From the NCBI GenBank assembly GCA_964016885.1, contig OZ024741.1, positions 80,104,001 to 80,168,000 of the forward strand: 64,000 nucleotides of DNA, read 5' to 3'. The stretch is from Eledone cirrhosa (taxonomy: Eukaryota). The translations under genes and the position numbers were made by a program. The notes beneath the pieces are model-generated. The model had not been told where the DNA came from. It ran no database searches and was given only the letters and a program-made list of their open reading frames with translations. This document shows positions 1 to 64,000 of the stretch, piece after piece (the stretch's first letter is position 1; the number at the start of each line of letters is the position of its first letter).

Positions 1-337
1 ACATCATGTCTCATATGTAGATAGTACCGCGATGACATCTTTGGACAGCTGCTTATGACATGGGCGACATCGTCAATGTTAATTCTGCAGAGTCTGCATT
101 TGTTGTCACATCTAGGTGTTTTGCCTGCATCCCTATCTCTTTTGTGAATCAAGTATTTCGTGTTGATTTCCTGTTCTTGGATTGCAAAAGCGTATCCTTC
201 AAAGTGGGAGCCAATATAGCGGTTGTTGGTCCAAGATAAACTACTTTGTTTATCTATATTACTCTCACTCTGGAGCTTCCTGGCAACATATCCATGCATG
301 ATTTTTGCTGATAAGCATGCTGCATAAGTTTTTGCTG
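1..337 (-). mobile_element. 5'-truncated R4/Dong-clade (RLE) non-LTR retrotransposon fragment; continues off the window
   Basis: Manual minus-strand translation gives MHGYVARKLQ..SLSWT..HFEGYAFAIQEQEINTKY..KCRLCRINIDDVAHVISSCPKMSSRYYLHMRHD: CCHC knuckle plus RHD motif that precede the RLE domain. One frameshift near 300. Abuts (TATG)n. Confidence 0.85.
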
Positions 338-345
338 TATGTACG

Positions 346-396
<51 letters not shown>

Positions 397-460
397 GTAT
401 GTATGTATGTAAGTATGTATGTATGTATGTATGTATGTATGTATGCATGTATGTATGTAT
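338..460. repeat. (TATG)n microsatellite
   Basis: Direct reading. Confidence 0.97.
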
Positions 461-848
461 AATATTTCATAATGCTAATTTGCTATCGTTTTTATTGCAA
501 AATATTACTTTTTAATTTTTAATATCATGGTCTGCACTGAGCATTTCATAACATTCTCTAAGCATTTAATTATCGGCCTTATTCATAACAGAAGGTTATT
601 TATTTTGTATGCAATAGAAGTGAATATATAATATGACACGCCACGACCTTGAGGACTTATTCATAAATAAAATTTTACCAATATATAAGCCAATGAAAAT
701 CATAAGATATTTTTAAATACTTAGATTTCTAGATTCTCTAGATCCTCAGATTGCACTGTATGTATAATTATTATCAATGTGTTATGACTAACTTAATGAG
801 ATGATGTTTAACTAATTTTATTTATTTATTATTCATAATAATAATAAT

Positions 849-923
849 AATTGTTTCTACTTTTGGCACAAGGCCAGCAATTATTCCAGCGAATTACTGG
901 TACTTTATTGTATCGAACCCGTA
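849..923 (-). mobile_element. 3' fragment of tRNA-derived SINE with (ATT)n tail
   Basis: Matches the 3' part of the fuller copies at 46589-47235. Confidence 0.85.
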
Positions 924-1175
924 AATAATAATGCTTTCTTTATTAACCACAAGGGTTTACATAAAGTAGACATTAAGGACAATACATGAAGGTACAAATG
1001 GACATTTCTGCGTGTAAAAAAACAAAAACAGAGGATGTAACAAAAAAAATAACAATGAAAAATTCCCCAATAGGGGGGAGACTTCCGAGGGAAATTTATG
1101 GAGAAAGCCCATTAAAAGGCCACAGTGACCCTGACCACTAGGGCAAGTGCCCGCTCCCAGTTTTCCACCTGTAAT

Positions 1176-4100
1176 TTACAGACACATTCACTCGGGCCAT
1201 ACTTGCTTCTCTCACCCATCTTTCAACAAAATGCTGGGAAGAGAGCACTTCCCTCTCTACCCTGATTTTCCTTTTCAAATGGAATTTGAAAAAGTTAATC
1301 AGGGCATCACCGAAGAGGTAAGTGCTCGTCTTCAGCCCTTTCAAACGTGTCCACCATACTATCTCTTTCGCCATGGCCACCAGACAGATAAAAACTGCCT
1401 GCCCTTCCCGGCTAAAGGAAGAGGGCGGGGCAATCCTCACGATGGACTCAGCTGATAGCTGGAACCGTCCTACACGTGACAGCAGGTGTTCGACATAAAC
1501 CCACAAGTCAGCAATGCTCGGACACTGGACAAGTGCGTGCAGGACGGTTTCGTCGCCCTGCGCTTATCTCGGACAGGCCCGGCTGACGACACCTCCATGC
1601 CTGTAGAGTGTATCCCGAACTGGCAAAGCTCCTCGGTAGCACTGCCAGGTCAGGCCAGGGATTTCTGGAAGTTGTCCATAGGCCCCGGCCCGAAAGTTCT
1701 TCCGAAGAGATTGGCTAGTTGATTTTCGTCGACGCCTAGAGTTTCTCCAAGTACGTCGTCGCTCTTCCCCTCCACTAATCCTCTATAGAACGCCAAGGTG
1801 GAGTTTCCATCGATCACATTGCCCGATTGGTCGAGGGCTGTGAGCGCCTGAAGACATTCCAGTGTCCAAGCGCTCCCTCTCGGTCTTCGCTTGACCCAGG
1901 ACTGCAACTCCGTCAAGGAGACGAGCTGGGGAAAGACGCGTCTAGTAAACGGCGACCACACCTGATCACCGTCGAGGAAGAGGTGGAGATGTCGTCGCAT
2001 GGAGGTCCAGACCGAACCAGTACCCTAGCAATTTAACCGGTCCGTCCGTCCAGTGCCCGACGACGCTGTTGAACGGCATGGACCTGCCTCTCCAGGTGCC
2101 GAGCTGCAGGCCCACTGACTTTTCCTGGTTGATCATTGCTCCTGTCACCGCTTCGTATTCTCTTAGTGTAGTACCGATCGCCTCGATGTGTTTGGCGTTC
2201 GACACCACTACGGTGACATCGTCCACATATGCTGACACGGATCTTCCGCATCCTACTTCGCGCGGGATCCCCCTCAACGTCTCCAGTTTGTGCAGTAATG
2301 GCTCGAGAGTCAATACGTACAAGAGGGACGAGAGGGGACATCCTTGGCGGACCGAGCGCATGATGTTGAACCGTTCCGAAAGGTGACCGTTCACTCTCAA
2401 CACAAAGCAGATGTCGCTGTGCATGGCAGCGATCCAGCCTCTGAAGAAGGGCCCAAAGCCAGCCGCCCTCAGGACTGCCTCTAGGTAACGATGGTCGACC
2501 CTATCGAAAGCTTTCGACTGATCTAAATTGATCAAGGACCCACTCGTGCCAGGTTCCCTAGCTACACTCTCTACGATGTATCGCATGAGGTGGAGGTTGT
2601 CGTGGATGGATCTGTCGGGAATGGCGCACGTCTGCGCCTCTCCCACCAGACCACCAACGACAAGCGCCAACCTCTTTGCTAGCACCTTGGCCAAAATCTT
2701 GAACTCTATGTTTAACAGAGTTATGGGCCTGAAATTATCTATGTTATCCCCCTTGTTCGGATCCTTTCTCAGCAGCGCCACCGCTCCTCGGCTCACAGAG
2801 CTGGGTATTCTCCCGTTCTGTTGCCAGTTGCAGTAGACGTCCGCGAAGAGGCCTCCGAACAAGTCTGGCATCTGTACGTAAAGTTCATAGGGCAGACCAT
2901 CCAAACCAGGCGATTTACCCCTTGTGCAGCCAGTCATTGCCTCCCGTACTTCAGCGGCTGTTATTGGCTTTTCGCAACACTCCGCCTCAGTGGCCGAGAG
3001 CCGCGGCAGTCCGTCGAGGTAGACACTAAAGTCCATCCCTCGATCCGGGCCGCCGCTGCCCCCGAACAGCTGGGTGAAGTGTCGCTGGAAATCTTCATAC
3101 ATTTGCCCGGGATCGAGTAGCATGGGCCCGTTGTGGTCCACCAAAGACCGGATCGTGGCTTTGTTGCCACGACGCACCTCCGCCACTCGGGCCCATTGAA
3201 CGGGTTTCGTCCCCTTGTGTCTGAGAGCACGCACCCTAGCTCTGACAACGCAGCCTTCGTGCTTTGCATTGAAGAATTGGTCAAGGGCCAATTTCGCCGC
3301 AAGTATGTCGGTCGCGATGCCTTTGCTAAGCGCCTTGTCTAATTTTCTAACTAGTTCTCCCTCTGCTCTATTTTTCTCTATTGCTAAAGCCTTACTAAAC
3401 CTAATGGACTATATTCTAATCGCTCTTTTCAGAGCAAAGCACCACTTGTTGTTGACGATGGCCCCCGTCAACGCCCGCTTAACTAGTTCGCTAATCCGGT
3501 CTATGTAGGCCTTGCGCGCTGGTAAGGACGCGTTTAGCTTCCAGTAGCCGGGTCCTCGTCTATGAAGCCTATCTAAGTCAAGCACACAGATCACTAATTT
3601 GGCGTCCGTGTAGCTGACTATCTTGAATTGTGGACAGCCTATGCTAGACTTATCCATTTCCCTACAAAATACTCTATCTAGATATGATCCGGATGACCCT
3701 ATGCGATTTGTCCAAGTCCACATTGACACATTCGGGAAATCCAATCTGTACCTGTCAGACAGTTCAAAAGGCCTGAGCAGATTGGTGAGGCTCTTGCACC
3801 CTCCACCCCTATCCGCTAATCCCACACAGTCCCAGCGTGCATCTAAGATCTCGTTCCAGTAGCCCACTAACACTAAAGAGCGGGACGTTCCAAGAAAGGT
3901 CTTCAGACGCCGGAAGAATCAGGCCGCCCTGCTCCTGTCGGGGCATAGACGGCCATTAGCCTGAAAGCTTGCCCGTCTTCGCTGGTCACGTCCAGCACCA
4001 CCGACTTATCCTCTGGGTCCAGGAAGATGGCCCGTATGGCGAGATCCAAACCTCTCCAAAAAAGCACAGCAACTCCTCCCCCGATCCAGGACGGCTGGGA

Positions 4101-4279
4101 GATGCGTACACATCGTAGCCGCCGAAGATCGGTGCGAAGGCCCGTGCTTCGGATATTCTGGTCTCGCTGATGGCCACTACATCTATGTTTAGTGACCTGA
4201 GATCGTTGAGCAGGTGGCCCTGCTTCCACGGCGACCCCAAGACACGCGCATTTATGCTGCCTATTCTGAGTGAGGTCAT
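1176..4279 (-). pseudogene. E1 ORF2 (APE endonuclease plus reverse transcriptase), frameshifted, with an ~0.3-kb deletion near 2000
   Basis: ORF pieces 3986-4279, 3409-3873, 1966-3291 (KSPGLDG, NFRPITLLN, KAFDRV, QGCPLS, YVDD), 1650-2000, 1138-1506. Confidence 0.93.
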
Positions 4280-4314
4280 GTTTAAAATAGAGTGGAAAAG
4301 ATGGGAAAGACCAC

Positions 4315-6143
4315 TTACCTTACTTCTCGTAGAGGATGGATGGTTTCTCCATCCTTTTCACTGCTTGTGGCCTCCACCAGAAGGATGTTTTAGTGTCATG
4401 TATGTTTTCTGTGTGATGCGAGTGATTTGTATGTGTGGAGGTGATGCTGGTGTTGTGTTGGATGTATTGTAATAATTGGTTGTTGTTCAAATTTAATGCT
4501 GTGTAATGTGTATCGTTTTGGTTGTTTTGTTTTGTTTGGGTTTGTTGTGGGTTTGTTTCTGTTTCGCTTCTTGGTGACTTTTGTGGTGTAGGTGATGGTG
4601 GTGTTGGGGTTAATGATGGTGATGGTGTTGGTGTTTGGGGTGATGGGGTTGGTGATGCTGGTGTGGATGGTGTCATATCTGTCCTAACTTTTTTGTTTGA
4701 TAATTTATTTGTTTCCCTCTGTATTTTGTTTTTGGAGGGGGAGGGACGAGAATTTGTTCCTTTTTGGTTTCTTTTTTTCTTTTTTCCTGATACCGTTTCC
4801 CACTCCTCGTCGTCACAATCTGTCTCCAGTTGTGACAGGCCGGGGAGTGGAAAATCCTCCACAGGCGTTGATTTTGGTTGTGGCGTGGTGGATGGTGTAG
4901 GCGCTGGTGCTAGTTCAGGCGCGTTGGGTGGTGGTGGTGTTGGTTGTGCTACTGTTGCTGGGGTTGTTTCTGTTACAGTTGCTTCTGTTGTTGCTGCTAC
5001 AGTTGTTGCTGCCATCTCTGCTGCTGGTGGTGTTGATGGTTGTGTCACTGGGGTGGGTAAGAGAGGTGGCCTCAACCTTTTAGCCTGAGGGCAGAAATCC
5101 CTTAGGTGGGTTCCTTCACCACAAATGACACACCTAGGCCTTCTGCCCTCGACGATTACGGTGAGGTGGATGCCATCAGTGAGGTCTATTACCACTGGGA
5201 TCTCCTCAATGCTTTTTTTAGTCCGCTTGGATCAGGAGCTCCATCCCAGATCCGGACCAGTTTTCCTGCTTTTCTTTCGCTATTTCGATTATCTTGGTGT
5301 TGGCTTCAATGCCGGCGAGGACGGCAGCTATTAGCCAGGGAATTTCGATGGCCGGTGGAACGTGAGTCACCCTGATCTTCAGGAGTCTCTGGCTACAATA
5401 GCTTGGGACGAGTGTGAAGTCGTCACTTCTTAATGGGGCCATGGAGTGTTCTCTGGCCTCCTGTGGTGTTTCAAAGAACACGTCCACGGTTCCATATTTC
5501 TGCCTACGTCTGATGTGGGATTTTTTTGCCCACACATGTCCCAAAGCTTTTTGGATTTGGGACTCGGATGCCCGTTCCATTCGGCGCGATTTTATGTTAA
5601 TCGTCCGATAAGATACGGTGCATAGGCGCCGATGCTCCATTTTATTAGGTGGGGGAGGGGGAGGCTGACCCTGTACCCATCTTTCTTTACCATTTTTTTG
5701 GCTTCTTCTAATTCCTCCTGAGTTACCTGGAATGCTTCGCACTGTTTTGCTACTCTGGTAAAACTCAGGGTGGTTTTCTTAATTTCATTGTTACTGTTGT
5801 TGTCATCGTTATTTTTCTTATTGTTAATTTTAGTTTCAGTTGTGGTGGTGGTGGCGTCAGTGGTGTTCGGTGTGGACGAGTTCATTTTGGTTGAATTCAT
5901 TTCGATATCACGAGTTAATTTATTTTTTTCTTTTGTTTCTGTTGTCGCTGTGGTGGTGTTGGTGGTGGCGGCTTTAACACCTGCAGTCATTGGTAATGGC
6001 GGGAAATGAATGTCTGCCTGAGACAAATTTAAAATATTGCTACTGCTTATATTTTTAGTGTTGGCAAACGTAGTAATATTTACAATGGTGGTGTCGGTGT
6101 GAGGTGTTAGTTTGTGAGGAAGGTGTGACTCTGAGTCGTCCAT
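4315..6143 (-). pseudogene. E1 ORF1, frameshifted
   Basis: Pieces 5592-6143, 5218-5742, 4320-5195 with CVICGEGTHLRDFC zinc knuckle and Pro/Thr-rich tail. Confidence 0.88.
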
Positions 6144-6358
6144 GTGTTTTCAAAGAAAATTTTTTGTTTGATAATTATAAAAGTTTAAATTTTTGGCTCA
6201 AGGCCCCAATCATTTTGGGTGTCCTTTTCAGATAACAATGCATGTGCACTTATATACAGTTAACAATAAAAAAATTTCCATAAATTGCAATTGTAAACAA
6301 CTGAAAATAACAAACCTTTGCGGAGCTCACGATGATACGATTTACTACGTAGGTCGCC

Positions 6359-6388
<30 letters not shown>
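6359..6388. repeat. (AAT)n spacer between E1 and E2
   Basis: Direct reading. Confidence 0.97.
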
Positions 6389-6390
<2 letters not shown>

Positions 6391-6648
6391 TTTCATTTAT
6401 TGGCCACAAGGGCCGACATATAGGGGACAATACAAAAGACTGGGACAGTGGGGTTTTACAGAAAAATCGAGTAAACAATATGAATAACAAAGTAACAATA
6501 AAGTAACAAGAAAATTACAACAAGAAAAAATTCCCCAATAGGAGGGATGACCACCTAGGGTTCGCTCAGGTACCCCACCAGTCCTGAACGACCCGACGCT
6601 TCGAGAGCACTCTGGAAGGGCACCCCTCTCCTCCTCAAATTTACCTAC

Positions 6649-9497
6649 CTACAGCCGCATGACCAGAGTAGGCCCACTCAAACGGGCCATTCTCGCCACA
6701 TTCACCCACCTTTCAGCAAATGTACTGGGGGGCAGCACTTCTCTCTCCACCCTCACCTTCCTTTCCAAGTGAAACTTGAAAAAGTTGATGAGGAATTGGC
6801 CGAAGAGAAAAGTGTCTGTCTTCAGTCCTTTCAACCTCGTCCACCATACAACCTCTTTCGCTACTGCCACCAGACAAGAAAATTGCCTGCCCTTCCTGGC
6901 CAAAAGAAGGCGGCGGGTCGATCTTCACTATGGACTCGGCCGATAGCCGGATCCGTTCTACACGCTACAACAGCTGTTCAACATAACTCCACAAGTCAGT
7001 ATTGCACGGACACTGGACTAGTGCGTGCAGAACGGTTTCGTCGCTCTGCGCGCATCTCGGGCAGGTCCGTCTGACAGCACTTCAGTGCCTGTAGAGTTTA
7101 TCTCGAACCGGCAGTGCCCCCCGGTAGCACTGCCAAGCGAGGGGTTTTGGGAAATTATTCATCGTCCCCGGCTCGAAAGTCCTCCGGTACAGACTGGTGA
7201 GTTCGACTTCGTTGACTCCCAGAGCCTCTCCGAGTGCGTCGTCGCACTTGCCCACCACTAATCCTCTATAGAACTCGAGAGTGGAAGTTCCACTGACCGC
7301 ATTGCCCGCCTGGTAGAGGGCAGTGAGTGCCTGGCAACATTCCAGATGCCAGTGACCCAGTCTCGGTCTCTTCTTGACCCAGGACTGCAGCTCAGTCAAA
7401 GAAACGAGCTGCGGAAAGGCCCGTCTGACAAACGGCGACCATACCTGTTCACCGTTTAGGCAGAATATCTGGAGATGCCGCAGTCTCAGCGCGTGCCTGC
7501 GCATCATTAGCCACGGCATGCCCAGCCCTCCACGTAGAGGGTGCTGGCAGCAGATGGACCGCCTCACCAGCGGAACCTGACCCCTCCACAAGAATTTGAA
7601 GAGGAGCCGCTCCAAGATGGCAAGGCGCGAACGGGGGCAAGGGACGACGGTCAGACGGTAGCAGATGACGGACGCGATGTACGCGTTCGCCACCTCCGCC
7701 CGACTTTTCAGTGATAGCTTCATCCCAGCCCATTTCTGGGTGAGACTGGCTACCCTGCCCGTCACCTCGTCCCAATTATTATCCACCTGGAGGTCTGGCC
7801 CGAACCAAACCCCTAGCAACTTTACCGGTCAGTCCGTCCAGCGCCTAACGACGCTGTTGGACGGCATGGACTTGCCTCTCCAGGTGCCGAGTTGCAAGCC
7901 CACCGACTTTTCCGGGTTAGGTTTTGCTCCCGTCAACCTTTCATATTCCTCCAATAAATTGCCGACCACCTCGATTTCTGAGGTGTCCGACACCATCACG
8001 GTGATGTCGTCCGCATAAGCCGACACAGCCTTTCCGCGTCCCGGTTCGAGCGGGATGCTCTGCAACAGCTCCAGCTTCCGCAGTAAAGGCTCGAGAATCA
8101 ATGCGTACAGAAGGGAGGAGAGAGGGCACCTTTGACGGACCGATCGGGAGACCTGAATCTCGGCTGAAGTCATTGGCCTTTCGCAGCGCCCAGCGTCAGC
8201 CGTCGAGAGTTGCGGCAAGCCATCGAGGTAGGGACTGAAGTCTGCCACCATCTCTGACCCGCCACTTCCCCCGAACAACCGAGCAAAATGTTGGCGAAAG
8301 GCCTCACACATCCTCTCGGAATCGCTCAGCTCGTGCCCGTCTCGGTCCGTCAAAGACCGAATCGTGGTTTTATTACCACACTGCGCCTCTGCCACATGGG
8401 CCCATCGAACAGCTTTGGTTCCCTCGTTTATCAGAGCGCGTGCCTTAGCTCTGACAATGCAACCTTCGTGTTTCGCATTGAAGAAATGGTCTAATGCCAT
8501 TCTCGCCGCTAGCACGTCAGTTGCAATGCCACTACCAATAGCTTCGTCTAACTTATCTACCAACTCCCCCTCCTTTCTATTTTTCTCTAACGCTACTTCT
8601 TTGCTAAACTCTATTGACATTACTCTAATCTCTCTTTTGAGAGCCCCCCCCCCCCCACCATCTATTGTTGACGACTCCCCCTGTCAACTTTTTCTTAACT
8701 AAATTGTTGACCTGGTCCCTGTAAGCCTTACGTGCCGGAAATGACATGTTTAGCTTCCAGTAACCAGGTCCTAACCTACGCGTCTTATCTAGGTCGACCA
8801 TACAGATCACAAACTTGTGATCTGAATAGGCGACCGTTTCAAAACGTGGACAGCTTACACTATTTCTGTCTATTTTCCTAATGAATATCCTGTCTATATA
8901 CGATCTAGATGACCCTATGCGGTTAGCCCAGGTCCACACTGGCGCATTAGGGAAATCTAGTCGGTACCTGTCAGACAGTTGGAACTGGCTGATCAGTTTC
9001 TTGAGGCTTTTGCACCCCCCGCTCCTATCGGATACTCCCACACAGTCCCAGCGTGTGTCTAAGATGCCGTTCCAGTCCCCCGCTAACAGTAAAGGGCGAG
9101 ACGTACCCAGAAAGGCTTCCAGGCGTCTAAAGAAGTCCGGCCGTCCTGCCCCAGTAGGAGCATAGACGGCCACCAGTCTAAAGGCACCACCTTCGTTATT
9201 GTTCACGTCCAGGACCACCAACTTCTCGTCCGGGTCCCGGAAAATCGACCTTACCTCGAGATCCAGGCCTTTCCTAAACAGCACTGCCACTCGGCCTCCC
9301 ATTCCCGGCCGGCTAACAGATGCAAAGATCTGATAGTCGTCGAAAATGGGGGCTAGTGCGCGGGTGTCTGAAATCCTGGTCTCGCTGACGGCAATTACAT
9401 CCATTTCTATAGACCTGAGGTCGTTGAACAGGTGACCCTGCTTCCAGGACGATCCCAGGCCTCGAACATTTAAACATCCTATTCTTAATACGGCCAT
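6649..9497 (-). pseudogene. E2 ORF2 (APE plus RT) with internal deletion of the RT N-terminal half near 8150
   Basis: 8625-9497 APE (GCLNVRGL, SETR, VYAP, GDWN, SYIDRIF, YSDH); 7829-8620 joins the linker directly to RQRCPLS..YADD; also 7082-7819 and 6649-6903. Confidence 0.92.
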
Positions 9498-9532
9498 GTT
9501 GGCAGGTTAAACAGAGAGAGAGGAAGGTTTAC

Positions 9533-11501
9533 TTACCTTCCGGGCTCTTGTGAAGGTCGGGTTGTTCGACCTCCATAGTTGGTGGGGTTTCTTTGGGGAA
9601 CCCCTTTAAAAGTCTTGAAGTGGGTTTTACGTTCGGGGTTCCCACGTCTCGAGGAAAGCTGTCTCGTATTTCTTTGAATATATCGAGCGACATTCACACC
9701 AGAACCAAATCTTCCGGCACGCGAAATGTGCTCGATTTAAAAATGTCACCCTCTTTTAGTATATTTTCACTTCGTGCTACGAGGGCCATCAGTTCCTTGT
9801 TGGCCCTCCTGACGAGCACGAAGTTTTGTATGTTTTGTTGGTGTGATTTTATTTGTTTGCGTGTCTGTGGTGGTGATGGTTTTGGTGGTGTTGTTTTGGT
9901 TGTATCTGTGTTTGTTGTGAGTGCGGTGTCTGTGGTTTCAGATGTTTGTGTATATATTTGTTCTTGCGTCTGTTTAGGTTGTTTGCGTTTGGGGGATTCT
10001 GGTGATGGTGATGGTGGTGTTATTGAAGAGATGTTTGCGTGGGTGGTGTCTGCGTTTTTTATTGTGGGTGATTTTGTGCTTTGTTGAGTTTTTTTTTTCT
10101 TTTTGTGTTTCCTTTTTTGTATTTTGGAGGATTTTGGTTTTCCCTCATCTTCACTACTGGTAGATGAGGGGTTTGTGTCTGAAGTGTGTCTGTATGTATG
10201 TTTATGGTTTTATTGGTGTGTGTATTTTTGGGGGGAAGGGGAATTTGACAGCTTTCCTCGTTCCCCACCTGGGTGGTCAATGTTGGTGGTGGTCTTTCTA
10301 TTGGTGTTGTTGTTGGTGGTTTTGCCGGTGCTGATGTTGGTTGTGGTCCTTGCCCCGGCGTCGGCAGCAGTGGAGCCTTTCGACCCCTTGCATCTTTCAG
10401 CAGTTGAGGGCAGAAGGCTCGCAAATGGGTTTTCCCCACAAACAAAACACTGCGGCCTTTTGCCTTCGGTCATAATGTGAATGACCGTCCCATTCTGAAG
10501 GCGGATGTGGTCCGAGATTGTCTTCACATTGTCGGGCCTGATCTGGAGAAGGATCTCCAGGTCAACCCCAGACCAGTCCTCTCTGGCTGTTCTGGTCACT
10601 TCTATAGGGACGGTATCCGTCCCCTCCACAATCACACATCCCAGAAGCCACCACATGTCAAGTCCTGGTGGGATTCTGGGAATGCGGAGAAAGACCGTTC
10701 TTTTTCCCATGTGGGAGGGGTACATTATGACCTTGCTGGTTTTGCAAGGAGTCATAGCGTGTTTCATAGCGAGGGCTTCTAACTTGAACAACACCGAAAT
10801 GGTGCCGTACTGTCTGCCCCTCTCTATGTATTCGGTGTCTTCTCTGATGCACCTCAGCGCGACTTCGACATCTTCTTGTGGGATTAAAGCTACCCTTTTG
10901 GTTTGTACTGAGATGCATCTATAATGCACCGTTCTGCGCTCCAATGCCTCAATAGCTTCTACCGGGAGAGTTAAGTTGGACCAGGTTTGCTCTTGCTTGA
11001 TGAGCTTCCATGCCTGGGCCAACTTTTCATCTTTGTTTGAGAGGTCCATGTTGAAGCATGGCCTCTTTTTTGCTGCTGCCGCAGCGAAAGTGTTCTTCTT
11101 GTTTTCGTTGGGGGTGTTGTGGTCGTTTTCGCTGTTCTTGTTGGTGTTGTTGTTAGCACTGTCGCTGTTATCATTGTTATCTTTGTTGCCACCGTTGTTC
11201 TCGGTGCAGTTGGTATTGTTGCTGTTGGTGTTGTCGCTATTTGTTTTCATGTTAGTGGTGTTGATATTGTTGTTGGATTTGTTATTTTTTTTTTTTTGTT
11301 ATTTGTATTTTCGTTGTCGCTGTTACTGACATTTTTTTCAAAATTAGAGTTCTCATTGGTATCATTGGTGTCTTTGTTTACATTATTTGTGGTGGTGTTT
11401 GTGTTATCAATTTGTGTTAATTTCGCTGTAGCGCTCCTCTCAACTTCCACGTCGTTGTCGCACGACAGCAGACATATCGCTGGGGGTCGTGGCTCAGCCA
11501 T
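9533..11501 (-). pseudogene. E2 ORF1, frameshifted
   Basis: 10210-11250 has an Asn-rich N-terminus, RRM-like core and CFVCGE; knuckle continues THLRAFC in 10059-10445. Confidence 0.85.
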
Positions 11502-11702
11502 GTTTTTTTTTCTCCGTAAATGTTTTAACATGTAAAAAAAATTCAAATATTATACTTTCCCCTTCACAGGGTAAAGTCTAAGGGCTTATATCCCTTACAC
11601 AACAAGAAATATTTAACAACAAATAATTTTAACAGGCAAATAAAGCGACTTACTAGGAGCGAGCAAAATACGTCCGCTTAGACCAATAATAATAATAATA
11701 AT

Positions 11703-14700
11703 AGACAAGGGAGAGGCTAGCAAAAGATATAAATAGACTGACTTAGTGACCCGGTCAAATGTCAACGACTATGGCACTGCTGGCTCTCCCTTTCCCCACC
11801 AACAATAGAAAAAGCCACAGCATCACCACCGACATAGCCAACAACAATAACAGGCAACTTCAACAAAAAGTATATTATATTATTAATAATAATTTCATTC
11901 TTAAGCCACGCAATGCTCACATTAAGGAACCACTCATGATAATAACAATTTAAAAAAACAACAAAAAAGAAAACCCCGTGACCAAGAAATACCGGGATGG
12001 CAGCCGGCGGGGAATAGCCGTGTCTCTAGGGGAGGACGACCACTCTAGTCTTGGTTGACACTCGTCCTAGAAGTGGTAACACGAAATGATTACCCCTTGG
12101 CGGTTAAGGATAAAACGCGACAAAGTAAAGTAAATGTCAAATGATAAAATCTCATACCGGATCGGCCGTCGCCCGGGTCAAAAAGGGCCGCGTCCCTCAG
12201 AGAGGAACCAGACTGAGGTCGAAAAATCAGCTAATGGTTCAAACATTCCCATCACTTCGGAGCTGGAGACCTCCCATAACCGGAATACTCCTACTGTTGG
12301 CCCTCCATGCTCACCACCAAGAAATCCAAAGAAAATGAGAGAAAAATGGTCAAGGGAAGACAATAAAGAAGTTCTTGAGGCTTTCTACACTGCCATGTAC
12401 TACCCATCAAATAGATCGAATACAGAACAGACATATATCAACTGGAAAAAGAAACATCCTGAAAACAGAGGCTATATTGACAGTAACAAACTAGCCAATA
12501 TACGAAGAAATATTGTTAAAAAAAGTTACTAACTGATATAGAAATTGATCAGATCAAGCTATTAGCACAAAGTCAGCGAAGGGAAAATGAAACATGTGTT
12601 AGTGAAAACGAGGTAAATTGTAACACTTCGAATCCCAGGGTTGGGGCGAAATCACTGACAACAGAACAAATTAAAGAATGGATCGAAAAAGTGGAGGGAG
12701 TGCATGCTCATGATGAAACTCAAAATGAAAACAATGAGATCGTAAATGATAAAGAAATGAATGAGAATGAACTTGCCAACTTGAAGGATGAAATTATGAT
12801 CGAATGGATGAAAATGAAAGAATCTGACATGGGGGAACGAGACACTCTCCCTAAGATCCAGAATTCCACACAAGACTAACATAATTCTCAAAAACATTAT
12901 CATCACAAACAAACTAAACATTACTGATTTAAATCTGCATCGGCTAAAGTCACCACTCACTTATGTGGAATGAAAATGACAAAACAAAGGAATTCCCACA
13001 AGAAATCTACTTGGCAAGAGAACATCAATCGCCAAATAAACCTTCTCCGATCTGACATAGAAATTTTAACAAACTACAAAGTAGGTGAACATGTTAAACA
13101 AACTAAACTTAGAAAATTGAAAAGGAAATACAGTATAAAATCAACAAGTGACATAGACATGCTGATAGAAATAATCAAGTAAAAAGTGTCGGCCAAAGCT
13201 GCTCGTATAAGGCGCTTTGAAAAACGATCTAGATTCTATCAGAACAATAATATTTTCAAAAACAACCAAAGAAACTTCTACAGAAAAATTGACAGGTCAA
13301 CAATAACTGCTAAATCAATACCACCCAAGGAGGAAGTGCAAGAATTCTGGGAAAAGATCTGGGCCGAAGAAAATGTTCATAATATACATGCCACATGGAT
13401 AGACAGACAAATGAAAGATACAGCTCACCTTGAGGAACAAATATGGGAAAATATAACAGTTGAACAGTTGGGTTTGGCTCTTAGAAAGACCAGCAAATGG
13501 AAATCCCCAGGAAAAGACAAAATACAAAATTTTTTTATAAATTCCTTCACAGAGTCTCATGAGCTGTTAGCCCAACTTTACAATGAAATAGTTAAGGAGC
13601 CAGAAAAGATACCATCATGGCTAGTTAACGGCATTACATTCCTGCTTCCGAAGAATGATGAGACAAACAATCCCAAAAATTACAGACCGATAACTTGCTT
13701 GACCACAATGTATAACATTTTAACATCAGTCCTAACTGAATACACATATGACCAACAAATGATCTATTTCCCAATGAGCAGAAAGGGTGTAAACGAAGCT
13801 CATATGGCTGTAAGGATCAGCTTCTGGTTAACAAAATGATACTGGAAGATTGTCATAATAGACACAAAAATCTATCGATTGCTTGGATAGATTATAAAAA
13901 AGCATTCGATAGTTTGCCACACAGTTGGATTGAAAAATGTTTAGAGATTTTCAAAATATCTCCCGTTGTCAGGAGGTTCCTGTCATTCAGTATGAAGACA
14001 TGGAAAACGACACGAATAGTGAAAAAAAATCACTGGAAGCTGGAGAAGTTAATATTAATTGTGGAATTTTTCAGGGTGACTCTTTATCACGGCTTTTATT
14101 CTGCATCGCACTTATACCATTAAGTAAAATGCTCAATGAAACAAAACATGGATATAAAGTCTATGACAAAACCATTAATCATTTGTTCTACATGGATGAC
14201 CTGAAACTATTTGCAAAAAATGATAGCAAGGGCTATTATCCACTGTGGAGCAGTTCAGTGATGACATTAAAATGGAGTTTGGAGTAGATATATGCGCCAA
14301 AGCAACGTTCACCAGAGGAAAGCTGCTGAAAAGTTCAGACATTAATCTTGATTGGGGGAATATGATAAGAGAACTTGATCAAGAGGAAACTTACAAATAT
14401 CTAGGTGTTTGTGAAGGAGACGGAATCAAGCACTCGACAATGAGGGAAAGGATAAGGAAGGAATATTACCGTAGAGTAAGAGCAATCTTAAGAACGGAAT
14501 TGAATGCAAGGAATAGGATCGATGCCATAAACACGCTTGCCATACCAGTAGTAACCTACAGTTACAATGTCATCAACTGGTCAAGCACAGAGATCTGTAG
14601 GCTCGATACAAAAATTAGAAAATTCTTAACCATGCACAGAATGCATCACCCTAAGGCAGATACAGATAGAATATATCTCCCTAGGAAAGAAGGAGGGCGT

Positions 14701-15873
14701 GGGTTAATCCAGTTATATATTGCGATGAAAACTGCAACAATTGGATTATCTACATATCTAAGGGAATCACATGATTGGATGATCAAACTCGATTTGAAAC
14801 ACGAAAGCATCAAAAGATCATACTCCATTACAAAAGATGCACAAAGATACAGTAATGGACTACAAATTTCAGAAGTCCCATTTACTGCTGAAATGGAAAA
14901 CACAGAAAAAGCAAAGCAGGTAAAAGTAACTGCAAAGAAAGAACTGCTACAGAAACTGACTAAGAAATGGCAAGAAAAGCCTCTGTATAGAAAATACCCA
15001 GAAGGAGCTAACAATCCTGATGTTGACAAAACTTTAACCCATCAGTGGTTGGCATCCTCTGGACTGAAATCGGAGACTGAAGTACTGATTATATCAGCAC
15101 AAGATCAGTGTCTGCCAACAAAAAATTACCAAGCCAACATAATAAAAAATGGATGCAACCCATTATGCCGTGTATGTAAAAAAATAACCAGAGACCATTG
15201 ATCATATAATTTCAATGTGCAGTCCTATAGCTCCAACCGAATACCTAAAGAGGCATGACAGAGCTGCACAATACATACATTGGATAATGTGTAAGCATTT
15301 TGACCTGCCCCATCAAAAGAATTGGTGGGAGCATCAACCACCTCCCATACTTGAAAAAGATCACATCTCAATCTTGTGGAACTTTAGCATCCAAACAGAC
15401 CGAAAAATAGATGCAAATAGACCTGATATAATACTGAAGGACTTTAAAAAGAGGGTATGCCTGCTAATTGATATGTCCGTTCCAATAGACAAGAATGTAT
15501 CTATAAAAACATTTGAAAGTATAAGGAGCAAGTATAAGGACCTGGAGATAGAAATTGGAAAAATGTGGAAATTGAGAACTAAAACAATACCAGTGGTTGT
15601 AGGCGCTCTAGGAATGATAACTAGGAATGATTACTTATCGCAAATCCCAGGAAACCCGCGTATAGGAGAAATACAAAAGATAGTACTAATGGGAACTGCC
15701 CATATACTAAGGAAGATTCTGTCAATATAAGTACATCACAAGTCTAAACACCGAAAGATGCATGTGTGTGTATGTATGTTCTTTCTTGAACGTGGCGGAC
15801 CTTGTTGTCTCTTGCGGTCACTGGTTGTGACTTGGTGATAACTCGTATGAACATAAAGCAAAATAAATGCAAC

Positions 15874-15875
<2 letters not shown>
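11703..15875 (+). mobile_element. R4/Dong-clade RLE non-LTR retrotransposon D1, apparently full-length, flanked by (AAT)n
   Basis: (AAT)n at 11685-11702 and 15876-15915; single broken ORF with Myb-like N-terminus, RT, CCHC and RLE. Confidence 0.93.
12134..15730 (+). pseudogene. D1 RT-RLE polyprotein, several stops and frameshifts
   Basis: REKWSREDNKEV (N-terminus), [54 protein letters not shown]. Confidence 0.93.
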
Positions 15876-15916
<41 letters not shown>

Positions 15917-16159
15917 TTTTCTTTATTAACCACAAGGGTTTACATAAAGTAGACATTAAGGACAGTACAGGACAATACAGGACGGTACAAATGGGCATTT
16001 CTGCGTGTAAAAAAAACAGCGGATGAAATAAAATAACAAAGAAAAATTCCCCAATAGGGGGGAGACTTCCAAGGGATATTTGTGGAGAAAGCCCATTAAA
16101 AGACCCCAGTGGCCCTGACCACCAGGGCAAGTGCCCTCTCCCAGTTTTCCACCTTTAAT

Positions 16160-19100
16160 TTACAGACACATACTCAGAGAAGGCCCATTCATTCGGGCCA
16201 TACTTGCTTCTCTCACCCATCTTTCAACAAAATGCTGGGAAGAGAGCACTTCCCTCTCTACCCTGATTTTCCTTTTCAAATGAAATTTGAAAAAGTTAAT
16301 CAGGGCATCACCGAAGAGGTAAGTGCTCGTCTTCAGCCCTTTCAAACGTGTCCACCATACTATCTCTTTCGCCATGGCCACCAGACAGATAAAAACTGCC
16401 TGCCCTTCCCGGCTAAAGGAAGGGGGCGGGGCAATCCTCACGATGGACTCAGCTGATAGCTGGATCCGTCCTACACGTGACAGCAGGTGTTCGACATAAA
16501 CCCACAAGTCAGCAGTGCTCGGACACTGGACGAGTGCGTGCAGGACGGTTTCGTCGCCACGCGCGCATCTCGGACATGCCCGGCTGACGGCACCTCCAGG
16601 CCTGTAGAGTTTATCCCGAACTGGCAAGGCTCCTCGGTAGCACTGCCAGGCTAGGGATTTCTGGAAGTTGTCCATAGGCCCCGGCCAGAAAGTCCTTCCG
16701 AAGAGATTGGCTAGTTGATTTTCGTCGACGCCTAGAGTTTCTCCAAGTACGTCGTCACTCTTCCCCTCCACTAATCCCCTATAGAACGCCAGGGATAGCT
16801 TTCAGGGATAGCTTCCTCTCGGCCCATTTCTGGGTGAGAGAATCCACCCTGCTCGTCACCTCGTCCCAGTTTTTGTCAGTCTGGAGGTCTGGACCGAACC
16901 AGACCCCTAGCAATTTAACCGGTCCGTCCGTCCAGCGCCCGACGACGCTGTTGGACGGCATGGACCTGCCTCTCCAGGTGCCGAGCTGCAGGCCCACTGA
17001 CTTTTCCTGGTTGATCATTGCTCCTGTCACCGCTTCGTATTCTCTTAGTGTAGTGCCGATCGCCTCGATGTGTTTGGCGTTCGACACCACTACGGTGACA
17101 TCGTCGGCATATGCTGACACGGATCTTCCGCATCCTAGTTCGCGCGGGACCCCCCTCAACGTCTCCAGTTTGTGCAGTAATGGCTCGAGAGTCAATACGT
17201 ACAATAGGGACGAGAGGGGACATCCTTGGCGGACCGAGCGCATGATGTTGAACGGTTCCGAAAGGTGACCGTTCACTCTCACTACAGAGCAGATGTCGCT
17301 GTGCATGGCAGCGATCCAGCCTCTGAAGACGGGCCCAAAGCCAGCCGCCCTCAGGACTGCCGCTAGGTAACGATGGTCGACCCTATCGAAGGCTTTCGAT
17401 TGATCTAAATTGATCAAAGACCCACCCTTGCCAGGTTCCCTAGCTACCCTCTCTACAATGTATCGCATGAGCTGGAGGTTGTCGTGGATGGATCTGTCGG
17501 GAATGGCGCATGTCTGTGCCTCTCCCACCAGCCCACCAACGACAAGCGCCAACCTCTTTGCTAGCACCTTGGCCAAAATCTTGAACTCTGTGTTTAGCAG
17601 AGTTATGGGCCTAAAATTATCTATGTTATCCCCCTTGTTAGGATCCTTTCTCAGCAGCGCCATGGCTCCTCGGCTCACAGAGCTGGGAATTCTCCCGTTC
17701 TGTTGCCAGTTGCAGTAGACGTCCGCCAAGAGGCCTGCGAACAAGTTTGGCATTTGTACTTAAAGTTCATAGGGCAGACCATCCAGACCAGGCGATTTAC
17801 CCCTTGTGCAACTAGTCATTGCATCCCGTACTTCAGCGGTTGTTATCGGCTTTTCGCAACACTCCGCCTCAGTGGCCGAAAGCCGCGGCAGTCCGTCGAG
17901 GTAGACACTAAAGTCCATCCCTCGATCCGACCCGCCACTGCCCCCGAACAGTTGAGCGAAGTGTCGCTGAAAAGCTTCACACATTTGCCCGGGATCGAGT
18001 AGCATGCGCCCGTCGTGGTCCACCAAAGACCGGATCGTGGCTTTATTACCACGACGCGCCTCCGCCACTCGGGCCCATTGAACGGCTTTCGTCCCCTCGT
18101 GTCTGAGAGCACGCACCCTAGCTCTGACAACGCAGCCTTCGTGCTTTGCATTGAAGAATTGGTCAAGGGCCAATTTCGCCGCAAGCACGTCGGTCGCGAT
18201 GCCTTTGCTAAGCGCCTCATCTAATTTTCTAACTAGTTCTCCCTCTGCTCTATTTTTCTCTATTGCTAAAGTCTTACTAAACCTAATGGACTCTATTCTA
18301 ATTGCTCTTTTCAGAGCAAACCACCACTTGTTGTTGACGATGGCCCCCGTCAGCGCCCGCTTAACTAGTTCGCTAATCCGGTCTCTGTAGGCCTTCCGCG
18401 CTGGTAAGGACGCGTTTAGCTTCCAGTAGCCGGGTCCTCGCCTATGAAGCCTATCTAAGTCAAGCACACAGATCACGAATTTGTGGTCCGTGTAGCTGAC
18501 TATCTTGAATTGTGGACAGCCTATGCTAGACTTATCTATTTCCCTACAAAATACTCTATCTAGATATGATCTGGATGACCCTATGCGATTTGTCCAAGTC
18601 CACATTGGCACATTCGGGAAATCCATTCGGTACCTGTCAGACAGTTCAAAACGTCTGAGCAGGTTGGTGAGACTCTTGCACCCTCCTTCCCTATCCACTA
18701 ATCCCACACAATCCCAGCGTGCATCTAAGATCCCGTTCCAGTCGTCCACTAACACTAAAGAGCGGGACGTTCCAAGAAAAGTCTCCAGACGCCGGAAGAA
18801 ATCAGGCCGCCCTGCTCCTGTCGGGGCATAGACGGCCACTAACCTGAAAGCTTGCCCGTCTCCGCTGGTCACGTCCAGCACCACCAACTTACCTTCTAGG
18901 TCCAGGAAGATGACCCGTATTGCAAGATCCAAACCTCTCCGAAAAAGCACAGCAACTCCTCCCCCCGATCCCGGACGGCTGGGAGATGCGTACACATCGT
19001 AGCCGCCGAAGATCGGTGCGAAAGCCTGTGCTTCGGAGATTCTGGTCTCGCTGATGGCCACTACATCTATGTTTAGTGACCTGAGGTCGTTGAGCAGGTG

Positions 19101-19163
19101 GCCCTGCTTCCATGACGACCCCAAGCCACGCGCATTTATGCTGCCTATTCTGAGTGAGGTCAT
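16160..19163 (-). pseudogene. E3 ORF2 (APE plus RT plus C-terminal CCHC); stop at 17760 and ~0.43-kb deletion near 16790
   Basis: ORFs 17760-19163, 16779-17753 (YADD), 16160-16771 (CPRC..ETVLHALVQC). Confidence 0.94.
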
Positions 19164-19197
19164 GTTGAAAAGGAGTGGAAAAGATGGGAAAGACCAC

Positions 19198-21214
19198 TTA
19201 CCTTACTTCTCGTAGGGGAAGGACGGTTTTTCCATCCTTTTCACTGCTTGTGGCCTCCTCAGGAAGGATGCCCTTATAAATCCTCCTGGAGAGTGCTTGT
19301 CGGAAGTCTCCGATGTCTTTGGGGAATTTTTGTTTTAGTGTCATGTACGTTTTCTGTGTGATGCGAGTGATTTGTATGTGTGGAGGTGGTGTGAATTTTG
19401 GGGTTGTTGTGTAGTCTTTTTCTGTGATGCTGGTGTTGTGTTGGATGTAGTGTAATAATTGCTTGTTGTTCAAATTTAATGTTGTGTAGTGTGTATCGTT
19501 TTGGTTGTTTTGTTTTGTTTGCGTTTGTTGTGGGTTTGTTTCTGTTTCGCATTTTGGTGACTTTTGTGGTGTAGGTGATGGTGGTGTTGGAGTTAATGAT
19601 GGTGATGGTGTTGGTGTTTGGGTTGATGGGGTTGGTGATGCTGGTGTGGATGGTGGCATATCTGTCCTAACTTTTTTGTTTCTTAGTTTATTTGTTTCCC
19701 TCTGTATTTTGTTTTTGGAGGGGGAAGGAAGAGAATTTTTTCTTTTTTGGTTTCTTTTTTTTTTCCGGATATCGTTTCCCACTCCTCGTCGTCACAATCT
19801 GTCTCCAGTTGTGATAGGCCGGGGAGTGGAAAATCATCCACAGCTGTTAGTTTTGGTTGTGGTGTGGTGGATGGTGTAGGCGCTGGTGCTAGTTCTGAAG
19901 CGTTGGGTGGTGGTGGTGGTGTTGGTTTTGCTGGTGGTGGTAGTGGTGTTGGTTTTGCTACTGTTGCTGGGGTTGTTGCTGTTATAGTTGCTTCTGTTGT
20001 TGCTGCTACAGTTGTTGCTGCCATCTCTGCTGCTGGTGGTGTTGATGGTTGTGTCACTGGGGTGGGTAGGAGAGGTGGCCTCAACCTTTTAGCCTGAGGG
20101 CAGAAAGCCCTTCGGTGGGTTCCTTCACCACAAACGACACACCTAGGTTTTCTGCCCTCGACAATTACCGTGAGGTGGCTGCCGTCAGTGAGGTCTATTA
20201 CCTCTGGGATCTCCTCAATGCTTTTTTGGTCCGCTTGGATTAGGAGCTCCATCCCAGATCCGGACCAGTTTTCCTGCTTTTCTTTTGCTATTGCTATTAT
20301 TTTCGTGTTGGCTTCGATGCCGGTGAGGACAGCCGCTATTAGCCAGGGAATTTCGATGGCCGGTGGAACGTGGGTCACCCTGATCTTTACGAGTCTCTGG
20401 CAACAATAGCTTGGGACGAGTGTGAAGTCGTCACTTTTTAATGGGGCCATGGAGTGTTCTCTGGCCTCCTCTGGTGTTTCAAAGAACACATCCACGGTTC
20501 CATACTTTTGCCCACGTCTGATGTGGGTTTTTCTTGCCCACACATGTCCCAAAGCTTTTTGGATTTGGGACTCGGATGCCCGTTCCACTCGGCGCGATTT
20601 TACATTTATTGTTCTATACGACACGGTGCATAGGCGCCGATGCTCCATTTTATTAGGTGGGGGGTGAGGCTGACCCTGTACCCATCTTTCTTTACCATTT
20701 GTTTTGCATTTTCTAAATCCTCTTGAGTTACCGTGAATGCTTCGAATTGTTTTGCCACTATGGCGAAACTGAGGGTCGGTTTTATAATGTCATTGTTGTT
20801 GTTGTTGCTATCGTTATTTGTGTTAATATTAATTTTAGTTTCAGTTGTGGTTGTGGTGACGTCAGTCGTCTTTGGTGCGGAAGAGTTCATTTTGCTTAAT
20901 TTCATTTCGACATCACGAGTTAATTTATTTTTTTCTTCTTTTGTTTCTGTTGTCGCGGTGGTGGTGGGGGTGGTGGTTGTCGCGGTGGTGGTGGTGGTGG
21001 TGGTGGTGGTGGTGGTGGTGGAGGCTTTAACACCTGCAGTCATTGGTAATGGCGGGAAATGAATGTCTGCCCGAGACAAATTTAAAATATTGCTACTGCT
21101 TATATTTTTTTTTGTGTTGGCAAACGTAGTAACATTTACAATGGTGGTGTCGGTGTGAGGTGTTATTTTGTGCGGAAGGCTTTCAGCTGCTTCGTGCAGA
21201 GGGGAATTAGCCAT
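19198..21214 (-). pseudogene. E3 ORF1, frameshifted
   Basis: Pieces 20606-21376 (likely start MANSPLHE at 21214), 19683-20648 (CVVCGEGTHRRAFC), 19198-19782. Confidence 0.88.
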
Positions 21215-21421
21215 TGTTTTCGAAGAAATTTTTGGATAATAATAAAAGTTAAAATTTTGGGCACAAGGCCCCAATCTTTTTGGGTGTCCTTTTCGGAAAA
21301 CAATGTATGTGTGCTTATAAACAGTTAACAATAAAATTTTCCATAAATGGCAATTTTTAACAAACGGAAATAACAAACCTTTGCGGAGCTCACGATGATA
21401 CGATTTACTACGTAGGTCGCC

Positions 21422-21488
<67 letters not shown>

Positions 21489-21495
21489 GTAATAA
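21422..21495. repeat. (AAT)n microsatellite
   Basis: Direct reading. Confidence 0.97.
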
Positions 21496-22767
21496 CTAGC
21501 AGAATGACCCTGCGTTGATCGGGATTTGCTCTAGGGTTCTTATATATTTGATATATGTTTATCCTTATCGAGCCTCGTGAAATAAATACGTTTGTTTATA
21601 TTTTGTTATAGTGTATGCAAAAATATCTGTACACGAATATATAATTAACGGCGATGAATTAGTTTTGCGAGGTTTTTGATATGAAATCGTGTGTCGAAAC
21701 AAATATTGTTATACTTGAGGAGGGTCATATTTGTGTAATAATATTGCCAGAATTAATAACAGAACACACTCACTGTTTGGTTGGTTTTCGCTTCTGTGTC
21801 CTTTATATCGGTTCATTTAATTTATTCGGTCCTCAATGTTACCATTGACTGACCAACGGTCAAAAATACAGATACAATATAGACACAAACACATATATAT
21901 AGTCTAACAGAGTTCTTTCGTTGCACATCTGCAATACCGTCAGTGGTGCTATTATGTTTCCTCCCGTTGCATTGTATGCATACGCCATCTTTATTTAGTC
22001 TGTTTATTTATTTATTTATTTGTTTATTTTTGCGCATGCGTTTGCGTGTGTGTATAGTGTTTCGTTTGATGTGTGTTCGTGTTTGGGTGACTTTGTATCG
22101 GTTATTGTATTCTATCTTAGTTTACTAGTATGTGTTTATATGTGTTTGTTGTTATTGTGCTTGTGTATTTATTTATTTATTTATTTATTTATACTTCTCT
22201 TAGGTCAGTATTGTTTGTTTGGGTGTTGTTGTTATTCCATTCATTTTTTCTGTTTAGCCTTGGCCTTCTAAGTTCTATTTCGCTGGCCTCTCTGATTTGC
22301 CTATCTGCTGGGTCATTTCTATGTATAGATATTATTCTAATTTCTATGTTGTCTATGTTACCGTCGTGTTGTCTGGCATGTTCGTATAGTACTGAACCGT
22401 TTTTTCGTCCTTTTAGTTCCCCCCAGTGTTGGTCTATCCTTTCACCTCTACGAGCTGTTTCGCCTATGTATGTTGTTGTCATGTTTCTGCAAGTACCCTC
22501 TGTACATCTTATGCCATAGACTACGTTTCTAGTTTTACAGATGTGCAACGAAAGAACTTTGTTAGACTATATATATGTGTTTGTGTCTATATTGTATCTG
22601 TATTTTTGACCGCTGGTCAGTCAATGGTAACATTGAGAACAGAATAAATTAAATTAACCGATATAAAGGACACAGAAGCGAAAACCAACCAAACAGTGAG
22701 TGTGTTCTGTTATTAATTCTGGCAATATTATTACACAAATATGACCCTCTCCAAGTATAACAATATA

Positions 22768-22830
<63 letters not shown>

Positions 22831-23207
22831 AGAAGCAAAAAATTGCGTATAAAGTCGTTTGTTCGCTGTATCATCCCGAGAGTATAATCCTTTCTCCGAG
22901 GTATAGGAAGGTCCTTTAGGGACATACCTATGTAATGCTTTTCCATAGTAGTACCGTATGTTTAGATGGTTGCTCGACCGATAAGGAGCCTGTAGTTAGA
23001 GAAGCAAAAAATTGCTTATTGTGATCCAGTTTTTGGTTAAGAAAGCCAGTTTCATGGATGGTTTCAACGTACGGTTAGGGGTAACCCCACAAGTTTGTAA
23101 GAATTCCGTTCAATGTTGGAGTATAAAGTATAAAAGAGAAAACACTTTTATTTTTGTCATTATTATCTTTATTTTTATTTTTATATATATATATGTATAT
23201 GTATGTA

Positions 23208-23276
<69 letters not shown>

Positions 23277-24305
23277 CACTTTATATCTCCTCCCTCTCTC
23301 TCTCTCCCTCTCTATCCATCCATTATTATCTATTTAATTCTCTTTAACTCACTACACTCTACGACATGATGTCTGCTATCAAAACTGACCAAAGAATCCT
23401 TCCACCTCTACCCCTCCCTCCATCTCAGTTTGTCATTCTACTTCCTACCTCTTCCCCCCTTCCTCTCTCTCTATATACTATGCCGTCTGTCCCCTCACCT
23501 CCTGATTCCTCTCTCTCTATACTAGTAAATACAATTCCAAATAAATGTTTTTCTCTATATATTAAGAATTATTTCAAGAGTAACTCACTATTTTGAAAAT
23601 TTGGACTGTGAACAACAATTATAATTGAGTGGCTGCTATTTGCAGTATAGCAATATAAGATTGCACTTACCAATGAAACGGTCGTAAATACCTAGATAAA
23701 ATCCTTCTCTTAATGCTTACCTGTGTTTTCTCTTTTATACTATATATATATATATATATATTAAAATAACAGATTAAAGTTTAAGCAAAGAATCGCTGCT
23801 TTCACCCTTAACAGGATCTTCTGAAACTAAAAAAATCAATCTGTGAACGCAGAAGTAAATATTTCGAAAAACGTTGCAACCGAAGGAAAACAGGAAGACG
23901 ATACTTTGGTTCATGAAGACGTTCCCTGGCATAAGAATATATATATACACACACTATATATACATATATATACACACACACTGATTGCGTTATAATGACG
24001 TAATTCAGACAGCCAGACATACAGACAGATATTATAACCGTGCGACGTTATATCTATGTATCAATCTAAAAAGAAAGACTAAGAGAGAGAGGTGGCTAAA
24101 TCCCCTAATGCAGTCTCTAAGGCATTGAAAATTTGAAATTCTGTTTTCTCAAAACACTCACAGGACCATAAGTATTACATCTGTAAAGTTTGAAAACAAT
24201 TGGTTGAGTGGTTCTCGAGTTTTAGTGAGCTGACAGACAGGCAGACAGACAGACAGACAGGCAGACAGACAGACAGACAGACATTCTCTGTTTTAGATAT
24301 ATAGA
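21496..24305 (-). mobile_element. Non-autonomous Helitron A with nested insertions
   Basis: Minus-strand 5' TCTATATATC..(CTGT)n at 24305; 3' hairpin cccgatcaacgcaggg plus CTAG|T at 21496. That the two ends belong to one element is inferred. Confidence 0.65.
21706..22763 (-). mobile_element. Penelope-like element 3' remnant (Naiad-type GIY-YIG) between inverted pseudo-LTR copies
   Basis: ORF 22189-22548: CKTRNVVYGIRC..C..YIGETAR..H..RQIREA..LNRKNEW; ~225-bp inverted repeat 21706-21930 vs 22538-22763; decayed hammerhead ctgacgg..gaaag on minus strand near 21905-21945. Confidence 0.88.
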
Positions 24306-25244
24306 TTAGCAAAAATCCACCCGGTGGGCGGTTTTCTGCTAGCAAATCTAGTGTATATACTGATATTGTTGAGATTTGGATGAGAAATGTTTTCGGCACC
24401 ACATGTTCACCGTCTCTCGGTGTGTCTTTTATGCATGTATAAATATATATGTTATCTATACAGTGAAATCTTTGAAATAAATATATGTTAAAACGAAAAA
24501 GAAGAAAATAAATAACTGGCGGTTAGAAAAAAATATTCCTATGAAATTGTAATCATACCATTAGGTGTGAATAAGGAATTATTTTTAAATTGTCAAAACA
24601 AATGTTCAAAAGTTAAACTTCAATTTTTTTAATTATTTCCAATTTTTTCATGAAATTGAACACTGGACATTGGCTGCTGGAAATGGAAATTAAATCGTAT
24701 TTAATTGTATTTAAATTTCTAACCTTATTTTATTATTTATATTTTTTCAATAAGAAATAAAACAACAACAAAAAAAAAATTGAAGAAAAAAATTGAACAA
24801 ATCAAACGTAGGTTATGGAACTGCGCAATCTGATTAATAAATTACCTCATCAGCAGCAACCTTCTTCAAATGGTCCTTATTATCAGCAGCAACAACCACA
24901 AATTCAATGGCAACCTTCTTCGTATGGTGTCAAGTCAGAACCGCCTCGAACTGGTTACTTCTGGCTTGTGCAAGGTGTCTCTATAGCAACCAGCGATTCC
25001 CTCGGCCTCAGTGCCCAAAGTCAGTAGAGAGGGGAAGGTAATGATTCTATAAAGGGAGGGGAAGGTAATATTTCTGTAGCGCGTGTTTTAGCGTCTATTC
25101 ACTCTCTCTCTCTCCCTCTCTCTCTCCCGCTATCCCCCTCTCGTAGTCTGTCTCTTTCTTTCACTCTCACTCTCTCTCTCTACGCACGTGTTTGCACTGT
25201 CGGACAGACAGACAGAGAAATTGCTGGTTATATATATAAGTAGA
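24306..25244 (-). mobile_element. Non-autonomous Helitron B (939 bp)
   Basis: 5' TCTACTTATATATA; 3' hairpin plus CTAA (CTRR); tandem duplicate of C. Confidence 0.8.
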
Positions 25245-26211
25245 CTAGCAGAAAACCACCCGGTGGGCGGTTTTCTGCTAGCAAATCTAGTGTATATACT
25301 GATATTGTTGAGATTTGGATGAGAAATGTTTTCGGCACCACATCTTCACCGTCTCTCGGTGTGTCTTTTATGCATGTATAAATATATATGTTATCTATAC
25401 AGTGAAATCTTTGAAATAAATATATGTTAAAACGAAAAAGAAGAAAATAAATAACTGGCGGTTAGAAAAAAATATTCCTATGAAATTGTAATCATATCAT
25501 TAGGTGTGAATAAGGAAATATTTTTTTATTGTCAAAACAAATGTTCAAAAGTTAAACTTCAATTTTTTTTAATTATTTCCAATTTTTTCATGAAATTGAA
25601 CACTGGACATTGGCTGCTGGAAATGGAAATTAAATCGTATTTAATTGTATTTAAATTTCTAACCTTATTTTATTATTTATATTTTTTCAATAAGAAATTA
25701 AAAAAAACAACAACAAAAATTGAAGAATAAAATTGAACAAATCAAACGTAGGTTATGGAACTGCGCAATCTGATTAATAAATTACCTCATCAGCAGCAAC
25801 CTTCTTCAAATGGTCCTTATTATCAGCAGCAACAACCACAAATTCAATGGCAACCTTCTTCAAACCACAAATTCAATGGCAACCTTCTTCGTATGGTGTC
25901 AAGTCAGAACCGCCTCGAACTGGTTACTTCTGGCTTGTGCAAGGTGTCTCTATAGCAACCAGCGATTCCCTCGGCCTTAGTGACCAAAGTCATTGGAGAG
26001 GGGAAGGTAATGTTTCTATAAAGGAAGGGGAAGGTAATATTTCTGTAGCACGTGTTTCAGCGTCTATTCACTCTCTCTCTCTCCCTCTCTCCCTCCCGCT
26101 ATCCTCCTCTCGTAGTCTGTCTCTTTCTTTCACTCTCACTCTCTCTCTACGCACGTGTTTCCACTGTCGGACAGACAGACAGAGAAATTGCTGGTTATAT
26201 ATATAAGTAGA
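25245..26211 (-). mobile_element. Non-autonomous Helitron C (967 bp), head-to-tail with B
   Basis: A|TC at 26212/26211; CTAG at 25245; near-identical to B plus an ~27-bp internal duplication at ~25834-25890. Confidence 0.82.
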
Positions 26212-26215
26212 TAAT

Positions 26216-26330
26216 AATTGTTTCTACTTTTTGGCAGAACGCCAGCAATTACCCAGTGCATTACTGGTACTTTATTTTATCGACCCCGTAAGGATGAAAG
26301 GCAAAGTTAACCTCGGCGGGATTTGAACTC
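26216..26330 (-). mobile_element. SINE fragment (B-box, Nin-like core, tail)
   Basis: gagttcaaatcccgccgaggttaactttgcctttcatccttacggggtcgataaaataaagtaccag on the minus strand. Confidence 0.88.
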
Positions 26331-26935
26331 AAATAATAATAATAATGACAACTATAATAACGCCAATAATAATAAAAAAAAAAGAAAAGGAAACAAAAGA
26401 AAAAATGAGAAATATAGAGAAAAGTAAGAAAAAGAACGGGAAGGAGAGGGGAAATCAAGAACTGTGGTGTAACAGAAGAGAGGAGAGGTGTGAAGGGGCG
26501 GTGATTGGGCTTTGGGCCTAGGGCAAGGGGGCAGAAGTGCTGCGCCCCGCGGACAAGACCGCAAAAGCATTCCCGCAGACAATGGCGATTGACACCCGCT
26601 GCAACAGCCACCCAACCTCGCGGGGATCCTTCCTCAGACGGGCCGCCGACGTTCCGATCTTGCGGAGTAGCTCGGCAGTACGGGGTCAAAGTACGCCTGA
26701 GGTCTTGACGGTGACCGGGGCGAAGAGGAAGCGGCTGGATAAACCCCGGTATTTGTTTATTTTACGTTCTTCTGCAAGGTGGGCCGCGATGCCAGGGTTT
26801 GTGGCCGAAGCAACTAAGTTGGAGGCGGAGAACGTGTCGAGGGATCTACCTCCTTCGAATGGGAAAAGGGTGATTCCGTCGAGGCGCTTGCCATCTCTGC
26901 GGTTTAGGCCTGCTGGCTCCACCACGATTTGTGAA
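26331..26935 (-). mobile_element. 3' end of a CRE-clade RLE non-LTR retrotransposon with ATT-rich tail
   Basis: EPAGLNRRDGKRLDGITLFPF..AEERKINKY..FAPVTVKTSGVL, continuing after a frameshift to WLLQRVSIAIVCGNA; pyrimidine-rich 3' UTR. Confidence 0.85.
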
Positions 26936-27334
26936 AGACAGCGATATTGGTTGCAGATTTTCAGCGGACCAATCACTGGATCATTCTATTTTGAAATATT
27001 TTGAAGCGCTCCTTACATCTCATATTTATGTTTGTCTTGAAATAAAATGGATAATTTCTCGCTTAGACACTGCATGCAGCGTAAATTTGAACTCGAGCGA
27101 CCATGTACATAGAGAGAAGCACCTCCAAGAATTTACCTTTTGACTTTAAACGCCATCGGATGAGTTTGATTTAAAATCCAAATAGTATTGGAAAGAGTTG
27201 GAGCAATTTTTCAATGTCACCTGTATTAATTATCAATATAATCGTACAGAACATTATTCGTAGTACTACTACCTCTAAACATAATACCATATGAGTATGG
27301 GGGTAGTTGGAGAGAAAGAGAGAGAGAGAGAGTC

Positions 27335-27347
27335 TGTGTGTGTGTGC

Positions 27348-27439
<92 letters not shown>
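27335..27439. repeat. (GT)n microsatellite
   Basis: Direct reading. Confidence 0.97.
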
Positions 27440-27444
<5 letters not shown>

Positions 27445-28000
27445 CGGAGACTATAAGGAAGTAAAATTGTATACTTCCTAGGTTACATAAATATAGTTTA
27501 GTTATGGATTGTAAAATAAATCAAGTCCGGAAGACCATGGTGTAGTTCAGAAAACCAATTAAAAAGAATTTATGTTCTATGCGTACAGTTCACATATTTC
27601 TGATGTACATGTTCGCTTTATACACAAATAAGATATAAGCGTAATAAAGGCAAGTAATAAAAATGCAAATAACATATAAGCGTAATAAAAGCAGACAGTA
27701 AAGAATATGAAAACATATTTGTTAGTTTAGTTTTATTCTACAAAACGTATTGAGTTTGTATAAATACATGACAGGTCGTAGTGATACACCTTAAAATTTC
27801 TGATAGATTACAATGTAAGTCATAGTGACCTTGTCTGGAAATTGATGTTTGGAAAATATACGTGATAATAAAAAGTAAATCTAAGAGAGATAGAGACAGA
27901 GGAATTGGAGGAAAGAGAGAAATTCATTGATGAAGTTAAAATGAAAGAGAGTAACAGTTAGAAAGAAAGAGAGAGCCAGAATTGAAACAAGGAATAGATG

Positions 28001-28078
<78 letters not shown>

Positions 28079-28083
<5 letters not shown>

Positions 28084-31000
28084 TAATTTCAGCGAGATCG
28101 TATTTCGGCTGTGGTTAAAAACAAAGCGAAACGCAATTTTCGAGATAAGCGGCAAGCGCTCAATGGACTAAAAGAAGACCAGAGCAATTAACAAATGTTA
28201 TAGAGGACAAACAAACTGAAAACGGCGGTCATGAAGTTATCAGCCACCGGAGCCAAAAAAAAAACGAAGCAAGCTAAACAGGTTTTAGCAGAGAGTTATG
28301 TTTAGAAGTTGTAAGAAGTTGTAATGTTGCCACGAGGAACCATCATTGGTAGAAAGATATGATATTTATATCGACAACGACTTTAGCTTGTTTTTTACAT
28401 TATTTATTAACAAAGGTTAAGAAGTGAATTAAGCTGGCATGCCAAGAATAATGAAATAATTCAATTAAGATTGCAAGAGAAAATACGGTCGACTGGCTGA
28501 GGCATTTGGCCAGGTCCGTAGTAAAATTGTTGTGTCGTTACATATTGTTTGTGCTTACGGAGCAAAAGAACAAGTGGTGTTTACCTTAGCATGGTCAAGC
28601 TGCAAGAGTCAGATTCCTCAAATCTTCGCAGGCTATTTCTCCCTCAGGACGCGTAGGGATACATTCTCTTCTCCTAGCGCTGATTGGCTGAGCTGAGCCA
28701 AATCACGCACAGAGAATGTATGTGAGCCCGCGGATTGTAGGTCACTACAATACCCCCCTCCTAGACGGAAGTCGATACAGATTATTGAATCAGCAAGAAT
28801 AAATGCTGAAAGAGCACATCAGTGAAAAAATAATTGAGCAGAAGGATGCATGCAAGAAAAAATCAGGCGCTACGGGCCGTGTTGAGCCGCTGTCAAATGA
28901 CTAGCCGTTTTGTAGTTTATACGTGACCACCAAAGGTCTAACAGAAAACGGATAAAGTCTGACATGGGAGAAGTTGCTGTTCTTGCATTAAATGTTGATG
29001 GTAAGTGTTGTACCAGTAGCTGTGGACGAAGCTATTATGGTAGTTTAACAGTGCTGGCAAGAAGATGATGGGTAGGCGAGAAAATGTTGGCCTCCCAGAT
29101 GTATTGCCGAATGTGCTAGGGAGCCAGGAAAAAATGGCTGGTTGCTTTGATAAGAAAAAAAGCAAGCTGAATCTGTAGGTGGGTTGCAGTCCCACAATTC
29201 GGGCGAATCCACAGAAGTGGTGGAAATGCTGACAAGTCCAGTTCTATTTGTTGTTTTCCCGGTGAGTTGGGTAAGATAACAAGATAGAGGTTGTTATGGA
29301 CGCTGAATGTGCAACGAGATGCGAAACTGTTTGAGTTCAGCTGCAATTAGCATTCTCGTGTTGCGGTGCAGGTGAATTAAGCTGCAAGTGTCGATAGCAT
29401 GTTTTGGTACCTCCAGAATGTGAAAAGGGATCTCGCAGAATATTACGACGCTTGAAGATCACATACCATAGACAACAACATGCTGGTGTGTGTATATATG
29501 CAAGCATGTAATACAGCAAAGAAAATGTGTGCGTGCGGTCACATATACAATGATAGAGAGAAATGAATTTTCATATAATACAGTTTTTAAAAAAATAAAT
29601 GTCCAAAATAAATGCCTGAAAAAGAAAAGGAAGAAAGAAAGAATTGTTTCTTTTCCTTTAACAAAAAGTTCGCTTTTTTTTCTTTGGGAACGCTCTTACT
29701 AGGGAGCTAGTAGAGTTGTTGTTGTTGTTAAAGCAAAGTCACAATGAATCTTTTGTAGAGTCGAAGTCTAGCGTTGAAGAACCTAGAGTCACCAATATGG
29801 CAGCCACATCTGGCGCCATAATGGTGAGAAAACTAATGTCTTAATTTCTCGAGTCCTTGTGGTAACGAGACAGAAGGTATGGAGGTTGCGTCGGTAAAGT
29901 TACAAGCCGTTCCCTGGTGTTGGTTAATAGTTAGCCATGTGTTGCTGCTGATGGCTGGTACTTGGTGGTAGCCGTTTTGAAATTTCCTCGTGGCGTAAAG
30001 TTTTTGAAATACTGCTAATTTTTTTTCTAAAAATATTCTAAAGAAAATTTGAATAATAAAAAAAATTATTTTCCATGAAAATTATTCGGCAAGAAAATCC
30101 CAAGATGGCCGATCGAAAAATGTGTCCGTGATGAAGAAGCCGTCATGTGGCACGATGCAGCCAATCAGATGGCTGGGATTGAAGACAAGGTGTACGCGGG
30201 AAAACAAAATTTTTGAGTCTCCATTTGTAATTTTAACAGAAGGTTGAAAGCAAAATTCTATATCCAGAGAAATCCTTTTTTTTTTTTTTATTTTTTTTTT
30301 TTTTTAACAAACTATGCTTGCAAGGCAAGTTGTTCTTAGTCGGTGGTCACCGTACTCATTTTATCAACTAATTGAAATATACCAAACCACCTCAACCGGA
30401 TAGAAGACATCGCACAATTTTCAATCCAAAAGAGAAATTTTTTGTTAGTCGTCGAAAAAACTCTTGTGTTGTATTTTTGTGTTCGTCTGTATGCGTGAGT
30501 CACTAGTGTTACCATGAAAGTTATGACAGAAACATTGTGCAGGCCGCGTGCTTCAACAAATGGAATATTATGAATTTTATGGACTTACGCTAAATGAGTC
30601 TAGCTACCCGATTCGAACATTCCAAATGTTAAGCCACTCCACATAGCCATTAAAACGAATGGCGAATTCAAATAGGCTGCGTTTTCATACTTAATTGTCG
30701 AGGGTCACCAATTTAGGAGAAAAGTATTTGTGAGTTAACAAAAGAATTTACCGAGACCTCCTGGAAATTGATGGTATAATCCAGTGGGAGGTTTCTGTGA
30801 TACCTAAATCAATTATACTGCCTGCTTTGGTTGTAAGCTTTTGGTATAACGATCGAACAAGACTCCCATTTCGTCAACAGGTATTTTGTTCTCACCCGGC
30901 GAGCGGGTTCCAATGCGGGTTCCAATGCATGTAGTGTTGGAGTGATTACCCCACGTGTTTACCCTGCAAGGGAGGTAACCCCGGTTTTTTAGCGGATGCA

Positions 31001-31284
31001 TTCAGAATGTGTAAAATTATTGCAAGAATTTCAAAATACTGCACAAATCGAATTAAGCTCTCGACCGGGTTGTTTTTAAAATAAACTTAAGCAATTAATT
31101 AGTCAATAGAATTGTCTAATAGAATTAACTAATTAATTGCTAGGCCCAGGAGATTAATACAAATATAATTTCAGCGAGATCGTATTTCGGCTGTGGACAA
31201 AAACAAAGCGAAACGCAATTTCCGAGATATGCGGCAAGCGCTCAATGGACTAATCGTCGAGGGTCACCAATTTAGGAGAAAAGT

Positions 31285-31351
<67 letters not shown>

Positions 31352-31455
31352 TCAAAGCAAGTATAATTACAAATAAGTATGTTTTGAAACAGCGAGCCAG
31401 TTCATGAAGTTATCAGCCACCGGAGCCAATAAATCGAAGCAAGCTAAGCAGGTTA
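28079..31455. mobile_element. Unclassified ~3.4-kb element bounded by split direct repeats
   Basis: Repeat A 28079-28171 and 31161-31253; B 30692-30734 and 31251-31293; C 28229-28285 and 31402-31454. Confidence 0.5.
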
Positions 31456-31457
31456 AC

Positions 31458-31545
<88 letters not shown>
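31290..31545. repeat. Two (GA)n tracts
   Basis: 31290-31349 and ~31468-31545. Confidence 0.95.
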
Positions 31546-31548
<3 letters not shown>

Positions 31549-31607
31549 CCCTCAAATTACATCCAACTGTCTTAAATTAAGATGGACACAGTGGACAACT
31601 TAATCCC

Positions 31608-32016
31608 TTCTTCTTCTTCTTCTTCTTCTTCTTCTTCTTCTTCTTCTTCTTCTTCTTCTTCTTCTTCTTCTTCTTCTTCTTCTTCTTCTTCTTCTTCGAC
31701 GAGGGGCCTGGCGGAAGATTCCTCAAGCATCCTTCCAACCGATCCTGTCAGAAGCAACCCTCTCCAATTGATCCCCGAGCGAAATCAGTCGAGCTTATGA
31801 ATGTTATCCAAATATCTTGCTTGGCGTCTACCTCTGGATCTCCTCCCGGTTTGTTTTGCATGTAAAATCTGTCATCGATTCTTTCCTGAGACATTCTAAC
31901 CATATGCCCGTGATATTGAAGCTGTGGTCTCTCAATTCGGAGAAGTAGTGGCTCTACGTGCTACACACTCTATTGAGTAACGTTACTCCAAAGATCCTAC
32001 AGATGAACTCCATTTC
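31608..32016 (-). mobile_element. 5'-truncated RTE-clade LINE with (GAA)n tail
   Basis: Minus-strand frames give EMEFICRIFGVTLLNRV..EPLLLRIERPQLQYHGHMVRMSQER..GRRSRGRRQARYLDNI; (TTC)n at 31608-31697. Confidence 0.85.
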
Positions 32017-32106
32017 GGTGAATATTCTGGCTTTTTGTATATCAAAGACTAAGTTGTTGGATGGAGCAACTTAGTCTCTGATATACAAAAAGACAGAATG
32101 TTCACC
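32017..32106. other. 90-nt near-perfect inverted repeat (hairpin)
   Basis: ~40-bp arms with two mismatches and one G.U pair. Confidence 0.85.
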
Positions 32107-32659
32107 ACTGGAACGCTTTTAATCATAAATCAATCCGATCGAAGTTAATAAGGAGTTTAGCAGAATGGTTCTTTAGAATAATATTTTTGGTTGTTCATTG
32201 TATTTCATATTGGTGTAAATAGGATCCGAAAGAGATGATGTGTTAAGGCTGCGTGTTTGATGTTGGTAGTCCATGTGGACGGATAAGAGAGGAAAACGCC
32301 GCAAGAATATATAATAAATAATTTTTTTTTTTCGTAAAATATTATAATAAAATGCTAGGTGCCGTTGTAGCGTATATCTAGGTAAGAGGTTGCTGGGCCC
32401 TTGCCGAGAGGACCAAAGTTCCTTGGTAAATGTTTCATCTTGTCAGTTCCTCCAAGGAAGGGATTGACATAACGTCCTGCTTGTCTGAAGAAGAAGCTGC
32501 AACTCTTTTAAGTAAAAGAAAAAGGCACGAATTATTTAGTTGGGCGGACTTACAGACAAGCGCAACCCATTTGTTCCGCGGTAAGTAGTGCCTTTGCTTA
32601 CAACAGGAACTACATTTAAGAGACAGACGAAAAAACTTATTCGGAAGTGGATACCGTCG

Positions 32660-32695
<36 letters not shown>

Positions 32696-33899
32696 TTCGT
32701 TCACAATACACAATATCAACATATAATAAATAATTAGATTTGTGTATACATTTGCTGTCACAAGGGGATGAAATTGAAATTGGATCTGTCAAAGTGAGTG
32801 ACAAAGTGTGGCATGTATTTATCATGCTTGACCGGAATAACAAACGGAAAATGTATATGAAAGAGACAGAATTAAAATAAGAGTCGGTTGGAGTAAGAGG
32901 TATAGCAGCGGTTGGAGTGGCAAGTTATACCACGTAATATATTCTATGTATATTTGGAGCAAAGATTACGGCAAAAAGAAACTAGGGTTTTGAAAAACAA
33001 TTGTATAATTAACAAAAATGTTATTTTTTACTATATGTGTATACGTAACGATATATTAATCAATATGCTCTTCTTATTTTGAAGGCGATAGATTATTTGG
33101 GGAACATTTGATTGTTATTTATAACAGATGGAGGAAAGGGTGCGTGTTTCCTAGTCAGCTCATTATAATGCTATAAATAGCACCATAACTATCCTCCAAA
33201 GTTCAGATTAACGATAAATGAATGCCATGGCATTAGACGGAAGTTATCTATTTTAAGATCGTGTTGATCTTTGCAACTCGAGATCTTTTACTACCGACTG
33301 AAAAAATAGGTCAGCGACACAAGATGGCGATTTACTATAAAATGTCACATCCAAATATGTTTTGTGGAAGAAAACAGATAACGGTCTTTATCTAGCATAT
33401 AATGACAAAATAATTAATGACACACATACATACACTGCTCACATGCACACGCATCCAATAGTGTTGCTACAACCCTAGATCAACCTTTAACAAGCTGAGC
33501 CATGGTCAAAAGTGCTCCGATCGTGACCAACCCAATACAGACTTAGTATATCGAGTATTATAGTATGCAATACGTCGTCCCTAAAAAGATATATATATCT
33601 AGCACTCAACGTCATATTACTTCTTAAAAACAGGGATGTCGGAGTATATTAATAAAGAGGAAAATGCGAAGTTGAAGATGTTAGGGTCTTTTATTAATTG
33701 AGCAGTTATATATATTTCAAAGACGATAAATATCGTGATTTCTTCAGATGGCAAAAATTGCTGTCAGGATGTTCTGAAAGTTAGAAGGGAGTGGACACAC
33801 AAAGCAAAAACATACACATTTTTTAGTCCACTCCCTGCCACCCAAAATTGCCTCGGAAATGTTACCTTTTAATTAATGTTTGCTGTCTGAAGAAATATA

Positions 33900-34779
33900 C
33901 GAGGTGTGTCAGAAACGTTCCAGGACTGATGTCACAAAAGATTTATTTCAAACCCAAACTTCACACTAAGAGTTTTCTCCTTCAAAGTAATCCCCCTGGA
34001 GTATGTAACTGTAATCTTAGCTCTCTGCAACGATCAAACTTTTTTCTTCATAATTTTATATACATGCCCTCTGTTTCAGGTCGTCAAGCAATGAGCACAG
34101 AGCAACGATCAAACTTGAAGTTTCTGGTACGGTTGGGGAAAACTCCGCTGCAGCAAGTGTATGGAGATGGAGACGATGTCACGCTCACGTGTTTTTTGAG
34201 TGGTGCAAGAGGTTTAAAGAAGGACGCGAGGGCGTGGAAGATGATCCCAGGAGCGGAAGGCCCTCAACAACCAGGACTGAGGTCAACGTTGAGCGCGTCA
34301 GGCAGATGGTGCGTAGCGATCGTCGGCTGACTGTTCTACTGATGGCAAATGAGCTGGGCATGAATCGGGACAATGTCTGGAAGATTCTCACTGAAGATTT
34401 GGACATGCGGAAAGTCTGCGCGAAGATGGTGCCAAAACTGCTGAACGATGACCAGAAGGGTCGACGCATGCAAGTGTGGCAGGACATCTTCGAGCGTCTT
34501 GAAACCGAACCAGACTTGCTAGGGACAGTCATCTTCAAGTACGACCCGGAGGGGACCCGTTTTGAAGACGTGGTCGACATCAAAAAGGCCGTGACGACGG
34601 AACTGCGGAGGATCCCGGAAGAATCCTTCCAGGAGTGCATGCAAGCGTGGTAGAAAAGGATGGAAAAGTGCATTAGACTCCAGGAGGATTACTTTGAAGG
34701 AGAAAACTCTTAGTGTGAAGTTTGGGTTAGAAATAAATCTTTTGTGACATCAGTCCTGGAACTTTTCTGACACACCTAG
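33900..34779 (+). mobile_element. Internally deleted mariner transposon with ~103-bp TIRs and TA TSD
   Basis: TA|cgaggtgtgtcagaaa.. and ..ttttctgacacacctag|TA; transposase remnants MSTEQRSNLKF, FEWCKRFKEGRE..DDPRSGRPST, KMVPKLL fused to C-terminal GTRFEDV..DYFEG; catalytic core missing. Confidence 0.95.
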
Positions 34780-34851
34780 TACATATACATCTACATATAT
34801 ATACATATATATATATATATATGTATGTATATATATGTGTATGTATATATA

Positions 34852-34955
<104 letters not shown>

Positions 34956-35028
34956 CAAGGTTTAGCAAATAAGAAAAAGTTTCAAAATAAATTTCAAAAA
35001 ATTCACTGTACTTACTATTGTTACCTTT

Positions 35029-35110
35029 ACCCAATCGGTTTCGAGTCTCAAAAATAAATGGACAGTCCTTGCGGCCTTCCATTGAAAATATAAACTCTCG
35101 TCAGAAGGTT
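35029..35110 (-). ncRNA. Decayed type I minimal hammerhead ribozyme in a Penelope-like pLTR remnant
   Basis: CUGACGA-GAGUUU..AGACUC-GAAAC-CG-AUU; core and stem II intact; stem III palindrome ACCGGU apparently mutated to ACCGAU. Confidence 0.65.
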
Positions 35111-35438
35111 CTTTTCACTCGGAGAATATAAAATTCCCGAGTTCAAATTACGAACTGGCGCTATTCAAAAGTGTTCCCGAGATGAGAATGAATGATGTGG
35201 AAGCAATTCTGTCCAGTGCCGTGTGTAAAGATAGAAGCAGAGGCAGGGAGGTCAGTCTACTACCACTATAAATAGCAGCAGTCAAAACGACCACATTTTA
35301 TCTCGACCAAGAGGAGAATAATAATAATAAAGTATATATCCCTACACGCAAAAAGCGTATAGGGACACATGTATTGTCCAACCATATGCCAATGTGGTTC
35401 AATGATATATATATATATATATACATATACACGTATAC

Positions 35439-35472
<34 letters not shown>

Positions 35473-35681
35473 ATATATATATTTATTTATTTAGGTTTGT
35501 TGGTTCACCACTGGATAGAACTGGTCATTCCGTATGGTCAACCTCGATGTAATATTATGGAGAGCACTCAATGTAATGCAACTACCCGTCTTCGTTTGTG
35601 TCGTTAGTGGTGTGAGTATGGAGTTAATTATTATAAAATAACAGAAGGCTGGACAGGTGTAAATCCTTGAAAGGTTTATAA

Positions 35682-35761
35682 TACTATGATCATTTCAATG
35701 ACCGGTTCAGTATGATGTCACAGGATTCATATTGAACCCGGTCATTGAAATGATCATAGTA
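35682..35761. repeat. ~34-bp-arm inverted repeat, probably a fold-back pLTR end
   Basis: tactatgatcatttcaatgaccggttcagtatga / tcatattgaacccggtcattgaaatgatcatagta. Confidence 0.8.
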
Positions 35762-35791
35762 TATATAAATATATATATATATATTGTAAGA

Positions 35792-36163
35792 TAGGGACGT
35801 AAACAAGAGAAGAAAAATAGCCCTTCATCAGCTGTTTACTGCGAATCGCACGGAAAAACCTTGCTCCGCAGTTATAAGGCCACCGGGTTTAAATCCAATC
35901 GGTACGTTTTAACTTATTCTATTTCCTCCTTGGTTACTCACTTGCATTTGCCATTGTCCTGTGTATCTTCCTATTCGGTTTGTTTACTTTTTTTTCCTTC
36001 TTTCTCTCTCTTCACCATCATTTATTTCCCTCGCGGCCTTTTGATGGATAAAAGGCCTCGGGCGCGCTGCCGATCGATGTCCTGTTTTTAAGCGCCGAAA
36101 TATATATGATCCGCAGTAAACAGCTGATGAAAGGCTACTTTTCTTCTCTTGTTTACGTCCTTA
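35792..36163. mobile_element. Probable Penelope-like pLTR with inverted partial copy, inside (TA)n
   Basis: 56-bp inverted arms at 35792-35847 and 36108-36163 containing ctgatgaa. Confidence 0.6.
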
Positions 36164-37304
36164 TTACCATCTTTCCCTTTGTTTACAGTAACCACACAGC
36201 CTGCCTCTTTACTTGTATTTTTATATATCTATATATATATAAAGGGAAGATGGACATTGTTTAGTGTACCGAACTTGCATGCTACACCGTTCATCCAATT
36301 TTCATGAAACCTCACACACATATAAAACTCAACGCGTAGAGTGGAATAGGCTACTTGAAATTTTCGAAAAATCGATAATCGGGCCCTATGACAGAATGTT
36401 TTTCGATTCTAATGAAATTTTATGTGAATTCGAACACAAGAACTCTTAGTTTACATCTGGCGCAATAAAAATAAATTTCATATGCCCATATAAGGACGTG
36501 CGTTATTGATTGGACGGCCAGCTGCATGTCTTCCCAGCTGTCTCAGTAAACGACCGACCATTAAAGAGTTTATCTTTTCATATTCCACTTTATTCAAGTG
36601 GAAATACAGTATTATCCCTATCTGAAAAGGGAACCAAATTTAATGGTGTCTTTTGTGAACCTAAAAGCTGTGAGTAAATTTTCAAACAGTCTTAAATAAT
36701 CATGCTTTTTGAAAAAAAAATTACTAAATAATACGTTGACCAAGTTGTGTTGTACACATACAATACAAGTAAAAAAATTTACGTCGTACCAATATTTTCC
36801 TTTTTTAAACAAAAGATTCTAAAAAATTACTTAATTTATAATACAGTCTTTTGCACAGGAAGTGAGTAACTTTTCGGGTGTTTAAACTTAAGTTCACCAG
36901 GGTTTGTGTCTTCATTATTAGCCCACCTCTAATGGCATTTTTTGTTCTGCTTACGACTAAATGTTATGATCGTATTTGCAATTAATTGCGCACACGTGCA
37001 CACCTGCATGCAGATAGACACTGACAGCCAATAAAAAATCGATAACTTGCTTATTAAGATATCGGTCAAAAAGAAAGATTGAATGTACTTTAGAACATTT
37101 TTTTAATATATTATTCTTTTTGGCATGATATGTCAGAAATATAGCTACTATACACTTTGGTTATTTTTTGTAACTAAAAAACGGTTCCTTTTGGGTGGAT
37201 ACTTAACGAGAAAAATCCTAGGGTTTTGGACAAGTTTGTTTCAGGCGCTGTATAGACGCCTATTTTGTCACACCTTGGTCATGAATTCGTATTCTTTTCC
37301 AATA

Positions 37305-37554
37305 GATATTTTCCGCTCTATAAGGCTCACCAGGATATAAGGCGTATCATTTAAAATCAGGTCCGCGCAACGGCGTGTAAGGCCAACCAGAAAATGCTAT
37401 CTTCTTTACTTTTAGTCTAGATCTATTACTTCTGTTAGAGCCGTGATTGATTACCATTGTATTATTTATACATAAGGCTCACCGGAGTATAAAGCGCAGA
37501 GCTGTTTTTTGATTAAATTTAATTATTTTAAGTGCAAGACGGGAAAATTCGGTA
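37305..37554. mobile_element. Degenerate pogo/Tigger-like MITE nested in Helitron D
   Basis: tattttccgctctataaggctcacc.. and ..gggaaaattcggta ends; internal taaggctcacc direct repeat. Confidence 0.5.
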
Positions 37555-37676
37555 AGTTATTGTAATCATATTTCCAGACCTTCCCATTCACCAGTAACCA
37601 TGCTAACGAATCTGGTGTCATCTCTCTCTGTATTTAATCACCTCTCTCTAACCTAACAGCTTCGTTACACGTCGTT

Positions 37677-38137
37677 ATGCCCACACGGAAACGTTCAAGA
37701 CTTACCTCCAAAAAAGGTACAGCTATTGCTTTGAGACAACGAATTAGGCGTTCTCAGGTATGAGTTCATTCACAATTGATTAATCCTTTATGCAATTTAC
37801 CTTGATTCCCTTTTGTTCATGTTAGACTTTTCTCATTTACTATTGACACTGCCATTGGCTTAGCTAACCAGTAGAATTAATTAATTTTCTCTAGGAATCA
37901 CCTGCTGAGCGCGAATCTCGACTCGCTGATAGACGTCTTTCCCGGCTGGTTGAGTCACCAACATCACGTACGACAAGGCTTGCTGATGTTCGCCTTCGTC
38001 GCCAACAAGCGCTGACGGAGGAATCACCAACATCCCGTCAGACGAGGCTTGAGGCTGTGGCAAAGGGCAATAACCCTAGATACAATTTTGATCAACTTTT
38101 TTTCACCTATAGCAAATTTACCGGGACAGGTTTTTAG
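37677..38137 (+). CDS. Putative two-exon 107-aa ORF: truncated Helitron RepHel N-terminus with STPR-like repeats (intron 37758-37894)
   Basis: MPTRKRSRLTSKKGTAIALRQRIRRSQ | ESPAERESRLADRR..ESPTSRTTRLADVR..EESPTSRQTRLEAV; cag|gtatga donor and ttttctctag|g acceptor, in frame. Confidence 0.6.
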
Positions 38138-39259
38138 CTACTCAAATCTACTTCAGAGATCACGCATTGATGTAAAAAATCAATAAAACTGAAGCGGGGC
38201 TCAACGTTGCGCAAAAAAACAAGGCAAAGTTACACATGGGAAAACTTTTTACAGGAACGTCCTATATTCTTGAAAACTGTCACAAAAGACTCGCCATTAT
38301 GCCGCGGTTAAGATAAAGGCCCTTTTAATTCTTCTTCTGCACATGTGAGCGCAAAAATTGTAAAAAAAAAAAAAACCTGAAAGTAATCGACATTTTCACC
38401 TTGCTTTAAATTAACTGAACATTCAATATCAAGCGATTTTGACTTCCGTCAGTCGTGCAGAGAACAATTTCAACGATACACTGTGTAACTACAATTAATA
38501 AATTACACACCTGTGTCTACTAACCTATTTTTTTCCATTGAAGTTCGAAGTTTTGAACCTGTGATGCGCGGGAAGTAACTTTCACACATTCTAACAGACC
38601 AAAGGTCGACTTACACCCGGGCAACGCCAGGTACTTCTGCTAGTATATATATATAAGGGAACAATGAATCAGTGTTGCATCATATACATATTTAATTACA
38701 TATTACATATGTTTCACTGTCGATCAGCTCGAGGAATGATCTATTAATGATCGAACCTGACTCTGGAATCGCAAGCTCCTCGGATATGTTTTGACATGTA
38801 GATTCGAGTCTACATGTTAATTTTTTTTTTTTTTTCGTTCGTTTGTCGACACATATTGTTGATTGCTGTCGTGCGTTACCTTTCCATTGTTATCCAAACT
38901 GTTTTTGAACATTTGATATTGCTTTATAATTAAACTAATCAGTATCTTCCTGCTGGTTAGTTTTTCACTACCTGTACTCCTTAAGGGCTAAACCTGTGTT
39001 TGTTTTTTAATCACGCCCCTCAATCTATTTTCAAAATAAGATGGTGAACACAAAAATTCTTCCACTGCATTCAAAAGCAGTCTTTCCGCAAGACAGAACA
39101 GCCGGCTATCCACCAACTTCACCACTGTCACCATTACAGACACCGCCAACAGATGCAACAACAACAACAACAGTAACAATACCAACAACAAAAACAGCAG
39201 GCTGTCAACAAGATTGATCAGCCAAAGTTCCAAGAACGACAGCCGCAGCAACAGCAACT

Positions 39260-39620
39260 ATGAATGGGAAAATTACGAGGCGGTAAGGGCAAAGATCTCA
39301 GAGATCTCATCGAAAGTGAATATCTGGTGAATATTGGCCTGCGTCTTCCTAGAAGGAAGCAACGCCTTCCTTGAGGTGAAAAGAACTAGAAAGAAAAAAC
39401 TGGTCTAGGATCAGTGTGGAGATACTACTCCACATCAAACCAGATGACATCCACAGGGTCCCTGACTTCACTCGCCTTCCAGGAGGTTGGATGTGCAGGT
39501 TATGATTTAGGGCAGACGACCTCATTACTATCTGTGTGAGCAAGCTAGTCACTTGAGAGCTTTCTGCACTTAACAAAAGACATGGAACCACAAGACCCCT
39601 TTGCTGCCAACACCAGAACC
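39260..39620 (+). pseudogene. Old relic of Tx1-family ORF1
   Basis: Translates with stops and frameshifts to ILACVFLEG..EVKRTRK..NWSRISVEILLHIKPD..GRRPHYYLCEQASHLRAFC..KTPLLPTP, homologous to E2 ORF1. Confidence 0.75.
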
Positions 39621-40360
39621 TCGAAATCCAGAACAACAGTAGCACTAACCTCGGTAGCAGCAGCAAAATCAACATTTCTCTTTGAAAAGATGAAATAAAA
39701 ATATTAAACGAACATCTGTATGCCATATTGACGTATCTTGAATGTAAACTTAAATCTTCTACCCTCAAATAAATCTTTGAATCTTAATATTTTTCTACCG
39801 GTGTTAAAAGTAGACTACGGAAGTTTCTCTTTAAACATAATTTTCTCATTTCTCTTTTAAAAGTGCACCAGGTGAAATGAGAAAAAATACTGCTGACTTT
39901 TTCAACATCTACCTTTTTGTAAAAAAAATTTCTACACTAGTGAATTTGAAAGAAAATACATAAATCGGTTAGGCCTGAAGATAACATCCACGTTTCTCAG
40001 TTATGAAACAGCTCTGATTTTGATGAATCAAAACCGAAACACTATCATTCAGTTCTTTAATATTTCCTAGTAATTTTGTTTCTTTACTATTTCTATGTCC
40101 GCATGTTTGATTTTGTCTTCATTTTTTCACATTAATTGATCCAATAAATATTTCTTGAATATAAATGTTTGAATACTGTATGAAACAGTTTAAGAGCAAG
40201 TGTTTTATTCACTTTCAATTATGGGAGGAATATTTCATTTGCTTTTAATTGATTTTTTAGTAATACCTAAAAAGATCTCCGACACATACTATACACATAC
40301 TATTTACATTCACTCATATATATTTATATATATTTATATATATATATATATATATATGAG

Positions 40361-40403
<43 letters not shown>

Positions 40404-40543
40404 TTCGGATCGAGCTGTCGTGACGGCCGGAGCTCACCCGTCGGAGTCCCGACTCTTTTCCTATTACGCACTCTACTACCCTAAGTATTGAGTACTCTGA
40501 ACCGTTATGGTCCACCTGGTATCTTACCACACTCTCTTTGTTT

Positions 40544-42350
<1,807 letters not shown>

Positions 42351-43899
42351 AGTCATTTGGGGACGCGGATGTCAGTCGGGGTGGCGGCGCGGGTCCATGG
42401 GATCCGACATTGCACCTTTGATTACTATGTATGTCGTGGGGGGCATGTCGGCACACCCAATGCTGCACATTTGGCTCTGTACTTTATCTTAAATACCGCC
42501 GTCGCAATAGCCAGGACACGACGGTTTAATTTCCATGGGTATACTCAATCCCGTCTCACCCATAAATAATGCACTCTGTTTCAACCACAGTACCCTACTC
42601 CGTTACAAGCTGTTTTTGAGTATTCCCTGCATATATATTCTTTTTTATGTAGTGTATGTATTTTCTCTACGTATCCCATTATGTAATGTTTTATGTAATT
42701 TTTCATGTACATTCTCATATGTATATCCTTTGCATTGTTCCTATGAGCTTCCCATATGTAATTTTGTTTATATGGGTTTTCTGTATGTGGATTATTTCAC
42801 GTTAACACCCTAAGCCAACTCACTCAGCGTGTGCATCAAAGTGTGTCTGCATTTACGTATATACTGCTACGTGAGATGTTGCGTGCATTCTTTGACGTAT
42901 TCGTTATATGCATTCTTTTTTTTTTTTATATTTTTTACGTATTTCTTCACGTAAATTTTCTTTGTGTATCCTTTGATGTACATCATTATATGCATGTTTC
43001 TATGTACTTTCCAAGTAGTTTTGTACATTTTCTTTTCATATGTAATTTGTTTATGTGATTTATATATGGAGTATCTCAAGTTAACACCCTAAGCCAGCCT
43101 ACTCAAGGTGTATAGGAGTGTGTGTCTATATGCGTATATAATGCTATGTGTGCAAGAGTACCCGCAGGGACATGTATATACACATACACACGCACATTTT
43201 TTAGTGTCTGTAATTATATATGCGTGTGCGCGTGGGCCAATATCCTTGTATCTGTACATGCGTACATATGGGTGCATATATATATATATATATATATGCG
43301 TGTGTGTGTGTATGTGTGTGTGTCTGTGTATACCGATATATATGAGTAGGCTTGGTTGCGTGCATACGTACGCGCGTGTATATGTGTGTGCGTGTGTGTG
43401 TATATATATGTGTCTGTATATATGGATATATATATATATGTATATCTGTGGGTCCGTGTATGTGTACATGTGTGCGTATATTTGTGTATGCATGTACCTA
43501 TATACGAGGGTGTGAATATATGCATGTGTACGTGTGTGCGCACACGCGTGATCGTACACGCGGTAGTATGTGTGTGTATGTCGGCACAGATAAGTGTGTG
43601 ATCAGGAGCTCGGAATGTCTGTCTATGTGTGAGCACACGTGTGTGTGGGTGTGGGTGTCGGACTACGGACACGCTAGGGACAGGCAAGGCAGATCAGAAC
43701 CCCATGACCATGTAGCAGTAATTCTGGCAACAGAATTAAGATGGGTGACAGCTCACGCCTGAATGGAAATGGTCAGTGGGCAGCTTTGAATGGTCAAACA
43801 TACAGATGACGCCGCGAACTCTTGACCAATCGATGGGCCGCGCAAACAGGATGATGGCAGATGATAAAAAAATGTAAGAGTCGGAGTCCAACAGACAGA

Positions 43900-44134
43900 G
43901 GATTTGCTTCGAAGCCAATAGACGTATCTGAGGAACTTGCGAATCCAGAGTCAGGTTCGATCCACAAATAGATCGCACCTCGAGCTGTTCGCCGGAGAAA
44001 CAATTGTAATACGTTAATAAATTGTTTCGATACATCACTGATTCTTCGTTTTCCATATTATTATACTCTGCTCCCAAGGAGCATAGAGTGCTCAACCGGC
44101 ATACCGCCTATGGAAGCATCCAAGCAACCTTACT

Positions 44135-44224
<90 letters not shown>

Positions 44225-44627
44225 GTATGTATGTATGTATGTATGTATATATATATATATATATATATAATATAAAACGATGTATCTGAACTCAATTTAT
44301 TGTGTGTTACAATTGTTTCGCCGGCGGACAGCTCGAGACACGATCATTGTGTGGATCTGTCTGATTCTGGATCCGCAGGTTCGACGGACACGTCTAATGA
44401 TTTCGGAGCAAATTCTCTCATTGGGGTGTTAGCGACAAAAACATCCTCTTCGTGCGTCCTGTTATTAGCTGCTGTTTTTCTACGTCATCGGAAACCTGAC
44501 CAACAGGTGTCATTTCTACTGACCATAGTCTGTCCCTTTCTGCCACACTTCGCTGAATTACTACTGGGTTTGGTAGTTCACACGTCCACGCGCGCACTCA
44601 CACACGCATATACACACACACGCGCAC

Positions 44628-44707
<80 letters not shown>

Positions 44708-46362
44708 ACATAGATAACAACATCCGTACGCATAGACTCCCGCTATACACACACACTTAAGGAGAACAGAAAAAACTATAGACATACGCATACACAGACG
44801 CCTGCCTACATGCCCATATACCTACAGGCACAGATACAGACTCGCTCACAAACACACACACAAAAAAAAATATATATATATAAGCATGCACATATATAAA
44901 CAATATAACCATACATATATACACATACATATATCTACACATATATATATACATCTATATGTACACATACGTATATACACATATATAAAATAAATATGCA
45001 ATATATTAAAAGTATAGGTATAACGTCACATAGGGATATATAAAAAAGAAGGAGAAACGTGTATGCGTATGAGATAGTACACAGGAGAAGCATGAGATAT
45101 ACAGAAAATATAATATGTGTTACAAGATGGAATACGTGGAGAGAATGGACTCTCTATTGAAAAGATACACATGCATGCATGAAGTGTCACTGTGGTTGAG
45201 GTATATTGTCCTATAGGTGTAATGCATTTGACTGAAAGTCAGTGGAATCCGAGTCAACCTGCCCCGGCTCAGGCGATGTTCTTGCCTAGGGTGACGTGTA
45301 GAGTCGGGTATGCATCCCGGGTTATTTCGGTTTACCCCCACGGGGCATATATAGTCATCAGGGTATGGTGTCTGATCCCTTGAACCCGTTTCGCCGCTCT
45401 GGTCGGCGCACGCTCCGCAACATGCCTTTAGCCCGGGCTTCCCGGTGGATTCGATGGGTGTCTTGAGCTGTCCGCCGGCGAAACAATTGTAACACACAAT
45501 AATTGGATCACATACTGGCAACTGAAGCTGGCTGTGGACAAGTGTACCACCATGCATTTTGGGAGGAAAAATCCAGCGTCCACATACTCCCTCCACAACA
45601 CTAATATCAAGAAGTCCTCTTGTGAACGTGACCTGGGCATTACTGTCAGCAGCGATTTGCGTTGGACAAAGCATGTCTCTAAGATTGTCAAGAAGGCTGA
45701 GGGTGTCTTGGCATCACTCAGCAAGACCCTTGTTAGCCGCTCTCCAACCATCTATTTAAAGCTGTATACAGCTATGGTACGACCACACATGGAATTCGCA
45801 TCATCAGTCGGGAACCCCTATCTTGCTCAGAACATTGACCTCCTGGAAACTGTTCAGAGACGTGCAACCAAGCGCATAGTCTCCATCAGACACCTACCAT
45901 ACTCTGAACGCCTTGCTTCCCTGGGCATGGATTCATTGAAGCTCCGACGTCTGGCAATGGACTTGGTAAACACCCACAAAGTTATTAACCATCTCGCCAA
46001 CAGCAACCCTGAGCATCTTTTTGATCTCCATGAGTCTAACACACGTAGACATGCCTACAAAATCAGAAAACAGCACAGCTCCAATGACTTTTGGAAACAT
46101 TTTTTCACGCTCAGAGTTGCTGAAGCATGGAACAAACTGCCTGCGTCAGTTGTTAGCTGCCGAGACACTGCATCTTTTAAAACCCTCATGCTTCCCAAAA
46201 TTCGCCAAAACTACACCTGATGTACCCCTTCCATACACATGCACTCATGTGTATATCATGACTCATGCACTTTTCATTTTCCTGACGTTTGTGCATTACC
46301 CTATGTACTATACATGCACTTTTTGATGAGTTGTAGTGCATCTGAACACTGTACACAATATT

Positions 46363-46397
<35 letters not shown>

Positions 46398-46510
46398 AAT
46401 TGAGTTCAGATGCATCACTGATTTTTCGTTTTATATTATATCATACTCTGCTCTGTAAGAGCATAGAGTGCTCAACCGGCATACAGCCTATGAAAGCATC
46501 TTAGCTACCA
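43900..46510. repeat. Three copies of a pLTR-like repeat in alternating orientation (+43900-44135, -44270-44400, +45458-45500/46396-46510); related copy at -38700-38790
   Basis: Shared ctcgagctg..gaaacaattgta motif; the two + copies also share actctgctc..gagcatagagtgctcaaccggcatac; third copy split by a CR1. Confidence 0.75.
45505..46395 (+). mobile_element. 5'-truncated CR1-clade LINE with (ATT)n tail
   Basis: ORF 45534-46220: KCTTMHFG..ERDLGI..LYTAMVRPHMEFAS..LETVQRRATK..YSERL..FFTLRVAEAWNKLP. Confidence 0.93.
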
Positions 46511-46513
46511 TCA

Positions 46514-46553
<40 letters not shown>

Positions 46554-46588
46554 TATATATATATATATATATTTACAAATATATATAT

Positions 46589-47235
46589 AATTGTTTCTAC
46601 TTTTTGGCACAAGGCCAGCAATTACCCAGTGCATTACTGGTACTTTATTTTATCGACCCCGTAAGGATGAAAGGCAAAGTTAACCTCGGCAGGATTTGAA
46701 CTCAGAATGGCAAGGGCCGTAACTCTATGCGTCAAAGCATGGCGTCCGACCCTCTACCGATACTGCCAATCCACCGCCATCATATATATATATATAATTG
46801 TTTCTACTTTTGGCACAAGGCCAGCAATTACCCAATGCATTACTGGTACTTTATTCTATCGACCCCGGAAGGATAACAATTTTAGGAAAGGGGAAAATCG
46901 ATTAAAGCGATACCAGTGCGTTACTGGTACTTTATTTTATCGACCCCGTAAGGATAAAAGGCAAAACTAACCTCGGCGGGATTTGATCTCAGCACGTAAA
47001 GGTCCGTAACTCTATGTCAAAAAGCATGCTGTGCATGCTCTAAATAATTGTTTCTACTTTTGACACAAGGCCAGCAATTATCCCAGTGTATTACTGGTAC
47101 TTTATTTTATCGACCCCATAAGGATGACAGGCAAAGTTAAAATCGGTGGGATTTGAACTCAGACCATAAAGGGCCGTAACTCTCTGCTGCAAAGCATGGT
47201 GTCCGACCCTCTACCGATACTGCCAATCCACCGCC
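46589..47235 (-). mobile_element. Three tandem tRNA-derived SINE copies (46589-46778, 46796-47040, 47046-47235)
   Basis: A-box tggcagtatcgg, B-box gagttcaaatcc, Nin-like core cctttcatcctt..ggggtcgataaaat..gtaccag, tail tggccttgtgccaaaagtagaaacaatt. Confidence 0.92.
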
Positions 47236-48394
47236 CCTAATAATAATAAATATTTATTCACAACACAATGTGTATTAGAAAATATCAGACAAATTTAATA
47301 TAGGTATAGCTATAGTTTATATTATAGGCCTCGCTGTGAAAACGTAAACAAATATATATATATACGTGGTTATCTTATTCGTATATAATGAATATTGAGA
47401 TTGTTTTTACATGTTTCACAGCTTCTTGGCTGTTCGTCAGAAGGTGTGTACCTTCACATACACCCAATTCTGATAAACGGCCAATGAGATGTGAACATGT
47501 AAATTCAATCCTAATATTCTTTTGGGTACGGAAAGAAAATAATAATAAATTTACATTTGTTAGCATTTTCACAGCGAAGATTGTAATTCAAACTGTAGGC
47601 ACAATTAGATTGACTTATATAAATATTGTGCACGAATATTTATCATTTAAATAATCACGTCACCTGAGTACTCCGGGGCGGTGGGAGCATTTCTTAATTG
47701 AGGGGAGGTGTAAATTTGGTCCATTTAGTTGTAGTGATTAGTTTGGCTATTTCCATTCTAAAATGGTCAGGAATGCAATAAACATAACATGTACATAAAT
47801 TGTAGGGCATATCCAAATAGATGTTTTGGTAGTTTGGTGAGAAAATATAATTATTGGGGAGCTATGCCACCCCCACCCCCCACCCCCTCACTAGTTCCAC
47901 TGTCACTGGTACGGAGTGAGTCAATGTCACTGATGATGGATTAAAAAGTTCTAAAACACTAGTATCTAGCATCTTCACATGGCTATTGAGATAACTTTAA
48001 TACATAAACATATCGTATATGCCACCTACACACACACACACACACACACATACATAAAGAAAAACATACACGCACTCAACGAGTTTTACAAAAAAAGATG
48101 GCAGTGAAACAAAGTGAAGAATTCTAAAGAAAATTATGGATATAACCAAATTAGAAAGTTTTATGTGGGAGCGGTGTTATCAAGTTTGATAAAGACTTTG
48201 GCTTTAGTCAAATTGATATGTGAATCTAATTAGTCACATTGCTTAACAGTTCAAATTCTGTACATGATTGGCCTGTGATTTAACCAATCAGGGTTCATCG
48301 TAGGGATAGTAATTTCACATACATTTGTAGTTTAAAGTTAATTAAATCCCTAATCTGGGACGCCATGTGCTACGATTCATTCTCCAAACTTGTC

Positions 48395-48540
48395 GCTTCG
48401 ATCGCAAAGCCGGACACAGTCGCTCGTAATGCAGGAGAGGGAGATAACCAAATACCGAGGTTTGACCGACCGCTTCCTTTTCGCCTCGATGGCCGTTGAG
48501 ACCTTATGTGTCCTCAGTCCACGAACTGTTGTTTTTCTCC
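48395..48540 (+). mobile_element. CRE-clade RLE fragment
   Basis: EREITKYRGLTDRFLFASMAVETLCVLSPRT. Confidence 0.7.
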
Positions 48541-49399
48541 GTTGTTTAATTTCTCTTTTCTTTTTCTTCTTTTCCCTCTCTTTCTTTTTCATTTCCTTAT
48601 TGCTATTTTTATTGTACAGTTTTTAACACATTTACTTTTGATAATTTTAGTTCCTTATCAAAATTTAACCTTAGAATGTTTTTCCATCCGTGAAATACAA
48701 AGGCTAAACTAGACATAATGTCGCCTCGCGTTAGCAAATTTGATAGACAGTACACTGACTGAGGCGTGTCACATTTGTCTAGACCAAGCTGTTAAGATCC
48801 ATTAAATATTTGTATTTGGTCGGAATGACCCTAACATAATTTCTCTTGGGGATTAATAATAGCTAAACTTTGATCTCTGGATTATTGCCGGCTGCATTTG
48901 CAGTTAAAGAGATACATATTCTCATACATTGTATCGATAATAAATTTTCTAATAATTAATTGTATAGATAAGGTAAATGTTTTAATAAAAACTGTGATGG
49001 CAGGAGTTTTAACAATTCCCTCGCCGTCCTCCGGGGAAACGCCTTCTCCATTCTGTCCACCGGGGCTGTGGATGAGCCCCATCGCGTACTATTGTAGTTG
49101 TTGTAGAAGAAACAGAAAGACAACATCTAATCTAATATGTACTTCGTTAAGGTATTGTTCTCAAAATAAATAACATCGAAACTATTTGATAATAATCATC
49201 ATTAATTATTATTACATTAGTAGCAGCAATGTTTATTGATAGTATTCTTCAAGATATTACTAGTAATAGGGTTGTAATAACGAATTAAAATTTATTTATG
49301 GAATATATCATGTAAATAGAGTTTAATGGAAAAAGAAAATTTACATTGAGAAGATCGAATGGAATGTAAAGTAGGAAAATATAAAGAGAAAAGAAAAAA

Positions 49400-49640
49400 A
49401 CGGAAAATGGAGGGAGTGGCAAGGACTCTAGTGACGCAGAAGAATGGGGAAGGAGGGCGGATGATTGGGCTCTGTGCCTAGGGCGCGGTGGTATAAGGGC
49501 TGTGCCCCGCGGACAAGACCGCAATGGCATTCCTGCGGACAATGGCCAACGACACCCGCTGCAACAGCCACTCCACCTCGCAGGGCTCCTTCCTCAGACG
49601 AGCCGCCGACCTTCCGATCTTGCGGAGGAGCTCGACTCTA
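49400..49640 (-). mobile_element. CRE-clade 3' end fragment
   Basis: Nucleotide similarity to 26460-26675; abuts an AAT-rich tract. Confidence 0.8.
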
Positions 49641-49911
49641 CAATAATAATCATATTGCTAATAGCAATAGGAAGGGTTGTAATAGTAATCACATTGATTC
49701 CTAGATTTTATGCCTCCATTTTTTAAGCGAAGGATATATAACATTTTCCTAGGGATTATAAACTTTTACACTTTGTATCGATAATAAACTTCTTAATGTG
49801 GACTGCATCAATGGTAGCGAAACTAGTAATAGTAAGTTTCCTTATTTAACAGTAATAGTTTAATGATATCTTATCATTTACACTATAAATATTAATAAGG
49901 TTATAATAATA

Positions 49912-50215
49912 ATGAAAATTCAAACAAATCAGTATATTGAACATTCACATCCAGATATTGTTATATTCAATAAAGAAGAAAGGGTATATTGGCTTATTTT
50001 TGTTGTTTCCTTATTTAACACTAGAGTGCTAGAAAAAGAACGCGAGGAAATAGAAAATTACCAAGATCTGAAATACGTAACAGAGAATCTAGAATTGTTG
50101 TAAAGTTATTATCCCAATTATAATAGGAGCCTTAAAGATAATGTCGAGAAGTTTAAATGGTTGGTTTAAGATGATGGATATAAAGGTGAATTTCATAACT
50201 CTACAGAAGGCTCAT
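49912..50215 (+). pseudogene. Old R4/Dong RLE fragment starting at an (AAT)n tract
   Basis: KIQTNQYIEHSHPDIVIFNKEER..NTRVLEKEREEIENYQDLK..LQKA resembles the C-terminus of 52854-56246. Confidence 0.78.
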
Positions 50216-50224
50216 TTGTTTGTA

Positions 50225-50905
50225 CCTTCATCCTCAACTCTCTTTCATAGACGTCCTCCTCAAAAAATGGGACACCATCGTTTGCAACATCACTTCGGAC
50301 AGGCTGGTGCGCCGACTCGGCAAGCACCGTCAGGCATGTTTTCGCTCGGCCACCCAACCTCACAGTAGTGCGTGGCTCAACACAGTTCCATCACTTGCGA
50401 CTGACACTCAGCTGGACAGTGACTGCTTGCGCATTAGTGATTCTCTGAGGTTCAGCCTCCGGATCTGTGAGCTTCACAAATGCTGCTGCGGTGCCACTGT
50501 GGATCATTTCGGTCTCCACCTGCTATCATGCTGATACAGTGCTGGCCGCCTCCTAAGCCATGCTGCACTCAACGAGGTCATAAGGCATGGCCTGTACGGC
50601 GCTGGTTTCTTTTCTCAGCTCGAGCCAACGCGGCTTGACCAATGGGACGGCAAAATGCCAGACGGCATGACAATATTCCCGTCCCGTGGAGGTAGGCCCT
50701 TCATCTGGGATGCCACATGCTGTAACACCTTCTCTAATGGCGACTGGGTGCGTTTGGCTACCAGCCCATACTCTTCTGCTCGCCAGACCGAAGAGGACAA
50801 ACTGTCCAAGTATCGGTTGCACTCTGGTAGGTTTGTGTTAGAGCCTGTAGTAGTGAAGACTTCAGGTGTTCTTGGTCCCCGGACCACATCCTTGCTCACT
50901 ACTAT
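50225..50905 (+). mobile_element. CRE-clade fragment (zinc knuckle plus RLE)
   Basis: SAWLNTVPS..CCCGATVDHFGLHLLSC..HAALNEVI..DGKMPDGMTIFP..WDATCCNT..KLSKY..PVVVKTSGVLGP. Confidence 0.85.
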
Positions 50906-51391
50906 TTTTTAATCAGTCATTTCTTTTTAATGTTTACTTAAAATCTGGAAAAATCGTAGGCGCGAGGTGCAGCGAGAGGTATGAAAAAGAGAAGTAGCGT
51001 GACAGGCGCTAAATCAAAATAAAGTAACGTGATGCTCGATAAAAATACTGAAATTAGTTTACAAAAAACAGAAAAATACACACAAAAAAAATCCATATTA
51101 AAACAAATATACGGATACATAGATAATAATAACCACAGCCTTATATCTGAAAATGATGAGTTTTGTAACATAAATAACAGCAATTACAACAACAATGACA
51201 CTAACTTTGACACAAACGTCATTCGCCAACGTAGCATCCAATAAAGTTGAAATATGCATTCCTCATTGTCCAAAGAATATTTCCAGAATCGAGCAAGGAA
51301 GAAATTGATTTGCCTTTATCACTTTAGCCTTCAAAAAATGAATTTTAAGAGACACTACCTGAATTTTAAGAGTCACTATCTGCGCAAAGGC

Positions 51392-51393
<2 letters not shown>

Positions 51394-51461
<68 letters not shown>
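51394..51461. repeat. (AAT)n microsatellite
   Basis: Direct reading. Confidence 0.97.
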
Positions 51462-51462
<1 letters not shown>

Positions 51463-51641
51463 TGATTCTCATAAAGGGAAGAAGACGCACGAGGTGACGG
51501 AGGTCATGAAATCGCTCCCGTAAGTTTTGAATTTTTAACATATTTAAATCATTTGTGAAATAACAACTCTTAGTACAAATGCTACGTAAAGCACCCGGCT
51601 TGAGCCCCAAAAAAATTCGGACCCAAAATATATTGTTATAA

Positions 51642-52278
51642 GGCTCAAATATTCAAATATTCAACTTTGTATTGTACACTGTATATCCAAAAAAAAATGG
51701 CTATAAATGGAAGAAGAAGAACCCCCCTCCTCTCCTCTGGCTACACTATATAGGACAGCTAAACTCACCAACACCAGAAACTAGATACACCACCCACCCC
51801 ATCATCTGTGTACACTAAACACAACAGCATTTTCACCTTCACCGCCACCGCTCACTACGGCCATCATTACCACCACTATCCCATCACCGCCGCCACCACC
51901 CCTTGACTCCTTCACTGCTGCTGCCACCGCTACAGCACCATCACTACAGTAATACGGCTCAAATATTCAAATATTCAACTTTGTATTGTACACTGTATAT
52001 CCAAAAAAAATAAAATGGCTATAAATGGAAGAAGAAGAACCCCCCCCCCCTCCTCTCCTCTGGCTACACTATATAGGACAGCGAAACTCACCAACACCAG
52101 AAACTAGATACACCACCCACCCCATCATCTGTGTACACTAAACACAACAGCATTTTCACCTTCACCGCCACCGCTCACTACGGCCATCATTACCACCACT
52201 ATCCCATCACCGCCGCCACCACCCCTTGACTCCTTCACTGCTGCTGCCACCGCTACAGCACCATCACTACAGTAATAC
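51642..52278. repeat. Tandem duplication of ~314-323 bp
   Basis: 51642-51955 and 51956-52278 differ mainly in homopolymer lengths. Confidence 0.93.
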
Positions 52279-52853
52279 GGTCGCATCACCGCCACCACTG
52301 CCTCGGTATCGACATCACCACCACCACTGTCTCAGTATCGCCAACGCCGCCAGTCTCTGCTGGCTGCCACTTCCACATTATAGAATTCTTACTACTAACA
52401 AAGAGAAAGGCATCAAAATATATAGATAGACTCAAAAGAAAAAAGAAAAAACAAACAACAAAAGCAGCACAGCAACAACAGCAAAAAACGAGAAAAACAA
52501 ACAGAGAAAAACAAAAACAAAAAAAGAAACCCCAAAAACGTAAAGAAAATAAGAATGAAGAGAGAAGCAGGCGGACGGACAGAGAAGAGGGGGGGAAAAG
52601 TAAAACTTAAAAAACAAAAACTAAGTCAGACATTCGAATACTACATTACAATGAAACTTATGCTTATTCATTTTTGGGGCCCTTTCTGCCCGTGTGTTTG
52701 TTTGTTTATGTGTGTCCGTATACAGCGTGGTGATAATGCCACACAAGGGCCAAGTGGGATGGCGGATCCACAGATGGCTATGTAAACATACATTCGCCAA
52801 TCCTCGATAAGAGTGTTTAAATATCGAACATAAACAGTTCGAATAACGGTGAA

Positions 52854-55800
52854 ATGGAGACTAGAACGTCATGTGACAGACTCTCACCCAACAGGTGCCC
52901 CCTGGCTCAGCAGCAGGAACCTGACTGTCAACCAAATACTGCTGATGTTGGAGGAAGAAGAAGAAGGAAAGGGGCCAGAACCAACTGGACGAAAGAATTG
53001 AATAGAACTGTTATGCAATGCTACCTGAAAAGTAACCCCAAGGAGAGGGGCTACAGGAGACGGATGCATAACATCTGGAACGAGATTGGTTTATTTAAAT
53101 TAGATGAACAAAAATTGGCCGGGCAGGCTCGGGTAATAAGAACTAATGGGTGGATAAGCGAGCTGGAACTGGAGGAACTGAGCAGAGAGAATGGCTTGGA
53201 GATGGCGGGTGTAGTATGCCAGACAAGCGAGCCGGCGGGAAATGAAGGTGAGGAGGTCCTGAGAACGGAGGAACCACCCGAAGCAGACAATGATCTGAAT
53301 ACTGAGATAAATAATACCTGGAACAGAGATACGGCCACTGAGGAGATGAATGCTGACGGGCTAGGACAAGATTCGGTTGACATCCTAAATTTAGTGGTAG
53401 ATGAGTTGAACAATGATAGTGGGAGACCTATGAACCTAAGATTTGTAGACAGGAAAAAGTTAAAAGAAACAACAGCTAAGGTAAACAAAGTCATCCCATA
53501 CCTTGAGGCGAGGAGTCTTCACCAGTGCAACAATATCCTCAAAGCAACAGCAAATACGGTGAGGAAACTACTTGGTATAAAAGCGAGAGGAAACAACAGA
53601 CAAGAAAGAGCAGAGCCGTGGTGGAAGAAGCGACTGAGTGGGCAAATCGGGGAAATGAGAAATGACATAGGAAAGCTTGAGTCACTACTGAATGGGACAC
53701 TAAAAAACATAGGCACTAAAAATAGACTGGAAATAAAATACAAAACTAGGAGTAAAAAGCTAAATATTATCATAGAGGAATTGAAGCAACGCATTGTAGC
53801 AAAGAGTGCCAAAATCAGTCGATACGAGAACAGAGTCAGTCAGTATAAACAGAACCGCATGTTCGACAACAACCAGAAGATGCTGTTTGGACAGCTTGAG
53901 GGGAAAGAAAGAGGCAACGACTTGATCCCTGGGGCGGAACAAGCTAAAACATTCTGGAGAGGAATATGGGAGCAGGATGTTAGACACAATGCCCAGGCAG
54001 GGTGGATTGAGACAGTACAGAGGGAGATCGGTGAGCAGGCACAGCAACAGACTGATTTGAGTATCACAGTTGAAACTCTTAAGGGGCAAGCCAAAAAACT
54101 AACCAATTGGAAATCACCAGGCCCAGATGGTGTGCAGGGGTATTGGATTAAACATTTAACATCCCTCCACCCGAAGCTGACGGCCATGTTCAATGACTGC
54201 TTGGTGTCGGGTGAGGTGCCAGAGTGGTTGACAAAAGGTACCACAGTTCTGATAATGAAAGACCGAATCAAGGGTAATGATGTTACCAACTATAGACCTA
54301 TCACATGTCTGCCCGTAATGTGGAAACTGTTGACGAGCATTGTGTCTGAGGAAATCTACCATCACCTCCACACAAACAACTTGTTGCCGGACGAACAGAA
54401 AGGATGCCGAAAGAAGTCACGTGGTACAAAGGACCAGTTGCTTATTGATAAGATGGTAATGGGGAATTGCAGGAGGAGACACACTGATCTTGCCATGGGA
54501 TGGATAGACTACAGAAAGGCATTTGACATGGTGCCTCATTCCTGGATCACCAAAAGCCTGGAGATCTTCAGGGTGGCAGATAACATCAGACAGTTGCTGG
54601 GCAGGAGTATGGGGTCCTGGGAGACAGAGTTGACATCAACTGGAGTATCCTTGGGAAGCGTGAAGATCAAGAGAGGTATCTTCCAGGGAGATAGCCTGTC
54701 CCCTCTGTTGTTTGTCCTTGCCCTGATGCCCTTGACCATTATGCTGCGAAAAGTGAGAGCAGGATACAAGTTGGGAAGGGGAGAGCTTACCATCAATCAC
54801 CTCCTCTTCATGGACGATCTTAAGCTCTTCGGGAAAAGTGAGAAGGAGTTGGATGTGCTTGTTGACACTGTCCGTATTTTCAGCAGTGATATATGTATGC
54901 AGTTTGGTATTGGTAAATGTGGAGTCATTGTGATGAGGAGGGGTAGGTTGAGCAGAAGTATCGGGATCCAGATACCAACAGGTGAGATGATAAAGGAAAT
55001 TGACTCTGAGGAAGGATACAAGTATTTGGGCGTTCTGGAGGCTGATGGCATAAAGAACAAAAAAATGAAGGAATTGTTAAGAACTGAATACATTCGGAGA
55101 GTAAGGAGCGTATTGAAGTCACATCTGAACAGCAGAAATGCCATAAGCGCAGTAAATTCCCGAGCTGTGTCTATTATTAGGTACAGTGCGGGAATTCTGA
55201 GATGGAATGTTGCTGAACAAAAAGAAATGGATAGGAAGACTAGGAAGCTATTGACTATCTACAACATGTTCCACAAGAGGAGTGATGTCGATAGACTCTA
55301 CCTAAGGAGATCTGAGGGTGGAAGAGGTCTTATCAGCATAGAGGACTGTGTTCAGATGGAGAAAAACAACCTATACAAATACGTGACCTATAGTAAGGAG
55401 CCAATGCTCAGAGCTGTACTGAAGGAGGGGACAGTAGGCCAGGGGATATCCAAGGAGGAAATAACATCAAGGAGGAAGAGCAGCCTTAAGGGAAAATCCC
55501 TTCATAGTACCTTCTTTGAGAAAACTGAATTTAGAGATCCACAGACATGGAACTGGTTGAGAAGAGGAGACCTCAAAAAGGCTACAGAAGGAATGCTAAT
55601 GGCTGCGCAGGAGCAGGCCCTCAAAACGAAGTGGTTGAAGCACCATATCTACAAGGAGGAGGCTAGCCCACTGTGCAGGATCTGTGGAGAGAGAGAGGAG
55701 ACTGTGGCTCACATTGTGTCCGAGTGTAAACACCTAGCCCAGACCCACTATAAGGGCTGGAGACACGATGTGATGGGCAGGGTGATCCACTGGCACCTGT

Positions 55801-56246
55801 GCAAAGTAAACAATCTACCACATTCTGAGAAATGGTATGAGCATAGGCCAGAGGCGGTGATGGAGAACAGTCAGGTGAAGGTGCTGTGGGATTTTAGGAT
55901 ACAGACGGACAAAAAACTGGAACACAATAGACCTGACCTGGTGGTTGTGGACAAAGAAAAAAGATCGTGCCTGATTGTGGATGTGGCCTGCCCGTTCGAC
56001 ACGAGAGTGCAAGAGAAGGAGAGGGAGAAAATTAACCGATACCAGGACCTAAAGTGGGAGGTGAAAAGGATTTGGAACTGCCATGAAGTCAAAGTGATCC
56101 CGATTGTCATAGGCGCACTGGGGACTATCTCCAAAGGTTTCCAGGGATGGTTAAAGAAAATCGGCCCCTTCACGCTTTTTGGAACGCTTCAAAAGGCATG
56201 CTTGCTTGGAACGGCAAGAACCCTCCGATACGTCCTGAATATCTGA
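52854..56246 (+). CDS. Intact 1130-aa RT-RLE polyprotein (Myb-like N-terminus, RT, CCHC, PD-(D/E)xK-type nuclease)
   Basis: RTNWTKELN..YRRRMHNIW; [42 protein letters not shown]; CRICGEREETVAHIVSEC; RHD; NRPDLVV..DVACP..EKINRYQDL. Confidence 0.96.
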   Translation: METRTSCDRLSPNRCPLAQQQEPDCQPNTADVGGRRRRKGARTNWTKELNRTVMQCYLKSNPKERGYRRRMHNIWNEIGLFKLDEQKLAGQARVIRTNGWISELELEELSRENGLEMAGVVCQTSEPAGNEGEEVLRTEEPPEADNDLNTEINNTWNRDTATEEMNADGLGQDSVDILNLVVDELNNDSGRPMNLRFVDRKKLKETTAKVNKVIPYLEARSLHQCNNILKATANTVRKLLGIKARGNNRQERAEPWWKKRLSGQIGEMRNDIGKLESLLNGTLKNIGTKNRLEIKYKTRSKKLNIIIEELKQRIVAKSAKISRYENRVSQYKQNRMFDNNQKMLFGQLEGKERGNDLIPGAEQAKTFWRGIWEQDVRHNAQAGWIETVQREIGEQAQQQTDLSITVETLKGQAKKLTNWKSPGPDGVQGYWIKHLTSLHPKLTAMFNDCLVSGEVPEWLTKGTTVLIMKDRIKGNDVTNYRPITCLPVMWKLLTSIVSEEIYHHLHTNNLLPDEQKGCRKKSRGTKDQLLIDKMVMGNCRRRHTDLAMGWIDYRKAFDMVPHSWITKSLEIFRVADNIRQLLGRSMGSWETELTSTGVSLGSVKIKRGIFQGDSLSPLLFVLALMPLTIMLRKVRAGYKLGRGELTINHLLFMDDLKLFGKSEKELDVLVDTVRIFSSDICMQFGIGKCGVIVMRRGRLSRSIGIQIPTGEMIKEIDSEEGYKYLGVLEADGIKNKKMKELLRTEYIRRVRSVLKSHLNSRNAISAVNSRAVSIIRYSAGILRWNVAEQKEMDRKTRKLLTIYNMFHKRSDVDRLYLRRSEGGRGLISIEDCVQMEKNNLYKYVTYSKEPMLRAVLKEGTVGQGISKEEITSRRKSSLKGKSLHSTFFEKTEFRDPQTWNWLRRGDLKKATEGMLMAAQEQALKTKWLKHHIYKEEASPLCRICGEREETVAHIVSECKHLAQTHYKGWRHDVMGRVIHWHLCKVNNLPHSEKWYEHRPEAVMENSQVKVLWDFRIQTDKKLEHNRPDLVVVDKEKRSCLIVDVACPFDTRVQEKEREKINRYQDLKWEVKRIWNCHEVKVIPIVIGALGTISKGFQGWLKKIGPFTLFGTLQKACLLGTARTLRYVLNI

Positions 56247-56357
56247 GGCTGCAGGTAGTGGCTTGATATTCAATCCAACGGACTTTCCAGTTAACCAACA
56301 TCAATGACTGAGATTCAAGGAATAACAATAACAATAATAATAATAATAATAATAATA

Positions 56358-57760
56358 AAGAGCAATCTTAAGAACGGAATTGAATGCAAGGAATAGGATC
56401 GATGCCATAAACACGCTTGCCATACCAGTAGTAACCTACAGTTACAATGTCATCAACTGGTCAAGCACAGAGATCCATAGGCTCGATACAAAAATTCGAA
56501 AATTCTTAACCATGCACAGAATGCATCACCCTAAGGCAGATATAGATAGAATATATCTCCCTAGGAAAGAAGGAGGACGTGGGTTAATCCAGTTAGACAT
56601 TGCGTTGAAAACTGCAACAATTGGATTATCTACATATCTAAGGGAATCACATGATTGGATGATCAAACTCGTTTTGAAACACGAAAGCATCAAAAGATCA
56701 TATTCCATTACAAAAGATGCACAAAGATACAGTAATGGACTACAAATTTCAGAAGTCCCATTTACTGCTGAAATGGAAAACACAGAAAAAGCAAAGCAGG
56801 TAAAAGTAACTGCAAAGAAAGAACTGCTACAGAAACTGGCTAAGAAATGGCAAGAAAAGCCTCTGTATGGAAAATACCCAGAGCGAGCTAACAATCCTGA
56901 TGTTGACAAAACTTTAACCCATCAGTGGTTGGCATCCTCTGGACTGAAATCGGAGACTGAAGGACTGATTATATCGGCACAAGATCAGTGTCTGCCAACA
57001 AAAAATTACCAAGCCAACATAATAAAAAATGGGTGCAGCCCATTATGCCGTGTATGCAAAAAACAACCAGAGACCATTGACCATATAATTTCAATGTGCA
57101 GTCCTATAGCTCCAACCGAATACCTAAACAGGCATGACAGAGCTGCACAATACATACATTGGATAATGTGTACGCATTTTGACCTGCCCCATCAAAAGAA
57201 TTGGTGGGAGCATCAACCACCTCCCATATTTGAAAAAGATCACATCTCAATCTTGTGGAACTTTAGCATCCAAACAGACCGAAAAATAGATGCAAACAGA
57301 CCTGATATAATATTGAAAGACTTTCAAAAGAGGGTATGCCTGCTAATTGATATGTCTGTTCCAATAGACAAGAATGTATCCATAAAAACATTTGAAAGTA
57401 TAAGGAGCAAGTATAAGGACCTGGAGATAGAAATTGGAAAAATGTGGAAATTGAGAACTAAAACAATACCAGTGGTTGTAGGCGCTCTGGGAATGATACC
57501 TAAGGGGTCTAATGATTACATATCGCAAATCCCAGGAAACCCGCGTATAGGAGAAATACAAAAGATAGTACTAATGGGAACTGCCCATATACTAAGGAAG
57601 ATTCTGTCAATATAAGTACATCACAAGTCTAAACACTAAAGATGCATGTGTGAATATGTATGTTCTTTCTTGAACATGGCGGACCTTGTTGTCTTTTGAG
57701 GTCACTGGTTGTGACTTGGTGATAACTCGTATGAACATAAAGCAAGATAAATGCAACTGT
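56358..57760 (+). mobile_element. 5'-truncated copy D2 of the D1 family, open 411-aa C-terminal frame (56380-57615)
   Basis: Near-identical to 14478-15875; (AAT)n on both sides. Confidence 0.95.
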
Positions 57761-57785
57761 AATAATAATAATAATAATAATAATA

Positions 57786-57816
<31 letters not shown>

Positions 57817-57966
57817 ACGCTTTTTGGAACGCTTCAAAAGGCATGCTTGCTGGGAACAGCAAAAACCCTCCGATACGTCCTGAATATCTGAGGCTGCAGG
57901 TAGTGGCTTGATATTCATTCCAACGGACTTTCCGGTTAACTAACATCAATGACTGAGACTCAAGGA
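57817..57966 (+). mobile_element. 150-bp 5'-truncated copy of R4-B
   Basis: Matches ~56172-56320; (AAT)n on both sides. Confidence 0.93.
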
Positions 57967-57974
57967 GTAATAAC

Positions 57975-58018
<44 letters not shown>

Positions 58019-58279
58019 TTTCTTTATTAACCACAAGGGTTTACATAAAGTAGACATTAAGGACAGTGCAGGACGATGCAGGGCGGTACAAATGGGCATT
58101 TCTGCGTGTAAAAAAACAAAAACAGAGGATGTAACAAAAAATAACAATGAAAATAACAATGAAAAATTCCCCAATAGGGGGGAGACTTCGGAGGGACATT
58201 TGTGGAGAAAGCCCAGTAAAAAGCCACAATGACCCTGACCACCAAGGCAAGTGCCCTCTCCCAGTTTTCCACCTTTAAT

Positions 58280-61200
58280 TTACAGATATATACTCAGAGT
58301 AGGCCCATTCACTCGGGCCATTCTTGCTTCTCTCACCCATCTTTCAACAAAATGCTGGGAAGAGAGCACTTCCCTCTCTACTCTGATTTTCCTTTTCAAA
58401 TGAAATTTGAAAAAGTCAATCAGAGCATCACCGAAGAGGTAAGTGCTCGTCTTCAGCCCTTTCAAACGTGTCCACCATACTATCTCTTTCGCCATGGCCA
58501 CCAGACAGATAAAAACTGCCTGCCCTTCCCGGCTAAAGGAGGAGGGCGAGGCAATCCTCACGATGGACTCAGATGATAGCCGGATCCGTCCTAAACGCGA
58601 CAGCAGGTGTTCGACATAAACCCACAAGTCAGCAATTTTCGGACACTGGACGAGTCCGTGCAGGACGGTTTCGTCGCCCTGCGCGCATCTCGGACATGCC
58701 CGGCTGACGGCACCTCCATGCCTGTAGAGTTTATCCCGAACTGGCAAGGCTCCTCGGTAGCACTGCCAGACCAGAGATTTCTGGAAGTTGTCCATAGGCC
58801 CCGGCCCGAAAGTTCTTCCGAAGAGATTGGCTAGTTGATTTTCGTCGACGCCTAGAATTTCCCCAAGTACGTCGTCGCTTTTCCCCTCCACTAATCCTCT
58901 ATAGAACGCCGAGGTGGAGTTTCCACCGATCACATTGCTCGATTGGTCGAGGGCTGTGAGCGCCTGAAGACATTCCAGTCTCCAGGCGCTCCCTCTCGGT
59001 CTTCGCTTGACCCAGGACTGCAACTCCGTCAAGGAAACGAGCTGGGGAAATACGCGCCTAGCAAACGGCGACCACACCTGATCACCGTCGAGGAAGAGGT
59101 GGAGATGTCGTAGCCTGAGCGCGTGCCTGCGCATCATCAGCCACGGCATGCCCAGCCCTCCACGTAGCGGGTGTTGACAACAGATGGACCGCCTGACCAT
59201 CGGAGCACGTCCCTTCCACAAAAAGCGAAAGAGCAAACGCTCCAGCGCAGTCAGGCGAGGCTTAGGACAAGGTACGACGGTCAGGCGGTAGCAGATGACA
59301 GACGCGATGTACGCGTTAGCCACCTCCGCTCGAGCTTTCAGGGATAGCTTCCTCTCCGCCCATTTCTGGGTGAGAGAAGCCACCCTGCTCGTCACCTCGT
59401 CCCAGTTTTTGTCCGTCTGGAGGTCCGGACCGAACCAGACCCCTAGCAATTTAGCCGGTCCGTCCGTCCAGCGCCCGACGACGCTGTTGGACGGCATGGA
59501 CCTGCCTCTCCAGGTGCCGAGCTGCAGGCCCACTGACTTTTCCTGGTTGATCATTGCTCCTGTCACCGCTTCGTATTCTCTTAGTGTAGTGCCGATCGCC
59601 TCGATGTGTTTGGCGTTCGACACCACAACGGTGACATCGTCCGCATATGCTGACACGGATCTTCCGCATCCTAGTTCGCGCGGGACTCCCCTCAACGTCT
59701 CCAGTTTGTGCAGTAATGGCTCGAGAGTCAATACGTACAAGAGGGACGAGAGGGGACATCCTTGGCGGACCGAGCGCATGATGTTGAACGGTTCCGACAG
59801 GTGACCGTTCACCCTCACCACAGAGCAGATGTCGCTGTGCATGGCAGCGATCCAGCCTCTGAAGACGGGCCCAAAGCCAGCCGCCCTCAGGACTGCCGCT
59901 AGGTAACGATGGTCGACCCTATCGAAAGCTTTCGACTGATCTAAATTGATCAAGGACCCACCCGTGCCAGGTTCCTTAGCTACCCTCTCTATGATGTATC
60001 GCATGAGGTGGAGGTTGTCGTGGATGGATCTGTCGGGAATGGCGCATGTCTGCGCCTCTCCCACCAGACCACCAACGACAAGCGCCAACCTCTTTGCTAG
60101 CACCTTGGCCAAAATCTTGAACTCTGTGTTTAGCAGAGTTATGGGCCGGAAATTATCTATGTTATCCCCCTTATTCGGATCCTTTCTCAGCAGTGCCACC
60201 GCTCCTCGGCTCACAGAACTGGGAATTTTCCCGTTCTGTTGCCAGTTGCAGTAGACGTCCGCCAAGAGGCCTCCGAACAAGTCTGGCATCTGTACGTAAA
60301 GTTCATAGGGCAGACCATCCAAACCAGGCGATTTACCCCTTGTGCAGCCAGTCATTGCCTCCCTTACTTCAGCGGCTGTTATCGGCTTTTCGCAACACTT
60401 CGCCTCAGTGGCTGAGAGCCGCGGCAGTCCGTCGAGGTAGACACTAAAGTCCATCCCTCTACCCGGCCCACCGCTGCCCCCGAACAGCTGAGCGAAGTGT
60501 CGCTGAAAAGCTTCACACATTTGCTCGGGATCGAGTAGCATGCGCCCGTCGTGGTCCACCAAAGACCGGATCGTGGCTTTGTTGCCACGAGGCGCCTCCG
60601 CCACTCGGGCCCATTGAACGGCTTTCGTCCCCTCGTGTCTGAGAGCACGCACCCTAGCTCTGACAACGCAGCCTTCGTGCTTTGCATTGAAGAATTGGTC
60701 AAGGGCCAATTTCGCCGCAAGCACGTCGGTCGCAATGCCTTTGCTAAGCGCCTCGTCTAATTTGCTAACTAGTTCTCCCTCTGCTCTATTTTTCTCTATT
60801 GCTAAAGCCTTACTAAACCTAATCGATTCTATTCTAATCGCTCTTTTCAGAGCAAACTACCACTTGTTGTTGACGATGGCCCCCGTCAACGCCCGCTTAA
60901 CTAGTTCGCTAATCCGGTCTCTGTAGGCCTTGCGCGCTGGTAAGGACGCGTTTAGCTTCCAGTAGCCGGGTCCTCGTCTATGAAGCCTATCTAAGTCAAG
61001 CACACAGGTCACGAATTTGTGGTCCGTGTAGCTGACTATCTTGAATTGTGGACAGCCTATGCTAGACCTATCTATTTCCCTACAAAATACTCTATCTAGA
61101 TATGATCTGGATGACCCTATGCGGTTTGTCCAAGTCCACATTGGCACATTCGGGAAATCCAATCGGTACCTGTCAGACAGTTCAAAACGCCTGAGCAGGT

Positions 61201-61699
61201 TGGTGAGGCTCTTGCACCCTCCACCCCTATCCGCTAATCCCACACAGTCCCAGCGTGCATCTAAGATCCCGTTCCAGTCGCCCACTAACACTAAAGAGCG
61301 GGACGTTCCAAGAAAGGTCTCCAGACGCCGGAAGAAATCAGGCCGCCCTGCTCCTGTCGGGGCATAGACGGCCACTAGCCTGAAAGCTTGCCCGTCTCCG
61401 CTGGTCACGTCCAGCACCACCAGCTTACCCTCTGGGTCCAGGAAGATGGCCCGTATGGCGAGATCCAAACCTCTCCGAAAAAGCACAGCAACTCCTCCAC
61501 CCGATCCAGGACGGCTGGGAGATGTGTACACATCGTAGCCGCCGAAGATCGGTGCGAAGGCCCGTGCTTCGGAGATTCTGGTCTCGCTGATGGCCACTAC
61601 ATCTATGTTTAGTGACCTGAGGTCGTTGAGCAGGTGACCCTGCTCCCATGACGACCCCAAGCCACGCGCATTTATGCTGCCTATTCTGAGTGAGGTCAT
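58280..61699 (-). pseudogene. E4 ORF2, full-length (1139 codons) with one in-frame stop (TGG>TAG at 60857-60859)
   Basis: 60857-61699 (APE) and 58280-60724 (RT YADD, CPRC..H..C) are in the same frame; E3 has WW at the stop position. Confidence 0.95.
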
Positions 61700-61734
61700 G
61701 TTTAAAATAGAGTGGAAAAGATGGGAAAGACCAC

Positions 61735-63831
61735 TTACCGTACTTTTGGTAGAGGAGGGATGGTTTTTACATCCCTTTTCACTTGATCGTCTGGTGAAGG
61801 GACTGTTGAATCCTCCCTTCGGCTGGTCGTCGGCTCTTCTAAGAGAATGTCTGAGTATACTCTTCGATTGATGGTTCCTCCTAGGTCCCTGAAATCACCA
61901 ACTGCGTTGGGGAATTTCGTTTTAATGTTTGTGTATTGTTTCTGTGCTATTTTTAGCAGTCTTATGTTAGTTGGCGTTTTGATTGGTGCTGGTATTATGT
62001 AGTCCTGTTGTGAAATGTCTGTGTGTTCAATTATGTAAGTCATTAGTTTCTTGTTGTGTGTATTTATTGCCGTGCATTTGTTTTTCTGGGGGTGGGGTGT
62101 GGTTCTGCTATTTTCTTGTCGTTGTTGCTGGGTGTGTGTGTTTTGTTGTTGTGTTTGCGATGTTGGTGCTTGTGGTGGTGGTGTTAAAGGTGTTGTTGGC
62201 GGTGGGGTTGTCGCCGGTGGTGATGGTGGTGCTAGTGTGGGTGGTGATGGTGTTGGTGTTGTTGCTGCTGTGGGTCTCTTTGCAGTAGACTTTACCCTTT
62301 TCTCATTTCTTTCCGCCCTTTTCAAAGGCGACGATGCGCTGCTTCTGCGTTTGTGCCTTCTTACGACCTTTTTCCATCCCTCTCCCACCTCACACTCCAT
62401 GTCTGATTCTGTGAGGTCGGGGAGGGGTACCAGCTCCACTCTTTCACTTGTTGTTGTTGGTGATGTTTGCACTGGAGTCTCTGTTGCAGCTGCATTTGGT
62501 ATTGCTGTTGTTGTTGTTAATATTTCCACTGCTGCTGCTGTTTTTGATTTCCGTGGAGTGGGTATGGGTGCCACGGACCTATCGTTCCTAGTTGCCGCTT
62601 GTCCTGTTGCTGGTAGCCGTGGAGCCGGATTCGGAAGGAGGGGGGTTTTCTCCTTTCTCAGGGTCTTCTCGTTGCAGAAGGCCCTGAGGTGAGTCTTCGA
62701 TCCATAGCGAAAGGATTTCGGGCGTTTGCCCTCAACACTTATGGGCAGTTGAGTGCCGTTATCGAAGTCTATCACATCCGGGATAGCTTCGATGCACTCC
62801 TGGTTGGTTTGGATTAGCATCTCAATGGAGGAGCCGACCCAATCTTCTCTTACTTTTTTCTGTACTTGCAGTACAGTTGTTTTGTCCTCGATTCCGACGA
62901 GGACAGACGCGGCCAGCCAAGAAGGGGTCATTCCGGGGGGGACGTGGGTCAGTTTGACCCTCACAATATTTTGCCCGCAGTAGGAGGGCACCAACACCAT
63001 TTCCTCGCTCCTTAGGGTCACTACTGATTGGGCCTTTGCCTCCTGGGGTGTGGCAAAAAGTACGTCTACGGTGGCATATTTTTTGCCTCGAGTGATGTGC
63101 GTTTTCCGCTGCCACACAGACCCCAAGGCTTTTTGTATTTGGGCCTCTGTGGCTCTTTCCACCCTACGGGATTTTGTACTTACTGTACGGTACGTGACCG
63201 TACAGTGCTCTTGGGTTTCGAAAAGTTTTTCCGCTGCCTTGCAGATTGCTCGGTGTCCGTTCTTTGTCACCATCTTCTTCGCTTCCTCTAATTCCTCATT
63301 TGTTATGAGGATTGTTTCCAAGTTTTTCGCAATACCTGCAAATGAGATTGGTTTTTCTCTGCTGTTGTTGTTGTCGTCAGAGCTGCTGGTACTTTTGTTG
63401 TTGCTGCAGGTACTACGACTACTGCCTCCGCCGCTGTTGCTGTGGTTGTTGTTGGTGTTGCTGCTGCTAATGCTGTTGTTGTTTATGCTGCTGGTGATGC
63501 TGTTGCGGCTGCTACTGTTGTTTTCATTGTCACTGTTGCTGTTGTTATTACGGCTGCTACTGCTATTATTCCTGACGTCAGACGAATGAACTGGGTTTTC
63601 GTATTTCCCGCACACCTGTTTCGTCGCTGTCGTCGTCGTCGTGGAGAAACCTTGCACGCTTTGCACGAGACTTTTCTGTTCTTTCGTCGCTTGCGAAAGA
63701 GAAGGGAGGGAGAGAGACACATTTAAGGAAGGGAGGGAGAGAGACAATCTTCTCTCTGCTGTAGTGATGATTGAGGAAGAAGAAGACGGAATGAGTGGGA
63801 GTGACGTATGAAATTTCTTTTTCGTAGCCAT
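61735..63831 (-). CDS. E4 ORF1 nucleic-acid-binding protein, 698 aa
   Basis: Ser/Asn-rich N-terminus, RRM-like core homologous to E1/E3, knuckle reads SFRYGSKTHLRAFC (first two Cys lost), Pro/Thr-rich tail. Confidence 0.88.
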   Translation of the reverse strand: MATKKKFHTSLPLIPSSSSSIITTAERRLSLSLPSLNVSLSLPSLSQATKEQKSLVQSVQGFSTTTTTATKQVCGKYENPVHSSDVRNNSSSSRNNNSNSDNENNSSSRNSITSSINNNSISSSNTNNNHSNSGGGSSRSTCSNNKSTSSSDDNNNSREKPISFAGIAKNLETILITNEELEEAKKMVTKNGHRAICKAAEKLFETQEHCTVTYRTVSTKSRRVERATEAQIQKALGSVWQRKTHITRGKKYATVDVLFATPQEAKAQSVVTLRSEEMVLVPSYCGQNIVRVKLTHVPPGMTPSWLAASVLVGIEDKTTVLQVQKKVREDWVGSSIEMLIQTNQECIEAIPDVIDFDNGTQLPISVEGKRPKSFRYGSKTHLRAFCNEKTLRKEKTPLLPNPAPRLPATGQAATRNDRSVAPIPTPRKSKTAAAVEILTTTTAIPNAAATETPVQTSPTTTSERVELVPLPDLTESDMECEVGEGWKKVVRRHKRRSSASSPLKRAERNEKRVKSTAKRPTAATTPTPSPPTLAPPSPPATTPPPTTPLTPPPQAPTSQTQQQNTHTQQQRQENSRTTPHPQKNKCTAINTHNKKLMTYIIEHTDISQQDYIIPAPIKTPTNIRLLKIAQKQYTNIKTKFPNAVGDFRDLGGTINRRVYSDILLEEPTTSRREDSTVPSPDDQVKRDVKTIPPLPKVR

Positions 63832-64000
63832 GTTGTTTTTTTGTTTAAAATGAATATTGGGTACAAAACCCCAATAACTGGTTATTTAACCCCGAAGGGC
63901 CAAATAACGGACAGAAAGACCCCTCTCACGGGGAGGAGGGTGTTTTTGTCTACAAGTTGGTCTAAGTTTTAAACAATTTATAATTGTTAAAGCGTTCAAA

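Follow-up and report, generated by a model that had tools for sequence, protein, structure and literature searches.

The 64-kb window analysed here, the whole stretch of 64,000 nucleotides, holds at positions 837–21495 several LINE copies stacked in an (ATT)n microsatellite. This arrangement raises the question of whether these elements insert preferentially into ATT repeats and, if so, what selects the site. The features identified are listed in Table 1.

Table 1. Features of the stack and of related elements in the window
Feature	Position	Strand	Remarks
ATT tail of the SINE stub, (AAT)5	837..851	.	Right end of the stack on minus-strand reading
tRNA-like SINE, 5′-truncated	852..923	-	3′ hairpin 864-876, stem TGGC/GCCA, loop CTTGT
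E1, ATT-targeting L1/Tx1-type LINE, head A	933..6358	-	3′ hairpin 945-957
(AAT)10 spacer, E2 3′ end to E1 5′ end	6359..6388	.	
E2, divergent subfamily, head C	6389..11684	-	3′ hairpin GGCC/GGCC at 6402-6414
(AAT)6 common to 5′ ends of E2 and Dong-like element	11685..11702	.	
Putative R4/Dong-like LINE, broken	11703..15876	+	RT and restriction-like endonuclease motifs; (AAT)n on own sense strand
(AAT)13 common to Dong-like tail and E3 tail, tail to tail	15877..15915	.	
E3, head A	15916..21421	-	~420-bp ORF2 deletion; 3′ hairpin AACC/GGTT at 15928-15940
(AAT)22 and degenerate units, upstream of E3	21422..21495	.	
Cluster of more hairpin-bearing SINE copies	46558..47235	-	A and B boxes seen on visual inspection
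E4, same ORF2 family, head B	58017..64000	-	5′ end 46 bases past the window, behind (ATT)6

As the preliminary description had stated, E1, E2 and E3, all on the minus strand, had (ATT)n at both ends in the same register, their 5′ junctions read ATT/GG in 3/3 (slash, junction), and the 3′ ends of all four elements, E4 included, read AATAAA-(T)GAAA-N-C/ATT without poly(A). ATT/GG was not a general rule, since heads of the E4 type gave ATT/GA. The stack did contain Tx1-type elements as proposed, but not these alone; a 4.2-kb Dong-like LINE, inverted relative to E1, E2 and E3 and 96% identical to 56358-57799, and the SINE stub had been missed. Internal ORF2 deletions of about 300–600 bp were present in E1 (~300 bp, together with stops), E2 (~600 bp, in the RT) and E3 alike. 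The 3′ ATT tract of E1 had 3 units only, ORF2 of E2 was 73–79% identical to head-A copies at the nucleotide level, and the 5′ UTR of E3 held a second hairpin copy (GGGC/GCCC, 21259-21271). E4 lies within a second mixed Tx1/Dong array extending from ~51.4 kb to beyond 71 kb. Its ORF2 indeed had a single in-frame stop, the mending of which is unnecessary because intact natural copies exist. An Rfam search of the 64-kb window gave no match.

The LINE encodes an ORF1 of ~697 aa and an ORF2 of 1139 aa with EN-RT-zf organization, both intact in 4/60 copies. ORF2 matched the Pfam families Exo_endo_phos, RVT_1 and zf-RVT, and the catalytic APE motifs were present in the endonuclease. In a search of solved structures, L1 was the best match (E 5e-52, vs 1e-21 for R2). 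With two ORFs, variable 5′ truncation and target-site duplications, the element belongs to the L1 group. ORF1 had nothing above the cut-off in Pfam; a CCHC knuckle (C-X2-C-X4-H-X4-C) was read in E1, E3 and copy L124. A CCHC zinc knuckle in ORF1 is a feature of the Tx1 clade, of which the ATT LINE is likely a member. U2-flanked Keno-like elements are among the closest metagenome relatives (29–32% identity), and a quick RT tree without named Tx1 references, built after 33/101 near-duplicate rows were dropped, gave a polytomy with the Keno-like group and a near copy of a 5S-flanked element. Direct scanning of metagenomes gave no relatives, and an alignment scan only distant ones (25–36%), with 0/80 loci ATT-flanked or hairpin-ending. 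ESM Atlas returned generic RT/endonuclease clusters only, and a homolog search with the endonuclease region gave 4 matches, no named Tx1 among them. Unnamed homologs at ~40% identity also exist. Three swappable 5′ heads (A, B and C) occur on one ORF2 lineage, and the family is young and recently multiplied, with thousands of young copies.

Junctions were then read throughout the genome. Six or more ATT units immediately preceded every full-length copy (38/38), far above chance given 44,308 V(ATT)6 tract starts across 3.0 Gb. (ATT)3 was immediately upstream of 1,570/1,687 exact head-A 5′ ends, and the exceptions that were fetched (5/5) were interrupted ATT tracts; head-C copies had ATT at the 5′ junction in 30/30. 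Among truncated copies, read by eye, ATT was at the 5′ junction in 12/20, the remaining 8 comprising 2 at CTT tracts, 1 at AAT on the wrong strand and 5 with none; truncations of the E2 type were more mixed. Most copies therefore do have ATT on the 5′ side, the opposite of what the preliminary description had named as fatal to its proposal. At the 3′ end, ATT was found in 57/60 and 24/30, and poly(A) in 0/60. ATT thus occupied 93–100% of full-length 5′ flanks, the threshold for target preference in Tx1 being >20% of flanks by Kojima's criterion (PMC4494074). These counts support targeting of ATT by an APE-type, poly(A)-less LINE of the L1/Tx1 group with several subfamilies.

It is highly improbable that (ATT)n is merely a slippage tail or the element's own 5′ end, with stacks formed by tandem duplication and no target preference. 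CR1 in the same genome does have an ATT tail without targeting, and 11/38 full-length copies immediately follow the tail of another copy. However, that proportion equals the share of Tx1 tails in sampled tracts (9/30), truncated copies with differing break points meet ATT, flanks are diverse with duplications starting at ATTAT, and a sister family behaves likewise at another repeat. The same two proportions gave no support to a preference of the LINE for its own tails.

Target duplications of the LINE reached ~17 bp and had ATTAT as first bases, even in unique DNA; non-repeat duplications were seen at loci L136 (16–17 bp), L289 (~11–16 bp) and L128/L129. Because the duplications start with ATTAT, their sequence suggests this short motif as the target. 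The preliminary description had credited an ATT/AAT-specific endonuclease alone; this went too far, as the duplications indicate a short motif and sequence data cannot separate pairing between RNA tail and DNA from nicking. It had also supposed that a single microsatellite already in place was enlarged by the ATT LINE alone, which disagrees with the Dong-like LINE and SINE in the stack and with the reading of ATT tracts sampled in genome order, ~28/30 of which touch a retroelement end. Long ATT tracts are mostly retroelement tails.

The 3′ end of the LINE forms a hairpin of 4 bp in which the stem varies with compensatory changes and the loop stays CTTGT. Pair 2 is CG or GC, pair 3 GC or AT, and pair 4 AT, TA or GC. 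At least 3 of the 4 pairs were formed in 242/252 tail-type CTTGT sites vs 331/1,713 other CTTGT sites, a count anchored on CTTGT in which related copies are counted many times. The hairpin is short and no more stable than shuffles (z -0.6, -1.8, +0.6 and -0.5), so that folding energy by itself does not single it out. The same hairpin and loop end the tRNA-like SINE, which has at least 230,168 copies in the genome by exact 15-mer matches; about half of the SINE tails have an outer-pair mismatch. SINE duplications were 11–20 bp long and started with ATT(AT), clearly so in 17/30, and ATTA(T/A) directly followed the SINE in 29/32 cases in a 400-kb fixed-coordinate sample. The ages of SINE and ATT LINE overlap. 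The pair thus has in common a 3′ tail structure, though a short one, a target and a period of activity. Given the common CTTGT hairpin and the duplications starting with ATTAT, the tRNA-like SINE is likely mobilised by the ATT LINE. SINE sites are mostly short ATTAT motifs in unique DNA and those of full-length LINEs are long tracts, a difference that is unexplained.

A sister family, with 7,435 ends and an ORF2 66–69% identical to that of the ATT LINE, is located in (TATC)n. Its ends had loops other than CTTGT in 29/30 and ATCT/ATAT flanks in 30/30. Two other LINEs served as controls: CR1 had an ATT tail but a different hairpin and was mostly without 5′ ATT or a long duplication, and RTE-like copies ended in (ATG)n. 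By these tail and duplication features, CR1 and RTE were ruled out as SINE partners, in small samples.

Alternatively, the ATT LINE targets ATT and another, unsampled LINE, an older Tx1 subfamily or a member of another clade, moves the SINE, the likeness of the hairpins being due to ancestry or chance. We regard this as unlikely. The likeness is indeed limited to the last 25–40 bases, the SINE stem TGGC/GCCA was on no LINE end among the loci examined, and the survey covered ~1.1 Mb of stretches plus search loci from a 3.0-Gb genome. On the other hand, 110 SINE-type tails were scored in the loci examined, and the 7 that lacked a SINE body proved to be either short truncations or the copy in the head-A 5′ UTR, with 0 LINE 3′ ends there and 0 in the 400-kb sample. 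Furthermore, loop, ending, target motif, duplication length and age fit the ATT family and not the TATC sister, CR1 or RTE.

Taken as a whole, the explanation that we hold probable is an APE LINE of the L1 group, likely Tx1, that inserts into ATT, primes through its hairpin tail, mobilises the SINE in trans and forms mixed stacks. A short AT(A)AT motif would be nicked on its A-rich strand by the ORF2p endonuclease, with reverse transcription primed on an RNA ending in the CUUGU-loop hairpin and a few AUU units, the transcript having been cut within the downstream repeat, past AAUAAA. Base-pairing between the AUU terminus and the nicked (AAT)n primer would fix the register and allow poly(A) to be skipped. 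The loop would be recognised by ORF2p, as in L2 elements, and a tRNA-like SINE that shares loop, ending and target would therefore be mobilised in trans. More tentatively, transcription could start in initiator-like fashion at the A of the final ATT before the element and so account for the precise ATT/G 5′ junction; contigs of two runs compared with the LINE 5′ region showed nothing on starts or expression. Stacks would arise because most long ATT tracts come from tails of the ATT LINE, the SINE and CR1, and Dong-like elements would enter these tracts from the opposite strand.

The site might instead be chosen mainly as the AUU end of the RNA pairs with the nicked primer; the endonuclease would then nick AT-rich DNA loosely, and the difference between the ATT and TATC families would come from their tails. 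This is compatible with most of the explanation above and differs only in the site-selecting step. Both targets start with AT at the 3′ junction, and short ATTAT sites are enough for SINE and short LINE copies. Between the two families, the endonuclease hairpin loop varies at 2–3 positions only, but its tip is the same in both ATT endonucleases (73% identical) and departs from this in both TATC ones (n = 2 and 2). Since, in addition, duplications begin precisely at ATTAT, unique DNA included, and target choice in Tx1 is generally credited to the endonuclease (PMC4494074), we consider selection by pairing rather unlikely and retain nicking at a short motif as the preferred step.

Joining these results, we are inclined to believe that a Tx1-type ORF2p reading CUUGU drove the octopod SINE expansion, with at least 230,000 insertions into ATTAT, and that loop and target changed together in the sister, the latter to TATC. 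SINE copies would thereby seed ATT tracts, later filled by the ATT LINE and, on the other strand, Dong. SINEs account for ~40% of the TE content in octopus (PMC8967140) and for 11.6% of the genome in one octopus (PMC13282606); the portions of these two papers available to us name neither a partner LINE nor a target site for octopus SINEs. A named driver would explain the landing sites and the clustering of ATT tracts into mixed arrays. In crocodilians, Tx1-Mar was inferred to mobilise SINEU from target preference and age (PMC4494074), an argument built on target, age and snRNA-derived heads; here, by contrast, a tRNA-like SINE of at least 230,000 copies bears the LINE's 3′ hairpin, in which the changes are compensatory. 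A variable stem with a conserved loop resembles the 3′ stem-loops of ZfL2-1/ZfL2-2, where stem recognition is general and loop recognition specific (PMC4176376), and of one monocot L1 lineage with a stringent LINE/SINE tail (PMC3747384). Loop recognition in L2 is experimental, whereas that suggested here comes from sequence and concerns an animal L1/Tx1-group element.

Microsatellite-targeting Tx1 elements are already known, namely Kibi in (TC)n, Koshi in (TTC)n and crocodilian Tx1 on (TTCC)n/(TTTC)n (PMC4494074, PMC3812793). The ATT LINE is, like these, an APE-type L1-group LINE with the repeat on both sides, and differs in its ATT (ATTAT) target, TATC sister, likely octopod host, three swappable heads and thousands of young copies. 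Compared by description, it does not share the pyrimidine-repeat target of Kibi and Koshi, the CTT-adjoining truncated copies being 2/20. Our literature search, in which TATC was not a term and which excluded Repbase, Dfam and Fig. 3 of PMC4494074, where such a target may be listed, found neither an ATT- or TATC-targeting Tx1 nor an octopus SINE-Tx1 partnership. How APE-type elements target microsatellites is not well understood (PMC3812793), and having two closely related families, both naturally intact and differing in target and tail loop, makes the question directly testable. If the above reading is true, the ATT and TATC sisters form a natural pair in which both the recognition of RNA and the choice of target by an L1-group protein can be mapped.

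The elements at 11703-15876 and 52821-57974 had AAT flanks and RT, CCHC and PD-(D/E)xK motifs read by eye; they appear R4/Dong-like by description. For the intact related element at 52821-56246, R2 was nearest among solved structures. Dong uses a restriction-like endonuclease. Unlike Dong, which has AAT on its sense strand, the ATT LINE is of the APE type and enters the repeat from the opposite strand. Dong is termed APE-type in one review, which lists TAA repeats for the Dong/R4 clade and Dong, DongAg and, in a snail, DongBg (PMC3812793). The trinucleotide repeat is nevertheless the same, and Dong-like elements occupy the same tracts here, a Dong-like tail following 20/60 ATT LINE 3′ tracts. 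An APE LINE and a putative RLE LINE are thus seen using one repeat from opposite strands.

Four copies of the ATT-targeting LINE (the ATT family), designated E1 to E4, lie in the window. The preliminary description had proposed an ATT-specific Tx1 stack in a microsatellite at 835-21495; E1 to E3 were indeed found there, and the stack also contained an inverted LINE and a stub of a tRNA-like SINE. The (ATT)n reported at both ends of E1, E2, and E3 was confirmed and was also present at both ends of E4; the junction motifs matched as written, except that the E4-type head has the junction ATT|GA. ORF2 deletions were present in E1, E2, and E3.

Features of the window (window coordinates)
Feature	Position	Strand	Remarks
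E1	933-6358	minus	(ATT)n at both ends
E2	6389-11684	minus	(ATT)n at both ends
E3	15916-21421	minus	(ATT)n at both ends
E4	58017 to 46 bases past window end	minus	(ATT)n at both ends
Inverted 4.2-kb LINE	11703-15876		RT and restriction-like-nuclease motifs; inside stack 837-21495
SINE stub	852-923		inside stack 837-21495
Second CTTGT hairpin	21259-21271		E3 5′ UTR
Empty ATTATT site	11878-11895		window Dong-like copy
Second mixed array (also L156)	51396-64000, extending past 71 kb		two putative Dong-like families, truncated copies, E4
Intact putative Dong-like ORF	52821-56246		1141 aa; in second array
CR1-like fragment	45432-46394	plus	(ATT)10 tail; 3′ hairpin unlike the CTTGT one
235-bp inverted repeat pair (96%)	21703-22766		~600 bp between arms; possibly MITE
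1-kb tandem duplication (93%)	24264-26211

The intact ORF of the second array is related to the inverted LINE, with R2 as the nearest among solved structures; because of this R2 match and the AAT flanks, both would be R4/Dong-like. TAA is described as a Dong target (PMC3812793). Some Dong-like copies (L079, L089) carried a short SINE-tail insertion in the 5′ UTR, the window copy having an empty site.

The ATT-family ORF2 is an EN-RT-zf protein of 1139 aa, with L1 as its best solved-structure match. Named close homologs were an Argonauta hians protein (68% identity) and a fragment from Octopus sinensis, which points to a probable octopod host; the best of 80 metagenome relatives included Keno-like elements with U2 flanks. 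The lineage likely belongs to the Tx1 clade; in a quick tree it fell in a polytomy. On metagenome contigs L195-L197, L203, and L204, U2 snRNA sequence borders Keno-like elements, and in one case 5S rRNA lies behind the element (Mutsu-like). In an O. sinensis protein named tectonic-3-like (P0218), one stretch shares 64% identity with a portion of the endonuclease; an exonised fragment or a mistaken gene model could explain it.

One ORF2 lineage carries three unrelated 5′ heads (A in E1 and E3, B in E4, C in E2). Exact-motif counts in the 3.0-Gb genome, which are lower bounds, gave at least 1,687 head-A and at least 281 head-C 5′ ends, and at least 8,430 E3/E4-type and at least 2,860 E2-type 3′ ends. 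When 3′ ends were taken in the order of the genome, 38 of the first 60 copies were full length, 8 had an intact ORF2, and 4 had both ORFs intact; poly(A) followed none of 60 ends.

Genome-wide, ATT preceded most copies, as the preliminary description had anticipated: (ATT)3 lay immediately upstream of 1,570 of 1,687 head-A ends, and all 30 head-C copies examined were in ATT tracts. The five exceptions fetched (among the first 100 places) were all ATT tracts with a single interruption, and all 38 full-length copies had at least 6 upstream ATT units. The 5′-truncated copies are the decisive group for target preference. Excluding L148 (unresolved) and L130 (internal deletion) from the 22 non-full-length copies left 20, read by eye and including L128 and L129, duplicates of one insertion event. 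Twelve had an ATT junction or ATT-starting duplication, 2 were at CTT tracts, 1 was at AAT (wrong strand), and 5 had none of these. ATT junctions occurred in 5 of 6 truncations within 1.5 kb; those of E2-type truncations were more mixed. Duplications of ~11-17 bp starting with ATT were seen at L136 and L289, where flanks are not pure repeat, and L128/L129 lie in a minisatellite whose only ATT match is ATTATA. A control family, taken to be CR1-like on its motifs, carries an ATT tail but mostly lacked 5′ ATT and long duplications (about six independent junctions). At the 5′ junctions of L120, L123, L032, L009, L082, and L109, the repeat is (CTT)n or a CTT/GTT/ATT compound, perhaps a secondary target or an ATT tract that has mutated and expanded. 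In truncated copies L117 and L287, read on the sense strand, the upstream repeat is (AAT)n and the downstream repeat is (ATT)n or AAT/ATT, a pattern suggestive of inversion at insertion.

The genome contains 44,308 V(ATT)6 tract starts. Upstream of the first 30 were Tx1 tails (9), CR1 tails (7, making this family the source of about a quarter of sampled long tracts), SINE tails (4), and Dong-like ends (~5); by our own reading a retroelement end touches ~28 of the 30. On their downstream side, 60 Tx1 tails were followed by an inverted Dong-like tail in 20 cases and by a Tx1 head in 13. ATT tracts are thus largely junctions created and reused by these elements. A Tx1 tail precedes 11 of 38 full-length copies, the same share as 9 of 30 tracts; therefore, stacking follows tract availability.

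A sister lineage was found in a random sample of 40 fixed-coordinate 10-kb stretches, with 7,435 exact motif matches genome-wide and some intact copies. Its first 30 copies all ended in ATCT/ATAT and none in ATT, and (TATC)n lay upstream of truncated and full-length copies alike. Identity to the ATT family was 66-69% in ORF2 and 61-63% in the endonuclease, and, together with the Argonauta protein, the two families made up a single lineage with good support. At the tip of the endonuclease hairpin loop, the two ATT enzymes agreed, and both TATC enzymes differed from them. The sister family, seen at loci L387, L372, and L401-L450, includes tandem arrays with a ~5.9-kb period. Some sister heads have the junction TATC|AGT, which resembles an initiator.

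In all ATT subfamilies, CTTGT is enclosed by a stem of 4 bp just 5′ of AATAAA (AACC/GGTT, GGCC/GGC(C/T), or AGCC/GGCC). The SINE is called tRNA-like from its A and B boxes, which were identified by eye; at its end TGGC/GCC(A/T) encloses CTTGT, and an A-rich segment and GAAAC lead on to ATT. At least 3 pairs were present in 242 of 252 tail-type CTTGT sites vs 331 of 1,713 others, with both-sided changes at 3 of 4 stem pair positions, in counts anchored on the loop and including related copies repeatedly. The hairpin is the predicted fold in all four relevant stretches, with stability no greater than that of shuffles. A SINE 15-mer occurred 230,168 times. Clear 11-20-bp duplications beginning ATT flanked 17 of the first 30 SINE copies (background ATTAT, 0.28% per base); in the fixed-coordinate stretches, ATTA(T/A) directly followed 29 of 32 SINE tails, and an automated search gave duplications for 20 of 31, an upper bound. 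Nearest-neighbour identities of SINE and LINE overlapped, with maxima above 99% in both. No SINE-type tail was found on a LINE 3′ end at the loci examined or in these stretches. Sister loops were mostly CCTGT or TTTAT (CTTGT in 1 of 30). The SINE matches the ATT family, not the sister, in loop and target alike, the strongest argument for a putative LINE-SINE partnership.

Under target-primed reverse transcription, an insertion process yielding the observed target association, duplications, absence of poly(A), and common hairpin would involve a nick at the left boundary of ATTAT on the A-rich strand, another nick 11-20 bp from it, and priming by AUU/AAT pairing. The site could be picked by nicking or by pairing, either fitting the data. 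More tentatively, the last repeat unit upstream might provide the transcription start. By analogy, the hairpin loop may be recognised as in L2 elements (PMC4176376).

Tx1 elements targeting the microsatellites TC, TTC, TTCC, and TTTC, and SINEs driven by Tx1, have been described (PMC4494074); the present families share microsatellite targeting but use ATT, or TATC in the sister. Papers on octopus repeats report L1-Tx1, Dong-R4, and a large share of SINEs, the portions available giving no targets or SINE partners (PMC8967140, PMC9115989, PMC13282606), and CR1, L2, and Nimb are named as SINE partners in molluscs (PMC11481361, PMC4758252, PMC4824008). No ATT- or TATC-targeting Tx1 was found in the literature searched, with Repbase, Dfam, and the 2004 survey outside the comparison.

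In E3 and other head-A copies, a second CTTGT hairpin with SINE-tail-like context plus ATT lies ~150 bases into the head; a truncated SINE insertion whose remnant became fixed, or an additional site of protein binding, could account for it.
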